Origin: an uncultured Rhodospirillaceae bacterium
Lineage (GTDB): Bacteria > Pseudomonadota > Alphaproteobacteria > Rhodospirillales > UBA2165
Length of the DNA: 64,000 bases
Reading direction: 5' to 3'
Assembly (NCBI GenBank): GCA_964611435.1
Contig: CAZSXT010000002.1
Coordinates: 64,308-128,307, forward strand
Part shown: piece after piece, positions 1-64,000 of the stretch
Numbering within the stretch: position 1 is the stretch's first letter
Layout of the letters: each line of letters begins with the position of its first letter
The notes under the pieces: generated by a model
What the model was told of the DNA's origin: nothing
Database searches by the model: none
Seen by the model: only the letters and a program-made list of their open reading frames with translations
Made by a program: the position numbers and the translations under genes

Positions 1-134
1 AAATTGATCGGATTAATATGTGACGCCCAAACTGCAATTTGCAAAGGAAAAGCCATTAACTCGGCGTAAACCTATTCCACCTAAGGATATCAAGGGTTTG
101 AGGTGTATATTCGAGGGAAGTTAGGCAGTCTATC

Positions 135-575
135 ATGATCGCATTCTTTGGCGGCGGCAAAAAAGCGGCGCCGGCGGCGCCGACCAAACCGTCGGATCCC
201 AAGTGGGTCACCACGGCAAAAGGCGGTTTTCACCAGCTCATGCGGATCGATCCCGATGAGTTAAATTTGCGGGATGTCGGCGGCGTCTACGTGATTTGGC
301 ACGGCGGCACCAAGCCGGAATGGCTTTATGTGGGCGAATCGCCCAGTATCGCCCGGGCAATTGATCAGGCTCTCGATATGGACGAAATCACTGAATATGA
401 ATCCATGGGCCGGGTCTATGTGACCTGGTCGCCTATCCAGCAGGACTTCCGCCGGGGCGTTCTACTCTATCTGGCTCAGAGCATGAAGCCATTGATTCAT
501 AATCCGCGGACCCCAAAAGAAGGCAGTGTAGAACTGGTGCCGGTTTTGGCCCCTGGCGCTAAACCAGACGCGTAA
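135..575 (+). CDS. hypothetical protein with GIY-YIG-like motif spacing
   Basis: 146-aa ORF with no competing ORF. The segment GVYVIWHGGTKPEWLYVGESPSIARAI has GxY-(12 aa)-YxG-(8 aa)-R spacing reminiscent of GIY-YIG folds. Function is not established. Confidence 0.45.
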   Translation: MIAFFGGGKKAAPAAPTKPSDPKWVTTAKGGFHQLMRIDPDELNLRDVGGVYVIWHGGTKPEWLYVGESPSIARAIDQALDMDEITEYESMGRVYVTWSPIQQDFRRGVLLYLAQSMKPLIHNPRTPKEGSVELVPVLAPGAKPDA

Positions 576-630
576 ATTCCGACCTTGGACTAGAGCCTGA
601 ACCCGGTTAGGTTTGCCTCGGGTCCGAACC

Positions 631-849
631 ATGCAGCTTTTTCTCGACTACATTCCGGTGATGATTATCTTCCTGTTGGGAGCGGTGGTCATCGTGTTGC
701 TTGCCGGTGTCATCGGCATGGCCGTGGGCGGAAAGGTGACCCCCCGGGTCAGAAATCACTTCATGAAGGCGCGGGTCGCGATACAAACACTGATTCTTTT
801 GTTGGTGGTCATCTTGGTTGTGGCAACGTGGGTTGGAGACAAACAATAG
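631..849 (+). CDS. twin-transmembrane-helix small protein (HIG1-like)
   Basis: Two hydrophobic helices separated by the GGKVTPRVRNHFMKARVAIQ loop, the typical pattern of bacterial HIG1-domain proteins. The ATG at 631 is preferred over the TTG at 613 in the ORF track. Confidence 0.6.
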   Translation: MQLFLDYIPVMIIFLLGAVVIVLLAGVIGMAVGGKVTPRVRNHFMKARVAIQTLILLLVVILVVATWVGDKQ

Positions 850-850
850 C

Positions 851-1417
851 ATGGTGCGGCTCGATAAAATCTATACCAAAGGCGGTGACGGCGGTAAGAC
901 ATCGCTGGCCGGCGGCGCCCGTGTCGAGAAACACGATCTCCGGGTCGAGGCTTACGGCACCGTCGATGAAGCGAACGCGATCATCGGGCTGGCAAGGCTG
1001 CACACGGACGGGGAGATAGATGATAGCTTAGCTCGCATTCAAAACGATCTTTTTGATTTGGGCGCCGACTTGGCCCGGCCGGAAACCGATGGTGCGACTG
1101 ATGACGCGTTGAGGATATCTACTGCCCAGGTGACCAGACTAGAGACGGAAATTGACGCCATTAACGAAAAGCTGCAGCCGCTGACCTCGTTTGTGTTGCC
1201 CGGCGGATCGCCGGCAGCCGCCCATCTGCATCACGCCCGAACGGTGGTGCGGCGGGCCGAACGACTGGTTTCGGCTTTGTCAGAACGAAACCCCGTTAAT
1301 CCAGAGGCGTTGGTCTATTTGAACCGGCTGTCGGACCATCTATTTGTCATGGCCCGTCACATGAATGAAGGCGGTGAAACGGACGTTTTGTGGGTGCCGG
1401 GCGCCAATCGGGACTAG
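851..1417 (+). CDS. PduO-type ATP:cob(I)alamin adenosyltransferase
   Basis: The N-terminus MVRLDKIYTKGGDGGKTSL...VEAYGTVDEANAIIG is the hallmark of PduO-type adenosyltransferases. The ATG at 851 is used rather than the upstream start at 818. Confidence 0.85.
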   Translation: MVRLDKIYTKGGDGGKTSLAGGARVEKHDLRVEAYGTVDEANAIIGLARLHTDGEIDDSLARIQNDLFDLGADLARPETDGATDDALRISTAQVTRLETEIDAINEKLQPLTSFVLPGGSPAAAHLHHARTVVRRAERLVSALSERNPVNPEALVYLNRLSDHLFVMARHMNEGGETDVLWVPGANRD

Positions 1418-1545
1418 AGAATGGGGGTTTTGCAATGCACATTCCCCTAAACAGATTGTTTGACAACGTCCCGGCCAGTTTTTAATGTTGAATATTCGGC
1501 AGTGCAAAATCCGCCGAAAATGCAAAGAAGTGGACGATAATTGAG

Positions 1546-2294
<749 letters not shown>

Positions 2295-2298
<4 letters not shown>

Positions 2299-3224
2299 CC
2301 GTTCTTGTTATCGCAGATCACGACAACAGCGCCCTGAAGGGCGCGGTCATGAACACGGTGACCGCCGCTTCCGCCCTGGGCGACGTTCATGTGCTTATCG
2401 CCGGCAAAGATTGCAACGCCGCCGCCGAACAAGCCGCCGCGCTGACCGGTGTCGGCAAGGTGCTGATGGCGGATGCGGACATATACGCCCACGCCCTGGC
2501 CGAGACCATCACGCCGCTGGTTCTGTCGATTGCCGGCGATTACAGCCATATTTTGTTGCCGGCTACGACCTTCGGGAAGAACGCCGCGCCGCGGATCGCC
2601 GCGCTGCTGGACACGCAGCAGCTCTCCGATATTTCGGGTGTCGTCGATGCCGACACGTTTGAACGGCCGATTTATGCCGGCAACGCCATCGCCACGGTTA
2701 AGTCGGCTGATCCGGTCAAAGTCATCACCGTCCGAGGAACCGCCTTTGATGCGGCCCAGCCCGGTGAGAGCGCCGAAATCAGCGCCATTAATGATGCCGG
2801 CGATCCGGGCCTGTCCCGCTTCATCGGCACCGAGCTGACCAAATCGGACCGGCCGGAACTGACGGCCGCCAAGGTTATCATCTCCGGTGGACGCGGCATG
2901 CAAAGCGGTGACAATTTTGTCCTGCTTGAAAAAGTCGCCGATATTCTGGGCGCGGCCGTCGGGGCATCCCGCGCCGCGGTCGATTCCGGATTTGTTTCCA
3001 ACGACTATCAAGTCGGTCAAACAGGCAAGATCGTCGCCCCCGAACTCTACATCGCTGTCGGTATTTCCGGCGCCATTCAACATCTGGCCGGAATGAAGGA
3101 CAGCAAGGTCATCGTCGCCATCAATAAAGACGAAGAGGCTCCGATTTTCCAAATCGCGGATTACGGATTGGTCGCCGACCTGTTTACCGCTGTGCCGGCG
3201 CTTGAAGCCGAACTCAATAAATAA
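2295..3224 (+). CDS. etfA: electron transfer flavoprotein alpha subunit
   Basis: 309 aa with the C-terminal FAD-binding motif [37 protein letters not shown]. Confidence 0.95.
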
Positions 3225-3284
3225 AAGGATCCGTCGAGACAAATGGATACACACATTCCCAACGACACACTTGGTAAAACTGAA

Positions 3285-4166
3285 ATGACAACAGAAATTT
3301 CCAAAGTAGGCGTCATCGGCGCCGGTCAGATGGGCAGCGGCATCGCCCATGTCTGCGCCACTTCCGGTTTTGACGTGACAATGTTGGACGTTTCAGATGA
3401 CGTCCTGTCGGCATCTCTGGGCACCATCAATAAAAACCTGGAGCGCCTGGCAAAGCGCGGAAAACTATCCGAAGACCAGGTTAAGGAAGCCCTGGCGCAT
3501 CTCGACACCACGACGGACTACGCCTCGCTTGGCGATTGCGATCTGGTGATCGAGGCAGCTACGGAAAACGAATCCGTCAAGGAAGCGATTTACGAACAAA
3601 TCTGTCCGGTTCTGAAGCCGGGTGCGATCCTCGCTTCCAACACGTCCTCGATCTCCATCACCCGGCTGGCGGCCAAAACGGATCGTCCCGGCCAGTTTAT
3701 CGGCGTCCACTTCATGAATCCGGCGCCGTTGATGGAGCTGATCGAATTGATCAGCGGCATTGCAACCGAACAAGGCGTCTACACCGTCATTGAGGAGTTT
3801 GTCCGAAAGCTCGGAAAAACACCCGTAAGCTCCGAGGATTTCCCGGCATTTATTGTTAACCGTATCCTGCTGCCGATGATCAACGAAGCCGTCTATACCC
3901 TGTATGAAGGCGTGGGCAGCGTCGAAGCCATCGACACTTCCATGAAGCTGGGCGCGCACCATCCAATGGGTCCGTTGGAACTTGCTGACTTTATCGGCCT
4001 CGATACGTGTCTGTCGGTGATGCAGGTGCTGCACGACGGTTTGGCGGACACCAAGTACCGCCCCTGCCCGCTGCTGGTGAAGTACGTTGAAGCCGGTTGG
4101 CTGGGCCGCAAGACGGGCCGCGGCTTTTACGACTATTCCGGCGACGAGCCAAAACCCACGCGATAA
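3285..4166 (+). CDS. hbd: 3-hydroxybutyryl-CoA / 3-hydroxyacyl-CoA dehydrogenase
   Basis: Rossmann motif [27 protein letters not shown] and a C-terminal [11 protein letters not shown]. The start at 3285 ([12 protein letters not shown]) is preferred over 3243 by homolog N-terminal length, but is uncertain. Confidence 0.85.
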
Positions 4167-5467
<1,301 letters not shown>

Positions 5468-5469
<2 letters not shown>

Positions 5470-6091
5470 AAGATGTAGGGTCCAGCATCTTGCGGATCGG
5501 CGCAAAACTTTTCCGGTGATGGGGCGTAACGCCTAACTGGGCGAGCCCCGCCTGGTGCTCCGCCGTGCCGTAGCCGGCATTGCTGGCCCAGCCGTATCCC
5601 GGATGAGTCCTGTCCAAGTCCACCATGATCCGGTCCCGGGTCACCTTGGCGACGATGGATGCGGCGGCGATGGAAAACGACCGGCCGTCCCCTTTCACCA
5701 CCGTTTCACCATCCACGGAAAGACCCGGCCATTTGTTGCCGTCGATCAGCGCATAGTCCACCGGCGCCGGCAACCCGTCCACCGCCCGGCGCATTGCCAG
5801 CAAGCTGGCCTGAAGAATATTCAGCTCGTCGATTTCCTCGACCGTGGCGATGCCGACACTGGTGACAGCGGTCTCACCCAATATCGAAAACAACTCTTCC
5901 AGTCTTTTGGCAGAAAGCTTTTTGGAATCATCAAGCCCGGACAAAAGCTCCGGCGGCATTTGAGCTGGCTCCAACACGGCAGCGCCAGCGACCACGGGCC
6001 CGGCCCAGGGACCGCGGCCCGCTTCATCCACGCCGGTAACGCGGATGAATCCCCGACCACGCGCCGCATCCTCCAAGGAAAAATCAGGCAA
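5468..6091 (-). CDS. rnhB: ribonuclease HII
   Basis: 207 aa with GVDEAGRGPWAGPVV and DSKKLS motifs. Confidence 0.9.
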
Positions 6092-7604
6092 CGTTTCCGG
6101 AATCCTTGCTTCTGTCTTCGATCAGTTTCTTTGACGTTTCCTCCGACGGCGTCTCGTTACCGCCATCCGTTCCGTCGGGCGGCAGGACACCATCGTCATC
6201 CGGATTATCATTTGCCGCGGCGACCGGCTTTTTGAGCTTAAGTTTAATAGCGGCAGTCTCAACGGAGCGCCGCGCCTTGCCGGGCAGGTCCGCCTCTTTC
6301 ACTCGCTTTCCCGCATCATTCATCCGACGGAGCGCCAGCGCCGCTTGAGGCCGCACCTTGTTAATGCCACTGGCGACCAGCGCCGTTTCATGAGCGTAGA
6401 CCGATTTCATTAGCTCGCCAAAGGTGCTGATTCTACTGCTGGTCAGATAGTGTAGACGCCGGGCCGTCACCACCCAGATCGGACTTATGGCAAGACTGAG
6501 CACGGTGACCGCGACCACCAATTTTAACACATCCTGACCGATCAGGCCGGTGCTCAGACCTGTGGTCGATAATAGAAAGGAAAACTCTCCAATCTGGGCA
6601 AGCATGACGCTAACCAAAAAGGCTTGCGGCCAGGATTGCCCCAAAATTCGCAGGATCGCCGTGTTCATCGCCGTCTTGAAGATCGCCACCAGGAACAACA
6701 ACAACAGCACCGTGCCCACATTGTCCCAGATGAACTGCAGATCGATCAGCAACCCAACAGATAGAAAAAACACCATCATCAGCACGCTTTGGATCGGTCG
6801 GGTGACCTCGACGAACGTGTGCCCCTCGCCGCTGTTGCCGAGAACCAGTCCGGCCAGAAACGCCCCGTACGCCGGTGATAGCCCCAGCAGGCCCGAGACG
6901 GCGGCCGCGCCGAAGCAGAGCGCGATGGCGCTCAGCGGCGTCAGGTCCATATTTCGGACGGCATTCTGCAGGAACGGCACCTGAATACGCCCACCCTTGG
7001 CCAGATACCACATGAGCCAGGCCAGAACTAAAATCGAGCCGGCCAAAGCGAGAACGCCGCTGTAATCCGTCTCCCCCACCGAGATGATGCCGAGGATCAG
7101 GATCATCGGCACGAAGGCCAGGTCCTGGGCGATCAGGATGCCGATGGCGATCAGCCCGGTGCGGGTTTTCAGCTCCCCGGCGTTTTCCAAAATTTTGATG
7201 GCGACCGCCGTGCTGGAAAGCGCAATGACGAAGCCCAGCAGGATCGCCATGCCGAAACTCCAATCGAAGAAGAACGACAGGAGGAACGTCACCGCCAGGG
7301 CCGTGCCGATCTGGAAACAGGTGGCCAGCAGCACAAACCGCCAGAGCCTGAGGAATAAGCGTAAGGAGAGTTCCATGCCGATGACGAATAACAGCATCAA
7401 CACGCCGAGCTCGGCAATGGTGCTGATCTGGGCTTCGTTTTCCACAAAACCGAGAGCTGTCGGGCCCAGAAGCGTACCGGCCACGATATAGCCGACAAAC
7501 GCCGGCTGGCGGAAGCGCTCCATCAACATACCGCAGACCATCGCCGCCAAAACGACTATAGCGATGCCTGTCAGGTTCGATGAATGATGAGCGACTTCTT
7601 CCAT
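6084..7604 (-). CDS. cation:proton antiporter (CPA2/Kef-like membrane domain)
   Basis: 506 aa and polytopic, with a Na+/H+ exchanger-like N-terminus (PAFVGYIVAGTLLGP) and a hydrophilic acidic/basic C-terminal tail. No KTN domain was recognised. Confidence 0.85.
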   Translation of the reverse strand: MEEVAHHSSNLTGIAIVVLAAMVCGMLMERFRQPAFVGYIVAGTLLGPTALGFVENEAQISTIAELGVLMLLFVIGMELSLRLFLRLWRFVLLATCFQIGTALAVTFLLSFFFDWSFGMAILLGFVIALSSTAVAIKILENAGELKTRTGLIAIGILIAQDLAFVPMILILGIISVGETDYSGVLALAGSILVLAWLMWYLAKGGRIQVPFLQNAVRNMDLTPLSAIALCFGAAAVSGLLGLSPAYGAFLAGLVLGNSGEGHTFVEVTRPIQSVLMMVFFLSVGLLIDLQFIWDNVGTVLLLLFLVAIFKTAMNTAILRILGQSWPQAFLVSVMLAQIGEFSFLLSTTGLSTGLIGQDVLKLVVAVTVLSLAISPIWVVTARRLHYLTSSRISTFGELMKSVYAHETALVASGINKVRPQAALALRRMNDAGKRVKEADLPGKARRSVETAAIKLKLKKPVAAANDNPDDDGVLPPDGTDGGNETPSEETSKKLIEDRSKDSGNVA

Positions 7605-7615
7605 TGCCGTAGTCT

Positions 7616-7889
7616 AGAGCACTTCCGACCAATATTGAATCAATTCTGTTTCCCGGCTGGGGAGTATGATCCGGTCGCCGGTCCCCGCGCGGCACGTAGT
7701 GGCGCTACGGGCAAGAGGGGGCCGGCATCGGGCGTCCGCTAGCCGGATACCCGAAGGGACGGGCGCTTTTTCGCCCATATCGGCGCAAGCCTCCTTGACC
7801 GTATGTCCCCATACGCTCTGCGGAGCCTCGCTTGATCTGATCACAAAATCTCGCCGTCAGAATGGTTCAATATTGGTCGGAAGTGCTCT
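7616..7889. repeat. 274-bp MITE-like palindromic element with perfect 24-bp terminal inverted repeats
   Basis: agagcacttccgaccaatattgaa (7616-7639) is the exact reverse complement of ttcaatattggtcggaagtgctct (7866-7889). Both arms are related to the repeat at 4167-4279. There is no coding capacity. Confidence 0.75.
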
Positions 7890-7932
7890 GGCGCAGCAAT
7901 GCGGCAAGATCATGATAACTGCGGAGCGCGGA

Positions 7933-8271
7933 CTAGAAATCCGGAAACACATGCACTCCGTCCGGCCCGAGCGGCAGATCGTCAGCCTTCATCACCACGC
8001 TGACCGGTAGCTCTCCGTACAGATGGGGAAATAATAACCCGCCCCGCGACGGTTCCCACTTGAGCGCATCGCCCAAAACCTTGTCGTCGACGGTCAGCAG
8101 CACCAGTCCGTCCTGGCCGGCGCGATGCTTGGCGACACTTTCGACCACTGTATCCCGGCCGGAAAAATGAATGAATCCGTCTTGCTTGTCTTGGGAAGAA
8201 CCGCCATACGCGCCGGCGTCTTGGGCCGCCGCCCATTCGTCCTTGCGGCAGACATGGTAGATCAAGGTCAC
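7933..8271 (-). CDS. DUF952 family protein
   Basis: 112 aa with the typical DUF952 pattern: IYHVCRKDEWAAA...GFIHFS...FPHLYG. Confidence 0.8.
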   Translation of the reverse strand: MTLIYHVCRKDEWAAAQDAGAYGGSSQDKQDGFIHFSGRDTVVESVAKHRAGQDGLVLLTVDDKVLGDALKWEPSRGGLLFPHLYGELPVSVVMKADDLPLGPDGVHVFPDF

Positions 8272-8278
8272 GGGACAC

Positions 8279-8728
8279 CTAGTTGCCGAGGCGTTTTTGC
8301 AGGGCGCGAAGATACTTCAGATCCATGGCGACCAATTCGTCTTCCTTCAGGTCTTCGCGATACCCGTCGAGCTCTTCCTTGGTATCTTCAGACACGCCTT
8401 TGGCAATGAGCTGATCGATCAGACTTTCGGCCTCTTTTTTCTCTTCTGCGTTGAGGGCCGTCTCGTCTACATCGGCGAAAAGTTCCTCGACCGAGGTCGG
8501 CCCTTCCGGTGAAGCGTCATCACCGTCTTCCGGTTCCTCGGTTTCCTCTTCTTCCTCGGGCTCGGGTTCATCGGCCTGGTCCGGCACCAATAGGTCATCC
8601 CAGCTCATGCCCGACACCGTCAGCCGGGCGTGCAGGTCTCTTGCGGCGGTGACAACCTCTTCGTTGTCATCGTCTCCCAGCTTGTTCAACAGCTCAATAA
8701 ACTTATCTCGATCAAGATCGGCAAACAT
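8279..8728 (-). CDS. acidic hypothetical protein
   Basis: The ATG at 8728 is preceded by GGGAGAGAG. The protein is 149 aa with a poly-acidic tract (EPEPEEEEETEEPEDGDD). The upstream part of the 307-aa track ORF is antisense to the neighbouring gene and was rejected. Confidence 0.6.
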   Translation of the reverse strand: MFADLDRDKFIELLNKLGDDDNEEVVTAARDLHARLTVSGMSWDDLLVPDQADEPEPEEEEETEEPEDGDDASPEGPTSVEELFADVDETALNAEEKKEAESLIDQLIAKGVSEDTKEELDGYREDLKEDELVAMDLKYLRALQKRLGN

Positions 8729-8896
8729 ATGTCTCTCTCCCTCGCCGGCGCTTGGCCAGCCAGGGTGCAGCCTATAGTCGGTTTGACAAAACCTGTCCAG
8801 ACTCCGGCCCGGCTCGGTTATTGGCACACGGGCCTCACTTCTGTAAACAAATTGAGCCGTCGAGTATTTTGTTTGCAGCATCCGGATCACCTCGCC

Positions 8897-10525
8897 ATGT
8901 CCCAGACCATCGCCCAGCTTGCCGTCGACTCCCTGATCAGCAACGGTATTGAAAACCTGTACTGCCTGCCGGGGGTTCAGAACGACGATTTCTTTAATAC
9001 GTTGTACGACAGGCAGGACGAACTGCGGCCCATCCAGTCCAGGCACGAGCAAGGCGCCGCCTATATGGCGTTGGGCGCGGCGCTTGCGACGGGCAAGCCG
9101 CAAGCCTTTTGCATCGTGCCGGGCCCGGGATTTTTGAACGGTTGCGCCGCCCTGTGCACAGCCTATTCCCTGAATGCGCCGTTGTTTGCCTTGATCGGAC
9201 AAATCCCGTCCCGCGCAATTGGCAAAGGCCTTGGCCTGTTACACGAGATCGAAGGTCAGTTGGAGATCATGGGCACCATGACCAAATGGTGCGACCGGGT
9301 CGTTGACGGATCCAAGGCGGTTGATCAGTTCCGCACCGCCTGGACCGAAATGCAATCCGGCCGGCCCGGCCCCGTTGGGCTGGAAATACCCGTCGATATC
9401 TGGACGGCGGAAACCTCTTTCGAGCCATCCGCGCTGACCATTGCGCCACCAGCCAATCGTGCCCCGGACGCCACTGAAATTGCCGCCGCGGCGGATTTGA
9501 TCCGTCAGGCCAAACGCCCCCTGATTGTGGTCGGGCGGGGGGCACAGGATGTCAGCCAAGACGTACGCAGCTTCGCCAAGGAGATTTCGGCCGGCGTCGT
9601 ACATTTCCGGTCGGGCCAAGGTGTGATGCGGGCGGATGATGATCAATGCATCGGGATTCCGGTAGCCCATGCCCTGTGGCCGGACTGCGATCTGGTCATC
9701 GGTCTGGGCAGCCGTCTGATGGCACAGAAAGTCCAATGGGGCATGGATGACGCACTTAAAATACTCCATATCGATTTGGATCCGGATGTGTTGACCCGGA
9801 TGCGGCCCGCGGATGTGGGGATTGAGGCAGATCTTATTCACGCCATGCCGCTGCTCAACGCGGCCGTAAAGGGGCAACAACCTGACCGCAATGACTGGCT
9901 GGATGAGGTCCGCCGCGCCAAGGAACGCAAAACCCAGGAATATGTGGAAAACCTCGCGCCGCAGATCGGCTGGCTCTCCGCCATCCGTGATGTGCTGCCG
10001 GAAAATGGCATTCTGGTCGATGAACTGACCCAGATCGGCTATGTCTCCCGGTTCGCACATCAGGCGTTTGAACCCCGCACCTTCCTGTCATCAGGGTTTC
10101 AGGGAACATTGGGTTGGGGGATTGCCGCGGCGCTGGGGGCCGCCCATGCCCGCCAGGATGTGCCCGTGGTCTCCATTTGCGGGGACGGCGGGGCGATGTT
10201 CACCATCGCGGAACTGTCGACCGCCCGGCATCACAAAATACCCCTGACTGTGATCGTGATGAACGACAATGCGTACGGCAATGTCCGCTCCATCCAGCGG
10301 GACAATTACCAGGAGCGGTATATCGCCTCTGACCTGATCAGCCCCGATTTCGTCAAACTGGCGGAAAGCTGCGGCGTCAAAGGGGAACGGGCCGCAACGC
10401 CCGATGAACTCCGCTCGGTCTTGGCCGACGCCATCGCCACCGATGAGCCCACGGTGATTGAAGTCCCGCAGGGGCAGGTGCCGTCGCCTTGGGACTATGT
10501 TCTGCTCCCGAAAGTCAGAGGGTAA
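8897..10525 (+). CDS. thiamine diphosphate-dependent enzyme (acetolactate-synthase-like family)
   Basis: The start MSQTIAQLAVDSL is at ATG 8897. It has RHEQGAAYMA (catalytic Glu) and GDGGAMF...NDNAYGN (ThDP/Mg motif). Confidence 0.85.
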   Translation: MSQTIAQLAVDSLISNGIENLYCLPGVQNDDFFNTLYDRQDELRPIQSRHEQGAAYMALGAALATGKPQAFCIVPGPGFLNGCAALCTAYSLNAPLFALIGQIPSRAIGKGLGLLHEIEGQLEIMGTMTKWCDRVVDGSKAVDQFRTAWTEMQSGRPGPVGLEIPVDIWTAETSFEPSALTIAPPANRAPDATEIAAAADLIRQAKRPLIVVGRGAQDVSQDVRSFAKEISAGVVHFRSGQGVMRADDDQCIGIPVAHALWPDCDLVIGLGSRLMAQKVQWGMDDALKILHIDLDPDVLTRMRPADVGIEADLIHAMPLLNAAVKGQQPDRNDWLDEVRRAKERKTQEYVENLAPQIGWLSAIRDVLPENGILVDELTQIGYVSRFAHQAFEPRTFLSSGFQGTLGWGIAAALGAAHARQDVPVVSICGDGGAMFTIAELSTARHHKIPLTVIVMNDNAYGNVRSIQRDNYQERYIASDLISPDFVKLAESCGVKGERAATPDELRSVLADAIATDEPTVIEVPQGQVPSPWDYVLLPKVRG

Positions 10526-10529
10526 GCGG

Positions 10530-10874
10530 CTATTCCGTCAGCGCGGCCTTCTGCTCGTCCTTAAAGCCGACCACAACACCCGAGCCGATCTCGAACACCG
10601 GGCGCTTGATCAGCGCCGGATACGCCGCCATCAAATCAGCGGCCTTCGCCTCGGTCACGCCGTCCTTGTCCGCGTCATCCAACCCCCGCCACGTGGTGCC
10701 GCGCCGGTTCAGCAATGTCTCCCATCCGGCAGCGGCGACCCAGGCGTCTAGCTGGGCGCGTTCGAAACCGTCCTTGCGCAAATCCTTGAATTCATGATCC
10801 ACGCCCTGATCCGTCAGCCATTTCAGCGCCTTCTTGCAGGTGTCGCAGTTTTTCAGTCCATAGACGGTGATCAT
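10530..10874 (-). CDS. ArsC/Spx-family reductase-like protein (YffB type)
   Basis: 114 aa beginning MITVYGLKNCDTCKKA, with IKRPV near the C-terminus. Confidence 0.85.
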   Translation of the reverse strand: MITVYGLKNCDTCKKALKWLTDQGVDHEFKDLRKDGFERAQLDAWVAAAGWETLLNRRGTTWRGLDDADKDGVTEAKAADLMAAYPALIKRPVFEIGSGVVVGFKDEQKAALTE

Positions 10875-11007
10875 CGCATATTTCTCCTAAACCAAGTTTC
10901 TTGCTTAGGGTCTCGGTCAAAGCGGGTCAATCACCGGATGGACTAGCCCCGGCCAAATCCCTCGTGTACTCTCGCAACCTAATAAATATCAACGGGCTAA
11001 CAGGGTA

Positions 11008-12909
11008 ATGTCTATTAGAACCATCGTCAGTGGCAGCCGGTTCCTGGCCAACGCGACCGCCTTCGGCCTGGCGTGTTTCGCCATCTACGTGTCCGGATTC
11101 GGCGTGTTCGACGAAGTCTGGGTGCGTGCCGGCACGGTCGGACTTTCCATGATCGTTTCGATCCTGATGTTCTCCGAACCTAATTTGGAACAGATGAAGG
11201 AAACCGTGAGCGTTCGCGACCTCTTGGAAAACGGGGTGCTGATGGCGTTGCTGGCGGTCAGTTTCTATCTCTGGATCACCCTGATGCTAGAACAGGACGA
11301 GGCCTTCGTCGATTTTTCCCTCGCTGACTATGTCTGGGGCTATGTAGGGTTTGCCTTGGCGTTCTGGCTAACCCTGAGACACTTCGGCCTGCCGCTTTTC
11401 ATCGTTTGCCTGATCGCCTTTGTCTTTATCGTCTTCGGTTACATGATCCCCGGCGGACTCGCTATCCCTGATTTTGGCTGGACCCGGCTCTCGGAGAACA
11501 TCTGGTACAGTTTCGACGGGATATTCGGCCGGCCCGTCGCGGTGGTGGGGCAGATTGTTCTGATCTTTATCATTTTCGGCGCAATCCTCGAGACCAGCGG
11601 CGCCGGCGCCACCATGCTCAAGTTCGCTTTCGCCATTACTGGCCGGATGCGCGGTGGCCCGGCGCACGCCGCGATCATCGGCAGCGCCATGTTTGGCACC
11701 ATGAACGGCGCAGCGGTGGCCAACGTGGTATCCACCGGTGTCTTCACCATCCCCATGATCAAGCGAACCGGCTTCCAGCCCAAGTTCGCGGGCGCGGTCG
11801 AGGCCACCGCATCGACGGGCGGCCAGATCATGCCGCCGGTGATGGGCGCGGTCGCTTTCCTGATGGCCGACATCACCGGCATTTCATACCTGAAGATTAT
11901 CGTCGCCGCAGCGATCCCCGCGCTCTTGTATTACCTCAGTCTGTTTTCCGTGGTCTGGCTGGAAGCCCGCAAACAGGGCATCGCACCGGTACCGCCCAAA
12001 GAGCGGGAACATCTAACAGGCGCGGACTGGGTGAAGTCCCTGTCTTTCTTTGTCCCCTTGGGCGTCATCGTCTACGTGCTGCTGACCGGGCGCACGGCTC
12101 AGGCGGCTGGGTTTTTCGGCATGCTGACGGCGTTTGTGCTGTCACTGATTTTTTATCCCGAGTTCCGCTCTATCAAAGCAATCATCAACAGCCTGGTCCG
12201 GGCGGGTCGCACCTGCGCCACCATCATGATCGTGGTCGCCGCCATCGGCTTTGTGGTCGGCGCCATCAACATGTCGGGCCTGGGGATCAAATTCGCCGCC
12301 GCCATCCTCAGCGTCGCCGGGGAAAGCCTATTCTTGTCGCTATTGATGGTGATGGCCGGTTGTCTGGTCCTGGGAATGGGCGTGCCCACGGGCGCGGCCT
12401 ATCTGATCATTGTGCTGGTGATCGGTCCGGCGCTGGGCAAGTTGGGCCTGTCGATACTCCTGACCCATTTATTCGTCGTCTACTACGGCGTTCTATCGGC
12501 GATCACCCCGCCTGTAGCCATCGCCGCTTTTGCCGCCGCGCCCATTGCCGGCTCCAAACCGATTGAGACAGGCATGGTCGCCGTACGCCTGGCGGCGGCC
12601 GGCTTCCTGATTCCGTTCGTGTTTATCTATCACCCGGCGCTGGTGCTGATCGAAGGGTGGGATGTCGCAAATCTGGCTTGGGGTTTGGCCGCCTTTGCTC
12701 TGTCCACCGCCGCGCTGGCCACCGCGTTCGCAAATTTCTCACTTGCCAAAATCAATCGCGTGCAACAGATCATCCGAATCATTGCCGGTCTCGCCGTCCT
12801 GGTGCCCGATGTTACTGTCTCCGGTGTTTCGGCGCTTGTCATCATCGCCGCGCTAGGCTGGGAGGCAATGACCTACCGGCGGACCTCCGGCCCAACCCCC
12901 GTGGGCTAG
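11008..12909 (+). CDS. TRAP transporter fused permease (TAXI type)
   Basis: 633-aa polytopic membrane protein immediately upstream of a TAXI solute-binding gene. Confidence 0.9.
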   Translation: MSIRTIVSGSRFLANATAFGLACFAIYVSGFGVFDEVWVRAGTVGLSMIVSILMFSEPNLEQMKETVSVRDLLENGVLMALLAVSFYLWITLMLEQDEAFVDFSLADYVWGYVGFALAFWLTLRHFGLPLFIVCLIAFVFIVFGYMIPGGLAIPDFGWTRLSENIWYSFDGIFGRPVAVVGQIVLIFIIFGAILETSGAGATMLKFAFAITGRMRGGPAHAAIIGSAMFGTMNGAAVANVVSTGVFTIPMIKRTGFQPKFAGAVEATASTGGQIMPPVMGAVAFLMADITGISYLKIIVAAAIPALLYYLSLFSVVWLEARKQGIAPVPPKEREHLTGADWVKSLSFFVPLGVIVYVLLTGRTAQAAGFFGMLTAFVLSLIFYPEFRSIKAIINSLVRAGRTCATIMIVVAAIGFVVGAINMSGLGIKFAAAILSVAGESLFLSLLMVMAGCLVLGMGVPTGAAYLIIVLVIGPALGKLGLSILLTHLFVVYYGVLSAITPPVAIAAFAAAPIAGSKPIETGMVAVRLAAAGFLIPFVFIYHPALVLIEGWDVANLAWGLAAFALSTAALATAFANFSLAKINRVQQIIRIIAGLAVLVPDVTVSGVSALVIIAALGWEAMTYRRTSGPTPVG

Positions 12910-12965
12910 CAAGGAAATCGAATACCGGGTAACATTTGTTCAACTATTATACAGAGGAGGACTCC

Positions 12966-13967
12966 ATGACACGTAAAACACTCTCACTTTTGGGCGTCGC
13001 GGCGCTGAGCGCCGGCCTGATGATCAACGGACCGGCAGCGGCCCAAAAAACCCAATTGAAAATGTCGACCATCGCACCGGGTTCATCCATGTATTTGGTG
13101 ATGACCACCATGGCCAACCTGGTAAACCAAAACCTCAAGGACGTTGAAATCAACGTCGATGCGACGGGTGCGGCAACTAAGCACATGGTCGATGTGGGCC
13201 GCGAAAAAATCGACATGTCGATGACCTCGCCAACGGTCTACAACTTCATGGCCAAGGGCGTCGCCATGTACAAGAAGCTGAAAGACGCGCCCAAGCTCGC
13301 CAAGAATTTGCGTGTGCTGTTTTGGTTCCCGTTGGGCGCCTATCACTATGTCACGTATGCGGATTCCGGCATCACCAAGCTGGAGGACATCAAAGGCAAG
13401 CGCGTCTTTTTGGGCCCTCCGGGCGGCGGCCAGTGGAACACAGCGCGCGTTTTCCTGCAGGGCGTCACCGGTCTAAAAGTGAATGCCGATTATTCGAACG
13501 TGAAGGCGAGCTTTGCCGCCGCACAACAGTCGTTTCAGGATCGCCAGATTGATGTCTGGACGGTCGCTTGCATCGATCCGTGCGCCGTACTCCAACAAGT
13601 GACCGCCACCTCGAAAATTCGCTTTCTGGGCACCAGCGATCCAAACGGCAACAAACATCCGGGCCTGTCCAAGTTCTTCGTGGCGGGACGCACCTGGGAC
13701 AAGATCAAAAACGGAATCTATGGTCCAAACCAGGAGCCCAAGGCCGACGTCTATTCCAACGGGGCCGTGCTGGGCGTGACCGCGCGCTCCACGCTCTCCA
13801 ACGATCTGGTCTACAGAATGATGAAGACCTATTGGACTGAGTTGGACAAAATTCGGGCCAACGCACCATGGACGGAAACGGTTACCCTGGACTATGCGAC
13901 CCAGAAGCACACCCTGCCGTTCCACCCCGGCGCGGAAAAGTTCTATAAGGAAATCGGCAAAATGTAG
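12966..13967 (+). CDS. TAXI-family TRAP transporter solute-binding protein
   Basis: The ATG at 12966 follows GAGGAGG. It has a signal peptide (MTRKTLSLLGVAALSAGLMINGPAAAQ) and a C-terminal LPFHPGAEKFYKE motif. Confidence 0.9.
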   Translation: MTRKTLSLLGVAALSAGLMINGPAAAQKTQLKMSTIAPGSSMYLVMTTMANLVNQNLKDVEINVDATGAATKHMVDVGREKIDMSMTSPTVYNFMAKGVAMYKKLKDAPKLAKNLRVLFWFPLGAYHYVTYADSGITKLEDIKGKRVFLGPPGGGQWNTARVFLQGVTGLKVNADYSNVKASFAAAQQSFQDRQIDVWTVACIDPCAVLQQVTATSKIRFLGTSDPNGNKHPGLSKFFVAGRTWDKIKNGIYGPNQEPKADVYSNGAVLGVTARSTLSNDLVYRMMKTYWTELDKIRANAPWTETVTLDYATQKHTLPFHPGAEKFYKEIGKM

Positions 13968-13996
13968 TGCTGCCGATTGGATGACGACTATAAGAG

Positions 13997-14028
13997 ACCG
14001 GGCCTCGTCGAAGGCCCGGTTTTCTTTT
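13997..14028 (+). terminator. rho-independent terminator (probably bidirectional)
   Basis: Perfect 9-bp stem accgggcct / aggcccggt with loop cgtcga, followed by tttctttt. It lies between convergent genes. Confidence 0.7.
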
Positions 14029-14033
14029 GGCGC

Positions 14034-15122
14034 TTAGAGAAGAGAGAGCTGATCGCCGGGCGCCGGCGGCGGGGCGAACAGATCGCAATTCAATTCGGGC
14101 GTTTCCTTGCGCTGATTGAGGTCCAGCTTTCTCGCCGCCGCCTTAAACCTTTTGGACAGCATCTGTGCATAGGCCCCGGTGCCGGACATGCGCACCCCAA
14201 ATCCGGCGGCGTTCAACTGCCCGTCCCGGGATTGACGGATCAGGCTCAGCACCTTGTCCGCCCGGTCGGGGAAATGCGCCCGGAGCCAGTCGCTGAACAT
14301 CTCCTTCAGCTCCCGCGGCAGACGTAGAAAGATATAGCCCGCATCCTTCGCGCCGGCTTCGGCACAAGTCTCCAAAATTTGCTCCAGCTCCATATCGTTG
14401 ATCGCCGGAATCATCGGCGACGCCAACACGCCCGCCGGGATGCCCGCCGCGTTTAACTCCCGAATGGCGCGGAGGCGCTGGATCGGCGTGCCGGCACGAG
14501 GCTCCATATGCCGGGCCAGGTTGGCGTCCAACGTGGTGACCGAGACCATGACGTGAACCAGATCGTCCGCCGCCATTTCGGACAAAATATCGACGTCGCG
14601 CAAAACCCGCGACGACTTGGTGATGATAGAGACCGGATGGCGGAAATCGCACAGCACCTCCAAAACCCCGCGAGTGATCTCCAGCTCTTTTTCCAATGGC
14701 TGATAAGCATCCGTGTTTACACCGATGGCCATCGGCCTCGCGATATAGCCTGGTTTCCGCAACTCGTCAGCCAACAGTGTAGGCGCGTTGCGTTTGGCGA
14801 AGATTTTGGTCTCGAAATCCAGACCGGGAGAGAGACTGAGATACGCGTGGGTCGGCCGGGCGAAACAATAAATGCATCCATGCTCGCATCCCCGGTACGG
14901 ATTGACCGACCGATCAAAGGGGACATCTGGGGATGAATTGCGGGCGATCACCGAGCGGGATGCGTCATCGAACCACTGGGTCGCCAGCTTGGGCGCCAGC
15001 TCGTCATCCTCTTGCCACCAGCCGTCATCGGTACGGATGCGGGACTGCGGATCGAACCGGTTAGCCGGGTTGCCCACCGCCCCGCGCCCCTTTCGGGCCC
15101 TGTCGGGAAGCGTATCAATCAT
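14034..15122 (-). CDS. radical SAM protein (PA0069-like family)
   Basis: 362 aa with CEHGCIYC (CxxxCxxC) and an N-terminal KGRGAVGNPANRF motif. Confidence 0.85.
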   Translation of the reverse strand: MIDTLPDRARKGRGAVGNPANRFDPQSRIRTDDGWWQEDDELAPKLATQWFDDASRSVIARNSSPDVPFDRSVNPYRGCEHGCIYCFARPTHAYLSLSPGLDFETKIFAKRNAPTLLADELRKPGYIARPMAIGVNTDAYQPLEKELEITRGVLEVLCDFRHPVSIITKSSRVLRDVDILSEMAADDLVHVMVSVTTLDANLARHMEPRAGTPIQRLRAIRELNAAGIPAGVLASPMIPAINDMELEQILETCAEAGAKDAGYIFLRLPRELKEMFSDWLRAHFPDRADKVLSLIRQSRDGQLNAAGFGVRMSGTGAYAQMLSKRFKAAARKLDLNQRKETPELNCDLFAPPPAPGDQLSLL

Positions 15123-15207
15123 CTCTCGAGGCTAGATCAAGGAATAGAACATTTCAAGAACATTTGCCGGCGTTTTGCCCCCCGTTCCTCATGCTATAGT
15201 CCGGGCC

Positions 15208-15873
15208 ATGTTGAGTGTCGTCATCCCCACCCTGAACGCCGCAGAGAGCCTGCCCGCCACATTGGAGAACATCAGAGCGGCCGCGGCGGAAATCATTATT
15301 GCCGACGGGGGCTCCGCCGACGGGACGCAAGCGCTGGCCGATGGTCTGGGCGCAACGGTGATAGATGCGCCTCCCGGCCGGGGATCACAATTGGCCACCG
15401 GGGCAGAGCCGGCGAAGGGCGAGTGGCTGATGTTCCTGCATGCCGACACGATCCTGGAAACCGGCTGGGCGGAGGCCGCGCACACCTTCATGGCCGACCC
15501 GAACAATGAGAATCGCGCCGCTGTCTTTACTTTTGCCCTCGACGATCCTCACCCCAAAGCCCGGCGGATCGAGCGCTGGGTCGCCTGGCGCTGCCGCAAA
15601 TGGGCGCTGCCCTATGGGGATCAGGGGCTGCTGATCTCCCGCGCGTTTTACGACTCAATCGGCGGGTTCAAACCCATCCCCCTCTATGAAGACGTGGACA
15701 TCATCCTCCGCATCGGGCGGGCGCGGCTGGATGTTCTTGCCCCCAAAGCCATCACTTCCGCCATCCGTTATCAACGGGGCGGCTATACGTTGAGACCGTT
15801 GCGCAACCTGACCTGTCTTTCATTGTATTTCGCCGGCGTGGCGCCCCGCGTGATCGGGAGGCTGTACAAGTGA
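15208..15873 (+). CDS. family-2 glycosyltransferase, TIGR04283-like
   Basis: MLSVVIPTLNAAESL...IIIADGGSADGT...WLMFLHADT. Its stop overlaps the start of the next gene (GTGA). Confidence 0.75.
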   Translation: MLSVVIPTLNAAESLPATLENIRAAAAEIIIADGGSADGTQALADGLGATVIDAPPGRGSQLATGAEPAKGEWLMFLHADTILETGWAEAAHTFMADPNNENRAAVFTFALDDPHPKARRIERWVAWRCRKWALPYGDQGLLISRAFYDSIGGFKPIPLYEDVDIILRIGRARLDVLAPKAITSAIRYQRGGYTLRPLRNLTCLSLYFAGVAPRVIGRLYK

Positions 15874-16475
15874 CCCCCACCCTCGTCATTTTCGCCAAGG
15901 CGCCCCAGGCCGGTCAGGTTAAACGCCGGCTCGCCGCCGCCATCGGCGATGTGAGTGCGGCGCAGTTCTACCGGCACACGTTGTCCACGATGGTCCGACG
16001 GCTCGGCAATGATCCCCGCTGGAAAACCATTCTCGCCGTGACGCCCGACCGGGCGGCGCGGCCGCTTGCGGTTCACTATAACATCCCGGCGGCCCCACAA
16101 GCGGGTGGCGACTTGGGTGACCGCATGAACCGGGCAATGCAAGCGTTGCCACCGGGGCCGGTGGTGATCATTGGGTCGGACATTCCGGATATTCGCCCGG
16201 CCCATATTCAACAGGCGTTCAAGGCCCTCGGCGATCATGACGCCGTGTTCGGACCGGGCGAAGACGGCGGTTACTGGCTGGTGGGATTGCGCCGCCGGCC
16301 CATGATCCCGTCCATCTTCGGCGATGTGCGCTGGTCCACAGAACATGCTCTCAATGATACGTTGGCGAACTTCAGCGATGGCGCAAAGATCGCCACGCTG
16401 GAGACGCTCAACGATATCGATACGGGGGGAGACTATTTCGCCTGGCGGCGGCGGACCTTCGGGATGGCGGGCTGA
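15870..16475 (+). CDS. DUF2064 / TIGR04282-like transferase
   Basis: 201 aa with LVIFAKAPQAGQVKRRL and IGSDIPD motifs. It is translationally coupled to the preceding GT2 gene. Confidence 0.7.
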   Translation: MTPTLVIFAKAPQAGQVKRRLAAAIGDVSAAQFYRHTLSTMVRRLGNDPRWKTILAVTPDRAARPLAVHYNIPAAPQAGGDLGDRMNRAMQALPPGPVVIIGSDIPDIRPAHIQQAFKALGDHDAVFGPGEDGGYWLVGLRRRPMIPSIFGDVRWSTEHALNDTLANFSDGAKIATLETLNDIDTGGDYFAWRRRTFGMAG

Positions 16476-16489
16476 GGCCGGGCCCCCAG

Positions 16490-17074
16490 CTATTTCTCCA
16501 TCAGCCGTGGCATCAGTTCCACGAAGTTGCACGGCTTGAACCGGTAGTCCAACTGATGCACCAGGATGTCGTCCCAGGCGTCGCGGCAGGCGCTCGGGCT
16601 TCCCGGCAGCGCAAACAGATAGGTGCCGCCGGAAACGCCAGCAGTGGCCCGGGACTGAATGGTCGAGGTGCCGATTTTTTCGAAGCTCATCATGCGGAAC
16701 AACTCGCCGAAGCCCGGAACATCCTTGTCATAGACCGATTGAAAGGCTTCAGGCGTGACGTCCCGGCCGGTAACCCCGGTGCCCCCGGTGGCCAGCACCA
16801 CATCGATCTTCTTGTCTTTGATCCACGCATTAAGCTGCTTAACGATTCTGGCCTGATCGTCCGGTACGATAGCCCGCGCCGCCAGTTCATGCCCAGCCGC
16901 CTGCAACCGATCGGCAAGCAGATCACCGGACTTGTCGTCTCTCTTGGTCCGCGTATCGGATACGGTCATCACCGCGATATTGACGGGAAGAAATTTGCGC
17001 GGTTGGGACGCTGCGGTGACGCGACGCTTGGCGGCGGATTTCTTTTTTGCAGCCGCCTTACTTTTCCTTGCCAT
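16490..17074 (-). CDS. moaB: molybdenum cofactor biosynthesis protein B
   Basis: The core is IAVMTVSDTRT...SGDLL...TGGTGVTGRD. It has an unusual Lys/Ala-rich 30-aa N-terminal extension. The start overlaps the slt stop by 17 nt. Confidence 0.8.
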   Translation of the reverse strand: MARKSKAAAKKKSAAKRRVTAASQPRKFLPVNIAVMTVSDTRTKRDDKSGDLLADRLQAAGHELAARAIVPDDQARIVKQLNAWIKDKKIDVVLATGGTGVTGRDVTPEAFQSVYDKDVPGFGELFRMMSFEKIGTSTIQSRATAGVSGGTYLFALPGSPSACRDAWDDILVHQLDYRFKPCNFVELMPRLMEK

Positions 17075-18953
17075 CTTCGGCCACCTCTACGCCATTAAGC
17101 CGCTCCGAATGATAGACCGGCCATTTGCCGGCCGCCACCGCAACGAGGGAATTCATGGGCTGGCGGAACCTCGCCCGGTAAATCCAATAATTGGTCAGCA
17201 CCTTTTCAACAAAGATGCGGGTTTCTCGCGCCGGGATGCTCTCGATGAACAGCAGGGCGTCATCATCGTGTTTCACCTTGCGGGTCCATTTATTAAGATT
17301 GCCCGGTCCTGCGTTCCAGGCGATCACCATGCGGAACAGATCGCCGCTGATGCGTTTGTCCGACAACAGGATATCAATATAGCGCTGACCCAGGGCAATG
17401 TTGGTTTCCGGATCAAATAGCTCGGAGCGTTTGGACCCCCGGAAGCGACGATCCCGGGCGACGAAGCTCGCCGTGCCGGGCATCAACTGCATGAGACCGC
17501 GCGCTCCCCGGTGGGATTTGGCCTTGGGATTAAATCCCGATTCCTGACGGACGATGGCCAGGATCAGTTCCCGGTCGATGACCTCCTCGCCTTCGGTCTT
17601 CAAGTTGGGCGCCGGATAGGCCGTGCTGTCGTGGAGTTCTGATCCGGACTGCACCAGCATATTGCCCAGCCGCATGGCCAGCGACGGCATATTTGCCCGG
17701 TCTGCCAGCGCCAGCATGGCCCGCGCCAGTTCCGGCTTGGCTGATGAAAACACCAGACGCAGTTCCCGCTCGGCACGCCGGTCCTCGCCGATCTGCAACA
17801 GCGTCACTGCCCGGCGTCCGCCGGGTTCGGTGGACAATTCCGCCACGGCCTCCTGGGCCAAAGGCGGCGGGGTCCAATCGTAATCCAAATCCCGGTCCAA
17901 CAGTTTTGCGGCGAGAATGCCGTAGAACGTGCGGGGATGCTCGGCCGCCTGCTTCATATATTTGTTAAAGTCCTGCGGCCGCCTGATCTTGATGCTGGCC
18001 CGGCCCGCCCAGAACGCCCCGGCCGTGGTCAACCAAGCAGACGTATAATCCGACCGCGAAACGGCATGGAAATGATCCCGGGCCCGGCGATACTGTTTCA
18101 GCCGCCAGGACGCCAGCGCCGCCGTCCAATGAGCTTCCGGCAGGTACTTCCCCGAATTCTTGGCGGCTTTCTCTGCCCAGTCCAAGGCCCATTTGTCCCG
18201 GCCGGCGGCATAATACCCGGCGGCAAGCTTAGCCATGAGTCGGTCTTTTTGTACCGGATGAAGGAGCTGATTGACCCGTTTCTTGGCGATCAGTTTTTTG
18301 AACGCCAGGGTCCAGCCCTTGCGGGAATAGTACCGGAGCCGGCGCTCATAGCCGCGCATCTCCTTGTATTCGGCCTTGGTCAGTTTTTTGCGCGGGTTGT
18401 AGACAAGATAACCGATACGCCGGCCGTCATGGCCTGATCCGCCAAGAGCGATGCCCGACGGCTCTTTCGGCAGTTTCCAGTTCTTGGGCCGGCGCTTCAG
18501 CGCCAGACGGTAAACACGGCTGGCTTCCGGATGGTCGGCATACTTGTCCATCCAGTCTTTCAGCTCGGTATACTTTGAACGATATTTCTTCGGATGGAGA
18601 TAACGCTGCGCCAGCACATGCCCCATCAGGATACGATCTTCGAGAGAACGGATTATCTTGTCGGCGGTTTTCCACTCCCCCTCTTTTTGTAGGCGGAAAA
18701 TCACCCGGTAACGGCTGACGTCAGCTGCCGACAAAATCGCCGGCAATTCCTCTGAGGTCCAGCGCTGCACCTTGTCGCCGGGCTGCAGGTATTTATCGAG
18801 ATCAATCTTTTCCCTGTAGATCGGCTTGATGCCGGGAGACACAAACAGATGTGGCGGCGCCTTGGCGACAGATTTGGCGGCCGAAACAGGATCTAACCCG
18901 ATCAGCAACAGGGATACGGCAAGGACAGAGCCAAGTAGAATTCGATAAATCAT
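17058..18953 (-). CDS. soluble lytic murein transglycosylase (Slt70-like)
   Basis: 631 aa with a signal peptide and a C-terminal SLT domain (RQESGFNP...GLMQLMP...AWNAGPGN). Confidence 0.85.
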   Translation of the reverse strand: MIYRILLGSVLAVSLLLIGLDPVSAAKSVAKAPPHLFVSPGIKPIYREKIDLDKYLQPGDKVQRWTSEELPAILSAADVSRYRVIFRLQKEGEWKTADKIIRSLEDRILMGHVLAQRYLHPKKYRSKYTELKDWMDKYADHPEASRVYRLALKRRPKNWKLPKEPSGIALGGSGHDGRRIGYLVYNPRKKLTKAEYKEMRGYERRLRYYSRKGWTLAFKKLIAKKRVNQLLHPVQKDRLMAKLAAGYYAAGRDKWALDWAEKAAKNSGKYLPEAHWTAALASWRLKQYRRARDHFHAVSRSDYTSAWLTTAGAFWAGRASIKIRRPQDFNKYMKQAAEHPRTFYGILAAKLLDRDLDYDWTPPPLAQEAVAELSTEPGGRRAVTLLQIGEDRRAERELRLVFSSAKPELARAMLALADRANMPSLAMRLGNMLVQSGSELHDSTAYPAPNLKTEGEEVIDRELILAIVRQESGFNPKAKSHRGARGLMQLMPGTASFVARDRRFRGSKRSELFDPETNIALGQRYIDILLSDKRISGDLFRMVIAWNAGPGNLNKWTRKVKHDDDALLFIESIPARETRIFVEKVLTNYWIYRARFRQPMNSLVAVAAGKWPVYHSERLNGVEVAEDGKEK

Positions 18954-19136
18954 GGGATCTATGCGGGGAATTAAGTCCTCAAAAGCCCAAAGTGTAAATT
19001 ATTTCACGCCACCCAGGTTTCCCAAAGCATACGGGAACCGCCGAATCCAGGCAATAGGCGCGTCGAAAATCCAGGTTCCAGGTTTCCAGGATCATTTTGA
19101 CCTGGTTTCGCCGAAAATCAGTTCGAAATCAGGCGG

Positions 19137-19748
19137 CTAGATATCGGGCGGCTGTAGGAACCAGCCGGTCAGAATGTACTTTTGGCCGGAGATCGTTGGG
19201 CAGCCGCGATGAGCATGGGTCCATTCCGCCGGCCAGATGATGGTTTTTCCGGCTTCTGGCTTAATCTTTAGACCGAAATGGGGAAATTCGGTTTCTCCAC
19301 CCTCTTCCACATCATTGAGATATGTCATCCAAACCAGGATACGGTTGAGAACCGAATACTCCATCCGTTCGGAGTGGATGCGGGAAAAATGCCCGCCCAC
19401 TTCGTACTTTTGAAAATTAAAGGCGCCGACAAGAGTCCGGGTCAAATACGACTTCAAAAACGGCCATTGATCACAATAGTCCCGATAGCACTCGTGTAGT
19501 GCCGCCAAATAGTCATTGAACGGCTCATAGCCCGGTTTTTCCAGATCGACCGGCTCTATTGTCACATCTGTACTTTTCTTGTGTCTTTCATCGATTGCGC
19601 CGGTACCGATGGCGCCGGCCCTGTGCAAATTACTGTGCGTTTTGTGAAATTCGATCAGGTCTTCGCATAGTTCGGGGGGCAGGGCTGACCAAACGCTGAT
19701 AAAGTTAGCGTTTTCCGGTGCGCTAAATTCTATACGATTCTCTTTCAT
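19137..19748 (-). CDS. 2OG-Fe(II) oxygenase superfamily protein
   Basis: 203 aa with YEVGGHFSRIHSE (HxE) ... WPAEWTHAHRG, a double-stranded beta-helix signature. Confidence 0.7.
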   Translation of the reverse strand: MKENRIEFSAPENANFISVWSALPPELCEDLIEFHKTHSNLHRAGAIGTGAIDERHKKSTDVTIEPVDLEKPGYEPFNDYLAALHECYRDYCDQWPFLKSYLTRTLVGAFNFQKYEVGGHFSRIHSERMEYSVLNRILVWMTYLNDVEEGGETEFPHFGLKIKPEAGKTIIWPAEWTHAHRGCPTISGQKYILTGWFLQPPDI

Positions 19749-19774
19749 CCGCTCGGCTCCTTACGCCCATACCT

Positions 19775-20620
19775 TTAACGCCAGCTCTTATCCACTCGCC
19801 GAGGAACATCAGCGTCGGTAGGGAATTCAACGGCGCCCTTATTATGCCCCACAAGAACAAAATCTGCTTCCCCCTCGGCATACATTTCAATGAACTGGGA
19901 GGCGAGGCCCATATAATGTATGGCCTCTTCATTGCGTCCGACGATGCTTAATGCGACGGACAATTCCCGGGCGATCGAGAGATCATCCGGGTTTAGCTTG
20001 TAGGCCTCTTCCAGACTGCTCAAGGCCTGCTCATGAAAATAATTTTTCTTCAACAAACTTCCCAGGTGATGGTGAGCCTTAGCGTGGAAAGGATCGAGCA
20101 TAAGAGAGCGCTTATAGGCGATGATCGCCTCTTCCTCGCGTTCCAATTCTTTCAAACACTCTCCCATCTCGAAATGCGCGTCCGGCAGTTCGCCTTCAAG
20201 CGCCAGCGCCCGTTCGAGATAGCTGAGCGCCAGTTCCCATTGCTTGCCGTCATTGAAAAGTTTACCGAGATTGACCAAAGCATCCAGAGAATTCGGATCG
20301 AGTGACAGAGCCCTTTCAAAACTCGCTTGAGCCGCGCCTCTTTGGACGTTGGCCTGAAACACCTGGCCCAGAGCAATATGCCCCTCGATGAAATCGGGTT
20401 TCGCTTCAATTGCCGTCTCGAGACAAGATTTGGCTTGTTGGTACTCGCCCCGCCCCAAATGATTCTGGCCCAATATATAATTGCCGTAAATGTTTTGGGG
20501 ATCGGCGCCAACGATCTTTTCCGCTGCTGCCGCGGCGTCCGGCATCCGACCGTCATTGAAATAACCTACGGCTTCCGCCGTCAACGCCTGGATGTTTACC
20601 GTTTCATTTGGCATAGGCAT
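19775..20620 (-). CDS. tetratricopeptide-repeat protein
   Basis: 281 aa with serial 34-aa TPR-like units (A..SFERALSLDPNS, ALSYLERALAL and others). It lies 26 nt upstream of the oxygenase gene. Confidence 0.8.
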   Translation of the reverse strand: MPMPNETVNIQALTAEAVGYFNDGRMPDAAAAAEKIVGADPQNIYGNYILGQNHLGRGEYQQAKSCLETAIEAKPDFIEGHIALGQVFQANVQRGAAQASFERALSLDPNSLDALVNLGKLFNDGKQWELALSYLERALALEGELPDAHFEMGECLKELEREEEAIIAYKRSLMLDPFHAKAHHHLGSLLKKNYFHEQALSSLEEAYKLNPDDLSIARELSVALSIVGRNEEAIHYMGLASQFIEMYAEGEADFVLVGHNKGAVEFPTDADVPRRVDKSWR

Positions 20621-20655
20621 AAACTAGCCATAGAGCACGTGGAACACCAGCCCTG

Positions 20656-21495
20656 TCAGCCGGCATTCAGCTTGTCCTTGACAGCCAGAAGATCGCGCCA
20701 GGCGTCTTTTTTGGCCGCCGGTGACCGAAGCAAATAAGCGGGATGCAGAAACGGCATGACATCCACCGGCGCGGCCAAATTCTTGGACTGGTAAGTCCGC
20801 CATTTCCCCCTCAGCCGGGTGATGCCCTGTTGCTCGCCCAACAGAGTTTTTGTCGCCGGGCCGCCCAGCGGAATAAGAATATCGGGATCAATCAATTCGA
20901 TGTGCCGTTCGACAAAGGGCAGACACAGGGCGATCTCGTTGGTGGTCGGATTGCGGTTTCCGGGTGGCCGCCAAAAGACAATATTGGTGATGTAGAAACC
21001 AGTCCGGTCCAAGCCGATAGACGCCGCCATCTTGTCCAAGAGCTGGCCGCTGGGGCCGATAAACGGCTTCCCCTGCCGATCTTCGTCGGCACCCGGCGCT
21101 TCTCCTACAAACATCACCTTGGCCGCCGGGTTGCCGTCCGAGAACACGGTGTTGGTTGCCGTTTTCTTGAGGGAGCACTCCTCGAATCCTCTGACAGCGG
21201 CCTCCAGTTCCTCGACAGTTGCGCAGGCCGCCGCCTGTTCCCAGGCGCTTTGCACGCCAGGGATCTCCACCTGGGCCGCCGGTGCTGGAGCCTGCTCGGG
21301 GCGCGCCTCTATCCGCCTGACAGTTCGGCTTGCGTTTCGACTGACGTGCTGGCTCTCCACTGATGCCTCTGCCTCGAGTGCCTCATTGGCGCCCGGCTCG
21401 ATAAACCGGTTTACCGGAGCTTCGCCGATGCATTCATCGATGCCGGCTTCCAGTTGCCAAACCAGGGCTTCGCGGGCATTGTGGATTGCTGTCAT
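20656..21495 (-). CDS. uracil-DNA glycosylase, family 4
   Basis: [23 protein letters not shown] and HPAYLLR motifs, with a roughly 90-aa N-terminal extension. Confidence 0.85.
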
Positions 21496-21557
21496 GGGTC
21501 CAGTTTAGCAGCCGGGCCAAGGGAACGCACCTAGAGAACGAAGTGGGGGAATTGTCG

Positions 21558-23189
21558 GTGAGTGAGCGGGAATCGATGGAGTTCGACGTGGTGATTGTCG
21601 GGGCGGGGCCGTCCGGGCTTTCTGCCGCGATTCGGCTGAAACAGTTGTCGGAAGAATCCGGAACCGAATTAAATGTGTGCGTCGTCGAGAAAGGCTCCGA
21701 GGTTGGCGCTCATATTTTATCCGGCGCCGTGTTGGAACCGCGCACGCTGAACGAACTTATCCCTGATTGGCGGGATCGCGGCGCGCCACTCAATACGCCG
21801 GCGGGGGAAGACCGGTTCCTGTATCTGACGAAAAGCGGCTCCATCAAGCTGCCCACGCCGCCGCAGATGAAAAACCACGGCAATTACATTATCAGTCTCG
21901 GGAATTTCTGCCGCTGGCTGGCCGAACAGGCGGAAGCCATGGGAGTGGAAATCTATCCCGGTTTCGCTGCCGCCGAAGTGCTGTATCATGACGATGGCCG
22001 GGTGAAGGGCATCGCCACCGGCGATATGGGGATCGGTAAAGACGGCCAGCCAACCGACATGCATGAGCCGGGAGTAGAATTGCACGCCGCCTATACGTTG
22101 TTTGGCGAAGGCTGCCGAGGCTCGCTGTCCAAGGGACTTATCGAGAAGTTCAATTTGAACGCAGATGCGGATCCGCAGACCTATGCCATCGGCATCAAGG
22201 AACTGTGGGAGGTGAAGCCTGAAAACCACAAACAAGGCTCTATCGTACACACCGTCGGCTGGCCCTTAAACGCCGACACTTACGGCGGTTCATTCCTGTA
22301 TCACCTGGAGGAAAACCAGGTCGCCTTGGGTTTCGTGATCGGGCTCGACTACAAGAACCCCTACTTAAGTCCTTTCGACGAAATGCAGCGTTATAAAACC
22401 CACCCGGCGATCCGCCCGGTGCTGGAAGGCGGTCGGCGTATTTCCTATGGCGCCAGGGCATTGGTGGAGGGCGGGTTTCAGTCTCTGCCCAAGCTGACCT
22501 TCCCCGGCGGCGTGCTGATCGGCGATTCCGCCGGATTCCTCAACGTGCCCAAAATCAAGGGCACCCATACCGCCATGAAGTCCGGGATGACGGCGGCCGA
22601 AGCCGCCTTCGAGGCGCTGAAGTCGGACGAACGAGCGCCAGAGCTCACCAGTTATCCGTCAACACTGAAGACCTCTTGGCTATGGGCGGAACTACGCAAA
22701 GTCCGAAACATTCGGCCGTCATTCCGTTGGGGACTCTGGGGCGGAATCCTCTATTCCGGCATCGACACCTATCTGTTCGGCGGCAATGCGCCTTGGACCC
22801 TTCGCCACCATGCCGATCATGAACAACTCCAGAAAGCTTCACAGGCCAAACCCATCGCCTATCCGAAACCGGACGGGGAGATCAGCTTCGACAAACTGTC
22901 ATCGGTCTTTCTCTCCAACACCAACCACGAGGAAAACCAGCCGGCGCATCTCACTCTGAAAAACGAAAACGTGCCGCTCTCGGTCAATCTGGCCGAGTAT
23001 GCGGGACCGGAAGCCCGGTTCTGCCCGGCTGGCGTCTATGAATTTCTCGAGGAAGGCGGAGAGACCAAGTTCCAGATCAACGCGCAGAACTGTGTCCACT
23101 GCAAAACCTGCGACATCAAAGACCCCACCCAGAACATCAACTGGGTGGTGCCTGAGGGCGGCGGCGGCCCGAACTACCCCAACATGTGA
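21558..23189 (+). CDS. electron transfer flavoprotein-ubiquinone oxidoreductase
   Basis: [16 protein letters not shown], and a C-terminal 4Fe-4S region CPAGVYE...[13 protein letters not shown]. The start is GTG 21558 or ATG 21576. Confidence 0.9.
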
Positions 23190-23385
23190 GCCACCGGGAC
23201 GAAGACCTTGTCTATCATGGGGAGTCTGATGGACGGGATCTCTGAATGGCGCCCTACACCAGCAACGAGCACTCCCGTGACGAAAGAGTGACCGCGCGCG
23301 CGTATTGACGTTTGTGGAAAACCGCCGCTGCGGCTAGAATTACCGGAAATAGTGGTTAACCAATGCCGCCGGAATTTTAGACCAA

Positions 23386-25083
23386 ATGCCGCAAAAATCA
23401 TTCCTCAAGTTGGTTCCTGGCCTGGGGCTTGCCACCGGAGTTCTGCTGGCGACATTTCAACCGGGTTTTGCCGCCAATCAAAAAACCGCCGAAACACCGT
23501 TAAAATTTGGCGAGTATCTGGCCGGTCGGCACGCGCAGATCATTCAGGATCCTGCTGCCGCCGTTAAATATTATCGGGAAAATCTGCGCGCCAATCCCAA
23601 TAATTCGGTAGTGCAGATTCAGCTCTTCACCATCCTTCTGGCCGAAGGCCGGATGAAAGAGGCGTTGAGCCTGGCGGTAGCACTCGACAAGACCGATGCC
23701 CCTGTTCGGGACATCGTGCAGACGGCTCTGATCGTCCAAAACGTTCGGATCGGCAACTTTACCGCGGCGGCAAACCGCGTCGCCGGCTTCCCGGAAGAAG
23801 GGTTGGGAGCATTGTCCCTTCCGCTGATCAAAGCCTGGGTCCTGGCCGGCGAAAAGAAATATGATGACGCCATCACAGCGCTGGAAGAGCGCAACAGCAA
23901 TCCGGGCATGGCAGTTCTGCTTGGGCCCCATATCGCTCTCATTCACGAGATATCCGGCGACCGCCAGAAAGCTGAAGAGGCCTATCAAAACGCCATTAAA
24001 GCACGCGGTCGGGCGGGATTGCGCATGTCCCAGCTTCTCGGAGAATTTTATGAACGGACCGGCGAAAAAGAAAAGGCCAAGAAGGTTTATCAGGACTACC
24101 TGAAGGGCAGCCCGCAGTCTGTTCTGATGGACTCTGCGCTCAATCGTCTTGCCGGCAGGAAATCGGCGCCATTGCCGAAACTTGACGCCAAATTCGGCAT
24201 GGCCGAGGCCATGTTCAGTCTGTCCCGTTCGATCCAGCGGCAAAGCCCCTTCGAGGCGCTGATCTTTTCCAATCTGGCCCTCTATCTACAGCCGAATTTC
24301 GGCCTGGTGAAATTCCTGGTCGCCGACAATTATTATGGAGAAGGGCGCTACAAGGAGGCCCTCGGTGTTCAGCAATCACTGGCCAAGGACCCCACCTATG
24401 GATGGTCGGCCCGGCTCCGGCAGGCGCGGACACTGTACGCCCTCGACCGGCTGGATGACGCGGTGAAGTTGTTGCGGTCCATGGCAAAGGAGGAGACATC
24501 CCGGATTGATGCGCTGATCCAAATGGGAGAGCTCTATCGGTCCAAGCAAAGCTACAAAGACGCCGCCGCGGCGTTTGAAGAGGCCAAAAAGCGGATCACC
24601 AAGTACGAGCCCCATCACTGGCAGCTTTTGTTCTGGAATGCCGCCGCCCATGAACGGCTGAAAAAATGGCCCCAGGCGGAGAAAGATTTCCTGAAGGCGC
24701 TGGAACTCAATCCTAACGAGCCGCGGGTTCTGAACTACCTCGGCTATTCCTGGGTGGAACAGGGCAAAAACATCGAACGCGCCCGCAAGATGATCGAATC
24801 TGCTGTCAAGCAACAGCCGCGCGCCGGCTACATCGTCGATAGTTTGGGCTGGGTGCTGTACCGGATGGGCGACATGGAGGGCGCGGTAAAGAATCTGGAA
24901 CGTGCGGTTCTGCTGACCCCCCATGATCCGACCATCAACGACCACTTGGGCGATGCCTATTGGCGGGTCAACCGCAAGATCGAGGCCCGCTTTCAGTGGC
25001 AACGAGCGTTGACCTTGGACCCGGAAAAAGATCAGATTCCCATTATTAAGAAAAAACTGAAGGAAGGGCTGCCGAACTCGTAA
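23386..25083 (+). CDS. secreted TPR-repeat protein
   Basis: 565 aa with a signal peptide and many TPR units. It lies upstream of ispE. Confidence 0.8.
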   Translation: MPQKSFLKLVPGLGLATGVLLATFQPGFAANQKTAETPLKFGEYLAGRHAQIIQDPAAAVKYYRENLRANPNNSVVQIQLFTILLAEGRMKEALSLAVALDKTDAPVRDIVQTALIVQNVRIGNFTAAANRVAGFPEEGLGALSLPLIKAWVLAGEKKYDDAITALEERNSNPGMAVLLGPHIALIHEISGDRQKAEEAYQNAIKARGRAGLRMSQLLGEFYERTGEKEKAKKVYQDYLKGSPQSVLMDSALNRLAGRKSAPLPKLDAKFGMAEAMFSLSRSIQRQSPFEALIFSNLALYLQPNFGLVKFLVADNYYGEGRYKEALGVQQSLAKDPTYGWSARLRQARTLYALDRLDDAVKLLRSMAKEETSRIDALIQMGELYRSKQSYKDAAAAFEEAKKRITKYEPHHWQLLFWNAAAHERLKKWPQAEKDFLKALELNPNEPRVLNYLGYSWVEQGKNIERARKMIESAVKQQPRAGYIVDSLGWVLYRMGDMEGAVKNLERAVLLTPHDPTINDHLGDAYWRVNRKIEARFQWQRALTLDPEKDQIPIIKKKLKEGLPNS

Positions 25084-25105
25084 TCGGCCCCGTCGGTATT
25101 GGACC

Positions 25106-25969
25106 GTGTCCGCCCCCCTTCGCCTCGACGCCCCCGCCAAGATCAATTTGTACCTCCACGTCTTGGGCAAACGGCCTGACGGCTATCACGAGTTGGATTC
25201 TCTGATCGTTTTCGCTGGCGTTGGCGATGCCCTGATGTTTGAGCCAGGCGGCTTTCTAGAACTGGACATCGATGGCCCCTTCGCCGGCGAGCTGCGCGCC
25301 GATGACGACAATCTGGTGATGAAAGCGGCCAGGATGCTGGCGGACGAGGCGGAAATCGAGCCCCGCGCCCGCATCACGCTGACCAAGAACCTGCCGGTGG
25401 CGTCGGGCATCGGCGGCGGCTCGGCCGACGCAGCGGCCACGTTAAAAGGTTTGTGCGAATTATGGCGCTTGTCCCCGCCGCCAGCCCTCTTGAATGCTAT
25501 GGCGAAGACCCTGGGCGCGGACGTGCCCGTGTGCCTGGAAAGCCGGTCCGCCTATATCGGCGGCGTGGGCGAGGTCGTTGAACCCGCGCCCGGCCTGCCG
25601 GCGGCCCATCTGGTCCTGGTCAATCCGCTGGTCGCTGTGCCGACGCCACAGGTGTTTGCCGCCCGGCAAGGGACGTTTTCCAAGGCCGACAGGTTGGACG
25701 GAATGCCGGACACAGTGGAGACGCTGGCCCAGGCGCTTCAATCCCGGCGCAACGATCTGACCGGCGCCGCGATCAAAACCGCGCGGGTTATCGGCGACGT
25801 GCTGTCGGCGCTGGAAGCATTGGACGACGTTTTGTTCACTCGGCTATCCGGCAGCGGGGCCACGTGCTTCGCGTTGTTTGCTGAGGAAGCGCAGGCAACA
25901 AAGGCGGCGGACACCCTTCGCCAGGACCATCCCGATTGGTGGATCGCCGCTGCACCGATCTTGGCCTAG
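25106..25969 (+). CDS. ispE: 4-diphosphocytidyl-2-C-methyl-D-erythritol kinase
   Basis: APAKINLYLHV and PVASGIGGGSADAAA (GHMP kinase motif). The start codon is GTG. Confidence 0.9.
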   Translation: MSAPLRLDAPAKINLYLHVLGKRPDGYHELDSLIVFAGVGDALMFEPGGFLELDIDGPFAGELRADDDNLVMKAARMLADEAEIEPRARITLTKNLPVASGIGGGSADAAATLKGLCELWRLSPPPALLNAMAKTLGADVPVCLESRSAYIGGVGEVVEPAPGLPAAHLVLVNPLVAVPTPQVFAARQGTFSKADRLDGMPDTVETLAQALQSRRNDLTGAAIKTARVIGDVLSALEALDDVLFTRLSGSGATCFALFAEEAQATKAADTLRQDHPDWWIAAAPILA

Positions 25970-25986
25970 ACATTTCGGTTAAGAGG

Positions 25987-26015
25987 TTGCCGATCCCGGC
26001 AAATCTGAATACATT
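25987..26015 (+). promoter_or_regulatory. possible sigma70-type promoter for tRNA-Gln
   Basis: TTGCCG (25987-25992), a 17-nt spacer, then TACATT (26010-26015), about 34 nt upstream of the tRNA. Confidence 0.3.
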
Positions 26016-26048
26016 GCGCGCCATCCCGGCAACGGGAGATCACGGCAA

Positions 26049-26125
26049 TGGGGCGTAGCCAAGTGGTCTAAGGCACCGGTTTTTGGTACCGGCATTCGGA
26101 GGTTCGAATCCTCCCGCCCCAGCCA
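26049..26125 (+). tRNA. tRNA-Gln (anticodon UUG), CCA encoded
   Basis: Manual cloverleaf. Acceptor stem tggggcg/cgcccca. Anticodon stem ccggt/accgg with loop ttTTGgt. T arm ggagg-ttcgaat-cctcc. Discriminator G followed by CCA. Confidence 0.95.
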
Positions 26126-26132
26126 ACAATCA

Positions 26133-26156
26133 ACCCGCCATCTGGCGGGTTTTTTG
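26133..26156 (+). terminator. rho-independent terminator after tRNA-Gln
   Basis: Stem cccgcc / ggcggg with loop atct, followed by tttttt. Confidence 0.75.
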
Positions 26157-26357
26157 GTGGCTTGCGGTATGAAGAGACGAACCCTGTTCGAACCCATGGT
26201 CGGTGACACTCCACCATCCACGACCTTGTCAGTGACGCTAAACCACATCCTATCCCTCCACCTCCAGCCAACCGGCAAATTCGATACTGACACAGGACGA
26301 ATGCTATATTAAATTGTCATAATTTTTATTATTACATACATAAATAGATCGCACGTG

Positions 26358-27041
26358 ATGGCCGTTTGCGCCGTAGCCACAGCTATTTTGATGGCTCAGC
26401 CGGCCGTGGCTGATCCGTTGCGGGACGCCATTCGGCAAAATAGCGTCAGCGGCGTGGAGAGGGCCTTACGGTCAAAACCGCCACTGGAACCGGCCTGCCC
26501 TGCCAACCTCAACTGCAAGCCTTTGGGGTATGCGGCGTTTCTCGGCAATATCGAAATAGTCCGATTGCTTCTCGACGCGGGAGCCGACCCGGATGGACTG
26601 GGACCATACGGCGATGTCCCGATCTTTAAGGCTTATAATGCCAAGAAATTGAGTGGAAAGAGCGATCAAGAGATCAGTGAAATTCATACGCTCCTGTTGC
26701 AGCGTGGCGCCAACCCAAACATCCCCAATGTTTTTGCCTTCACGCCTTTCATGGCGTTTTGCATGTCGGGCGATCGTAAAAATATGGAACTGGCGCGTCA
26801 ACTTGGCGGCGAGGTAAATGGCGCCTACAGGTCCAATCTCAACAATCAACGCCAATTTACGCGTACTGTCCTGATTGAAACAATCAGGCAGAAGCGGGTC
26901 GACTCGGTCGAATGGCTGTTGAAGCACGGGGCAGACCCTAATTTTCAGACGCCGGAGGGCGATACGGCCCTAAAAATGGCGGTAAAAATGGGGCTCACGG
27001 AGATCGAAGCTATCCTGAGATCGGCGGGCGCGACCCGGTAG
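26358..27041 (+). CDS. secreted ankyrin-repeat protein
   Basis: It has a signal peptide (MAVCAVATAILMAQPAVADP). Repeated motifs are LLLDAGADPD, LLLQRGANPN and WLLKHGADPN. A strongly AT-rich 60 bp lies directly upstream. Confidence 0.85.
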   Translation: MAVCAVATAILMAQPAVADPLRDAIRQNSVSGVERALRSKPPLEPACPANLNCKPLGYAAFLGNIEIVRLLLDAGADPDGLGPYGDVPIFKAYNAKKLSGKSDQEISEIHTLLLQRGANPNIPNVFAFTPFMAFCMSGDRKNMELARQLGGEVNGAYRSNLNNQRQFTRTVLIETIRQKRVDSVEWLLKHGADPNFQTPEGDTALKMAVKMGLTEIEAILRSAGATR

Positions 27042-27190
27042 AGTCGCCGGATCGGCGGGAACACTCCCCCGACCCAGCAATAAATCTAGTGGCATATTTG
27101 GCGGACGACAGGTGTCGTTCGTTCCGTGACTCACCCGGCCTCTCCCGCTAGTTTAAACCCAATAAACAACAAATACCGGGGAGGACATCC

Positions 27191-28321
27191 ATGTCCGACG
27201 AATTACTCTTAGTGGGCAGCATTCCGCTGGACACGCCCGAGGAAGTGTTTACCGCGTTCGGGCCGGGTCTCGGCGAATGGCTGGCCTATCTACCCGACGG
27301 CGAAATCGGCGACCGGCGCTATTGGATCGATGGCATCGCGCATCGGGTATTGAACGGTCACCGTGAGATGGAGACCATTCGCTATCCCGACGCCGACGCG
27401 AACGGGGTCGAGACTTGGCGGCCCCAGGGCAACCACGATCAGTATCAGTTCACCGTAAAGGCCGGGATCGATAAGGTCCGGTTCGGCGATCCAGGCTGGC
27501 GGCTCGGCTACACCCGCGACGCCATCAACTCTTATTACGTCTTCCGGCATTTAAAAGAGCAGGGCAAGATACCGGCCCACGTACGTTTCCAAGTCTGCAT
27601 CCCCCTCACCTATTCCTGTCTGGCAAGTTTTATCCCCGATCCGGACGATCTGGAAAAAGTTGCGCCCGGATTTACAGAGGCCCTGACCGCCGAGGTGACC
27701 GAGATGATCCGTCATATTCCAGCCTCCGAACTCGCCATTCAATGGGACATGGCCATCGAAAACCGGCTGATCGAAAACAAGCTGAAAGACGGCGACCAGA
27801 CGGGCGCCGAGGCGGAAGCCGCACGCGTGGCGAAACCGGCCGCCGACATTTGTGCGGCGATCCCGGCGGACGTCGCGCTCGGCTATCATTCCTGTTACGG
27901 CACCCTCGACGGCTGGCCCAGCCGGCAGCCACCCGACGCCATGGGCACGGTGTTGTTGCTGAATGCCGTAGTGGCGGCCAGCGGACGGCAGGTGGATTTC
28001 GTCCACTTCCCCACCCTGGATGCAGCGGATGAAACCTTTTTCAAACCGTTTGAACGGTTTGAACTGGCCGGCGCCAGGGCCTATGTGGGCGCGATCCATC
28101 ACCTGCACGGCGAAGGGGGCCTTCGCGATCAAATCACCAGCATCAAAAAGCACCTGCCAGAATTTGGTCTGGCCGCGCCTTGCGGCTTTGGGCGCGCGCC
28201 GGAACGGCCAGGCCGGCTGCTCACCGACAGCGGCAATGATGCGCCACCCGACTATATCCAAGTGATCCTGGACGACCACGCGGCAGCGGTTGATGTCCTC
28301 CGGGACGTGATGGCAGGCTAG
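27191..28321 (+). CDS. hypothetical protein, possibly MetE/UROD-like TIM-barrel
   Basis: 376 aa with a GGAGGA RBS. Weak resemblance to cobalamin-independent methionine-synthase-like proteins (IQWD..., LGYHSCYG, APCGFGR could be the Zn-ligand His/Cys positions). The functional call is low confidence. Confidence 0.45.
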   Translation: MSDELLLVGSIPLDTPEEVFTAFGPGLGEWLAYLPDGEIGDRRYWIDGIAHRVLNGHREMETIRYPDADANGVETWRPQGNHDQYQFTVKAGIDKVRFGDPGWRLGYTRDAINSYYVFRHLKEQGKIPAHVRFQVCIPLTYSCLASFIPDPDDLEKVAPGFTEALTAEVTEMIRHIPASELAIQWDMAIENRLIENKLKDGDQTGAEAEAARVAKPAADICAAIPADVALGYHSCYGTLDGWPSRQPPDAMGTVLLLNAVVAASGRQVDFVHFPTLDAADETFFKPFERFELAGARAYVGAIHHLHGEGGLRDQITSIKKHLPEFGLAAPCGFGRAPERPGRLLTDSGNDAPPDYIQVILDDHAAAVDVLRDVMAG

Positions 28322-28340
28322 CGATGGCCACAGGAGACAA

Positions 28341-29183
28341 ATGATGGAAGTCATTCCCCTGACCAAGCATATCGGTGCGGAGATCAAGGACCTGGATCTT
28401 TCCCAGCCGCTCTCTGATGAGACCGTGGAACAACTCAATCAGGCATGGCTGGATCATCTGGTCCTGCTGTTCCGGGGTCAGAAGCTCAGCCAGGAAGATC
28501 AACTTCGCGTCACGGCCGCGTTCGGCGAGGTGGGCGAACTGGGCCGTCCGGCGGAGTTTTTTCCAAAAGGCTATGAAAAGCTGCTGCCCAACATCATGTT
28601 GATCAGCAATATCCGGGAGAACGGAGAGCCCATCGGCGCCCTGCCGGACGGGGAAATGATGTTCCATCACGACATGCTGCACCGGGAACTGCCGCACAAG
28701 GGGACATTCCTCTACGCCCACGAAATCCCCAGTCATGGGGGCAACACACTCTTCGCCAGCGGCTATGCGGCGTACGAGTCCCTGCCAGACGATATCCGTG
28801 AACCTTTGGAAGGCCGGAAGGCGCACCACCATTATCACTATGGCTCCACCCAAAAGGGCGACGGCAAAGGCACGCCGGCCTCGGCGGCCTCCGTGCATCC
28901 GGTGTTCCGCACCCACGAAGACACCGGCCGCAAGGCGATCTACGTGAACCGGCTGATGACCGAGGGCATCGTGGACATGGATACGGATGAATCCGGCCGG
29001 CTGCTGAACGCGGTCTATGACCACGCCGAAAAGCCGGAATTCGTCTACGAGCATGTCTGGCAGGTGGGCGACCTGATCCTGTGGGACAATCGCTGTTCCA
29101 TGCATGCGCGGACAGATTTTCCAGAGACCGAGCGCCGTCTGATGCACCGGACCACCGTGCGCGGTACATCGATTCCGTTCTAG
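28341..29183 (+). CDS. TauD/TfdA-family Fe(II)/2-oxoglutarate dioxygenase
   Basis: 280 aa with an HHD facial-triad motif (MMFHHDMLH), a distal CSMHAR and RRLMHRTTV. Confidence 0.85.
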   Translation: MMEVIPLTKHIGAEIKDLDLSQPLSDETVEQLNQAWLDHLVLLFRGQKLSQEDQLRVTAAFGEVGELGRPAEFFPKGYEKLLPNIMLISNIRENGEPIGALPDGEMMFHHDMLHRELPHKGTFLYAHEIPSHGGNTLFASGYAAYESLPDDIREPLEGRKAHHHYHYGSTQKGDGKGTPASAASVHPVFRTHEDTGRKAIYVNRLMTEGIVDMDTDESGRLLNAVYDHAEKPEFVYEHVWQVGDLILWDNRCSMHARTDFPETERRLMHRTTVRGTSIPF

Positions 29184-29259
29184 ACGGTGAAAATTTGGGA
29201 CGTCGGGCTATTCGCTTGGCTAACAAAACTAATAAATTTCTATCAAAAGGAGGCACACC

Positions 29260-30168
29260 ATGGCCTTTAAGAAAACCAAAGTGGAAGTGAACAATGCGGT
29301 CTTTTCTCTGCCCTACTATGTGGCGCGGGACGAAGGCTATTTCGCAGAGGAAGGCATCGAAGTGGAATTGGTGCGCGCCGGCTCCGGCCGCGACCGGGAC
29401 TTGGATGTGCCGGACAAACCGATCGAAGATCACACGATGGTGGAATCCTATGGCTGGCACCGGGGCATCGAGGAAGGCGAGTTCTCTCTGTATCGCGCTT
29501 GTGAATGGGGCCAAATCCGCCGCACCCAAGACAGCGTCAAGGACGCCAGGGTGATTTCCAAGCGCGCCGCCGTCGCCACCCAAGCGATCATCGTGACGCC
29601 GGATTCGCCGGTGAACATCCCGGCCGATCTAAAGAACAAGACCGTCGCGGTGAACTTCCACGCCGGCTCCCACTATGTGACTTTGGGCCTCTTGGGCGGC
29701 TATCTGAAGCGGGATGAAATCCGCGCAGTACATGTGGGCGGACCGAAGCAACGCTTTGACGCCATCACCAACGGCACCGTCGATGCTGCGGCCGTCATGG
29801 AGCCCTGGGTCACCGTCGCCGAAAAGCTCGGCTACAAGGTGATCGCCGAGGCCTATTACGACGGCGCCGAAGTGGGTACTCCGTCGCTCGATCCGGAGGC
29901 CTATGCGGCCATCGACCGGGCGATCAAGAAGGCGGTCAAGAAAATCAACGAGGATAAGACGCCGTATCTGCACTATCTCTGTGAGGAAGTGCCGGCCGAG
30001 ATCTGCACAATCACGCCGGAAGACCTGCACACGCCGCGTCTTCGCTATATCGAGCCGCGCCCGTATACGGAAGAGGAATACCAGTACATCTATGACTGGA
30101 TGACTGAGTGGAACCTTCTTGATACGGAAAGCGTCTACGACAAGATCATCGACGCGAAGATCGCTTAG
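29260..30168 (+). CDS. NMT1/THI5-like (periplasmic-binding-protein fold) protein without signal peptide
   Basis: 302 aa with an AGGAGG RBS. It has NitT/TauT-type SBP-like sequence, but the N-terminus MAFKKTKVEVNNAVFSLPYYV has no hydrophobic leader. Confidence 0.7.
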   Translation: MAFKKTKVEVNNAVFSLPYYVARDEGYFAEEGIEVELVRAGSGRDRDLDVPDKPIEDHTMVESYGWHRGIEEGEFSLYRACEWGQIRRTQDSVKDARVISKRAAVATQAIIVTPDSPVNIPADLKNKTVAVNFHAGSHYVTLGLLGGYLKRDEIRAVHVGGPKQRFDAITNGTVDAAAVMEPWVTVAEKLGYKVIAEAYYDGAEVGTPSLDPEAYAAIDRAIKKAVKKINEDKTPYLHYLCEEVPAEICTITPEDLHTPRLRYIEPRPYTEEEYQYIYDWMTEWNLLDTESVYDKIIDAKIA

Positions 30169-30183
30169 GTCTCAATTTTCATA

Positions 30184-30439
30184 GTCATGCGCGGACCTGC
30201 CTGCGCGGAGCTGGAGCTTCGCTTCGGCGTAGGCAGGCCGGCGCGGGTATCACCCACGTCGTGATCCGCGTACCCACCTTACTCTGCGTCATCCCCGACT
30301 CGCGAAGCGATTGTCGGGGAACCATACTGAGCAAGCCATGGACCCCCGAGACTTGACCTCAATTCTCATTGAGCCCAAATCGGGGGCGACGCATCAAAAA
30401 AATTAAAAAATGGATACGCGGGACAAGCCCGCACATGAC
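30184..30439. repeat. 256-bp palindromic intergenic element with imperfect terminal inverted repeats
   Basis: gtcatgcgcgg (30184-30194) against ccgcacatgac (30429-30439) is a 10/11 match, extendable to about 25 bp. There are internal hairpins cctgcctgcgc...gcgtaggcagg (about 30196-30239) and tccccgac...gtcgggga (30291-30320). Confidence 0.5.
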
Positions 30440-30451
30440 GCTGCAGTAAGG

Positions 30452-32788
30452 TTACCCTCCACCACCCCTCTGCATTGCCTGCCAAATATGGTGCGGCGTG
30501 GCCGGCATATTGATGTGGGTCACGCCGTAGTCTTTTAGGGCATCCACAATGGCGCTGATGAACGCCGCCGGAGAGCCGGTGGTGCCGCCTTCCCCGCCGG
30601 CCTTGACGCCCAGGGGATTGGTCGGCGACGGCACTTCGTTGAGCGCCACTTTGAAATCCGGCACATCGCCGGCCCGCAGCATCCCGTAATCCATCAACGA
30701 GCCCGACAGCGTCTGGCCGGTGTGATCATCGATCACGCACGCCTCCACCATGGCTTGGCCCAATCCCTGGACCACTGCGCCATGGGTCTGGCCATGGACG
30801 ATCAGCGGATTAATCGCCCGGCCCACATCATCCACCGCGGCGTAGCGGACCAGCTCCACCCCACCGGTTTCCGGGTCCACCTCCACTTCGCAGATATGCG
30901 CGCCATTGGGAAACACCGGCGTGTGCATTTCGTTGGCGCGCTTCACGTAAAGCCCGTCCGAGAGTGCTTCGGGCAAGTCCACCCCCTCCAACTCCTTCGC
31001 CAATTGGAACCAGCCGATTGATTTATCTGTGCCCTTCACCGTGAAGCTCCCGTCGGCGAACTCGATGTCGCCGGCCGACGCCTCCAGCACATGCCCCGCC
31101 AGTTGCCGGCCTTTCTCGATCAGTTCATCGGCCGCGAGCACAATCACCGTCCCCGCCATGCGCATGGACCGGCCGGAGTGAGAGCCGCCGCCAACCTTCA
31201 CCACATCCGTGTCGCCGAGCACGATCTGCACTTGATCCAAAGGCAGGCCCAACCACTCCGCTGCAACCTGGGCGAAGCTGGTTTCGTGGCCTTGGCCCGA
31301 TGGCTGGGTGCCGATCACCACATCCACCCGGTCGTCCGGAGTCACGGTGATTTCTGTCTGTTCGATGGGACTGCCGATGGACGATTCCACATAGGTGATA
31401 AAGCCGACGCCCAGCAGCTTGCCCCGCGCCTTGGCCTCGGCCCGGCGGGCCTCCACATCCCCCCAGCCGGCAAGCTTCTTGGCGATGTCGAGGTTCTCCG
31501 CATAATGGCCGCTGTCGTAATCCATGCCGATGGGATTGCGGTAGGGCATCTCGGCCTCGGTCACTAGGTTTTGCCGGCGCAACTCCTGCGGATCGCGGCC
31601 CAGTTCCCGGGCCGCCTGTTCCACCAGCCGTTCGATGGCGAAGGTGACCTCGGGCCGGCCCGAACTGCGATAGGCCTGGGTGGGCACCGTGTTGGTAAAC
31701 ACCGCGCGGGATCGGATCATGCCGGCGGATATCCGGTAGTTGCCGCTGATCAACTGTGAGCCCTTGGCGATGGGCGAGAACGACACCGCGCGCGCGCCCA
31801 CGTTGGAGATATTGTCGGCGCGGACGGCGAGGAAATTGCCCTCGGCGTCCAACGCGAGTTCCAACGTCGAATGCAGATCCCGGCCCTGGTAATCACTGAT
31901 GAAGGCTTCCGACCGGTCACAGGTGTATTTCACCGGCCGGCCGATTTTCTTCGAGGCCCAGGCGGCCAAGGGAAATTCCACATAGACCCGGTTGCGGGTG
32001 CCGAAGTTGCCGCCCACGTCATAAGAGAATATCCGCACATCCTCGGGTTCCATGCCCAAGACCTCGGCAATTTCCCGCTTTTGCCGGACAGAACCGCCGC
32101 TGCCGGCGTACAGGGTATAGCGCCCCGACTCCGCATCATAATTGGCCAGCACCGCGCGAGGCTCCATGGGTACGCCGGTGACCCGGCCGATATGCACCGT
32201 CGACTTAACGACGTGCGTGGCGGCGGCGAAGGCAGCTTCGGTTCCGGCAATATCGCCGAAAGTGCTGTCGATACAGACATTCCCCGGCAGTTCGTCCCAC
32301 ACCGGCGGCTGTTCGGTCTCGGCGGCCGCAAAGGTATCGGTGTTGTAGGGCAGCACCTCGTACTCGACGGAGATGGCTTCCGCCGCGTCCAAGGCCTGCC
32401 CCCGGTTTTCGGCAATGACGCAGGCCACCGCCTCGCCCACATGGCGCACCTTGTCCGCCGGGAGAGGCATATGGGGTCCGATAAATACGTCACTGTCGCC
32501 GGGACCCCGCAATTTTAGATCATGATCGGTCTTGGGCAGCGGGCTATGGGGGATCGGTCTCAGCCCGTCCGCCGCGCAGTCTGCGCCGGTGAACACACCC
32601 AGTACACCAGGTAGGGCAGCCGCACCCGCCGTCTCGATTTTGACGATCCGAGCATGAGGATGAGGGGAGCGGATCATCGCCATATAGGCCTGACCGGGGG
32701 CGGAAAAATCATCAGTGAACCGGCCCTTGCCGGTCAGCAGGCGCTGATCCTCCTTGCGGCGGAGAGGCTGTCCAATCGGCTTATTCAC
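30452..32788 (-). CDS. xanthine-dehydrogenase-family molybdopterin-binding large subunit (CoxL form-II-like)
   Basis: 778 aa beginning MNKPIGQPLRRKEDQRLLTGKGRFTDD. The active-site loop is TQAYRSSGRPE, not the AYxCSFR of true CODH. Confidence 0.9.
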   Translation of the reverse strand: MNKPIGQPLRRKEDQRLLTGKGRFTDDFSAPGQAYMAMIRSPHPHARIVKIETAGAAALPGVLGVFTGADCAADGLRPIPHSPLPKTDHDLKLRGPGDSDVFIGPHMPLPADKVRHVGEAVACVIAENRGQALDAAEAISVEYEVLPYNTDTFAAAETEQPPVWDELPGNVCIDSTFGDIAGTEAAFAAATHVVKSTVHIGRVTGVPMEPRAVLANYDAESGRYTLYAGSGGSVRQKREIAEVLGMEPEDVRIFSYDVGGNFGTRNRVYVEFPLAAWASKKIGRPVKYTCDRSEAFISDYQGRDLHSTLELALDAEGNFLAVRADNISNVGARAVSFSPIAKGSQLISGNYRISAGMIRSRAVFTNTVPTQAYRSSGRPEVTFAIERLVEQAARELGRDPQELRRQNLVTEAEMPYRNPIGMDYDSGHYAENLDIAKKLAGWGDVEARRAEAKARGKLLGVGFITYVESSIGSPIEQTEITVTPDDRVDVVIGTQPSGQGHETSFAQVAAEWLGLPLDQVQIVLGDTDVVKVGGGSHSGRSMRMAGTVIVLAADELIEKGRQLAGHVLEASAGDIEFADGSFTVKGTDKSIGWFQLAKELEGVDLPEALSDGLYVKRANEMHTPVFPNGAHICEVEVDPETGGVELVRYAAVDDVGRAINPLIVHGQTHGAVVQGLGQAMVEACVIDDHTGQTLSGSLMDYGMLRAGDVPDFKVALNEVPSPTNPLGVKAGGEGGTTGSPAAFISAIVDALKDYGVTHINMPATPHHIWQAMQRGGGG

Positions 32789-32793
32789 GGGGT

Positions 32794-34428
32794 CTATTTG
32801 ATCACGTTGCGGACCGGGGTGTTGGGCTTGATCCCCTTGTGCCGCATCTGTTCAGAGCGTTTGCCGTTCTCCAGATAGTCGCCGGCCACGGCGCGGGCCG
32901 CCAAGTTGTCCCACTCGTCGGTCCAGTCGCCTAGGGAATAGCCGTGCCACGGGCTTTCCGGCGTCAGCGTGCCGAGGCCCAGTTTCTCCCAGAGGTCCTT
33001 GGCGTGCTCCATGAATTCTTTCTTGGGCAGGGCCAGGGGTGCGGTCTCGTGCTTCAGGGTCGCGTCCACCAGCATGGTGCCGTCGGTGCTTTTATCGCCG
33101 CCCTTGGGCCCGTGCCCGCCGTCCCGGTTTGGCAGGATGACGATATCCGTGCTCGGGTTGGCCCGGTAGGCCATGGACCAAAACACCGCGTCGCCGTTGT
33201 TGGGATCGATATCCTCGTTCACCGCCATCACATACTTGCCGCAATCGGCCCGGAGCGTGGAGGCACCGTAAAGCGCCCGCCATACCTCGGTCTTTGGCAC
33301 GCCGGGCTCCATCACGATAAAGATCACCCGGCGGATATTGGTCAGCGGCTCGTGCATCACAACGTTTTTGACGCCCTTGATGCCCAGGGTCTGCTGCAGG
33401 TGGGCCAGGAACATCTGCTCATACGCATCCCGCTTGATGGAGCTGGATTCCGACGGGGTCACTTGAGAGATGATGGAAGCGAACATGGCTTTTTGCTTCC
33501 GGGTGATCGCGGTGACATCGAAAATCATATTGAAGTCTTCGAGCGATATATGTCCGTGGGATTCCCCAAACGGCGCTTCCGGCTCCAGATATTCCGTGTC
33601 GATCAGGCCTTCGATGATGATCTCCGAATCCGCCGGCACCATCAGGTCATTGGTCACACATTTGACCATGCGGATCGGCTCCCCGGCCAGACCGCCAGCC
33701 ACCCCCATCTCATCAACGCCCAGGGGCACTTTCTGCGGGCCCGTATAGGCCACGGTGGGGGGACAGCCGAGAACGCAGACGCAGGGCATCTTCTCCCCCC
33801 GCGCCTGATACTTAAGCCAATGGGGATAGCCACCGGCGCCGCCGGCCCTTGTCGCCATTCGAACGCCCAACCGATTTGAAGCTTTGAGCCCACCCCGGTA
33901 GGTGCCGAAGTTCTGCACCCCCGTGTCCGGATCGCGCGTAACAAAATTGCCGGCCGTAATATAAGGCGCGACATCAAAGCCCGGCGTGGAGATCGGCACC
34001 GGCAGGGCATCCAATCCCTTGCCGTCGCCGATTAAATCGTCGCCCTGCAGGATCACTTCCTGACAGGCCGCCTCGGTCACTTCCACCGGATCAATGGGCT
34101 GGGACATGGCGCGCCGCCAAATCTCCCCAACGCCCGCCGCATCCACATTAAGCCCGGTGCGGTAAATTTCCCGGCTGCCGGCCAACGCGCCGACCACCAC
34201 CGGCATGTCATACTTTCTGCCCTTGGAATCGACCACATTCGTGAAAACAAAGGCTCGGCGGTTCTCTTCCGGCACACCGCCCCGGTATTGCCAGCGCACC
34301 AGGGGATGCATCTCGGTATCTTTATTGATTTCGGAATCGATGCGCTGAACCAGCCCGGCCTTTTCCAGATTGGCGAGGTGATCCTGAAAATCCGCGTAAC
34401 CGCGTTTGGTGGGGGCCTTGGCGTCCAT
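32794..34428 (-). CDS. UbiD-family (prenyl-FMN-dependent) decarboxylase, paralog 1
   Basis: 544 aa with EINKDTEMHPLVRWQYRGG and LEPEAPFGESHGH. The stop lies 5 nt before the Mo-subunit start. Confidence 0.9.
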   Translation of the reverse strand: MDAKAPTKRGYADFQDHLANLEKAGLVQRIDSEINKDTEMHPLVRWQYRGGVPEENRRAFVFTNVVDSKGRKYDMPVVVGALAGSREIYRTGLNVDAAGVGEIWRRAMSQPIDPVEVTEAACQEVILQGDDLIGDGKGLDALPVPISTPGFDVAPYITAGNFVTRDPDTGVQNFGTYRGGLKASNRLGVRMATRAGGAGGYPHWLKYQARGEKMPCVCVLGCPPTVAYTGPQKVPLGVDEMGVAGGLAGEPIRMVKCVTNDLMVPADSEIIIEGLIDTEYLEPEAPFGESHGHISLEDFNMIFDVTAITRKQKAMFASIISQVTPSESSSIKRDAYEQMFLAHLQQTLGIKGVKNVVMHEPLTNIRRVIFIVMEPGVPKTEVWRALYGASTLRADCGKYVMAVNEDIDPNNGDAVFWSMAYRANPSTDIVILPNRDGGHGPKGGDKSTDGTMLVDATLKHETAPLALPKKEFMEHAKDLWEKLGLGTLTPESPWHGYSLGDWTDEWDNLAARAVAGDYLENGKRSEQMRHKGIKPNTPVRNVIK

Positions 34429-34432
34429 AAGA

Positions 34433-34547
34433 AATATGGTATCCGGGAAAATGGACCGGATAAAGGCCGCCGGAGCGGTTTCAATGGCCGGCCAGATAGG
34501 TATTTCGAGGCGCCGGGGAATATGGTTCTATCGGGGAAAATATCCGG
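34433..34547. promoter_or_regulatory. repeated operator-like motif in the divergent promoter region
   Basis: Perfect inverted repeat TATCCGG-N9-CCGGATA (34440-34462). A direct repeat of aatatggt(-/tct)atc(c/g)gggaaaat occurs at about 34433 and about 34519, and a third TATCCGG lies at 34541-34547. Confidence 0.4.
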
Positions 34548-34577
34548 CGCAGACCAGACCATAGGGAGCCTTCACAA

Positions 34578-36377
34578 ATGTCCGATCCGATCAGCTACGG
34601 CAGCATGAGATATCCGGAAACCCCGGTGAACCTGCCGGCCAATCAGTCCAAGGCGGAATATGGATCCGACGTCATGGCCGACACGCTGCGCAATATGGGT
34701 TTCAAGCATGTGTTTGTGCTGCCCGGCTCCAGTTTTCGCGGGCTGCATGACTCGCTAGTGAACCATAATAGAAACCAAGGTCCGGAAATGATCATGGGCA
34801 GCCACGAGGCGGTGGTCGTTTCCATGGCCCATGGTTATGCAAAGGCGGCGGGCGAAACCTCCCTGGCGCTCATTCATGATCTGGTTGGGCTGATGACCGG
34901 CACGGTCAGCGTCTATAATATCTGGTGCGACCGGACGCCGGTGCTGATCCTGGGCGGCAGCGGTCCGTTTGATCCAGCACAGCGCCGCCCCATCGATTGG
35001 ACCCACACCGCCAGCATGCAGAGCGATCTGGTCAAACCGTTCTGCAAGTGGACGGACGAACCGTTAACCCTACAGTCGTCGGTGGATTCCCTGCTGAAAG
35101 CCAATAAGATTGCCGGCACGGCGCCGAAAGGCCCGGCCTACATCTGTCTGGATCAGGTCATCCAAGAAGGCGGCATCCCGGATGATCTGGTGCAGCCCGA
35201 TGCCGGCGTTGCCCGGTATCAACCCGCCCCGCCCATGGCGCCCAACCCGGATGCTCTCAACGAAGCTGTCGAATTACTGGTAAACGCAGAGATGCCGCTG
35301 ATCACCGCCGGCCGGTTGGGCCGGGAACGGCGCTCCCGCGAACCGCTGATCGAGCTTGCCGAATTAACCGGCGCGGCCTGTAACGATGACCGTCATCTGG
35401 TCGCCTTCCCCACTGCCCATCCGCAGAACCTCAATAGCGATCATGACATAAAGGCCGAGGCCGACGTGATCCTGGCGCTGGATTGCGTCGATCCCACCAA
35501 CGCCTATGACGGGCACGTAAAAGGGGTGCGCGGCAAAGATGGCCAGACCGTGATCGAAATGAGCCTGGAGCACACGGTCAATGACAGCTGGTCCCATTTC
35601 GGCGGACCGGTGGCGGCGGTTGATCTGCAGATCGATTGCGACCCGAACCTGGGCCTGGACCATTTGAACGCCGCGCTGAAAACACGGATCGACGGCGACG
35701 ACGCCTTGCAACAGAAAATTGCGGCGCGTAAGGACGCATTGGGCGAGCGGCACGCCAAGCTGCGGGAGGCGCAACATGAGCGTTGGCAGGAAAGCTGGGA
35801 CTCGTCCCCCATCGCCACTGGCCGCATGGTGCATGAACTGTATCAAGCAGTGAAGGACAAGCCCTGGACCATGGTGCTGCGCAACAACCGGAGCTTCCCG
35901 GAAGGCTGTTGGGATTTTGCCGGCGCGGGAGATTTCCTGGGCGGCGACGGCGGCGGCGGCGTGGGCTACGGTCCAGGAGGCTCCATCGGTGCGGCTCTGG
36001 CGCTCCGGGAACAAGGGCGTTTCCCGGTCAGCATCACTGGCGACGGTGATTTCCTGATGGGTGCGGGCGCGCTCTGGACGGCCGCTCACTATCAAATTCC
36101 GCTGTTGCTGGTGATCAATAACAACAATAGCTGGGGCAATGACGAGCACCACCAAATCCGCGTCGCCAACAAACGCAACCGGCCACCGGAAAACGCCTGG
36201 ATCGGCCAGCGCATGGCCGAGCCCACCATCGACTACGCGACCGTCGCACGGGGCTACGGCGCCTGGGCGGAAGGCCCGGTGGATCATCCGGCGGAGCTGG
36301 CGGGCGTGTTCAAGCGCGCCGTCGCCGAAGTGGATAAGGGCAACGTCGCCATCGTCGATGTCAGGACGGTGCTCTAG
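34578..36377 (+). CDS. thiamine diphosphate-dependent enzyme (decarboxylase/carboligase class)
   Basis: 599 aa with GSHEAVVVSMAHGYA (catalytic Glu) and GDGDFLM...NNNSWGN (ThDP motif). Confidence 0.85.
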   Translation: MSDPISYGSMRYPETPVNLPANQSKAEYGSDVMADTLRNMGFKHVFVLPGSSFRGLHDSLVNHNRNQGPEMIMGSHEAVVVSMAHGYAKAAGETSLALIHDLVGLMTGTVSVYNIWCDRTPVLILGGSGPFDPAQRRPIDWTHTASMQSDLVKPFCKWTDEPLTLQSSVDSLLKANKIAGTAPKGPAYICLDQVIQEGGIPDDLVQPDAGVARYQPAPPMAPNPDALNEAVELLVNAEMPLITAGRLGRERRSREPLIELAELTGAACNDDRHLVAFPTAHPQNLNSDHDIKAEADVILALDCVDPTNAYDGHVKGVRGKDGQTVIEMSLEHTVNDSWSHFGGPVAAVDLQIDCDPNLGLDHLNAALKTRIDGDDALQQKIAARKDALGERHAKLREAQHERWQESWDSSPIATGRMVHELYQAVKDKPWTMVLRNNRSFPEGCWDFAGAGDFLGGDGGGGVGYGPGGSIGAALALREQGRFPVSITGDGDFLMGAGALWTAAHYQIPLLLVINNNNSWGNDEHHQIRVANKRNRPPENAWIGQRMAEPTIDYATVARGYGAWAEGPVDHPAELAGVFKRAVAEVDKGNVAIVDVRTVL

Positions 36378-36381
36378 TCCC

Positions 36382-38028
36382 ATGGCCAGGAAATCCTCAA
36401 AGAAGCGAAGCTACAATAATCTGCCCGAACATCTGGCGGCGTTGCGCAAAGCCGGCCTGTTGATGGAGGTCGATCGGGAGATCAACAAAGACACAGAGAT
36501 GCATCCCTTGGTCCGCTGGCAGTACCGGGGCGGCATGTCGGAAGCCGAACGCAAGGCCTGGCTGTTCACCAACGTGGTCGATAGCAAGGGCCGTAAATTC
36601 GATATGCCGGTGGTGCTGTGTGCGCTGGCCGGCAGCCCGTCCATCTATGAGGTCGGGTTCGGCTCATCGCTGGACCAGATTACCGACCGCTGGATCAAGG
36701 CGATCAAAGACCCGCTCGAACCCAACGAGATCGCGCCTGATGACGCGCCGTGTCAGGAAGTCGTCTATCAGGGCAAGGACCTTACGACGGGCCACGGGCT
36801 GGATGACCTGCCGATCCCCATCTCCACACCCGGATGGGATAACGCACCCTATACGTCCGCATCACACTTCATCACCAAAGACCCGGAGACCGGCGTTCAA
36901 AATGTCGGCACCTATCGCGGTCAGGTAAAAGCGCCGGACCGGCTGGGCATGAACACCTCGACCGAACTTCGCACCGGTGGCTACATCAACTGGCTCGCCT
37001 GGAAAGAACGGGGCGAGCGCATGCCCTGCGCCGTTGTCATCGGCTGCCCGCCAGTCGTATCGTACGCTTCTGTCCAAAAAGTGCCCGAGGGCATCGACGA
37101 GATCGCCGTCGCGGGTGCGCTGGTGGGCGAACCCATCGATGTTGTTCCGGCCAAAACCGTGGACCTGATGGTCCCGGCGGAAGCAGAAGTGGTGATCGAA
37201 GGCTATGTGGACACCGAGTTTCTGGAACCGGAAGCACCCTTCGGCGAATCCCATGGGCACGTAAACCTACAGGAGTATAACGGGTTCATGGACGTCACTG
37301 CCATTACCCGGAAGGAAAAGGCCATCATCACGTCGTGGGTGAGCCAGGTCGCGCCCAGCGAATCCAGCGTGATCCGCCGTTTTGCCTACGAGGCCCGCAA
37401 TCTGGCGTACCTCCGAGACACGATGGGCATCAAACAGGTGATCACGGTGAAGGCCCACGAGCCGCTGACATCGCTGCATCGGGTGCACGCTATCGTGTTC
37501 GAGCACGGCGCCACCCAAACCGAGGTTTGGCGGGCGCTGTATGGATTATCGGGCTATCGGCAGTCGGAAGGCAAATGGATCATCGCGGTGAACGAGGATA
37601 TCGACGGCTCGAACGCGGACGCGCTGTTCTGGGCCATGGCCTACCGCTGCAAGCCTCAGCATGATGTGCAGATCCTGAAACATCAGGACGCCGGCCACGG
37701 CCCTCGCAGCATGGTCGATCCCGAAGACGCATCGGTACTGGTGGATGCTACATTGAAAGAGACCTATCCGCCGATTTCCCTGCCGAAGCGGGAGTTCATG
37801 GAGCGGGCCGCCGAAATTTGGAAAGAATTAGGCCTGCCCGAACTTTCACCCCAAGCGCCCTGGTACGGCTATGACCTGGGCGAATGGACCGAAGAGTTTG
37901 AACAGATGGCCGAGCGGGCGGTGAACAGCGACTATTGGCAGACCGGCAAGATCATCGCGCAACGGCGGCGCAGCGACGTTCCCATGAACACCGAGGTGCG
38001 CACGGTCGACGGTAAAGACGACGAGTAG
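36382..38028 (+). CDS. UbiD-family decarboxylase, paralog 2
   Basis: The ATG at 36382 lies 4 nt after the ThDP-enzyme stop. The 548-aa protein is colinear with paralog 1. The first 81 codons of the 629-aa track ORF overlap the ThDP gene and were rejected. Confidence 0.9.
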   Translation: MARKSSKKRSYNNLPEHLAALRKAGLLMEVDREINKDTEMHPLVRWQYRGGMSEAERKAWLFTNVVDSKGRKFDMPVVLCALAGSPSIYEVGFGSSLDQITDRWIKAIKDPLEPNEIAPDDAPCQEVVYQGKDLTTGHGLDDLPIPISTPGWDNAPYTSASHFITKDPETGVQNVGTYRGQVKAPDRLGMNTSTELRTGGYINWLAWKERGERMPCAVVIGCPPVVSYASVQKVPEGIDEIAVAGALVGEPIDVVPAKTVDLMVPAEAEVVIEGYVDTEFLEPEAPFGESHGHVNLQEYNGFMDVTAITRKEKAIITSWVSQVAPSESSVIRRFAYEARNLAYLRDTMGIKQVITVKAHEPLTSLHRVHAIVFEHGATQTEVWRALYGLSGYRQSEGKWIIAVNEDIDGSNADALFWAMAYRCKPQHDVQILKHQDAGHGPRSMVDPEDASVLVDATLKETYPPISLPKREFMERAAEIWKELGLPELSPQAPWYGYDLGEWTEEFEQMAERAVNSDYWQTGKIIAQRRRSDVPMNTEVRTVDGKDDE

Positions 38029-38030
38029 GC

Positions 38031-39254
38031 TTACTCGGCGGCGGCCGGCTCGACCTTCCACTTGGAGGAAAAAACCGCGACCGGATCGGGAAAGCCCTTC
38101 ATTTCCCGGGCGCCCCGATTTTCGAACTTCATGGCCTTGCCGCGGCAGATTGACGCAACAACTTCGGACACCATGACCTCGCCGGTAGAGGCGATGGCGC
38201 AGATGCGGGCCGCCATCTGAACGGCGGAACCAAAGATATCATCTTCTTCCCGGACGGGTTCACCGGCGTTGATGCCGATCCTGACCCCCATCGGGTCTTC
38301 CTTGCGGGCCAGATTAAAATTTTCGACGCCGCGCTGGATCGCGTTGGCCGCCTCGACCGAGTTAGTCACCCCATCGAAGGACGCCATGATGCCGTAGCCG
38401 AGATGTTTGATTTCCTTGCCGCTGAACCGGGTAATGGCGGCGCGAACGATCCGATTGTGGGCGCGGAGAATTTCCTGCGCCTCTGCATCGCCAGCCTTCT
38501 GGGTTAGCTCCGTATAGCCCATGATTTCCGTAAACATGATGGCGATGGTTTCAGCCTCACTGGCGCCCGAGGCTTTTTCCTCTTTCTTGTTCCACTCCTT
38601 CAATGCTTCAATCAGCATACCCGGCGCGGAGCTATCGCCATTGAGTTGAGCCTGCATGGCGTCCCGGCCCTTTTCGATCATCGACATGTATTTGGGCACG
38701 CGAAAATAATCGTCGTAATCTTCGACAAACTTTTCTGCCTGCGGCGGTTTGGCGCCGACGATTTCCATGGAGGCCCGGATAATCTGCTTGATCTCGCCTT
38801 CTTCCAGATCTTCATCCGTGCCGATCACATCGCTGGCGCCTGTGGCGAACAATACCGAACCGAACTTGTTGAACATGTCCATTTTCACGTTCGCTCCATG
38901 CACCGAAGAGACGCAATCCTGCATGAAGTCGAGAACCGTCTGCTGAACTTTCACCGCCGCAGGTGAAAGCGGAAATTTTTCTCCCGACGGGATATCTTCC
39001 GAGGAATCCGTCTCGTCGGGCGCTTCCTGCTCCTCCTGTTGCTGGCGCAGGCGCTCTTGCTGGCGCTTGTATGCCGCCATTTGATGGGGGGTCAGCATTG
39101 GACCGTCGAGCGTTTGTTTCCAACGCTCTTTCTCTTCGGACTCGAAATCTTCGGCCCGGAGCTGCCCAGTCAGCAGCTTCAACAGACCCACGAACAGCCC
39201 ACCGCTGGAAACAACGGTCGGTCTACTTGGTCGCTGTGAGGATCCATTACTCAT
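38031..39254 (-). CDS. class III nucleotidyl-cyclase homology domain protein with substituted catalytic residues
   Basis: The C-terminal CHD is IAIMFTEIMGYT...IKHLGYGIMASF...RIGINAGEPV...FGSAVQMAARI. The roughly 240-aa N-terminal region was not recognised. The start is 39254 or 39314. Confidence 0.75.
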   Translation of the reverse strand: MSNGSSQRPSRPTVVSSGGLFVGLLKLLTGQLRAEDFESEEKERWKQTLDGPMLTPHQMAAYKRQQERLRQQQEEQEAPDETDSSEDIPSGEKFPLSPAAVKVQQTVLDFMQDCVSSVHGANVKMDMFNKFGSVLFATGASDVIGTDEDLEEGEIKQIIRASMEIVGAKPPQAEKFVEDYDDYFRVPKYMSMIEKGRDAMQAQLNGDSSAPGMLIEALKEWNKKEEKASGASEAETIAIMFTEIMGYTELTQKAGDAEAQEILRAHNRIVRAAITRFSGKEIKHLGYGIMASFDGVTNSVEAANAIQRGVENFNLARKEDPMGVRIGINAGEPVREEDDIFGSAVQMAARICAIASTGEVMVSEVVASICRGKAMKFENRGAREMKGFPDPVAVFSSKWKVEPAAAE

Positions 39255-39369
39255 CACACGGCTATTCCCTAGTGCACCCCGGTTCGGATCGAGAAAATTC
39301 CAATACCCCACCACTGCACAAATGCCGGTCTTTGCGACCGATTATTCTTGTCTTGCCGTCAAAATTGTC

Positions 39370-39387
39370 TGTGACATCACAGTCACT
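39370..39387. promoter_or_regulatory. nested palindromes built from TGTGA/TCACA half-sites
   Basis: tGTGACatcacaGTCACt is GTGAC-N6-GTCAC, overlapping TGTGA-ca-TCACA. Confidence 0.3.
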
Positions 39388-39497
39388 TGCGGCATTTCTA
39401 GCGCCTTTAAGGTTGGAAATCAACAACATGTCTACGTACTTCCCACAGGGTCATTACGATGCAATGGCTCCAGATTGCAGATATACGCCTGTATTTC

Positions 39498-39513
39498 AGT
39501 GATTTTTGTCACT
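39498..39513. promoter_or_regulatory. CRP-like palindrome AGTGA-N6-TCACT
   Basis: Perfect 5+6+5 palindrome agtga-tttttg-tcact. The core GTGA-N6-TCAC matches the CRP-type consensus spacing. Confidence 0.35.
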
Positions 39514-39686
39514 TCTTGGGTAGATATTCAACGTCCGGTTCCTCGTGGGAAAAACGTAAAAACCCGCGTTTTCAGTCATTGAAATCGGGCGCTTTGCCTT
39601 GGATAACGACATTGCCCGGCCGGATTGTGACCTGTACCATCTTATTCTGAATCGAGGCTGACCCCACAGCCAGCAGGGAGAGACAG

Positions 39687-41903
39687 ATGTTTTTCAGGTC
39701 CAAGAATAAAGACCGGCCGTTCCATTGGGGGCCCTATCCCCTGGAGCGCTTGCCGCACGACGCCAACATCACCGATATCGAGTCGAACAAGCCGCCGGTG
39801 GCGAAACCGGCCGTTCCGCCGGTCCCGGCAGATAACCCTTTTGCCATGGCGGTCGACAAATACGCTAAAATTTTCCGTGAACAGGGCAAGGTCGATCCCT
39901 TGCCGCCGAAAGCGCCGGTGCCGGACGATCTTGCGCGCCGGACCCAGGACATCAAGGGCGCCGGCTATTTCCTGGACGCTTCCCAGATGGGAATCTGTAA
40001 ACTGCCCGCGAACGCCTGGTATGCCGGAGAAACCGCGACAGACCATGACCACGCCATCGTCATCATGGTGGCCCATGGCCGGACCCCTGAAGACGACAAC
40101 CTGGCCCACAAGTGGGTAAAGGGGCAGGAAGGGATCGGCGGACGGCTCCGCGCTCTGGAAATCGCCATTGCCATCGGCGAACATATTCAGTGGATGGGAT
40201 ATTCCGCCCGAGCCCACGATCCGGAAACCGGTCAGGTGGATATGGATCGGCTATCTGTGCTGGCTGGTCTCGGCATCCGGTCGGGCGACAAAATCGTGAA
40301 CCCTTATTTGGACGACAAATTTGAACTGGCCGTGGTCACCACGAACTATGCGTTGGCGATTGACACTCCGCTTTCGAATCGCGCCCGCAACGCCAAGGGT
40401 TTCGGCTATATGATCGGCGCCGGTGGCGCGGTGCCGGGTCTGGAGTGGAGCCGCCGCGCCGGCCGCAAAACCCATATGAGCAACTACCCGCTGGAACAGG
40501 TGAAAAGAGTCGATGAACCAACGACCCTAATCTTCGAAGACGAAGTGCCCAAGGTTTCCAAACGGGCCGAGTTTTTCGAGCGAGCCGCCCGGGGCGATAT
40601 GGGTCAAAAATCCCAGTTGGAGCGTTCCCGGTTTTCCTTCAAACACCCGTTCGCCCAGGCCATGGTCAGCCTGATCAAGTGCATGGTTCCGGAACAGGGT
40701 GGAGACACAGCCCCCGTGGCGCCAGGTTACGACGACGCCGAGGCCAATACCAAAGCGATCAAATCGTTATCCTACTATCTCGGCTCGGAGATGACCGGCA
40801 TTTGCGAAATACCCGGCTACGCCTGGTATTCGCATCGCAAGGACGGCTCCGAGATTAAGCCTTACAACAAATACGCAATCGTCATGTTGATCGACCAGGG
40901 CTATGAGACCATGGAAGGCGCATCCGGGGATGACTATATTTCCGGCGCCCAGTCCATGCGGGCCTATATGCGCGGTGCAGAGATCGCCGGCATCATGGGC
41001 GAATTGTTCCGTTCCCTCGGATACTATTCCCGGTCACAGACCAATGCGGATTCCGAGGTCCTGCACCCGCCGCTTGCCCTGGTCGCCGGGTTGGGAGAGC
41101 TAAGCCGGATTGGCGAGGTGATTCTGAACCCGTTTATCGGCCCACGGTTGAAAACCGTGGTGCTCACCACCGACATCCCTCTGGTGCCGGACAAACCGAT
41201 GGACTTCGGCCTCCAATATTTCTGCTCCAACTGCTGGAAATGCGCCCGGGAATGCCCGTGTGACGCCATATCCTGGGGCGATAAGGTGATCTTCAACGGT
41301 TACGAAATGTGGAAACCGGATGTGGAACGGTGCACTCGCTACCGGCTGACCAATCCCAAGGGACTGGCTTGCGGCCGCTGCATGAAAACCTGTCCTCTGA
41401 ACAAGGTGGTCACTTGGGAAGGGCCGATTGCGACGCGGGTCGCCTCTTGGTTCGGGGTGAATGTCCGCTGGCTTAAACCGCTTTTGGTGCCCATTGCCGT
41501 CAAACTGGATGATGCCCTCGGCCACGGGGTGCGCAATCCGGTTAAGAAATGGTGGCTGGACATGGAAATTGTCGATGGCAAGTGCATTGATCCGCCCAAA
41601 GGCGTCAATCAGCGCGACCTCAACCTTGATCACAAACTCGATCCGGCGGATCAAAAAATGGCCTATTACCATGCGGACGTTATGCCGCCGCCTGATGCGG
41701 GCGATCCTGTGCCAGTGGACCGAAAGGCGGCCTTGAAGGCGAAGGAATTGCTGGAATCTCCTGCCGAAGCGCTGGCCCGCCGTGCGGCTGGTAAACCCAA
41801 GCCGGGACATTATAATCCGACGCCGGCTCTGGGCACCGGGATGGATGTGGAACATGCGTCCGCCAACGCCATCTGGGACAAACCTCGGGGCCGGGAAAAC
41901 TAA
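39687..41903 (+). CDS. reductive-dehalogenase-like protein (RdhA/QueG superfamily, 2x[4Fe-4S]), cytoplasmic
   Basis: 738 aa with a GGGAGAG RBS. It has CSNCWKCARECPCDA plus a split C-x12-CGRCMKTCP motif. There is no Tat or Sec leader. Confidence 0.5.
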   Translation: MFFRSKNKDRPFHWGPYPLERLPHDANITDIESNKPPVAKPAVPPVPADNPFAMAVDKYAKIFREQGKVDPLPPKAPVPDDLARRTQDIKGAGYFLDASQMGICKLPANAWYAGETATDHDHAIVIMVAHGRTPEDDNLAHKWVKGQEGIGGRLRALEIAIAIGEHIQWMGYSARAHDPETGQVDMDRLSVLAGLGIRSGDKIVNPYLDDKFELAVVTTNYALAIDTPLSNRARNAKGFGYMIGAGGAVPGLEWSRRAGRKTHMSNYPLEQVKRVDEPTTLIFEDEVPKVSKRAEFFERAARGDMGQKSQLERSRFSFKHPFAQAMVSLIKCMVPEQGGDTAPVAPGYDDAEANTKAIKSLSYYLGSEMTGICEIPGYAWYSHRKDGSEIKPYNKYAIVMLIDQGYETMEGASGDDYISGAQSMRAYMRGAEIAGIMGELFRSLGYYSRSQTNADSEVLHPPLALVAGLGELSRIGEVILNPFIGPRLKTVVLTTDIPLVPDKPMDFGLQYFCSNCWKCARECPCDAISWGDKVIFNGYEMWKPDVERCTRYRLTNPKGLACGRCMKTCPLNKVVTWEGPIATRVASWFGVNVRWLKPLLVPIAVKLDDALGHGVRNPVKKWWLDMEIVDGKCIDPPKGVNQRDLNLDHKLDPADQKMAYYHADVMPPPDAGDPVPVDRKAALKAKELLESPAEALARRAAGKPKPGHYNPTPALGTGMDVEHASANAIWDKPRGREN

Positions 41904-41929
41904 ACGTCACAGCCTACGAGTAACCGAAA

Positions 41930-42946
41930 ATGAACGACGTTGTTGCACCCGCCCCCCTGGTGGAGGTCACGCGAAACGGCGTAGTGGAAAGCATCCACTA
42001 CGGCCATGTGGCCGTCGCCAATTATAAGGGCGAGATTCTTAAGGGTGCGGGAGACATCAACACCATCACCTATCCCCGCTCCGCGATGAAGCCCATCCAG
42101 GCCCTGGCCCTGATTGAATCCGGCGCGGCAAAAGCCTTTGATCTAGAACCCAACCACATTTGCCTGGCCTGTGCCTCCCATTGGGGGGAGCCCTATCACA
42201 TCGATACGGTCCGGCACTGGCTGGATATGATCGACTGTACGGAAGAACATCTGACCTGCGGCCACGACTTTCCTATCAATGTGGAGGAGATGGAAAAAAT
42301 CCTAGCCGCCGGCGGTAAACGGGAACGGATTTATCACAATTGCTCGGGCAAGCATGCAGGGCTTCTGACGCTTGCCCGCCACCTGGGTCACGATTTGGAC
42401 TACGGCAATTTCGATCATCCCGTTCAAAAGGCCTACCGGGAAAACCTATCGATCTTGATCGACCGCGATGCGGACGGCTTGGACTGGGGCATTGATGGAT
42501 GCACCTTGCCCGCGCCCGCTTTGCCACTGGGCCTGATGGCGACAGCCTTTGCCCGGCTGTCCGCGCCGAGCGTGTTGGAGAACGCCAAGAAAATGGCGGC
42601 GCTTACCATTTTTGACGCCATTGCCCAGGAACCCAATTACCTGTGGGGCACGAACGGACCCGGCAGCGACATTGTCCGGCTTACACGAGGCCGAATCATC
42701 GCCAAGATCGGCGCCGAAGGATATATGGCCGCGGCTGACCGTCAAAGCGGGCTGGGAATTGCCCTCAAAATTAGTGATGGCGCCCGGCGGCCCGTCTGCG
42801 TCGCGCTGATCGGCGTGCTAATAGAGCTGGGCATGCTGCACGACAGCGAGATCGAGGCGTTGCAAATGCACCATCGCCCGCCTGTCGCGAATTCCGGCGG
42901 AGAGATTGTGGGCGAACTCCGCGCCACAGAGAAAATCCTGAATTAG
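41930..42946 (+). CDS. asparaginase-II-family (Rhizobium etli type) protein
   Basis: 338 aa with a YPRSAMKPIQALALIESG motif. It lies 26 nt downstream of the RdhA-like gene. Confidence 0.65.
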   Translation: MNDVVAPAPLVEVTRNGVVESIHYGHVAVANYKGEILKGAGDINTITYPRSAMKPIQALALIESGAAKAFDLEPNHICLACASHWGEPYHIDTVRHWLDMIDCTEEHLTCGHDFPINVEEMEKILAAGGKRERIYHNCSGKHAGLLTLARHLGHDLDYGNFDHPVQKAYRENLSILIDRDADGLDWGIDGCTLPAPALPLGLMATAFARLSAPSVLENAKKMAALTIFDAIAQEPNYLWGTNGPGSDIVRLTRGRIIAKIGAEGYMAAADRQSGLGIALKISDGARRPVCVALIGVLIELGMLHDSEIEALQMHHRPPVANSGGEIVGELRATEKILN

Positions 42947-42952
42947 ATTGGA

Positions 42953-43768
42953 CTAGCTCGTCAATTCCGGATCGGAGAGAATTTTGTCCAACTCTTCACG
43001 GCTTTCCTCGACGCATTTCTGGTGGAAGGCAACCGCGTCCGGATCCAACTTATTGGTAATTTCCTGCACAAAGCTCGGTCTTTCCCGCATACGTTCCAGC
43101 CACGCCGTATAGGCGGGCCGGTCCGCATGCAGCGTGCCAAACCCTATCACATCCAACCGATGCAAGTACGGCACCAGCCCAGTGTCGGCGAGGCTGAACT
43201 CTTCGCCGGCCAGCCACGGGCCGGACTCTTGCAGTGACGCGTCCAGTTCCTTGATCAGACGCCGGTAGCGTTTCAACGCGATCGGGATCAGCGGCGACTT
43301 CACCCCTTCCGCAACTAGCGACTTCTGCCGGCGCATGGCGATCGGGTTCGGGTTGGCGTCAAAAAAGGCCTGCATCTCCTCCGGCGTCTTGGACCGGTAG
43401 ATGATCCGAAACACCAAACCGACATTGAGACTGTTAATGGAATGGCTGATCCAGCTCACGGTTTGTTCGGTTTGCCAGCGCATCCGCGCCCGGCCACGCG
43501 CGGTCGATGGCTTCAACGGCGGCTCCGGAAACTTATCGTCCAGATACTCACAGATCACCGTGGATTCAACGAAGGTTTCCCCGTCATCCACCAATGCCGG
43601 AACTTGGGCGTTTGGATTTACTTTTTTGTACTCGGGATCGAACTGCTCCCCTTTCTGCAGGTCCAAAATCCGGCTTTCGAATTCGAGACCTTTTTCCGCC
43701 AGAACCAAACGGACTTTTTGCGCGTTCGTTGAAAACGGGTTGTCGAAAAGGATCAGCATGGCTGTCAT
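42953..43768 (-). CDS. glutathione S-transferase family protein
   Basis: The N-terminal thioredoxin-like GST domain reads LFDNPFSTNAQKVRLVLAEKGLEFE...VPALVDDG...ESTVICEYL. Confidence 0.85.
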   Translation of the reverse strand: MTAMLILFDNPFSTNAQKVRLVLAEKGLEFESRILDLQKGEQFDPEYKKVNPNAQVPALVDDGETFVESTVICEYLDDKFPEPPLKPSTARGRARMRWQTEQTVSWISHSINSLNVGLVFRIIYRSKTPEEMQAFFDANPNPIAMRRQKSLVAEGVKSPLIPIALKRYRRLIKELDASLQESGPWLAGEEFSLADTGLVPYLHRLDVIGFGTLHADRPAYTAWLERMRERPSFVQEITNKLDPDAVAFHQKCVEESREELDKILSDPELTS

Positions 43769-43841
43769 TCCCTATAAGAAAATCATGACCGGAGAGTGCA
43801 TCGCCTAGAAACGTCTGGCAATGCCATTTCCGTTGCCGGTT

Positions 43842-44684
43842 TCAGCCGTCCCGGCCACCGAGACCATCGGGAAATATGTCATCCAGGATCGCCGCCATTA
43901 CTTCGTCCAACGGCCGTTTACGGGGCTGCTCGCCGAAGCAAAATGTCGGCACATCCTCGTGCCCGGCGAACGGGTCGCAATGTTTTAGATCATCCTGGTT
44001 CAATAACTTAACCCCGGCCTTGTAGGCGGCCGCCACCGGCGCGCGGGCGATCATCAGTTTGCCTGCGCCTGTCTCCACCGGACCGTTCGCCGTGGAAAAG
44101 GCGACAGGGACAAGATCGCCCCGCTGCACTGTGTAAGCGTCATTCAGAAAAAACTCGTACACCGCCTCTGTCACCGTCGGATACCAGGGATTAAACAGAT
44201 CGTCAGCGATAATGACCCCGTCCGGAGCGAGCACCCCTGCGGCCAGGGCGAGCTCACTCAAGACCGCGTCCTTACCATGGTCGCCATCGACACTGAACAG
44301 ACGAACGTCGTTGCCGCCGCACAAACCCGCCATGTCGGCCGGGCTCATAGACAAGCTATCCCCCACCTCCAATCGGTAACGGTCCCGTCCGAAACCGTAC
44401 TTCGCCATGTTGGCGTGGAATATGTCTAGGTCATCCGTATGGCTGCCCATGGGATCGCCGAACACATCCACGCCGATGCCGATCTCATCATTGCGGAGCC
44501 CGTGGCAGAGCAGCAGAAACGTCTTTCCCCGGAATACGCCGATCTCGGCCACCGGTCCCCGCACATCCCAATGGTCCTGCAATTCGATTAACGACCAGAT
44601 GATGGCCAAGGAACCTGATTGCAGCATACCGTGAATGTCATTCACACCGACCGTGGCATAGTGATGGAGCGCCTGTTTGTTCAT
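43842..44684 (-). CDS. class I SAM-dependent methyltransferase-like protein (Methyltransf_24-like)
   Basis: VAEIGVFRGKTF...FSVDGDHGKDAVLSEL...GVIIADD. Confidence 0.6.
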   Translation of the reverse strand: MNKQALHHYATVGVNDIHGMLQSGSLAIIWSLIELQDHWDVRGPVAEIGVFRGKTFLLLCHGLRNDEIGIGVDVFGDPMGSHTDDLDIFHANMAKYGFGRDRYRLEVGDSLSMSPADMAGLCGGNDVRLFSVDGDHGKDAVLSELALAAGVLAPDGVIIADDLFNPWYPTVTEAVYEFFLNDAYTVQRGDLVPVAFSTANGPVETGAGKLMIARAPVAAAYKAGVKLLNQDDLKHCDPFAGHEDVPTFCFGEQPRKRPLDEVMAAILDDIFPDGLGGRDG

Positions 44685-44716
44685 GGACCCACTATACGCC
44701 GGAACAAATAAACAAA

Positions 44717-44764
44717 AAGCTGACAGCAGGCCGGCGGCGGCCTAGGATTTTCGCTCGTCAGCTT
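44717..44764. promoter_or_regulatory. nested palindrome in a divergent promoter region
   Basis: The outer 8-bp inverted repeat aagctgac/gtcagctt encloses the hairpin aggccg-gcgg-cggcct (44728-44743). Confidence 0.4.
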
Positions 44765-44784
44765 GCATCGCAAAGGAACACATT

Positions 44785-45279
44785 ATGACCGGCGATCTTA
44801 AACCTCCCGCTATCAATCCCATGTCCATCGAAGCCGGCACAGGCACCTTGTACCCGGCGCATCTGGACTGCCCGGCGGAACCGCGGATCAAACGCCGTTT
44901 GGGCGACGCCTTGGGTCTGACTAAATTCGGGGTGAATCTCAGTATCCTGCCGCCTGGCGCCTGGTCGGCCTTCCGTCACTGGCACGAACAGGAAGATGAA
45001 TTCGTCTACATCCTGGAAGGCGAGGCCACCTTGGTTACCGATCACAGTGAGCAGATTCTTGGCCCCGGGGCGGCCGCAGGATTCCCCGGCGGCAAGGCCG
45101 ACGGCCACGTGCTTAAGAACAATACCGAAAACGATCTGGTCTATCTGGAGGTCGGCAACCGGTTCGACGACGAGGATGTCCACTATCCGGACGTCGATCT
45201 GCACCTGGAGAAACGACCGGGCAAACGTCAGTACTATGACAAGAAAGGAAACCCTCTGGAGGGGAAGGTCACCGCTTGA
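44785..45279 (+). CDS. cupin-domain protein
   Basis: 164 aa with FRHWHEQEDEFVYILEGE...G..AGFP.G...H, a cupin motif pair. Confidence 0.8.
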   Translation: MTGDLKPPAINPMSIEAGTGTLYPAHLDCPAEPRIKRRLGDALGLTKFGVNLSILPPGAWSAFRHWHEQEDEFVYILEGEATLVTDHSEQILGPGAAAGFPGGKADGHVLKNNTENDLVYLEVGNRFDDEDVHYPDVDLHLEKRPGKRQYYDKKGNPLEGKVTA

Positions 45280-45291
45280 TCGACCTTGGCC

Positions 45292-45579
45292 CTAGCGCCG
45301 GCCGGTAAACTGCTGCACGAACGCCTGCTTGTCTTCTTCGTCGTCAAACATGACCTTGTAGCTGCGGGCGTTCAGGCTGTCGTCCATATCTTCAAGGGTC
45401 AGCCCCCACTGGAACTTGCAATTGTCTTCCAGCCAGTTTTCGATCAGCCGGAAGGATTCATTTGTCCGGAATATGAGTCCGAACTTCCAGCCCCGCCGCT
45501 CAGCCGACTTCCGACCATATTGGACATCGGATGAATCGCCATCCTGCGAACGCCGGTCATAAATTTCGTTGTCGCTCAT
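45292..45579 (-). CDS. hypothetical protein
   Basis: 95-aa ORF with a plausible codon pattern. No motif was recognised. Confidence 0.5.
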   Translation of the reverse strand: MSDNEIYDRRSQDGDSSDVQYGRKSAERRGWKFGLIFRTNESFRLIENWLEDNCKFQWGLTLEDMDDSLNARSYKVMFDDEEDKQAFVQQFTGRR

Positions 45580-45864
45580 TCTAGAACTGATCCGTCACTC
45601 GATCCCAGGAATTATCCATAGCATGACGCTTCGCTAGATCTCTTTTCAGTCTATGATATAGGCACAAATTGAGAAAAACCAACTCGGGTAGTGCCGTCCT
45701 TGTCAGGGAAAACCCGGAATCCCGCGCTGGGAGTCGCTTTTCTTGAACTAATCTGCTATGATTCCTGCTTGATCGGGAGGTTTAGGCCGGATCGGGATAG
45801 AATGTCCCTGGGCCGAAGCTCCCGGAGAAAGACAGATTGAGATGCGACAGGAGGTCGCGATCCA

Positions 45865-47112
45865 ATGACCGTCGAAGCGTTCAGTTCGACAGCGACGATC
45901 GTGGGTGCCATCACAGGCGGTGTAGAAGCCGTTGACCGCGCCCTATTGCGAAGTCGCGGCACGGCCCAGTCCAGTGTGGCCAAAAGTCTGCAGGAGCAGT
46001 TCGGCTCTCGCATCGATGCGGCTTTGGCCAATCTCAACGCCGGCGTCTCCAACGCCAAGACCGAGGCCCTGGCCAGCGAACAGGCGGTCCTGATCGGCCG
46101 TAAATCCCGCATCACCGAAGCGGTGGAGGTGATCAGCCAGGCGCTCAGCCAATTCGATTACCTGAAGAACCACATCACCTATCTGGAGGAGCAGATTACC
46201 AGTCTTGAGAACGGCGACATTACGGCCGCGACACTGGCCGCCGACTGGGACAATAAACTCCGCAAGATCAACCAATTATCCGACGCCGGTGATGAGCAAT
46301 ATTTCGACGGCGGGCTCTATTATCAAAAGAACCTGATTGGCTCTTTGTCGCGGGAAACTTTCCTCACACAAAATCTATACGCGCCGTTCAATTCAGAGGG
46401 CGATCTCTATCAGGTTGCGGGCGTTTATCTGGGCACCGACTACCACCTGACCGAAACCAGTCCCGGTTCCGAGGTCTGGTATTCGGACGTAGGCTTTTTG
46501 GGCTCAGAAGAGGCCACCGGCACGCTGACCGAATATACCAGTTTCCCCGATACGCCGACGGGCAACACCGAAGATGTCACCACCATCAATTTCACCGGCT
46601 TTACCGATAACGCGGGCAGTGACGACGTGGTGGCCTTCACAATGACAGACGCTACCCCGGTCACGGCAACGGTCAACCGGGGCGGGCTCGGCATCCTGGA
46701 TGCATGGCTGTATGACGATTTTTCCACCGCCGTCGACGCCAACGCCATCGAACGCGCCAAGGCGGATTTGAACGCCGCCGAGGGAAAAATCCTGACCGCC
46801 GAGGCGGAGTTCCGCGCAGACCTGCAGGCATTGCAATCCCGCTCCAGCATCTTCGACAGTTTGATCGACGGAATCGAAAAAGAGATTCAGGCGAACATCC
46901 AGGACGTCCGCGACGACCAGGAGGCCGACCTGCTGGCCCTGCAGCTTGAGTTCGAAGTGGCGAAGTTCGGTCTGTCGCTGTTGGCGGCCAGAGGCAGCAC
47001 CTTGGTCTTCAGTTTGATCATCGCCCAGGATGCCGGCACCGGCGATGTGCCGGCCAGCACCAAACAATCGGGCGAGGCCGTGCTGGGCGCGACCCTTAAC
47101 GTCAGGGCATAG
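45865..47112 (+). CDS. hypothetical protein with flagellin-like tripartite architecture
   Basis: 415 aa, with AGGAGG 11 nt upstream. Helical heptad-rich N-terminal (about 150 aa) and C-terminal (about 130 aa) regions flank a Thr/Gly/Asp-rich middle. The C-terminal tract resembles the flagellin CD0/CD1 style. Confidence 0.6.
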   Translation: MTVEAFSSTATIVGAITGGVEAVDRALLRSRGTAQSSVAKSLQEQFGSRIDAALANLNAGVSNAKTEALASEQAVLIGRKSRITEAVEVISQALSQFDYLKNHITYLEEQITSLENGDITAATLAADWDNKLRKINQLSDAGDEQYFDGGLYYQKNLIGSLSRETFLTQNLYAPFNSEGDLYQVAGVYLGTDYHLTETSPGSEVWYSDVGFLGSEEATGTLTEYTSFPDTPTGNTEDVTTINFTGFTDNAGSDDVVAFTMTDATPVTATVNRGGLGILDAWLYDDFSTAVDANAIERAKADLNAAEGKILTAEAEFRADLQALQSRSSIFDSLIDGIEKEIQANIQDVRDDQEADLLALQLEFEVAKFGLSLLAARGSTLVFSLIIAQDAGTGDVPASTKQSGEAVLGATLNVRA

Positions 47113-47118
47113 ATTTCC

Positions 47119-48174
47119 TTAAAGATGCGCGAGAGCGTGCTTGGCGACTTTCTTCATGACCGTCGGCAATGCGTGATCACCGAGCTGATCTATGGGCGCC
47201 CACACCCCTTCGGGCGCCATGTCGTCGCCCGCCTCTCCCGCGAACACGGTGAGTTCCAGGTGAAAATGGGTGAAGGTGTGGCGCACCCGGCCTTCCAATA
47301 ATTTCCAGTCGGCCCGAACCGGCGCAGCCGCCTCGAGATCATCCGAGTTCCACGCCCCTTCCCGCCAGTCGCCCGTCGGAAACTCCATCATGCCGCCAAG
47401 CAGCCCCTGTTCCGGGCGGCGGCGCAACAGAACGCGGCCCTGCCGGTCGACCAGCCAGAAGATGATGCCCGACCGAGTCGGACGTTCCGCCTTCTTCTCC
47501 CGGACCGGATAGTCGGCGGCATCCCCACGGGCCGCGCCTTTGCAAATCTCCCGCCAGGGACAGAGCGCGCACATGGGATTACGAGGCGTGCAGATGGTCG
47601 CTCCCAGATCCATTACGGCCTGGGCGAAGTCGCCGTACCGCGCCGGCGGCAACATGCCCTTGGCCAGTTCGATGAGTTCCGGCTTAGCCTTGGGCATGGG
47701 GGTCTTTACCCGGTGCAGTCTTGCCATCACCCGTTCGATATTGCCGTCCACCGGCATGGCCGCCCGGTCAAAGGCGATGGCCGCAATCGCCGCCGCCGTG
47801 TAGGGACCGATCCCCGGCAGCGCCAAAAACCCCTCTTCCGTGTCGGGAAACACGCCGCCCAGCTCATCCGCCACCATGCGGGCGCATTTGTGCAAATTGC
47901 GGGCGCGGGCGTAATAGCCGAGCCCCTGCCAGGCGTGCAGCACCTCGTCCAGTTCGGCCCGCGCCAGATCGAGAACCGTGGGCCAGCGGGCCAGGAAATC
48001 CTCGAAATAGCCTTTAACCGACGCCACTGTCGTCTGCTGCAGCATGATCTCCGACAACCAAACGTGATACGGGTCGGGGACCACGCCGTCCCGCGCCCGC
48101 CACGGCAGGTTTCGGGCATGGCGGTCATACCAGTCGAGAAGGCGCGCCGCGGGATGATCTGACATTTTGGCCAT
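47119..48174 (-). CDS. mutY: A/G-specific adenine DNA glycosylase
   Basis: LLDWYDRHARNLPWR, an HhH-GPD region, a CxxxxxxCxxCxxxxxC cluster (CTPRNPMCALCPWREIC) and a NUDIX-like C-terminus. Confidence 0.9.
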   Translation of the reverse strand: MAKMSDHPAARLLDWYDRHARNLPWRARDGVVPDPYHVWLSEIMLQQTTVASVKGYFEDFLARWPTVLDLARAELDEVLHAWQGLGYYARARNLHKCARMVADELGGVFPDTEEGFLALPGIGPYTAAAIAAIAFDRAAMPVDGNIERVMARLHRVKTPMPKAKPELIELAKGMLPPARYGDFAQAVMDLGATICTPRNPMCALCPWREICKGAARGDAADYPVREKKAERPTRSGIIFWLVDRQGRVLLRRRPEQGLLGGMMEFPTGDWREGAWNSDDLEAAAPVRADWKLLEGRVRHTFTHFHLELTVFAGEAGDDMAPEGVWAPIDQLGDHALPTVMKKVAKHALAHL

Positions 48175-48236
48175 GGGAAAAGACTAGCACGGACGGCGGG
48201 GCATGCTAAATTGCCTCTCAACAAAGGATCGAGACC

Positions 48237-48557
48237 ATGACCACGCAAAATATCATCGAACAGAAAATTTTGGACGCGCTCACGCCCAGCTATCTGGACG
48301 TGATCAACGAGAGCCATATGCACAATGTGCCGCCGGGCTCCGAATCACATTTCAAGGTGGTGGTGGTGTCAGAAGCGTTTGACGGCCAGCGGCTGGTCCA
48401 GCGCCATCAGCAGATCAACGCGCTGCTGGCCGACGAGCTGGCGGGTGGCGTGCACGCGCTCACCATGCAGACCCTCACCGAAGAGGAATGGGTGAAGAAA
48501 AACGGCGTGGTACCGGATTCTCCCAACTGTCACGGTGGCTCGAAGGCGGACCGCTAG
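48237..48557 (+). CDS. bolA: BolA family protein
   Basis: 106 aa with [23 protein letters not shown]...RHQ. Confidence 0.85.
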
Positions 48558-48625
48558 ACCCAAGCCCAGGACCGTATCCGGGTTAACGCCGGTGACAAAG
48601 CAGCACGCCTGCCGTAGCATCGCGT

Positions 48626-49099
48626 ATGACCATCAGACGCCGCCAGTTCCGCGCCATCGGCTCCACCGTGGAAAAGCTGACCAAGCCGGTGTTCGGCCGC
48701 CGGGGTTTTGGCTCGCCGGCCATCGTCAATGACTGGCCGGAGATCATCGGCGGCATCCTGGCCGAGCACACGTTTCCGGAGCGTATCGCCTATCCCGCCG
48801 GCAAGCGGTCCGAAGGCACGTTGCATCTAAAGATCGACAGCGCCGCGCTGGCGCTGGAGCTGCAACACTTGGCGCCGCAGGTCATGGAACGGGTGAACAC
48901 CTATTTCGGCTTTAAGGCGGTGGCGGACATCCGCATCCTGCAGGGACCGCTGCCGGAAAAGCCGGAAAAGAAACCGCCGCCCGCGCCGTTGGACGAGGCC
49001 AAAAAACAGGAACTGAATCAAAAGCTGACCCTGGTCACCGACCCGGAGTTGAAAGCCGCGTTGGAGTCCTTGGGGACCGAGGTGATCCGCGACCGCTAG
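48626..49099 (+). CDS. DUF721 (DciA-like) protein
   Basis: 157 aa with WPEIIG...L.L.VDSAALALELQH, the typical DUF721 pattern. Confidence 0.7.
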   Translation: MTIRRRQFRAIGSTVEKLTKPVFGRRGFGSPAIVNDWPEIIGGILAEHTFPERIAYPAGKRSEGTLHLKIDSAALALELQHLAPQVMERVNTYFGFKAVADIRILQGPLPEKPEKKPPPAPLDEAKKQELNQKLTLVTDPELKAALESLGTEVIRDR

Positions 49100-50127
49100 G
49101 CCGCCTCCGCCCGATACAGATTAAGCTTTCGCATAATCTCCCGGTCGGAGATCTGGATCATCAGCGCGCGGTTGGACGCCGCCGTGTGGGAGAACCAAGT
49201 CCAATGGGGTACGGTGAAGACATCCTTGGCGGACCAGGAAACCTCTTCCTCGCCGATGCGGCTGGTCCCTTCCCCTTCCAAGACAATACACACCATGTTG
49301 GCCATTTCCCGGGTCTGCCGGGACGCTGCCCCACCACTTAAACTAAGCGCACGAGAATCAAGTGTGGGCAGCATCGGCCCGCCATCGACCGGGTTGAGGT
49401 AATTGAGGGTTTTCGTGCCGTCATCGGCTTCCGGCGTAGCCTCCACGGCGGCGACCACATCTTCCCAGGCATAGCGGAGCCGAGGCGAATGACGCACTTC
49501 CCCCGCCTCTACCTGCGGCAGGATGCCGCCCGCGCCGAACAACTTGTCCGGCAGGGTCGAGATATTCTCCGGGAAGGCATCGACCGGACCCATATCGCCG
49601 AACACCGCATCGAAACCGCCGACCAGCGGGATATCCAAGATATCGAGCCAGACCGCTCGCTTCCCGCTGTCGTTATCGTGATTGTGCCAGGTCCAGTTCG
49701 GCGTGATGATCAGATCGCCGTCGAACATATCGCAGCGCTTGCCGTCCACGAACGTGCCGCCCCCCGCCCCTTCCAGGATCACCCGGGTCGCCGCCGGCGT
49801 GTGGCGGTGGGGGGAGGTTCTTTCACCCGGCATCACACACTGATAAGCCGCCAGGATATTGGTCGTCGTGGCCATTCGGGGCGCGAGATGGGGGTTCTTC
49901 ATGATCAGCACCCGGTGATCCGCCTCCTTGCCCTGCACCAATTCGGCGGATTTTTCCACCAGCGCGGCCATTTCCGACCAGCGCCAAATCATCGGCGGTT
50001 CGGCCCGGTTGGGCTCGTCCATCACCAGGTTCTCATAAATCTCCCACAAGGGCGCCAGGTCATGCCCGGCGATCTCCTCCAGGTAGGCCTGCTTCTCCGG
50101 GCTTTTAATTGCTGCTGCGTCCGACAT
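49096..50127 (-). CDS. gentisate 1,2-dioxygenase-like bicupin dioxygenase
   Basis: The ATG at 50127 follows AAGGAG. It has PGERTSPHRHTPAATRVILEG...ITPNWTWHNH...WLDILDIPLV. Confidence 0.75.
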   Translation of the reverse strand: MSDAAAIKSPEKQAYLEEIAGHDLAPLWEIYENLVMDEPNRAEPPMIWRWSEMAALVEKSAELVQGKEADHRVLIMKNPHLAPRMATTTNILAAYQCVMPGERTSPHRHTPAATRVILEGAGGGTFVDGKRCDMFDGDLIITPNWTWHNHDNDSGKRAVWLDILDIPLVGGFDAVFGDMGPVDAFPENISTLPDKLFGAGGILPQVEAGEVRHSPRLRYAWEDVVAAVEATPEADDGTKTLNYLNPVDGGPMLPTLDSRALSLSGGAASRQTREMANMVCIVLEGEGTSRIGEEEVSWSAKDVFTVPHWTWFSHTAASNRALMIQISDREIMRKLNLYRAEAA

Positions 50128-50137
50128 TCCTGTCTCC

Positions 50138-51202
50138 TTACGCTCCGCCTTGGCTGAAATGGGGGATGACCTTTTCCCCGAACAGCCGGACCGAAGCCTC
50201 CGCTGTTTCCACATCCATATTGTCGAAATTGACCTGAAGCGACAATTCATCGATGCCACCCGCCGCCTCATTAAAAGCTTCTACCTGATCAATGATCTCC
50301 GCCGGCGTGCCGACAAAGGCGGCGTGGCTTTCGAGCTGATCCTCCAACGTCTGCTGCGCGATCTTATCACGAAGCTTGTCGTAATTTTGATACGCGGCCG
50401 ACGGGGTCCCGTCCTTGTATTCCGCCATCGCGTCAACAATGGCGGCAAAATGCCCCTCGACCCTTGGCTTGGCGACGCGGAACGCTTCCGCGCCGTCTTC
50501 GTGGCAATACATAAAGACCGCCATCATGATCCGGGGCTTGCCCGGATGGCCGGCCTCCCTCCAGGCATTGCGGTACCCGTCCATCAGCGCAATCGGGTCG
50601 GAACCTACGCCGGGGATAGCCATGATCCAGTGGCCCATCTTGCCCGCCCGTTCGAACGAGGCGGGCGTACCGACGGCGGCCACATAAAAATTGGGCCGGG
50701 GCCGTTGGATCGGCCGGGGATAGGTGGTCACGCCGGAGAAGCTGTGGAACTTGCCCAGCGAGGTGACGTTTTCTTCTTCCATCAATTTTTGCACCTGGGC
50801 GATGCCTTCCTCAAACCGCTCCACGCTTTCATCGATATCGACGTCGAAGTGGCGGAACTCCTGCGGCAGAAAGGCGCGGGCGAATCCGATATCCAATCGA
50901 CCGCCGCAAATTCCGTCCAACATGGCCAGATCGGACGCCAGTTTAAGGGGGTGATTGAACGCCGGCAGTACGGCGCCGGTGACCATCCGCGCGGTCTTGG
51001 TATGTTGGGACGCCATGGTCAGGAAAACAATCGGGTTCGGGCTGTTGCCGCCCCAATGATGGAAATAGTGTTCGACCGTCCGAACATGGGAATAACCATA
51101 TTCGTCACAGAGCGAGATCAGCCGTATCGCGTCGGCGTAATAGTCTGTGGGCGACTTCAGGTTTTCCGGCGTGTCCGGAAAGAATTGCATACCAAACTGC
51201 AC
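50138..51202 (-). CDS. LLM-class (luciferase-like) flavin-dependent oxidoreductase
   Basis: 354 aa beginning MQFGMQFFP, with VEHYFHHWGG...GRLDIGFARAF. Confidence 0.85.
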   Translation of the reverse strand: MQFGMQFFPDTPENLKSPTDYYADAIRLISLCDEYGYSHVRTVEHYFHHWGGNSPNPIVFLTMASQHTKTARMVTGAVLPAFNHPLKLASDLAMLDGICGGRLDIGFARAFLPQEFRHFDVDIDESVERFEEGIAQVQKLMEEENVTSLGKFHSFSGVTTYPRPIQRPRPNFYVAAVGTPASFERAGKMGHWIMAIPGVGSDPIALMDGYRNAWREAGHPGKPRIMMAVFMYCHEDGAEAFRVAKPRVEGHFAAIVDAMAEYKDGTPSAAYQNYDKLRDKIAQQTLEDQLESHAAFVGTPAEIIDQVEAFNEAAGGIDELSLQVNFDNMDVETAEASVRLFGEKVIPHFSQGGA

Positions 51203-51441
51203 TATGACCTCCTGCTTCGAATCCCGATCCTAACACACTGAAGCATAGCCCGCGGGCGCGCGCTTCACCAGACACGGAAACCCAGACTCGGAACCATATG
51301 CCCTTAAACGGGTGATTCGCCCACGGCGGTGCCAAATTCGGCCTCACAATCGCCATGATCCGTCCAGAAGGTAGGTTCAACCGATTGTCATTGGGAAAAA
51401 GGGCCAGAAATTCGCATACTTATCCCCAATTTTAGCTCTGG

Positions 51442-51487
51442 ATGCCTCTTTTCGACGCTTGTCGGCTCGCCCAGAGGCATTTATATT
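51442..51487 (+). promoter_or_regulatory. hairpin plus U-rich tail just upstream of the dsbA-family start
   Basis: The 8-bp arms atgcctct (51442-51449) and agaggcat (51473-51480) are followed by ttatatt. Confidence 0.35.
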
Positions 51488-51504
51488 CGTCAACATGTTG
51501 TGGT

Positions 51505-52149
51505 ATGGAGGCTTTATTGCCCAAACATTTAGTTAAAATCGTCGCGATCCTGGGAATTGTCACGACTACCACCCTGTCGGCTGGCCCTGCGCGCGCGCAA
51601 ACCCTGCCGCCGGAAGCGGAAATGACGGCCGAGCGGGTTCTGGGCAGCAAGGACGCGCCGCTGACGCTGATCGAATACGCTTCGATGACCTGCCCGCACT
51701 GCGCCGCCTTCCATAACGGCCCCTATCAGGTCATCAAGAAGGAATACATCGATACCGGAAAACTGAAACTGATTTACCGGGATTTCCCGCTGAACAATAC
51801 GGATTTGGCCGCCATGATGATGGCCCGCTGTGTGCCGGCGGACCGCTATTTCGGCGTGGTGGAGATCGTCTTTAAGACCCAATCGACCTGGCTGAAGGCG
51901 CAAAATCAGACACAAGCCCTGGGCAATCTGGCCCGATTTGCCCAAATCAGCCCGGCGACATTCAATGCCTGCGTCTCCAACGAAACCCTGTTGAAAAAGA
52001 TCGTGGTGTCGCGGGAAGAAGGCATTGCCAAACATCAAGTCAGCGGCACGCCCACATTGATCCTCAATGGCAATAAAATTAATTCCGAAATGTCGGACGC
52101 GCAGGTGCGCGAGGTGATGGATGCGGCGCTGGCGAAAGTGAAGAAATAA
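51505..52149 (+). CDS. DsbA-family thiol:disulfide oxidoreductase
   Basis: It has a signal peptide and a CPHC active site. The ATG at 51505 is preferred over 51442. Confidence 0.85.
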   Translation: MEALLPKHLVKIVAILGIVTTTTLSAGPARAQTLPPEAEMTAERVLGSKDAPLTLIEYASMTCPHCAAFHNGPYQVIKKEYIDTGKLKLIYRDFPLNNTDLAAMMMARCVPADRYFGVVEIVFKTQSTWLKAQNQTQALGNLARFAQISPATFNACVSNETLLKKIVVSREEGIAKHQVSGTPTLILNGNKINSEMSDAQVREVMDAALAKVKK

Positions 52150-52217
52150 AAGAGACGGGCGGCGCGAATTTGCCGCCTGACGTGGTGTGACAATAAGAAT
52201 GGGGGCCGTGAAAGCCC

Positions 52218-55200
52218 GTGCAATTTACGAAGCTGAGACTGAGCGGATTTAAGTCGTTCGTCGATCCGACCGAGTTGGATATCCAGCCCGGCGTCAGCGG
52301 GGTCGTGGGCCCCAACGGCTGCGGCAAATCCAATCTGGTGGAAGCGCTCAAATGGGTGATGGGCGAGACATCGGCCAAGCAGATGCGCGGCGGCGAGATG
52401 GATGACGTTATCTTTTCCGGCACCGCCAACCGTCCGTCCCGCAACGTGGCTGAGGTGGCGCTGGCGCTCGACAATACCGACCGCACGGCGCCGGCCCAAT
52501 TTAACGACTTCGATGATTTGGAAGTCAGCCGCAAGATCGAGCGGGAGAAAGGCTCCACCTACAAGGTCAACGCCAAGGAAGTGCGCGCCCGTGACGTGCA
52601 TCTGCTGTTTGCCGACCAGGCCTCCGGCGCGCGGTCTACGGCGCTGGTCAGCCAGGGCAAGATCGGCGAGGTGGTCTCCGCCAAGCCGACCGACCGACGA
52701 AAGCTTTTGGAAGAAGCCGCCGGCATCACCGGTCTTCATTCCCGCCGCCATGAAGCCGAATTGCGGCTGCGCGGCGCAGAGACAAACCTGGAACGGCTGG
52801 ACGACGTCATGGTCACCCTGGAGGCGCAGATGCAGAGTCTCCGCAAGCAGGTGCGCCAGGCGACTCGCTACCGCAATCTCAACGATCATATCCGCAAGGC
52901 AGAGGCGACGTTTTTCCTGATCCGCTGGAAAGCGGCGGCGGAAGAGCTCGAGAACGCACGGCAGAAACTGAACGAATCAGAGCGCGTGGTCGGCGAGTTG
53001 ACCGGCGCGGCGTCCTCGGCCGCTGCGGAACGAGCGAGAATTGCCGAGACCCTGCCGCAGTTGCGCAACGCCGAGGCCGAAGCGGCCGCCGGCCTGCAAC
53101 GGTTGAGTCTCGCCCGGGAAAGCCTGGAAGAGGAAGAGGGCCGGCTGGAGTCGGCCAAACAGCAGGCCCAAGCGCAGTTGGAACAAATCACCCGGGACAT
53201 TGAACGGGAAACCACGCTTGCGGCTGACGCCAATGCGGCGCTGACCCGTCTCGAAGGAGAGAAGGAAGAGATCGCCGGCACCGGTGACGACCTGGAAAGC
53301 GCGCTGAACGAGGCCGGTGAGAAACTGGAAAGCGTGCGCAGCGGCTACCAAGACGCCGAAGCCAAGTCCGCCGCCGCCACGGAAACCTTGGCCAATGCTG
53401 AAGCTCGGCGCGCCGATCTGTCCCGGCGTTGTAAGGAATTGACGGCGCGGGTCCAGCGCCTTAGTGAGCAGCAAAGCGCACTGGGCGAACAGATAACGAC
53501 CCTGGAAGCCAACGCCGAGGATATCCAGGCGCTGCGGGACGCAGAGAGTAATCTGACCGCCGCCGGAGAAACCCTGGAGACCGCCCGCATCGAAGGCGAA
53601 GCCGCGGTGCAGGCGCGCATTGCCGCCGGCGAAGCCCAGTCCGAGGCCCAGGACGCCGCACAACAGGCCAGCCGGGAAGCGACGAAGCTAGAGGCCGAGG
53701 AAAACGCGCTCGCCAAATTGCTGGAGAACGGCGATCCGGATCTGTGGCCGCCCCTGGTGGACGCCCTGCAGGTCGAAGTCGGATATGAAACGGCGCTGGG
53801 GACGGCGCTGGGCGATGATCTATCCGCTGCCACCGACGAAGCTGCGCCCGTCCATTGGCGCAGCCTGCCGCCGCTGGGAAATCAGGCGTCCCTGCCCTCG
53901 GGTGCGACACCGCTGTCGAATTTTGTCACCGGCTCCCCCGCCACTCAGCGCCGCCTGTCCCAGGTCGGCGTGGTCGAGGATGCGGAAACCGGCTGGCGGC
54001 TCTTATCCCAACTGCAACAGGGCCAACGGCTTGTCACCAAGGACGGGGCGTTCTGGCGCTGGGACGGCTACACGGCGGCCTCCGATTCGCCGGGCGCGCA
54101 GGCCGTCCGCCTGGAGCAGCGCAATCGGCTCAAGGAAATTCGCCAAGCCCTGACCGAAGCCCGCCGTCTGGCCAACGAGGCCGAAGCGAAAGCCCACACC
54201 GCCAAACAAGCAGCGGAAGAAGCAGGCCGCCGGGAAAACCGGGCCCGCGATGCGGTCCGTGAGGCCGAAGCCATTCATGCCGCCGCACAAGTCCGTCATG
54301 GTGATCTGCGGCAAAAAACGGCGGAAACCGACACTAAACTCTCGGCGCAGAAAGAGAACGCGGTTCGCATTGCCGGCGAGTTAGAAGAAAACAAAGTTGC
54401 GCTAAACGCTGCGCAAGAAGAACAGGCCGGGCTCCGTAACGCCGAAGAAGCCCGCCGGGAAGCGGACTCTTTGAAGGCTGCGGCTGAAGAGAAACGCGGA
54501 CACTTTATCGAGGCCCAAAGCGCCTTTGACACGCTCCGCAATCAGGCTGAGACGCGCCAGCGCCGGTTGGAGACCATATCCCAGGAACTGACCTCTTGGG
54601 CGGAACGTAAGACCGGCGCGGAACAACGCCAGGAACAATTGCAGGAGCGCAAAGCCTCCCTGGAGGAAGAACGGGAACGGCTGAATTCTCAACCAGATGC
54701 GATCAAGACCCGCCGCCAGGAACTGATGGACCGGGTCGAAGGCGCGGAACAGAAACGCAAACAAGCCGCCGATAATCTGGCCGAGCAGGAAACCAAACTG
54801 GCGGAGGCCGATAAAATTTCCCGGGAAGCCGAGACGCACCTGTCGTCCATGCGGGAACAACGGGTCCGCGCGGAATCTTCCGTGGAGCAAGCAAAGCAAG
54901 GTTCCGAAGCGCTGGTGGAACGCATGCAGGATCGCCTGAGCTGCGGTCCCGATGCGCTCCGGGAACTCTCGGGCCTGGCCGAGGATGCCGAACTGCCCGA
55001 ACTGGAAGCGTCGGAAAAGCGGGTGGAACGGCTGCTGAGGGAGCGAGAGAATATGGGCCCGGTCAACCTGCGCGCCGAAGCCGAATCCCAGGAACTTTCG
55101 GAACAAATCGAAGCACTGACCACGGAACGGGATGAATTGCTGGCCGCCATCGACAAACTGCGGCGCGGGATCAATCAGATTAACCGGGAGGGCCGGCAGC

Positions 55201-55679
55201 GGCTGTTGGACTCCTTCGAACAAGTGGACAAACACTTCCAGGAATTGTTCGTTCGGCTGTTTGGCGGCGGCCGGGCGCACCTGACCCTGACCGAATCGGA
55301 TGATCCTTTGGAGGCCGGTATCGAGATTATGGCCAGCCCGCCCGGCAAACGGCTGCAGGTTCTGTCCCTGCTGTCCGGCGGCGAACAGGCCCTGACCGCG
55401 CTTGCGCTGCTGTTCGGCGTGTTCATGACCAACCCCGCGCCCATCTGTGTGCTGGACGAGGTGGATGCCCCGCTGGACGACGCCAATGTGGACCGGTTCT
55501 GCACCATGGTCAGTGAAATCGCGCATTCCCTATCGACCCGTTTCGTCGTCATCACCCACCACCGAATGACCATGGCCCGCGTGGACCGGCTTTTCGGCGT
55601 CACCATGGGTGAGCAAGGGGTATCTCAACTGGTCTCCGTGGACCTGGGACAAGCTCTGGAACTGCGCGACATCGCCTGA
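52218..55679 (+). CDS. smc: chromosome segregation protein SMC
   Basis: 1153 aa with Walker A GPNGCGKSN, long coiled coils, the signature LSGGE and Walker B VLDEVDAPLD. The start codon is GTG. Confidence 0.95.
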   Translation: MQFTKLRLSGFKSFVDPTELDIQPGVSGVVGPNGCGKSNLVEALKWVMGETSAKQMRGGEMDDVIFSGTANRPSRNVAEVALALDNTDRTAPAQFNDFDDLEVSRKIEREKGSTYKVNAKEVRARDVHLLFADQASGARSTALVSQGKIGEVVSAKPTDRRKLLEEAAGITGLHSRRHEAELRLRGAETNLERLDDVMVTLEAQMQSLRKQVRQATRYRNLNDHIRKAEATFFLIRWKAAAEELENARQKLNESERVVGELTGAASSAAAERARIAETLPQLRNAEAEAAAGLQRLSLARESLEEEEGRLESAKQQAQAQLEQITRDIERETTLAADANAALTRLEGEKEEIAGTGDDLESALNEAGEKLESVRSGYQDAEAKSAAATETLANAEARRADLSRRCKELTARVQRLSEQQSALGEQITTLEANAEDIQALRDAESNLTAAGETLETARIEGEAAVQARIAAGEAQSEAQDAAQQASREATKLEAEENALAKLLENGDPDLWPPLVDALQVEVGYETALGTALGDDLSAATDEAAPVHWRSLPPLGNQASLPSGATPLSNFVTGSPATQRRLSQVGVVEDAETGWRLLSQLQQGQRLVTKDGAFWRWDGYTAASDSPGAQAVRLEQRNRLKEIRQALTEARRLANEAEAKAHTAKQAAEEAGRRENRARDAVREAEAIHAAAQVRHGDLRQKTAETDTKLSAQKENAVRIAGELEENKVALNAAQEEQAGLRNAEEARREADSLKAAAEEKRGHFIEAQSAFDTLRNQAETRQRRLETISQELTSWAERKTGAEQRQEQLQERKASLEEERERLNSQPDAIKTRRQELMDRVEGAEQKRKQAADNLAEQETKLAEADKISREAETHLSSMREQRVRAESSVEQAKQGSEALVERMQDRLSCGPDALRELSGLAEDAELPELEASEKRVERLLRERENMGPVNLRAEAESQELSEQIEALTTERDELLAAIDKLRRGINQINREGRQRLLDSFEQVDKHFQELFVRLFGGGRAHLTLTESDDPLEAGIEIMASPPGKRLQVLSLLSGGEQALTALALLFGVFMTNPAPICVLDEVDAPLDDANVDRFCTMVSEIAHSLSTRFVVITHHRMTMARVDRLFGVTMGEQGVSQLVSVDLGQALELRDIA

Positions 55680-55736
55680 ACCAGGCGGCAATTTTTACCT
55701 AAATATTTCAATAACTTATCGTCTTTTTATTGTTCC

Positions 55737-55764
55737 TTGACACTCTCGGGGACGGCCTATATGT
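55737..55764 (+). promoter_or_regulatory. candidate sigma70 promoter of the atp F0 operon
   Basis: TTGACA (55737-55742), a 15-16-nt spacer, then TATATG/ATATGT, preceded by an AT-rich UP-like tract. Confidence 0.4.
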
Positions 55765-55859
55765 TCCCTCGCGAATCCATTGGCGCGACTTCGTCCGGAA
55801 GGAGTTTTCTGCCGACAGCCCATTAGCGTTCATGACGGTTCTGTAACCCGATTATTTGA

Positions 55860-56249
55860 ATGGGCGCTTCAGCGATGACCGAGGAAAAAAAACCACTGTC
55901 CCGACAGGACTTTGATGAACGCCTGCGGCGTGCCCGCGGCGAAGGTGGTGATCCGAAGCATCGTATGCGGTCGGCGGAAGATGACAGCGGCAAAGCCATC
56001 GCCTTTCGCATCGGCACCGAACTGGTGGTGGCCGTGGCGGTTGGCGGCGGGATCGGTTATCTGCTGGATAACTGGCTGGGCACCGGGCCTTGGTTGCTGA
56101 TGGTATTCTTGTTATTGGGAAACGTTGCCGGCTTATGGAACATTTTCCGAATGACAAACAAACAGGGGTATGCCGCCGGGTTCAAACACGATCAGGCCAA
56201 CTCCGATGCGATTGAAATAGAAGACGCGTACAGAGACAAAGACGACTGA
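55860..56249 (+). CDS. atpI: ATP synthase protein I (AtpI/AtpZ family)
   Basis: Small two-TM protein at the first position of the F0 operon. Confidence 0.7.
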   Translation: MGASAMTEEKKPLSRQDFDERLRRARGEGGDPKHRMRSAEDDSGKAIAFRIGTELVVAVAVGGGIGYLLDNWLGTGPWLLMVFLLLGNVAGLWNIFRMTNKQGYAAGFKHDQANSDAIEIEDAYRDKDD

Positions 56250-56265
56250 GTGAAGGACTGGAAGA

Positions 56266-57009
56266 TTGGCTGAAGCCCATAACCCGCTGGAACAGTTTGA
56301 AATCAAGGCGCTGGTGCCGATTCAGATCGGCGATTTAAATGCGTCGTTCACCAATTCATCGCTGTTCATGGTTCTGGCCGTTATCTGCGCCACGGCGCTG
56401 ATGGTCTTCGCCGTCCGCCCGCGCAACACCATCCCGGGCCGCTGGCAGCTTATCGCGGAGCTCTGTTATCAATTCATCGCCAATATGGTCAGCGACAATA
56501 TCGGCAAAGAGGGCAAGACCTATTTCCCCTTTGTGTTTTCGATTTTCGTCTTTGTCCTGTTTGGCAATTTCCTGGGCATGCTGCCCTACAGCTTTACCTT
56601 CACCAGCCACATCGCGGTCACCCTGACCATGGCGCTGGTGATCTTTATCATGGTGACCGTGATCGCCTTCATTAAGCACGGGATGCACTTTTTCTCGTTC
56701 TTTCTGCCGAAGGGCGTACCGATTTTCCTGTCGCCGCTGCTGATTGTGATTGAGGTGATCTCTTATTTCACCCGGCCGTTCAGTCTGTCGATCCGGCTGT
56801 TCGCCAATATGATGGCGGGCCATACGCTACTTAAAGTGGTCGGCGGTTTCGTATTCCCGCTGGGCGCCATCAGCGCCGCTTTCGGCATTGTGCCGGTCGC
56901 CGGACTGGTCGCCATTACGGGGCTGGAATTCCTGATTGCCTTCCTGCAGGCCTATATCTTTACGATTCTGACCTGCATTTACATTAACGATGCGGTGCAC
57001 CTGCACTGA
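56266..57009 (+). CDS. atpB: F0F1 ATP synthase subunit a
   Basis: 247 aa with the LSIRLFANMMAGH motif. The start codon is TTG. Confidence 0.95.
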   Translation: MAEAHNPLEQFEIKALVPIQIGDLNASFTNSSLFMVLAVICATALMVFAVRPRNTIPGRWQLIAELCYQFIANMVSDNIGKEGKTYFPFVFSIFVFVLFGNFLGMLPYSFTFTSHIAVTLTMALVIFIMVTVIAFIKHGMHFFSFFLPKGVPIFLSPLLIVIEVISYFTRPFSLSIRLFANMMAGHTLLKVVGGFVFPLGAISAAFGIVPVAGLVAITGLEFLIAFLQAYIFTILTCIYINDAVHLH

Positions 57010-57058
57010 TTAACCAATTTGAACGTTTACTATCCGAATTAAGGAAAGGACTTAGAAA

Positions 57059-57283
57059 ATGGACGTAGAAGCTGCAAAACTGATTGGCGCCGGTCTCGCC
57101 ACCCTCGGCTTTATCGGACCGGGCGTCGGTATCGGCCTGATCTGGGCCGCCCTGATCAACGCTGTCGGCCGCAACCCGGCTGCCGCGGGTTCGGTCACCA
57201 CCACAGCGTGGGTGTCCTTCGCCCTGGTGGAAGCCTTGGCGATTTTCGCCCTGGCGATCGCGCTTCTGATCTTGTTCGGTTAA
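57059..57283 (+). CDS. atpE: F0F1 ATP synthase subunit c
   Basis: 74-aa hairpin proteolipid with the conserved carboxylate in ALVEALAIF. Confidence 0.95.
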   Translation: MDVEAAKLIGAGLATLGFIGPGVGIGLIWAALINAVGRNPAAAGSVTTTAWVSFALVEALAIFALAIALLILFG

Positions 57284-57291
57284 CAGGGTTT

Positions 57292-57309
57292 GGGCCGGTT
57301 CGCCGGCCC
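57292..57309 (+). other. intra-operon stem-loop after atpE
   Basis: Perfect 7-bp stem gggccgg/ccggccc closed by a ttcg tetraloop, with no T-run after it. Confidence 0.5.
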
Positions 57310-57338
57310 GCAACCCCGGACACGGGATCGGCTGACAG

Positions 57339-57827
57339 ATGCCTCAACTAGACCTTACCGGCTTTGCGCCGCAAATAATCTGGCTGGTCATCACGTTTAT
57401 CGCGCTTTGGCTGCTGATGGCGCGCGTCGCCTTGCCGCGTATCAGCAATGTGCTCGAAGAACGGCAGGCCAGGATTGATGACAATCTGGACGCCGCGCAG
57501 AACCTGCGCAACGAGGCGGAAGCGGAGTTGGAGGCCTATGAAAAAACCCTGGCTGACGCTCGGGAACAGGCCCGTCAGGCGATCCAACAGGCTCATGGCG
57601 AAGCAACCGCCGATGCGGCGGCGCGTCAGGAAGAGCTGGGCCAGCGCCTCGCCAACGACGTCAAGGACGCCGAAGCGCGGATTGCCAAGGCCAAGGACGA
57701 CGCCATTGGCAGCATCCGTGATGTGGCTGCCGACACCGCCTCGGCGATAACGGAACGGCTGATCGGCGCGACCGCGTCGTCTGAGGCTGTCGCCGCCGCC
57801 GTTGACGCGGCGATGAAAGACAAGTGA
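57339..57827 (+). CDS. atpF2: F0F1 ATP synthase subunit b'
   Basis: MPQLDLTGFAPQIIWLVITFIALWLLM...LPRISNVLEER, the typical alphaproteobacterial b' sequence. Confidence 0.9.
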   Translation: MPQLDLTGFAPQIIWLVITFIALWLLMARVALPRISNVLEERQARIDDNLDAAQNLRNEAEAELEAYEKTLADAREQARQAIQQAHGEATADAAARQEELGQRLANDVKDAEARIAKAKDDAIGSIRDVAADTASAITERLIGATASSEAVAAAVDAAMKDK

Positions 57828-57837
57828 GGACCGGGTC

Positions 57838-58371
57838 ATGATCTCCACCGCCTATGCTCAAAGCGCCGACGCGGCCCACAGTGGAGGGTTCATGAGCGAT
57901 CCCACGTTCTGGGTCGCCATCTCGTTCGTGATTTTCGTTCTACTGGCGGCAAAGCCGGCCTGGAAATTTATTACCTCGGCCTTGGACGCCAAGATCGAGG
58001 AAATTCGCGAGAAGATCGAGGAGGCCACGAAGCTCCGAGAAGAAGCGCAGGAGATGTTGGCCGAATATAAACGCAAGCTGGCCGACGCAGAGAAAGAAGC
58101 CGGCGACATCATCACCCAGGCTCGGGAAGAGGCCCAACTGATGAAGACCCGGATGACGGAGGATCTGCAAGCCTCCCTCCAACGCCGGGAGAAAATGGCT
58201 ATGGATCGGATCGCCCAAGCAGAATCCGATGCGGCCGCCGAAGTGCGTTCCTTGACCGCGGAGATCGCCCTGGATGCGGCACGCCAGGTGATCCAAGACA
58301 ACGTGACCGGCGATAAGGCGTCGTCCATGATCGACGACGCCATCAAGGACCTGCCCGAAAAACTGAACTAG
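57838..58371 (+). CDS. atpF: F0F1 ATP synthase subunit b
   Basis: 177 aa with an N-terminal TM helix and a long charged helix. Confidence 0.9.
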   Translation: MISTAYAQSADAAHSGGFMSDPTFWVAISFVIFVLLAAKPAWKFITSALDAKIEEIREKIEEATKLREEAQEMLAEYKRKLADAEKEAGDIITQAREEAQLMKTRMTEDLQASLQRREKMAMDRIAQAESDAAAEVRSLTAEIALDAARQVIQDNVTGDKASSMIDDAIKDLPEKLN

Positions 58372-58744
58372 GGGCGGGGCTCACCCCACAAACTGATGTT
58401 CGTCTTCCGCGGGCCGCCGCAGCCGTGATCCGTGGACCCATGCTTAATCAAGGTGGTGCGCGGCTCCGTCGTTGTCCGCGCATGGCTAGAAAAGAGGAAC
58501 CCGATCATCACAAGCAGGGCTGAAAATCCTTAAAAGTCGAACTCACACACAGAAAAATGGAATTGTGAACGCGTTTACAGAGGGAACTGCCGAACTCCGC
58601 TAAACAACGCCTCATAAACACGTCTCACAAGGTCCCAAAACGAGACATCCCGATAATCCGGGGTCCTTGCGAGAAGGCGAGAGTCTGGTGCATGATATGC
58701 ACCGGTTGACCTCAGACGGAGCAACTTGAAAGAGGCATACCCCT

Positions 58745-59404
58745 ATGAAAAACCGATCTTTAGCCCTGGCGTTTTCCACCTTGATCCTATTCAGCAGCGC
58801 CCCCGCTCTCGCCGGTCCCGCTGCAATCGTTGAGGAAATCTCGGGCAGCAACTCCAAGATTCAGTTCATGGACTTCCTCTCTCCCGGCAAATCATTTGAT
58901 CTGGGCAGCAAGGGAACCGCTGTTCTCGGCTATATGCAATCCTGTCTCAAGGAAACCATTACGGGCGGAAAGGTCACTGTCGGTGCGCAACAAAGTAAAG
59001 TCAGCGGCGGCACGGTTAAACGCCTGCGGGTCGAATGCGACGGGGGACAGATGCTCTTGACCTCTGAACAGGCCGGAAAAAGCGCCGTCACCGTATTCCG
59101 CAAAGCGCCCAACAACCGCAAAGCAAAATTGCCGAAAGCCAAACTGACCCTTTACTCCACCGCACCGATCCTATCGTTGAGCGAGAAAGCCTCTTCCGTT
59201 CAACTGGTTCGTCTGGACAAGAAATCCCAGCCGCAGTCAATTTCCATCAGCGGTAATGTCACCGACCTTGCCGGCAGGAGTATAGACCTGGCGCCCGGCG
59301 GTCTGTATCGGCTTTCCGCTGGCAAGAAAGAATTGGTCTTCAAGGTCGATCCGTTAGCGGACTCCAATGCGGCCTCTATCCTGCAGCGGCTCATCCGTCT
59401 TTAA
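58745..59404 (+). CDS. periplasmic hypothetical protein (FecR-like pattern)
   Basis: It has a signal peptide (MKNRSLALAFSTLILFSSAPALAG) and beta-rich sequence. It ends 15 nt upstream of the CHASE2 cyclase. Confidence 0.5.
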   Translation: MKNRSLALAFSTLILFSSAPALAGPAAIVEEISGSNSKIQFMDFLSPGKSFDLGSKGTAVLGYMQSCLKETITGGKVTVGAQQSKVSGGTVKRLRVECDGGQMLLTSEQAGKSAVTVFRKAPNNRKAKLPKAKLTLYSTAPILSLSEKASSVQLVRLDKKSQPQSISISGNVTDLAGRSIDLAPGGLYRLSAGKKELVFKVDPLADSNAASILQRLIRL

Positions 59405-59419
59405 GTTGCGTGCCGGGGG

Positions 59420-61555
59420 ATGAAGCCAAGAGATGTTCTAGCAACCGTGATGATCGCCGGTGCGACGACGCTGGCCACGGCGATCCCGGCTTTGAATTAT
59501 ATCGACCACCTCGGCCTGGATAGCCTCCATTGGCTGCGCCACACTGTCTTCGGCGTCCCGCATAAACCGGAAGATTCGCCCAGCGTTGTCGTCGCCATCG
59601 ACGAGGAAACCTACCAAACCCCGCCTTATAAGGGGCTGCCAAAGATAATGTGGGCCAAGCAACTGGCCTCAATCTTAGACGGGGTCATGAACGGCGGGGC
59701 GAAAGTCATCGGCTTCGACGTAATTTATCCGACATCGGTGGAGCCCCTCCTCCCCAACTTCGAGAAAGATTTGCGGCGCACCCTCTTCAAGGGCGGGCGA
59801 AGTGGCCGGATCGTACTCGGCAAGGTGCAACACAGCGCCAAGCCCCTGGCCCCCCATGCCGGTCAGGTATTCGCCGTGGGTGGCCAGCGCAATTTGCGGG
59901 CGGTCAACGCTTTCGAAGACGAGGATGGGATCATCCGCCGCATGCCGCTCACCTTAAAGGCACTCAACCGGGACGGATCGGTCCGAACCGAATCATCAAT
60001 GTCGTTGGAGCTGACGGCCCGCGCCCTCAAGCAAAAATGGGCCATGGAAGATGATGGCCGTTTGCGACTGGGCGACTGGATTGTTCCCGGGTCCGAAAGC
60101 GGCAACGTTGTGCTGAATTTTGACGGGGGCTGGGGGGATATACCGTATTACTCGTTCGCCGATCTGGCCGCCTGCGCCGAAAAAGGCCGGACCGGCTATT
60201 TCGAAAAGAACTTCAAGGACAAGGTGGTGCTGGTCGGCACAGTGCTGGACGTTGGCGACCGCAAGCTGACCTCCAAGCGCTTCATCACCGGAGAGGAAGG
60301 CGTCGTGCCGGTTGAGCGGTGTGAATTGCAGCCGCCGAATGACCTGTACAAGGCAGGCATTGTGCGGGATGCAATTCCCGGTGTTTTTGTCCATGCCACG
60401 GCCGTTAACAATCTGATCCGCCGCGACATGACCGTCCAGGCGAGCGCCTTCACCAATTTTTGGATCACCCTGATCTTCGCATTTCTGGCGGCGGGGGCCA
60501 CCTTTTTCCTGAAACCCGTACAGAGTGGTTTGGCCGTAATCGGTGGCATGGTGGTCTGGGCCGGCATTGCAACAAGCTTATTTAAAGGCGGATTTGCGCC
60601 GTCTCTGTTCGATCCGATGATCGCTGCGCCGCTGACTTTTGCGCTGATGCTGGGGTATCAGTTCACCGTCACCGACAAGGACAAACGCTATATCCGTAAA
60701 GTCTTTTCCTTTTATCTGCCACCGACGGTTATCGAGAAAATGACCTCCGACGACCAACTGCCAACCTTGGGCGGCGAATCCAAGGAAGTGACCATCTTTT
60801 TCTCCGATATTGCCAAGTTCTCGACTCTGTCCGAGGCTTTAACCGCCGGCGAAGTGGCGACTTTCCTGAACGAATACCTGACGGAAATGTCTGATTTAAT
60901 TGAAGAACGGGGCGGATTTATTGAGAAGTTCGTCGCCGATGAAATCACCGGCGTCTTCGGCGCACCCGTGGACGATCCGGATCACGCCTTCAACGCCGTC
61001 GATGCTGCGTTGGCCTGCCGGGCGCGGCTGGCGGAAATGAAGGGCGCCTTTGGTCTTCCCGCCGACAGCGTGCTCACAGCGCGAATCGGCATCAACACCG
61101 GCGAGATGCTCGTCGGCAATATCGGCTCCTACCGCCGCTTCAATTATGCGGCCATGGGCGACGCCGCCAACCTGGGTTCCCGGCTGGAAGGCGCGAACAA
61201 GTACTATGATTCTCTGATGATGGTTGGGGAACGCACCCATGAGCTCTGTGGCGACCGGGCGGTCTTCCGGGAGATCGACACCATACTGGTCATGGGCCGG
61301 GAGACCCCGGTCCGCTGCTTCGAACCGTTGGGCCATGGAGGCCAGGTGCCGGTGGAGATGCTGGAGATCAAGGAAAAGTACGAAACCGCCCTCGCGGTCT
61401 ACCGGGATCGCCGTTTCGGGGAGGCCGCGGCGTTGTTCGAGACCATCGCCGAGAACGATCCGGTGGCAAGAATTATGAGCGACAGAAGCCGCGCCTATGT
61501 AAACACGCCGCCGCCCGAAGATTGGCGACAGGCCTATATTTTGGGCGGGAAGTAG
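59420..61555 (+). CDS. CHASE2-domain adenylate/guanylate cyclase
   Basis: The N-terminal CHASE2 domain reads VVVAIDEETY...GAKVIGFDVIY. TM helices follow. The C-terminal class III CHD has intact FFSDI, ADE and AANLGSRLEG motifs. Confidence 0.9.
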   Translation: MKPRDVLATVMIAGATTLATAIPALNYIDHLGLDSLHWLRHTVFGVPHKPEDSPSVVVAIDEETYQTPPYKGLPKIMWAKQLASILDGVMNGGAKVIGFDVIYPTSVEPLLPNFEKDLRRTLFKGGRSGRIVLGKVQHSAKPLAPHAGQVFAVGGQRNLRAVNAFEDEDGIIRRMPLTLKALNRDGSVRTESSMSLELTARALKQKWAMEDDGRLRLGDWIVPGSESGNVVLNFDGGWGDIPYYSFADLAACAEKGRTGYFEKNFKDKVVLVGTVLDVGDRKLTSKRFITGEEGVVPVERCELQPPNDLYKAGIVRDAIPGVFVHATAVNNLIRRDMTVQASAFTNFWITLIFAFLAAGATFFLKPVQSGLAVIGGMVVWAGIATSLFKGGFAPSLFDPMIAAPLTFALMLGYQFTVTDKDKRYIRKVFSFYLPPTVIEKMTSDDQLPTLGGESKEVTIFFSDIAKFSTLSEALTAGEVATFLNEYLTEMSDLIEERGGFIEKFVADEITGVFGAPVDDPDHAFNAVDAALACRARLAEMKGAFGLPADSVLTARIGINTGEMLVGNIGSYRRFNYAAMGDAANLGSRLEGANKYYDSLMMVGERTHELCGDRAVFREIDTILVMGRETPVRCFEPLGHGGQVPVEMLEIKEKYETALAVYRDRRFGEAAALFETIAENDPVARIMSDRSRAYVNTPPPEDWRQAYILGGK

Positions 61556-61702
61556 CGGACAAAGCACCAAAGATTGTTGCTTAGTACTCCATTCATCTTA
61601 GCGGCGCCTCTATACACTCATTAATAGATAAAAATATGGTTCAACTGTAAAATACCAATCATTAGTATCAGGTGATCTGTGTTCAATGGTGAGGAAACGA
61701 TA

Positions 61703-61954
61703 ATGGCTACTGCGATACATAAAGCGGAATTGGTTAATTGGGTCCATTCAGCTCTGGTCGAGCGAGGAGGCCAAGCCACAATTGTCCAGATTGCAAAACA
61801 CATTTGGGAGAACCATGAAGCCGAACTTCGGGGTGCTGGTAACTTGTTCTATACGTGGCAATACGACATGCGTTGGGCGGCAACCGAACTCAGAAAAAGG
61901 GGTAAGATCGTCCCCTACCAATCATCCAACCGGGGTATTTGGCAGCTTAAATAG
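61703..61954 (+). CDS. small winged-helix protein (Mrr_N-like)
   Basis: 83 aa with a GAGGAA RBS. The pattern GGQATIVQIAKHIW...WQYDMRWAATELRKRGKI resembles restriction-system N-terminal wHTH domains. It sits in an AT-rich islet. Confidence 0.5.
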   Translation: MATAIHKAELVNWVHSALVERGGQATIVQIAKHIWENHEAELRGAGNLFYTWQYDMRWAATELRKRGKIVPYQSSNRGIWQLK

Positions 61955-61977
61955 GCTTGTTGGACGCCTTCCGCCGC

Positions 61978-63066
61978 TCAGATCATCCGGGCAATTTCGT
62001 CCAATTTTTCGAAATGACGATAGATCTGACCGTGGAATTTTTCCGGCCAATGGCGGGGGAAGATGCCGGTGGCGTCTTTCAATGAAAGTTTTTCGAACCC
62101 GTCACCCGATTTTCGCATGGCCCAAAAGCCCCGGAAGGTAGAGACCTCGCCCAAACATTCACCGACAGCCAGTGAAACACCGGGGTGAAACCAGACGCCC
62201 GACCGGGGGTCCTGCACCAGATCGCTTTCCTTGTGTTCCATCACGAACCTGCGATCACAGGCTCCCACTTGCAGCTCCAGATCATCGCCACAAATGATGC
62301 CGCCGGTTTTCAGCAACGGCGTGCAGGCGGTGATGTCGAAGCGTACATCGGCATAATGGTGACTGCCGTCAATATAGATCATATCGAAACGGCGCTCCTG
62401 CAGCGACGGCAGGATCGTCCGGCTGGTCCCGCGATGAGCGGTGACCTCCAGTCGTTCATGACACCGGCTCATATTGTGGCGAAAGACCTGGAAGGCGCGG
62501 TTGTTCTCCAACGCCACGGTCATGGTGTCGGGGTAGAAATCCGCGCCAAAGTCACCCCAGGGATCGATGCAATCGACCCGGCAATCGACATTCAGGAGCT
62601 TTTCCACAGTGTTGGGCCAGGTGATCAGGGACGCTCCGGCAAATGAACCGATCTCCAGCAATTCGAACGTCTCACCCGGCGAGTGCGCGGCATGCATGGC
62701 CGCCGACATATACACCTGCCGCTCAGGCGCATGGGCGCCCTGAAAAAAGGCGGGCATGTGGGTGTGCCAGTCGCCCATCAACTTGGCCTTGAGTTCAAGA
62801 ATGGAGGATGGATCGTCGGCCTGGGTGATCGCCGTGTCCAGATGCGCCATCGCGCGGGCGATTTCGCCGAACCGGAATAGATAGTAAGCAAGTACAATCC
62901 GGTAGCTGCCGTTCTCCGGGGCCAGGGCGACCGCTTCTTCCAAGACAGGAAGGGCGGCCTCATGCTTCTGATCCTTGATAAGGTCCTGCGCGCGTTGAAA
63001 AACCTCATCCGGATTGCTCGCCCGGACCGGTTCAAGAACCGCTTGATCCATAGCCGTCACCACCAT
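61978..63066 (-). CDS. TPR plus class I methyltransferase-like (Methyltransf_24-like) fusion protein
   Basis: The N-terminus has TPR units. The C-terminus reads LLEIGSFAGASL...IYIDGSHHYADVRFDI...GGIICGDD. Confidence 0.65.
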   Translation of the reverse strand: MVVTAMDQAVLEPVRASNPDEVFQRAQDLIKDQKHEAALPVLEEAVALAPENGSYRIVLAYYLFRFGEIARAMAHLDTAITQADDPSSILELKAKLMGDWHTHMPAFFQGAHAPERQVYMSAAMHAAHSPGETFELLEIGSFAGASLITWPNTVEKLLNVDCRVDCIDPWGDFGADFYPDTMTVALENNRAFQVFRHNMSRCHERLEVTAHRGTSRTILPSLQERRFDMIYIDGSHHYADVRFDITACTPLLKTGGIICGDDLELQVGACDRRFVMEHKESDLVQDPRSGVWFHPGVSLAVGECLGEVSTFRGFWAMRKSGDGFEKLSLKDATGIFPRHWPEKFHGQIYRHFEKLDEIARMI

Positions 63067-63135
63067 TTTTGTTTTCGGTAGGATAGCGGCGCCGGCTTAA
63101 CAAACACTGAAGTGCAAGGCCAAAGCGGTTTAAGG

Positions 63136-64000
<865 letters not shown>

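Follow-up and report, generated by a model that had tools for sequence, protein, structure and literature searches.

Organization of the locus

The window analyzed here is the whole of a 64-kb stretch of DNA from a marine or estuarine Rhodospirillaceae bacterium. In it, four core genes form two divergent pairs, flanked by a three-gene run:

27191–28321, plus strand: conserved hypothetical protein, 376 aa; first of the three-gene run, whose last gene encodes the binding-fold protein
28341–29183, plus strand: TauD/TfdA-family Fe(II)/2-oxoglutarate dioxygenase, 280 aa (Pfam TauD, E 1e-68)
29260–30168, plus strand: NMT1/THI5-type periplasmic-binding-fold protein, 302 aa (Pfam NMT1); convergent on MoL
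30414–30436, minus strand: terminator-like hairpin followed by a T run (consensus scan), 16 nt past the MoL stop
30452–32788, minus strand: MoL, molybdopterin-binding large subunit of the xanthine dehydrogenase (XDH)/CoxL family, 778 aa, GTG start
32794–34428, minus strand: UbiD1, UbiD-family (prFMN-type) decarboxylase, 544 aa; first gene of the UbiD1–MoL operon
34429–34577: divergent intergenic spacer, 149 bp
34578–36377, plus strand: ThDP-dependent enzyme of the benzoylformate decarboxylase/benzaldehyde lyase/acetolactate synthase superfamily, 599 aa; first gene of the ThDP–UbiD2 operon
36382–38028, plus strand: UbiD2, second UbiD-family decarboxylase, 548 aa

The four core genes, their spacings, their shared motifs and the AYRSSGR loop of MoL are all as reported in the preliminary description of this DNA, and profile searches returned strong matches that uphold its four family assignments; with open reading frames of this length and such very strong profile scores, chance is of no concern. 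Five nucleotides separate the UbiD1 stop from the MoL start (TAG ACCCC GTG), and four separate the stop of the ThDP gene from the start of UbiD2 (TAG TCCC ATG), whose longest open reading frame begins at 36139 and for which the ATG at 36382 is the colinear UbiD start. Both operons presumably have their promoters in the spacer, which also carries, as a putative element, a direct repeat in two copies (AATATGGT..GGGGAAAAT, at 34433–34452 and 34519–34541); a consensus scan of its 149 bp found no sigma-70-like site. The hairpin at 30414–30436 is the probable end of the UbiD1–MoL transcript, for which it is weak evidence because terminator-like sites are no more numerous in the region than in shuffled sequence.

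The binding-fold protein begins with MAFKKTKVEVNNAVF, which has no leader and no signal peptide, and it is likely to be an accessory protein or enzyme of the system and not part of a transporter. Its orthologues (83% identical) adjoin MoL in three related loci (L095, L097, L102), and a weaker homologue lies between MoL and CoxG in two rhizobial plasmid clusters (L087, L088). The TauD protein scores below the cut-off of the taurine dioxygenase equivalog (184 vs 313 bits); a 71% homologue is found near the UbiD gene of L037, and TauD genes directly adjoin the ThDP gene in L030, L031, and L040, so that membership of the pathway is possible. The 376-aa hypothetical protein, which has no Pfam or NCBIfam match, has 2746 homologues, none functionally named among the 120 listed. 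Its AlphaFold model (pLDDT 86) matched cobalamin-independent methionine synthases best by Foldseek (E 1e-6), along with uroporphyrinogen decarboxylase, and a MetE/UROD-like TIM barrel is predicted; H233, C235, and C331 are invariant. One homologue elsewhere does not adjoin a UbiD gene, and this protein is weakly tied to the cluster.

An adenylate/guanylate cyclase gene abuts UbiD2, and the ~9 kb past the right end of the window holds housekeeping genes only. The preliminary description had found neither UbiX nor [2Fe-2S] and FAD subunits in the 64 kb, and this stands: Pfam scans of all ORFs of ≥90 aa in a non-overlapping set from the window detected no Flavoprotein/UbiX, Fer2_2, or FAD_binding_5/CO_deh_flav_C domain, and tblastn searches of the window with UbiX, CoxS, CoxM, and DUF2390 proteins from related loci gave no match at E ≤ 1e-5. 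The flank is occupied, however, by the binding-fold, TauD, hypothetical, and cyclase genes, and the lack of the usual partner genes is no property of the system, as homologous clusters carry CoxM, CoxS, UbiX, regulator, and transporter genes. We infer that UbiX and the electron-transfer subunits are encoded outside the window.

The two UbiD-family proteins

UbiD1 and UbiD2 both match Pfam UbiD_N, UbiD, and UbiD_C (core domain E 7e-49 and 2e-52, respectively). They align end to end with 56% identity, and all four sequence blocks quoted for them occur in both, in line with their earlier description as colinear paralogs identical at roughly half of positions. The AlphaFold model of UbiD1 (pLDDT 80) matches the structure of HmfF (6h6x; E 4e-31, TM 0.76), and this match of the predicted structure confirms the UbiD fold. 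Judging from alignment, both proteins retain the residues corresponding to the UbiD metal/phosphate ligands, the catalytic arginine, and two glutamates: N173, R178, E240, E284, and E289 do not vary among 101 family members (88 of the UbiD1 clade and 13 of the UbiD2 clade), with N173 and E240 aligning to N175 and E241 of E. coli UbiD.

In a neighbor-joining tree, UbiD1 falls within the UbiD1 clade, and UbiD2 in a separate clade of 13 sequences that occur in tandem with UbiD1-clade genes. The UbiD2 clade keeps the catalytic residues and has the specific changes R190N and R194E. UbiD2 itself reads GGYINW where a His stands in 99 of the 101 family sequences; its 81% orthologue in L095 has the same motif. 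Both proteins belong to a clade of ~545-aa proteins with a C-terminal extension.

The molybdenum and ThDP enzymes

MoL matches Pfam Ald_Xan_dh_C, MoCoBD_1, and MoCoBD_2 (E from 8e-26 to 3e-73). In alignment, its AYRSSGR loop occupies the position of AYACSFR in CoxL, as had been pointed out, and the glutamate of its C-terminal GGEGG motif aligns with the catalytic Glu region of CoxL. The closest solved relatives are CoxL (8uem; 471 bits), 6-hydroxypseudooxynicotine dehydrogenase (7dqx), quinoline 2-oxidoreductase (1t3q), and an archaeal glyceraldehyde oxidoreductase; as these are of mixed kinds, MoL may be either an aldehyde oxidoreductase or a ring hydroxylase. Every NCBIfam equivalog scores below its cut-off.

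The ThDP enzyme exceeds the Pfam cut-offs for TPP_enzyme_N and TPP_enzyme_C, with the middle domain below (21.2 vs 30.4 bits), and carries both the GDGDF...NNNN ThDP motif and the HE motif of the catalytic Glu. Its best NCBIfam model is PRK08327 (233 bits vs a cut-off of 456), and its best solved relatives are benzaldehyde lyase, 2-hydroxyacyl-CoA lyase, and benzoylformate decarboxylase (E 1e-27 to 1e-23). A 72% orthologue lies 3 kb from UbiD1–MoL in L096. The nearest relative of the cluster, L095, has no ThDP gene and the homologues of other loci are just 33–48% identical, from which the role of the ThDP enzyme may be peripheral or variable.

Conservation of the neighborhood

A census with UbiD1 as the query gave 84 loci of the UbiD clade, including the window. 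Within 10 kb of the UbiD gene, an XDH-family large subunit is encoded in 49 of the 84 loci, UbiX in 24, and a ThDP enzyme in 20; the Mo subunit is directly downstream of UbiD in 10 loci and divergent within ~400 bp in 6. The clade thus recurs beside XDH/CoxL-family large subunits, UbiX, ThDP enzymes, tripartite tricarboxylate transporters, and ring-processing enzymes, the last represented by genes for FAD_binding_3 hydroxylases, Amidohydro_2, CMD, cupin, amidase, and isochorismatase proteins.

In close relatives (UbiD1 78–86% identical), MoL always directly follows UbiD1, as in L095, L096, and L097 (MoL 69–75% identical), and orthologues of UbiD2 (76–81%), the ThDP enzyme (72%), and the binding-fold protein (83%) recur within 9 kb in some of them in varying combinations. 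The conserved core is UbiD1 followed by MoL, usually with a UbiD2-type paralog and the cytoplasmic NMT1-type binding-fold protein. L095, the 86% relative, has CoxM and CoxS in a divergent operon. Some cultured bacteria have fuller clusters: plasmids of Neorhizobium petrolearium and S. meliloti LMB1 (L087/L088) carry CoxM-CoxS-CoxG-PBP-MoL divergent from UbiD-MoL2-GntR-UbiX-TIGR02444-TctC-ThDP...TctA. Conservation of the arrangement, raised as a check in the preliminary description, was found in part: the genes are linked and the UbiD1–MoL order is kept in close relatives, but the exact four-gene layout appears in none of the 83 other census loci, nor in L095–L097, L101, or L102, because the ThDP gene comes and goes. 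These observations support a functional link among the four genes.

Alternative explanations

That the four genes are accidental neighbors, two unrelated operons without a shared pathway, is very improbable. The exact layout is in none of the other inspected loci and neighbor sets are very variable, but 72–86% relatives, despite rearrangement, again have all four components and the binding-fold protein near one another, components recur also on the distant rhizobial plasmids, and the 49 of 84 loci with an XDH large subunit is far above expectation by a rough, uncomputed estimate from the few XDH-family genes per genome. We give almost no credence to the cluster being an orthologue of a characterized UbiD plus Mo-hydroxylase pathway, whether that of xanthine-8-carboxylate decarboxylase (XCDC) with lumazine dehydrogenase (lumazine/pterin) or of HmfF/G with HmfABC (furfural/HMF). 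Both the lumazine (PMC12391406) and hmf (C. necator pENH92) systems pair UbiD with an XDH-family enzyme, Streptomyces lumazine-type clusters are reported to carry the Mo-binding subunit alone (PMC12391406), and HmfF is the best solved relative of the UbiD clade. A lumazine-type cluster is recognizable by gene content on S. meliloti pSymB (two amidohydrolases, UbiD, UbiX, NCS2 permease, GTP-binding protein, XDH L/S/M subunits, and a deaminase-like amidohydrolase), yet its 460-aa UbiD shares just 27% identity with UbiD1 and 29% with UbiD2, its large subunit is 28% identical to MoL, and isomerase, deaminase, CobW-like, and nucleobase permease genes are missing from the window. HmfF is likewise only ~28% identical, and Pfam scans of the window showed no furoyl-CoA ligase, hydratase, or HmfH-like oxidase gene. 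Both systems were rejected on these grounds; the ubiquinone system was also rejected as the identity of the cluster.

It is improbable, although less so, that UbiD1 and UbiD2 assemble into one hetero-oligomeric (de)carboxylase, possibly run in the carboxylating direction, as in phenylphosphate carboxylase. Tandems of UbiD2-clade and UbiD1-clade genes occur in ~10 loci, some of them arrays of three to four paralogs (L009, L010, L012, L019, L024), L095 has its UbiD2 orthologue divergent from UbiD1 as in the window, and the fixed charge changes R190N and R194E lie in a loop close to where the cofactor is predicted to sit. However, the co-occurrence is biased because loci were picked with UbiD1, L096 has UbiD1–MoL with no UbiD2 within 9 kb, and neither paralog looks like a non-catalytic partner since both keep all catalytic residues. 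The earlier analogy with phenylphosphate carboxylase fails, and that enzyme was rejected: its models give 77–120 bits against cut-offs of 469–565 (TIGR02723, 120 and 101 bits vs 565), neither a gamma or delta subunit nor a phenylphosphate synthase was found, and O2-dependent enzymes (TauD) are in the neighborhood. A somewhat stronger but still unlikely alternative is that UbiD1–MoL decarboxylates and then hydroxylates N-heteroaromatic acids, UbiD removing a carboxyl at a carbon adjoining N and the Mo hydroxylase adding water-derived oxygen there or at a neighboring carbon, with ThDP–UbiD2 as a separate branch in loose association. The invariant core, UbiD followed by MoL, is translationally coupled, and L095 can do without the ThDP gene. 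C8 is the position at which xanthine dehydrogenase hydroxylates xanthine. A published precedent exists in a UbiD that decarboxylates xanthine-8-carboxylate to xanthine (PMC12391406). Quinoline and nicotine-pathway hydroxylases are among the solved relatives of MoL, and the isochorismatase-family, amidase, Amidohydro_2, and FAD ring hydroxylase genes of relatives are typical of pyridine-type pathways. Against this, no residue-level pointer favors a heterocycle over an aldehyde substrate, the order of the two reactions is wholly conjectural, and the recurrent ThDP and FMN_dh genes beside UbiD arrays are left unexplained.

Proposed function

The cluster very probably encodes a module for (hetero)aromatic acid catabolism with active UbiD decarboxylases and a Mo hydroxylase. 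Taken as a whole, our reading of the neighborhood as catabolizing an aromatic or N-heteroaromatic carboxylic acid is somewhat more probable than not, and the route would be a mandelate-like shortening of the side chain that ends in UbiD decarboxylation. We favor this route because genes for FMN-dependent 2-hydroxy-acid dehydrogenases (FMN_dh) lie beside the ThDP gene in related loci: in L010, L019, and L024 they lie immediately upstream of it and beside UbiD arrays, and a Paracoccus plasmid has ThDP and NAD-aldehyde dehydrogenase genes divergent from hutC-UbiD-UbiX. The side-chain-shortening idea of the preliminary description thereby gains indirect support. None of the sequences points to a particular substrate, and equivalog models all score far below their cut-offs for the cluster proteins. 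Literature searches found no characterized pathway with this four-gene layout, nor was one known to the preliminary description.

The order of steps is offered tentatively, as somewhat less probable than otherwise. Two divergent, translationally coupled operons (UbiD1 with MoL, ThDP with UbiD2) would act alongside the cytoplasmic NMT1-type binding-fold protein and possibly the TauD dioxygenase. The ThDP enzyme would decarboxylate an aryl-glyoxylate-type 2-oxo acid, which in related loci may be made by the FMN-dependent 2-hydroxy-acid dehydrogenase, to an aldehyde. The Mo enzyme would then oxidize the aldehyde to a ring carboxylate, or hydroxylate the ring carbon next to N, passing electrons on to [2Fe-2S] and FAD subunits whose genes would lie beyond the window. 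Finally, UbiD1 and UbiD2, with prFMN from a UbiX also encoded outside the window, would take off ring-bound carboxyl groups non-oxidatively.

A single function for the whole clade is unlikely, as neighbor sets differ widely between subclades. Species-representative genomes contain at least 591 loci of this large, uncharacterized clade, and the neighborhood is common to relatives in sea and soil.

Gene arrangement of the cluster

The four genes of the cluster lie exactly where the preliminary description placed them, and Pfam agrees with its family assignment for each: a xanthine dehydrogenase (XDH)/CoxL-family molybdopterin large subunit (MoL), two UbiD paralogs (UbiD1 and UbiD2), and a thiamine-diphosphate (ThDP) enzyme.

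Genes of the cluster and the repeat between them, in window coordinates
30452-32788, minus strand: MoL, 778 aa, GTG start
32794-34428, minus strand: UbiD1, 544 aa
34433-34452 and 34519-34541: two-copy direct repeat in the 149-bp divergent spacer, AATATGGTATCCGGGAAAAT and AATATGGTTCTATCGGGGAAAAT
34578-36377, plus strand: ThDP enzyme, 599 aa
36382-38028, plus strand: UbiD2, 548 aa

UbiD1 and MoL are separated by 5 nt and the ThDP and UbiD2 genes by 4 nt, so both gene pairs look translationally coupled, in operons that diverge from one spacer of 149 bp. One copy of the direct repeat abuts the UbiD1 start and the other is located ~40 nt upstream of the ThDP start; the repeat could be an operator or could be due to chance, and a consensus scan of the 149-bp spacer found no consensus promoter. 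The four-gene finding itself is real and beyond chance.

UbiD1 and UbiD2 and their clade

End to end, UbiD1 shares 56% identity with UbiD2, and the motifs quoted earlier in support of their paralogy occur in both. Family membership was assessed by the UbiD_N, UbiD (Rift-related), and UbiD_C domains scoring above the Pfam gathering thresholds (24.3, 23.3, and 24.2 bits, respectively). UbiD1 passed all three, with 27.3, 166.2, and 46.5 bits; UbiD2 passed for UbiD (177.6 bits) and UbiD_C (34.3 bits) and fell marginally short for UbiD_N (23.8 vs 24.3 bits). The AlphaFold model of UbiD1 (pLDDT 80.2) has the UbiD fold, and the top matches to it found by Foldseek were HmfF, E. coli UbiD, AroY, HudA, and Fdc1, with E-values from 4e-31 (HmfF) to 1e-26. 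HmfF (6h6x) is the best solved relative of both paralogs, at ~28% identity.

Five residues, N173, R178, E240, E284, and E289, are invariant in all 101 family sequences aligned, N173 and E240 aligning with N175 and E241 of E. coli UbiD. Based on the roles described for Fdc1/UbiD, we take these five to be metal/phosphate ligands and the catalytic Arg and Glu...Glu; since they are kept in both paralogs, both look catalytically competent. Judged from sequence, UbiD1 and UbiD2 are apparently both active decarboxylases. At the canonical position of the metal-binding His, the loop carries 3-4 inserted residues, and sequence and profile alignments, which are ambiguous at this point, place R194 in UbiD1 and Glu in the UbiD2 clade there. 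His is present at position 203 in 99 of the 101 sequences, whereas UbiD2 and its 81% orthologue have Asn; H203 may substitute for the canonical metal-binding His.

None of the four cluster proteins reached an NCBIfam equivalog. The UbiD proteins scored 146 and 126.5 bits against NF008175 (canonical UbiD, 4-hydroxy-3-polyprenylbenzoate decarboxylase; cut-off 788), and 139 bits was obtained against the VdcC equivalog (cut-off 650). The likeness to phenylphosphate carboxylase that had been suggested for the pair is not borne out by its profiles, for which the scores are far under the cut-offs (TIGR02723, 120 and 101 vs 565 bits; TIGR02724, 87 and 78 vs 469 bits).

Members of the clade comprising UbiD1 and UbiD2 are ~545-560 aa long and share a conserved C-terminal extension of ~85 residues (PWHGYSLGDW...). 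A protein search returned thousands of metagenomic matches at 60-85% identity, named only "UbiD family decarboxylase", and two clade-specific peptide patterns matched at least 600 stretches in species-representative genomes, at least 591 of which encode a relative. Alphaproteobacteria (Rhodospirillales, Hyphomicrobiales) make up most of the hosts; some are Beta- or Gammaproteobacteria or Acidobacteriota. The window protein is also encoded on long estuarine and marine metagenome contigs, and a 98% copy is present in a Rhodospirillaceae MAG. As far as we found, the clade is without a characterized member.

A neighbor-joining tree split a UbiD2 clade of 13 sequences from a UbiD1 clade of 88. UbiD2-type genes stand in tandem with UbiD1-type genes, a co-occurrence that is biased upward by the choice of census loci with a UbiD1 query, and five loci contain arrays of 3-4 paralogs in which both types are mixed (L009, L010, L012, L019, and L024; ~7.5-15 kb each). 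Such arrays point either to an enzyme of several subunits or to polycarboxylated substrates that are decarboxylated serially. The arrays in L010, L019, and L024 are followed by FMN_dh and ThDP genes, that in L012 by a ThDP gene only, and that in L009 by neither.

The molybdopterin subunit, the ThDP enzyme, and the missing partner subunits

MoL contains the three XDH-family large-subunit domains, an a/b-hammerhead and two Mo-cofactor-binding domains (91, 229, and 247 bits). Its loop AYRSSGR, as described previously, occupies the position of AYACSFR in CoxL, and its C-terminal GGEGG lines up with GIGES in the catalytic-Glu region of CoxL, the Glu of which we take to be the catalytic Glu. The traits of form I CoxL are absent, the loop being AYRSSGR rather than AYxCSFR and the TIGR02416 score 463 bits vs a cut-off of 991. 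The best solved matches, at 376-471 bits, form the CoxL "form II" / quinoline 2-oxidoreductase / 6-hydroxypseudooxynicotine dehydrogenase group. MoL shares the three-domain architecture and the AYRxxGR-type loop with this group; unlike its members, it lies under every equivalog cut-off and is encoded directly behind a UbiD gene, without coxS or coxM.

The ThDP enzyme scored above the Pfam cut-offs for TPP_enzyme_N (71.5 bits) and TPP_enzyme_C (79.1 bits) and under the cut-off for the middle domain (21.2 bits). Its motifs TGDGDF...NNNN and GSHEA, which contains the catalytic Glu, are intact. Solved benzoylformate decarboxylases match it at E-values of ~1e-18 to 1e-23, and the benzoylformate decarboxylase equivalog NF005485 gave 133 bits vs a cut-off of 493.

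A Pfam scan of the non-overlapping set of ORFs of at least 90 aa identified no UbiX, [2Fe-2S], or FAD subunit gene in the 64 kb, and tblastn of the same 64 kb with UbiX, CoxS, CoxM, and DUF2390 proteins from related loci found nothing; both searches agree with what had been noticed by eye. The ~9 kb past the right end of the window contain housekeeping genes only (ligA, recN, lpxC, ftsZAQ). Elsewhere, CoxS- and CoxM-type genes lie beside the 59-60% MoL orthologue on two rhizobial plasmids (L087 and L088) and in the divergent operon of the close relative L095; of the 17 loci whose MoL is at least 44% identical, 12 have no CoxS or CoxM gene within the stretch examined. Because related clusters carry UbiX, CoxS, and CoxM, the missing partners belong to the system elsewhere, and the lack of the usual partner genes, which had been presented as a trait of the system, is local to the window's genome. 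In that genome, the predicted partners would have to act in trans from another locus.

Gene neighborhoods in relatives and cultured carriers

Gene neighborhoods were compared by tblastn and ORF clustering in a census of 84 loci: 80 from genomes, three from plasmids, and the window itself. Within 10 kb, an XDH-family large subunit was found in 49/84 loci, UbiX in 24/84 (including L087, L088, and L090), and a ThDP enzyme in 20/84. MoL is directly downstream of UbiD in 10 loci and divergent from it within ~400 bp in six more; the Mo-pterin large subunit is a reproducible partner of the clade. Other recurrent neighbors identified by Pfam are CoxM, CoxS, TctC, TctA-TctB, DUF2390/TIGR02444, TauD, FMN-dependent 2-hydroxy-acid dehydrogenase, the carboxymuconolactone-decarboxylase family, Amidohydro_2, FAD ring hydroxylases, cupins, and amidases. 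The conservation check proposed in the preliminary description came out divided: the gene association is kept, and the exact four-gene layout was found in none of the 83 other census loci and in none of five close-relative loci. In the latter, the invariant core is UbiD1 followed by MoL, with UbiD2, the ThDP enzyme, and an NMT1/THI5-type periplasmic-binding-fold protein recurring in shuffled order.

Gene order in close relatives (identity to the window protein in parentheses)
L095: Amidohydro_2 ← MoL2 ← CoxS ← CoxM ← UbiD3 ← UbiD2 (81%), divergent from UbiD1 (86%) → MoL (75%) ← binding-fold protein (83%); no ThDP gene
L096: ThDP (72%) 3 kb upstream; UbiD1 (78%) → MoL (69%); FAD ring hydroxylases nearby
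L097/L102: UbiD1 (80%) → MoL (72%), IS element, binding-fold protein (83%), class II aldolase-family gene, UbiD2 (76%), FAD monooxygenase

The binding-fold protein, encoded next to MoL, has no signal peptide and, at 83% identity, is better conserved than MoL; we interpret it as an enzyme or accessory of the cytoplasm rather than as part of a transporter. We know of no role for a protein of this fold that is cytoplasmic and linked to a Mo hydroxylase. It is encoded at 29260-30168 (plus strand) in the window, convergent on MoL, and at 12988-13899 in L095, 14043-14957 in L097, and 8343-9278 in L087; in the rhizobial clusters, it is found inside the MoL-CoxG-CoxS-CoxM operon.

Searching plasmids by tblastn identified UbiD copies of ~60% identity in Sinorhizobium fredii (including NGR234), S. 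meliloti LMB1, Neorhizobium petrolearium, Phyllobacterium zundukense, and Rhizobium jaguaris, and a 53% copy in Paraburkholderia caribensis. The Neorhizobium cluster has the order CoxM-CoxS-CoxG-SBP-MoL (59%), divergent from UbiD (60%)-MoL2 (43%)-GntR-UbiX-TIGR02444-TctC-ThDP (36%)...TctA-LysR. With cultured carriers such as S. fredii NGR234, S. meliloti LMB1, N. petrolearium, and P. caribensis, the system is testable by genetics.

Several further observations were made in these neighborhoods. A DUF2390/TIGR02444 protein of ~170-190 aa, absent from the window, adjoins UbiX and UbiD in two UbiD subfamilies (L087 17491-17988; L089 15426-15992; cluster c6 in L012, L036, L055, L056, L074, and L082) and could be an unrecognized accessory of the prFMN system; we rejected a PhdC-type prFMN maturase as its identity, PhdC being an HpaC-like flavin reductase. 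On the Paracoccus pantotrophus plasmid NZ_CP058692.1 (L089), a UbiD of a different subfamily of ~443 aa lies in the run hutC-UbiD-UbiX-racemase-FAD/2Fe-2S oxidoreductases-TIGR02444, divergent from genes for an aldehyde dehydrogenase, a ThDP enzyme, and an ABC transporter, and the same UbiD type is encoded next to hutC on S. meliloti pSymA; as far as we found, its pathway is likewise uncharacterized. After the cluster of the 86% relative, L095 carries at 14086-18839 AllH, AllF-N/Ligase_CoA (AllF-type), and AllG domains and an amino-acid-kinase-family gene, presumably the oxamate/oxalurate branch of allantoin breakdown with a carbamate kinase; these genes may hint at N-heterocycle catabolism or may be a coincidence.

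Comparison with characterized systems

In agreement with the earlier statement that no characterized pathway with such a layout was known, full-text literature searches gave only two characterized combinations of UbiD with a Mo hydroxylase, hmf and lumazine (PMC12391406), and searches for UbiD with ThDP enzymes or tricarboxylate transporters likewise gave only those papers.

The window resembles the lumazine cluster in pairing a UbiD distant from textbook members with an XDH-family Mo hydroxylase; the lumazine cluster serves the catabolism of a heteroaromatic compound and obtains prFMN from UbiX. Xanthine dehydrogenase hydroxylates xanthine at C8. Lumazine/pterin cluster I of Cupriavidus sp. 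LA-1 comprises LuDH, DHLI, XCDC, and UbiX, the UbiD decarboxylating xanthine-8-carboxylate to xanthine, and some lineages are reported to keep the Mo-binding subunit only (PMC12391406). By its gene content, a locus annotated only generically on S. meliloti pSymB (L099; CP140937.1 1640479-1653538) matches a lumazine-type cluster and fits the description of Rhizobiales in that paper (PMC12391406): it encodes two amidohydrolases, UbiD, UbiX, an NCS2 permease, a GTP-binding protein, the XDH L/S/M subunits, and a deaminase-like amidohydrolase. Its 460-aa UbiD is 27% identical to UbiD1 and 29% to UbiD2, and its large subunit is 28% identical to MoL; with the pSymB cluster standing in for the LA-1 proteins, these values of 27-29% and 28% rule out lumazine/XCDC orthology. 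Among the Pfam-scanned ORFs of the window there is no amidohydrolase-type isomerase, pterin deaminase, CobW-like GTP-binding chaperone, or nucleobase permease, and the window instead encodes a pair of UbiD paralogs together with a ThDP enzyme. Several other plasmid UbiD contexts checked for a lumazine pathway proved to be different systems, namely the anaerobic ubiquinone UbiD/UbiX-UbiTUV, hmf, a Streptomyces UbiD/UbiX pair, and the hutC-linked UbiD. The Amidohydro_2 neighbors (cluster c24) were considered as lumazine isomerases on the basis of His6/His8 and rejected, as HxH is generic for the family and the genes occur singly.

HmfF/HmfG (2,5-furandicarboxylate decarboxylase) and HmfABC (furoyl-CoA dehydrogenase) belong to the furfural/HMF pathway. 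The hmf cluster of C. necator pENH92 resembles the related loci in bringing together UbiD, UbiX, a Mo hydroxylase, and a binding protein of the TctC type. HmfF differs from the window UbiDs in its length of 448 aa, without the ~85-residue C-terminal extension, and the Mo enzyme of the hmf pathway comes with Fe-S and FAD subunits of its own and has a CoA thioester as substrate. The Pfam-scanned ORFs of the window include no furoyl-CoA synthetase/CoA ligase, hydratase, or HmfH/GMC oxidase gene. Identity with hmf was rejected because the UbiDs are ~28% identical to HmfF and the partner genes differ.

Like phenylphosphate carboxylase (Ppc alpha, beta), the window encodes two UbiD paralogs side by side; it differs in its aerobic context and in its partner genes, with no gamma or delta subunit, HAD-phosphatase, or phenylphosphate synthase gene next to the cluster. 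The mandelate pathway (MdlB, FMN-dependent dehydrogenase; MdlC, benzoylformate decarboxylase; MdlD, aldehyde dehydrogenase) has in common with the window a ThDP enzyme of the benzoylformate decarboxylase/benzaldehyde lyase group.

Other genes in the window

At 39687-41903 (plus strand), 1.7 kb from UbiD2 with a cyclase gene between, the window encodes a 738-aa full-length homologue of NpRdhA (PDB 4ras, 655 bits), which just passed TIGR02486 (163.8 vs 160.35 bits) and was not seen within 9 kb in L095-L097. NpRdhA is an oxygen-tolerant, B12-dependent catabolic reductive dehalogenase that prefers ortho-halogenated phenols, e.g., 3,5-dibromo-4-hydroxybenzoate; its homologue is a possible hint at the substrate class of the adjoining cluster. 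A 391-aa bicupin resembling gentisate/5-aminosalicylate 1,2-dioxygenase (49096-50271, minus strand; 254 bits vs an equivalog cut-off of 442) is located 11 kb from the cluster, and a GST (42953-43768) and a small cupin (44785-45279) are also present. Together with the dehalogenase homologue, these genes suggest a part of the chromosome that collects aromatic-catabolism genes.

Class III adenylate/guanylate cyclases, one of them with a CHASE2 sensor, are encoded at 38031-39314 (minus strand), abutting UbiD2, and at 59420-61555 (plus strand); a cyclase gene is also near the ThDP orthologue of L096 (1004-2158). No classical transcription regulator was seen next to the window cluster. The stretch 8630-13967 (plus strand) encodes a second ThDP enzyme (631 aa, PRK08266 above cut-off); after it, a glutaredoxin/ArsC-like gene lies on the opposite strand, and next comes a TRAP transporter of the TAXI type, with permease and binding protein fused. 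The 376-aa product of 27191-28321 (plus strand), a conserved hypothetical protein without a Pfam or NCBIfam match, has 2746 homologues of ~60% identity in soil and marine bacteria. AlphaFold models it as a TIM barrel (pLDDT 86), the nearest structures being cobalamin-independent methionine synthase and uroporphyrinogen decarboxylase, and a zinc site of the MetE type is suggested by the invariant H233-x-C235 and C331. Elsewhere, in a different genome, its gene adjoins a paralog with a faint Meth_synt_2 match and an Opp-type transporter.

Proposed pathway and significance

We infer that the system degrades a (hetero)aromatic carboxylic acid. In a mandelate-like shortening of a side chain, a 2-hydroxy acid would be converted to a 2-oxo acid, an aldehyde, and an acid, followed by decarboxylation of the ring. 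The logic as far as the acid is common to the mandelate pathway, from which the proposal differs in that the aldehyde would be oxidized by the Mo enzyme rather than an NAD-dependent dehydrogenase and the product acid decarboxylated by UbiD, a step absent from the mandelate pathway; unlike that pathway, the window's cluster has no FMN_dh gene. In related loci, FMN_dh lies directly upstream of the ThDP gene, beside the UbiD arrays (L010, L019, and L024), and TauD lies beside ThDP genes (L030, L031, and L040). On the Paracoccus plasmid, a ThDP enzyme and an NAD-aldehyde dehydrogenase are encoded opposite hutC-UbiD-UbiX-...-TIGR02444, with the dehydrogenase in the place of MoL.

The cluster also fits a pair of enzymes that decarboxylate and then hydroxylate an N-heteroaromatic acid. 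The coupled genes UbiD1 and MoL form the invariant core, quinoline and nicotine-pathway hydroxylases are among the solved relatives of MoL, and the lumazine UbiD that turns xanthine-8-carboxylate into xanthine provides a precedent (PMC12391406). For the window, we slightly prefer side-chain shortening because the ThDP gene is coupled to UbiD2; both routes could apply, and a heteromer of UbiD1 and UbiD2 is possible.

Beyond the preferred side-chain shortening, a broader interpretation, which we consider unlikely as a whole, is a new and widespread type of pathway in marine and soil Proteobacteria, built from ~545-aa UbiDs, a lone coupled Mo-pterin subunit, and a cytoplasmic binding-fold protein, in which several prFMN decarboxylases, possibly hetero-oligomeric, would strip carboxyls successively from polycarboxylated or side-chain-oxidized (hetero)aromatics, with the Mo enzyme hydroxylating the position on the ring that is freed. 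Candidate substrates would be indole- or hydroxyphenyl-glyoxylate derivatives, pyridine polycarboxylates, and halogenated hydroxybenzoates, the last because of the nearby NpRdhA homologue. If true, UbiD biochemistry would gain a new class of substrates and a new enzyme partnership, and such a pathway would be a route by which carboxyl-rich aromatic matter is turned over. Substrates are known for only a handful of UbiD enzymes, so that any function found for this clade would help to annotate many genomes together. Should the system act on heteroaromatic or polycarboxylated aromatic acids, it would bear on their turnover in seawater and soil and would offer new reversible (de)carboxylases for biocatalysis.

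Follow-up and report, generated by a model that had tools for sequence, protein, structure and literature searches.

A predicted NpRdhA-type reductive dehalogenase encoded next to an asparaginase-II-family gene

The roles of conserved residues in the catabolic reductive dehalogenases (RdhAs), among them S422, Y426, K488 and R552, are derived from the structures and mutants of NpRdhA, the enzyme of Nitratireductor pacificus pht-3B (PMC7565698). In NpRdhA, Y426 and K488 form the catalytic Tyr-Lys dyad, R552 and S422 bind the hydroxyl group of the substrate, and A419 lines the pocket for a second, non-ligating bromine (PMC7565698). An internally duplicated cobalamin-binding core is a trait of catabolic RdhAs (PMC10463259). 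BhbA of Comamonas sp. 7D-2 and JtRdhA of Jhaorihella thermophila, the latter approximately 39% identical to NpRdhA, are active on ortho-brominated phenolics (PMC10463259). The Roseobacter debrominase Ros_A3X954 is a smaller protein of a different type.

The DNA analysed here is a stretch of 64 kb, referred to as the window. One of its genes, rdhA, very probably encodes a soluble cytoplasmic, probably monomeric, oxygen-tolerant reductive dehalogenase with cobalamin and two [4Fe-4S] clusters, belonging to the catabolic, reductase-less NpRdhA subfamily. This protein is an ordinary further member of a known, crystallised family and leaves the understanding of the class unchanged. Nevertheless, the gene is given its correct name, whereas automated pipelines label it only as a 4Fe-4S dicluster protein.

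Family assignment and domain layout of RdhA

The rdhA gene occupies positions 39687..41903 of the plus strand and encodes, from an ATG start, 738 amino acids, compared with 704 residues in the NpRdhA chain; its assignment as an NpRdhA-type catabolic (cytoplasmic) reductive dehalogenase is based on phmmer, BLASTP and TIGR02486. A Shine-Dalgarno-like AGGGAG, read from the sequence at 39675..39680 (plus strand), is located 6 nt 5' of the ATG and is kept in the related loci L001, L002 and L169, and the start position itself is common to three related loci in the alignment. Both the reading frame and the ribosome-binding site had been described in an earlier note on this DNA and are borne out.

The phmmer match to NpRdhA (PDB 4RAS) has an E value of 1.5e-195 and pairs residues 6-709 of RdhA with residues 5-700, and the identity determined by BLASTP is 47% over 693 aa. 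The placement in the RdhA/QueG superfamily proposed in the earlier note is therefore confirmed and sharpened, the full-length homologue being NpRdhA, the note's own example. In the profile searches, also suggested there, TIGR02486 (RDH) scored 163.8 bits against a cutoff of 160.35, a marginal excess of about 3 bits obtained over residues 389-573 only, and PF13486 produced no match at E<=0.01. PF13486 covers the NpRdhA-type family poorly, which is why pipelines report only Fer4_7. The epoxyqueuosine reductase QueG was rejected as an identity for RdhA, because the TIGR00276 score of 22.3 bits is far below the cutoff of 200.

The predicted cluster-binding region, identified by translation and by PF12838 (Fer4_7), spans 41223..41393 of the plus strand and comprises Cys513, 516, 519 and 523, then Cys549, 562, 565 and 569, together with Arg553 (codon 41343-41345, plus strand), which corresponds to R552 in NpRdhA numbering. 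The first [4Fe-4S] motif, CSNCWKCARECPCDA (CxxCxxCxxxCP), covers aa 513-527, and the second, interrupted one reads C549-x12-C562GRCMKTCP569. Both motifs had been noticed earlier, and only the spacer between the first motif and C549, approximately 22-25 residues and not about 30, calls for a trivial correction. All eight Fe-S cysteines and R552 are invariant in 79/79 sequences. Moreover, when the 64 kb were read in all six frames, no ORF of 50 aa or more other than rdhA contained CxxCxxCxxxCP; the motif is thus not a chance occurrence.

The predicted functional cobalamin-binding core (aa 343-505; 40713..41201, plus strand), in which the cofactor would be bound base-off, is the stretch most conserved with respect to NpRdhA, and it contains the plus-strand codons of Ser423 (40953-40955), Tyr427 (40965-40967) and Lys489 (41151-41153). 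In NpRdhA numbering, S422, M423, Y426, K488 and R552 are all present in RdhA and invariant in 79 members of the family, while F290 and F310, also present, are each found in 78 of the 79. A vestigial duplicate of the core precedes it at aa 74-229 (39906..40373, plus strand) and was recognised both by self-comparison, in which it is 30% identical to aa 343-505 (E=4e-22), and as a second, crossed HSP with NpRdhA (E=2e-21). No FMN, NAD or 2Fe-2S domain was detected in RdhA, Fer4_7 being its sole Pfam domain.

The identification of RdhA as a respiratory enzyme of the PceA type was rejected as well. A regular-expression scan of the first 70 aa was negative for a twin-arginine motif, a hydropathy scan of the entire protein was negative for a hydrophobic 19-mer, and no RdhB-like small ORF with at least two membrane segments occurs between 37.5 and 44.5 kb, which agrees with the earlier note on the lack of a Tat leader and of an RdhB-like gene; the likeness to PceA is limited to residues 437-623. 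A PduO-type cobalamin adenosyltransferase gene at 818-1417 indicates that the organism handles B12. A cobalamin riboswitch or other RNA element 5' of rdhA was considered and discarded, as an Rfam scan of the entire window at gathering thresholds returned only a tRNA at 26049-26122.

Gene neighbourhood of rdhA

The rdhA gene is flanked by an adenylate cyclase gene and by asnII, and the identical RdhA protein, with unchanged gene order, occurs in at least 32 sample blocks. The GC3 values of rdhA (0.71) and asnII (0.70) match those of the neighbours (0.68-0.78), and a horizontal-transfer island was rejected on this ground. The 432-nt intergenic region between the divergent adenylate cyclase gene and rdhA (39255..39686), delimited from the sequence and from its alignment with L001 and L002, contains an inverted repeat at 39363-39388 and a palindrome GTGA-N6-TCAC at 39499-39512; these elements may have a regulatory role.

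The surroundings of rdhA invite the view that a local aromatic-acid catabolic island starts with RdhA, whose product would be passed to UbiD-family decarboxylases, a TPP enzyme, a Mo-cofactor hydroxylase subunit, cupins and a GST. Within about 10 kb there are indeed two UbiD-family genes, a TPP enzyme, a Mo-cofactor large subunit, a GST, a methyltransferase and cupins. Mo-cofactor subunits with 62-64% identity are encoded directly upstream of rdhA in L037 and L047, and in other clades aromatic-acid genes (AMP-ligase, PaaA/C) are found beside rdhA. We nonetheless regard such an island as unlikely. The suggestion of the earlier note that RdhA may feed the UbiD, Mo-hydroxylase and dioxygenase-type enzymes nearby has no support beyond their proximity: the genes in question are on mixed strands and in separate transcription units, and the upstream set accompanies rdhA only in sister genomes that are about 90% identical. 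At L169 this set gives way to a TRAP transporter, an HpcH/HpaI aldolase and a cupin, and the bicupin and luciferase-like genes of the window are located beyond mutY and dciA, within the housekeeping backbone. Furthermore, clustering of 774 neighbour ORFs from 81 rdhA loci revealed no conserved partner, as no family was present in more than 14 loci. The top clusters (AMP-ligase, SDR, aldehyde dehydrogenase, IOR-like oxidoreductase, SSF/DUF485 transporter, D-Ser dehydratase-like protein, RecQ, Amidohydro_2 and PaaA/C) all lack a representative in the window.

The gene asnII (41930..42946, plus strand) encodes a 338-aa amidohydrolase of the class-3 (Rhizobium etli-type) asparaginase-II family and starts 26 nt past the TAA of rdhA, as the earlier note had stated. 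Its product covers positions 1-321 of the 322 in the PF06089 (Asparaginase_II) profile (E=1.6e-102) and matches ReAIV moderately (PDB 8CLY; E=1.5e-52), and from its sequence it is a predicted member of the class-3 L-asparaginase family. In ReAV, the Ser48-Lys51 and Ser80-Lys263 tandems accompany a Cys135-Lys138-Cys189 zinc site, and the characterised members of the family are specific for L-asparagine (PMC8602277). The residues S51/K54, S83, C138/K141, C191 and K259 of AsnII are invariant in 15 sequences and were paired with Ser48/Lys51, Ser80, Cys135/Lys138, Cys189 and Lys263 of ReAV by motif position only. The metagenome scan for AsnII relatives was performed with an alignment as the query.

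As no terminator-like hairpin was detected in the gap, co-transcription of rdhA and asnII in this lineage is plausible. It is quite improbable, however, that the two genes constitute a functional operon in which the Ser-Lys amidohydrolase hydrolyses a halogenated aromatic amide (such as a bromo-hydroxybenzamide or an amide derived from bromotyrosine) and the resulting acid is then dehalogenated by RdhA, in parallel to the nitrilase-then-BhbA route for bromoxynil. Such an arrangement would be consistent with the common strand, the gap of 26-29 nt without a terminator in the window, L001 and L002, and the active site of AsnII, which residue conservation indicates to be intact. Other hydrolases are also encoded near rdhA elsewhere (Amidohydro_1 and an amidase in L047, Amidohydro_2 in 5 loci), and the adjacency is kept, with one inserted gene, in a single diverged lineage whose backbone proteins share just 53-67% identity. 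Nevertheless, the pairing is restricted to one small clade and was observed at only 2 of the 80 rdhA loci and 1 of the 83 asparaginase-II loci that were counted. Of the species-representative genomes scanned, at least 597 encode relatives of RdhA. In the diverged lineage synteny extends over the entire block, mutY and dciA included, which argues for vertical synteny, and the extremes of the block are AsnII, the least conserved protein (53%), and RdhA, the most conserved (79%). The gene inserted between rdhA and asnII at L169 encodes an arylsulfotransferase on the opposite strand, which precludes a single transcript there, and the substrate specificity of the characterised AsnII-family enzymes also speaks against an aromatic amide.

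It is instead the convergent glutathione S-transferase gene (42953..43768, minus strand; GST_N and GST_C domains) that constantly accompanies this asnII subclade. Its counterparts in L086, L087/L169 and L089 are 58-61% identical, and the same gene occurs in L001 and L002; L086 has asnII and the GST without rdhA. The position of asnII next to rdhA is therefore best explained by inheritance of a syntenic neighbour and not by partnership in a pathway. The earlier note had known of no such arrangement with an asparaginase, and this agrees with the titles and abstracts of papers on reductive dehalogenases and asparaginase, none of which reports the pairing.

Proposed mechanism, electron supply and substrate

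The cofactor content, chemistry, substrate class and electron donor given here for RdhA are predictions from its homology to NpRdhA. A phenolic substrate with a halogen in ortho position would dock above the corrin, with its phenolate oxygen gripped by Ser423, Lys489 and Arg553 and one of its halogens serving as a ligand of Co(II). Electrons would enter by way of the two [4Fe-4S] clusters near the surface, the bond between carbon and halogen would be broken, and Tyr427 (with Lys489) would protonate the carbon, so that halide and a dehalogenated phenol would be released. A degenerate copy of the cobalamin core would make up the N-terminal 330 residues and stand in place of the dimer partner of respiratory RdhAs.

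A ferredoxin or ferredoxin-reductase partner of the kind encoded beside NpRdhA was sought and rejected for the 64 kb by motif and Pfam scans. The regular-expression search of the 64 kb detected 4Fe-4S, plant-type 2Fe-2S or Rieske motifs in no ORF besides rdhA (the CoxS-type 2Fe-2S spacing would escape it), and no ferredoxin or ferredoxin-reductase Pfam domain was present in the approximately 57 of 60 candidate ORFs scanned. The gene context thus provides no consistent pointer to the electron donor. Since RdhA lacks a fused reductase and neither a ferredoxin nor a reductase is encoded close by, its electrons would come from an unlinked cellular ferredoxin/flavodoxin system.

RdhA probably acts on a hydroxy-aromatic acid or phenol that carries bromine (or iodine or chlorine). 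The alignment to NpRdhA, which the earlier note had put forward as a check, confirmed the conservation of the catalytic and Fe-S residues, whereas four positions of the substrate pocket differ: K307R, P311S, M312F and A419G (R313, S317, F318 and G420 of RdhA). Further differences at the pocket or its entrance are W416Y and S420A. At the four pocket positions it is NpRdhA that is the outlier, RdhA being of the majority type among its 78 nearest relatives. Because A419 lines the pocket for the second bromine, Gly420 is predicted to enlarge this pocket, and the four differences suggest that the preferred compound of RdhA may not be that of NpRdhA. As NpRdhA is atypical at these positions relative to the clade of RdhA, conclusions about its substrate scope may not transfer.

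A much broader proposal can be built on these residues, namely that RdhA represents the large clade to which the majority of reductase-less catabolic RdhAs belong (with R, S/A, F and G at NpRdhA K307, P311, M312 and A419), that its natural substrate is other than 3,5-dibromo-4-hydroxybenzoate, such as bulkier or iodinated phenolics or halogenated aromatic amides, and that it would work with the co-transcribed Ser-Lys amidohydrolase (plus the arylsulfotransferase and TRAP transporter in the sister lineage) as a module for natural marine halophenol derivatives. Taken as a whole, this proposal is unlikely. Finally, that RdhA has the fold and cofactors but catalyses a non-dehalogenating, B12-dependent, QueG-like reduction of a phenolic substrate is highly improbable: the superfamily does contain a non-dehalogenase in QueG, which reduces an epoxide, and the four pocket residues are unlike those of NpRdhA, but every residue tied to halophenol binding and protonation is invariant, the QueG model reaches only about a tenth of its cutoff (22 bits against 200), and NpRdhA and JtRdhA, which have been characterised and share the duplicated architecture, are both dehalogenases.

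Comparison with known systems

Summarizing, RdhA is most probably a dehalogenase of the NpRdhA type and adds to the evidence that such cytoplasmic enzymes are common among aerobic Alpha- and Gammaproteobacteria of marine and coastal habitats, a spread that bears on natural bromine and iodine cycling and on bioremediation enzymology.

The neighbouring AsnII shares the full-length PF06089 domain, both Ser-Lys tandems and the Cys-Lys-Cys zinc site with ReAIV and ReAV of Rhizobium etli (PDB 8CLY, 7OS3), although its match to ReAIV is only moderate and its closest relatives outside its own lineage are at most about 55% identical.

RdhA shares the cobalamin core and the Fe-S region with PceA of Sulfurospirillum multivorans (PDB 4UQU; E=1.7e-27, residues 437-623). 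In contrast to RdhA, which carries the N-terminal duplicate and has neither leader nor anchor, the PceA type is dimeric, with a Tat leader and an RdhB anchor, and is devoid of the duplicate. BhbA and JtRdhA resemble RdhA in the duplicated module and in Y426, K488 and R552 (PMC10463259), but they continue at the C-terminus into a PDOR-like FMN/[2Fe-2S] reductase domain and make direct use of NADPH, whereas RdhA ends after the RdhA module.

The closest counterpart is NpRdhA (PDB 4RAS, 6ZXU, 6ZXX, 6ZY0, 6ZY1). It differs from RdhA in having ferredoxin/ferredoxin-reductase genes alongside and in ending about 30 residues earlier at the C-terminus. The two proteins are otherwise collinear over their whole length, with the order vestigial core duplicate, cobalamin core and two [4Fe-4S] clusters, and have in common the absence of a Tat signal, RdhB and a reductase domain as well as identity at S422, M423, Y426, K488, R552, F290, F310 and the eight Fe-S cysteines.

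RdhA as a relative of the Nitratireductor enzyme

The features of rdhA described in the earlier note were, in all essentials, confirmed in the window sequence. The ORF (39687-41903, +) begins with ATG and encodes 738 aa, with the Shine-Dalgarno-like AGGGAG 6 nt upstream, and its start position is common to three related loci. The protein carries the Fe-S motif CSNCWKCARECPCDA (aa 513-527) and a second one, C549-x12-CGRCMKTCP, ending at aa 569; among ORFs of at least 50 aa in all frames of the window, CxxCxxCxxxCP is unique to this one. No twin-arginine motif or hydrophobic segment was found in the protein, nor any small membrane ORF near its gene, and the asparaginase-II-family gene (PF06089, asnII) begins 26 nt past the rdhA stop.

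Fer4_7 was the sole Pfam match. The reductive dehalogenase model TIGR02486 (NCBIfam) scored 163.8 bits, barely above the cutoff of 160.35, and aligned with residues 389-573 only, whereas the QueG model reached 22.3 against a cutoff of 200. The identity was decided by the comparison with solved structures, in which RdhA matched NpRdhA, the crystallised catabolic enzyme of Nitratireductor pacificus (PDB 4RAS), end to end (residues 6-709 against 5-700, E=1.5e-195), with 47% identity over 693 aa. The respiratory PceA, in contrast, resembled it only across the core and the part with the Fe-S motifs (E=1.7e-27). Self-comparison revealed an internal duplication (aa 74-229 against 343-505, 30% identity, E=4e-22), such as has been reported for catabolic RdhAs (PMC10463259), and no reductase domain was found with Pfam and NCBIfam. 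The reading of the protein as RdhA-like thus proved correct, and its assignment, from sequence, as a new member of an established enzyme family with solved structures is well supported.

At least 597 genomes encode RdhA relatives, 597 being the number among the 600 stretches listed in the genome scan; for the most part the listed hosts belong to marine or sediment Rhodospirillales, other Alphaproteobacteria, or Woeseiaceae and other Gammaproteobacteria. The window RdhA recurs unchanged in at least 32 sample blocks, each with the same order of genes, and GC3 gave no foreign-island signal at rdhA. A PduO-type cobalamin adenosyltransferase gene (818-1417, +; PF01923, E=9e-66), located 38 kb from rdhA, shows that the host handles or uses B12.

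The asparaginase-II neighbour

AsnII (41930-42946, +) appears to be an intact amidohydrolase of the class-3 asparaginase type. The rdhA-asnII gap holds no terminator-like hairpin, and the two genes are probably co-transcribed in the window lineage. Around the 80 rdhA loci compared, PF06089 was found within 8 kb only in L001 and L002 (even at E=1e-3), two loci of the same lineage with RdhA about 90% identical to that of the window. Among the 83 loci encoding AsnII relatives, rdhA was also present only at L169 (= L087; 3347-11889), where the order is dctPQM(-), rdhA(+), arylsulfotransferase(-), asnII(+), glutathione S-transferase (GST)(-), alpha/beta-hydrolase, 2OG-oxygenase, methyltransferase, cupin, DUF179, orf415, mutY, dciA, bicupin and luciferase-like gene. 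The part running from asnII as far as the luciferase-like gene repeats the order seen in the window at 41930-51202. Compared with the window proteins, identities grade from 79% (RdhA), 76% (LLM), 67% (MutY), 66% (orf415) and 62% (DciA) to 61% (GST), 60% (MT), 58% (cupin) and 53% (AsnII), the lowest in the block. The shared order and the identities therefore place the rdhA-asnII adjacency within a vertically inherited chromosomal block that includes housekeeping genes. In this sister lineage an opposite-strand gene splits rdhA from asnII. The significance of the asparaginase neighbour raised earlier was not borne out, and functional coupling of the two genes is at most weakly indicated.

The gene that constantly accompanies asnII is that of the convergent GST (pair at 41930-43768); the two are separated by 6 nt in the window and overlap by 4 nt in both L086 and L087. 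Every AsnII relative at least 53% identical keeps the pair (including L086, L087 and L089), and L086 carries it without rdhA. The gene intervening in L169 is a PF05935 arylsulfotransferase, and one also adjoins asnII and GST in L086; phenols are substrates of such enzymes, which makes a phenol-processing theme conceivable. In L169, the genes of a TRAP transporter (dctPQM) diverge from rdhA. The 415-aa ORF beside mutY (orf415; 45865-47112, +) has no Pfam or NCBIfam match; it holds the same position in L169 and is 94% identical in L001.

Upstream genes, regulation and electron supply

A divergent class-III adenylate cyclase gene, a TPP-enzyme/UbiD pair (+) and a UbiD/Mo-cofactor large-subunit pair (-) lie 5' of rdhA; bicupin and luciferase-like genes are found beyond mutY and dciA. 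In the minus-strand pair, 5 nt lie between UbiD (32794-34428) and the Mo-cofactor-binding large subunit (30452-32788), and no Fe-S or FAD subunit genes were detected nearby. In the other pair (34578-38028), the longest UbiD ORF (36139-38028) shares 239 nt with the TPP-enzyme gene; on identical contigs, however, UbiD has been called from 36382 (548 aa), 4 nt past the TPP-gene stop, and the longer ORF is therefore an over-extension. The proposal that RdhA feeds the UbiD, Mo-hydroxylase and dioxygenase-type enzymes found no support, since the upstream set travels with rdhA in the nearest genomes only, is replaced by unrelated genes in L169, and no neighbour family recurs in more than 14 of 81 rdhA loci. 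Proximity is thus the sole basis of such a pathway. A minor point in its favour is that the more distant loci L037 (3-1202) and L047 (5020-7854) have, directly 5' of rdhA, a Mo-cofactor subunit with 62-64% identity to that of the window.

The 432-nt intergenic region between rdhA and the divergent cyclase gene (38031-39314, -) contains a CRP-type palindrome, aGTGA-TTTTTG-TCACt (39498-39513), about 175 nt 5' of rdhA, through which rdhA may be under cAMP-dependent control. It is kept in L001 and L002, and is not found in L169, where dctP lies upstream of rdhA. The region holds another inverted repeat at 39363-39388, AATTGTCTGTGA/TCACAGTCACTT. The other class-III adenylate/guanylate cyclase gene of the window (59420-61555, +) carries a CHASE2 sensor domain. 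Elsewhere, the stretch 26049-29583 may mark where a variable region begins or ends; a tRNA gene (26049-26122) is followed there by the gene of an ankyrin-repeat protein (26355-27041), by an ORF of 376 aa that matches nothing in Pfam (27191-28321) and by an ORF of low GC3 (28603-29583; 0.48 against about 0.7 elsewhere).

Genes for one ferredoxin reductase and for two ferredoxins are reported to adjoin that of NpRdhA. Motif scans, and domain scans of roughly 57 of 60 candidate ORFs, found no ferredoxin or ferredoxin-reductase genes within the 64-kb window, and the gene for the electron donor is presumably unlinked to rdhA. Other recurring contexts (L004-L010, L013-L018, L047) include that of the 70%-identity Rhodospirillales clade, where rdhA is followed by genes for an AMP-binding ligase and for an IOR-like 2-oxoacid:ferredoxin oxidoreductase that could supply reduced ferredoxin; that of a gammaproteobacterial clade, where rdhA is preceded by an SSF/DUF485 transporter and followed by PaaA/C; and, in L047, Rieske oxygenase, Amidohydro_1 and amidase genes.

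Catalytic and pocket residues compared with NpRdhA

The NpRdhA sequence was rebuilt from the 4RAS alignment, its numbering was verified against published residues, and it was aligned with the window RdhA and 77 genome loci (n=79). Ser422, Met423, Tyr426, Lys488, Arg552 and the eight Fe-S cysteines were invariant in 79/79, and Phe290 and Phe310 almost so. The window equivalents are Ser423, Met424, Tyr427, Lys489 and Arg553, with Cys513, 516, 519, 523, 549, 562, 565 and 569. Substrate-complex structures and mutants of NpRdhA have shown that S422, K488 and R552 bind the phenol hydroxyl; Y426 is the proton donor and the halogen is a ligand to the cobalt (PMC7565698).

The hydroxyl-binding and proton-donor residues are thus conserved. 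Differences from NpRdhA were seen at four positions of the pocket or its entrance: K307R, P311S, M312F and A419G (window residues 313, 317, 318 and 420; nt ~40623-40946). A419 lines the second-bromine pocket (PMC7565698), and the glycine of the window RdhA would therefore enlarge it. Ortho-halogenated phenolics can therefore soundly be proposed from the alignment as the substrate class, though not any one exact substrate. At all four positions NpRdhA (K, P, M, A) is the outlier and the window RdhA represents the majority state, the other 78 sequences having R in 74/78, A or S in 77/78, F in 71/78 and G in 78/78; what NpRdhA has taught about substrate scope may not hold for most of the clade.
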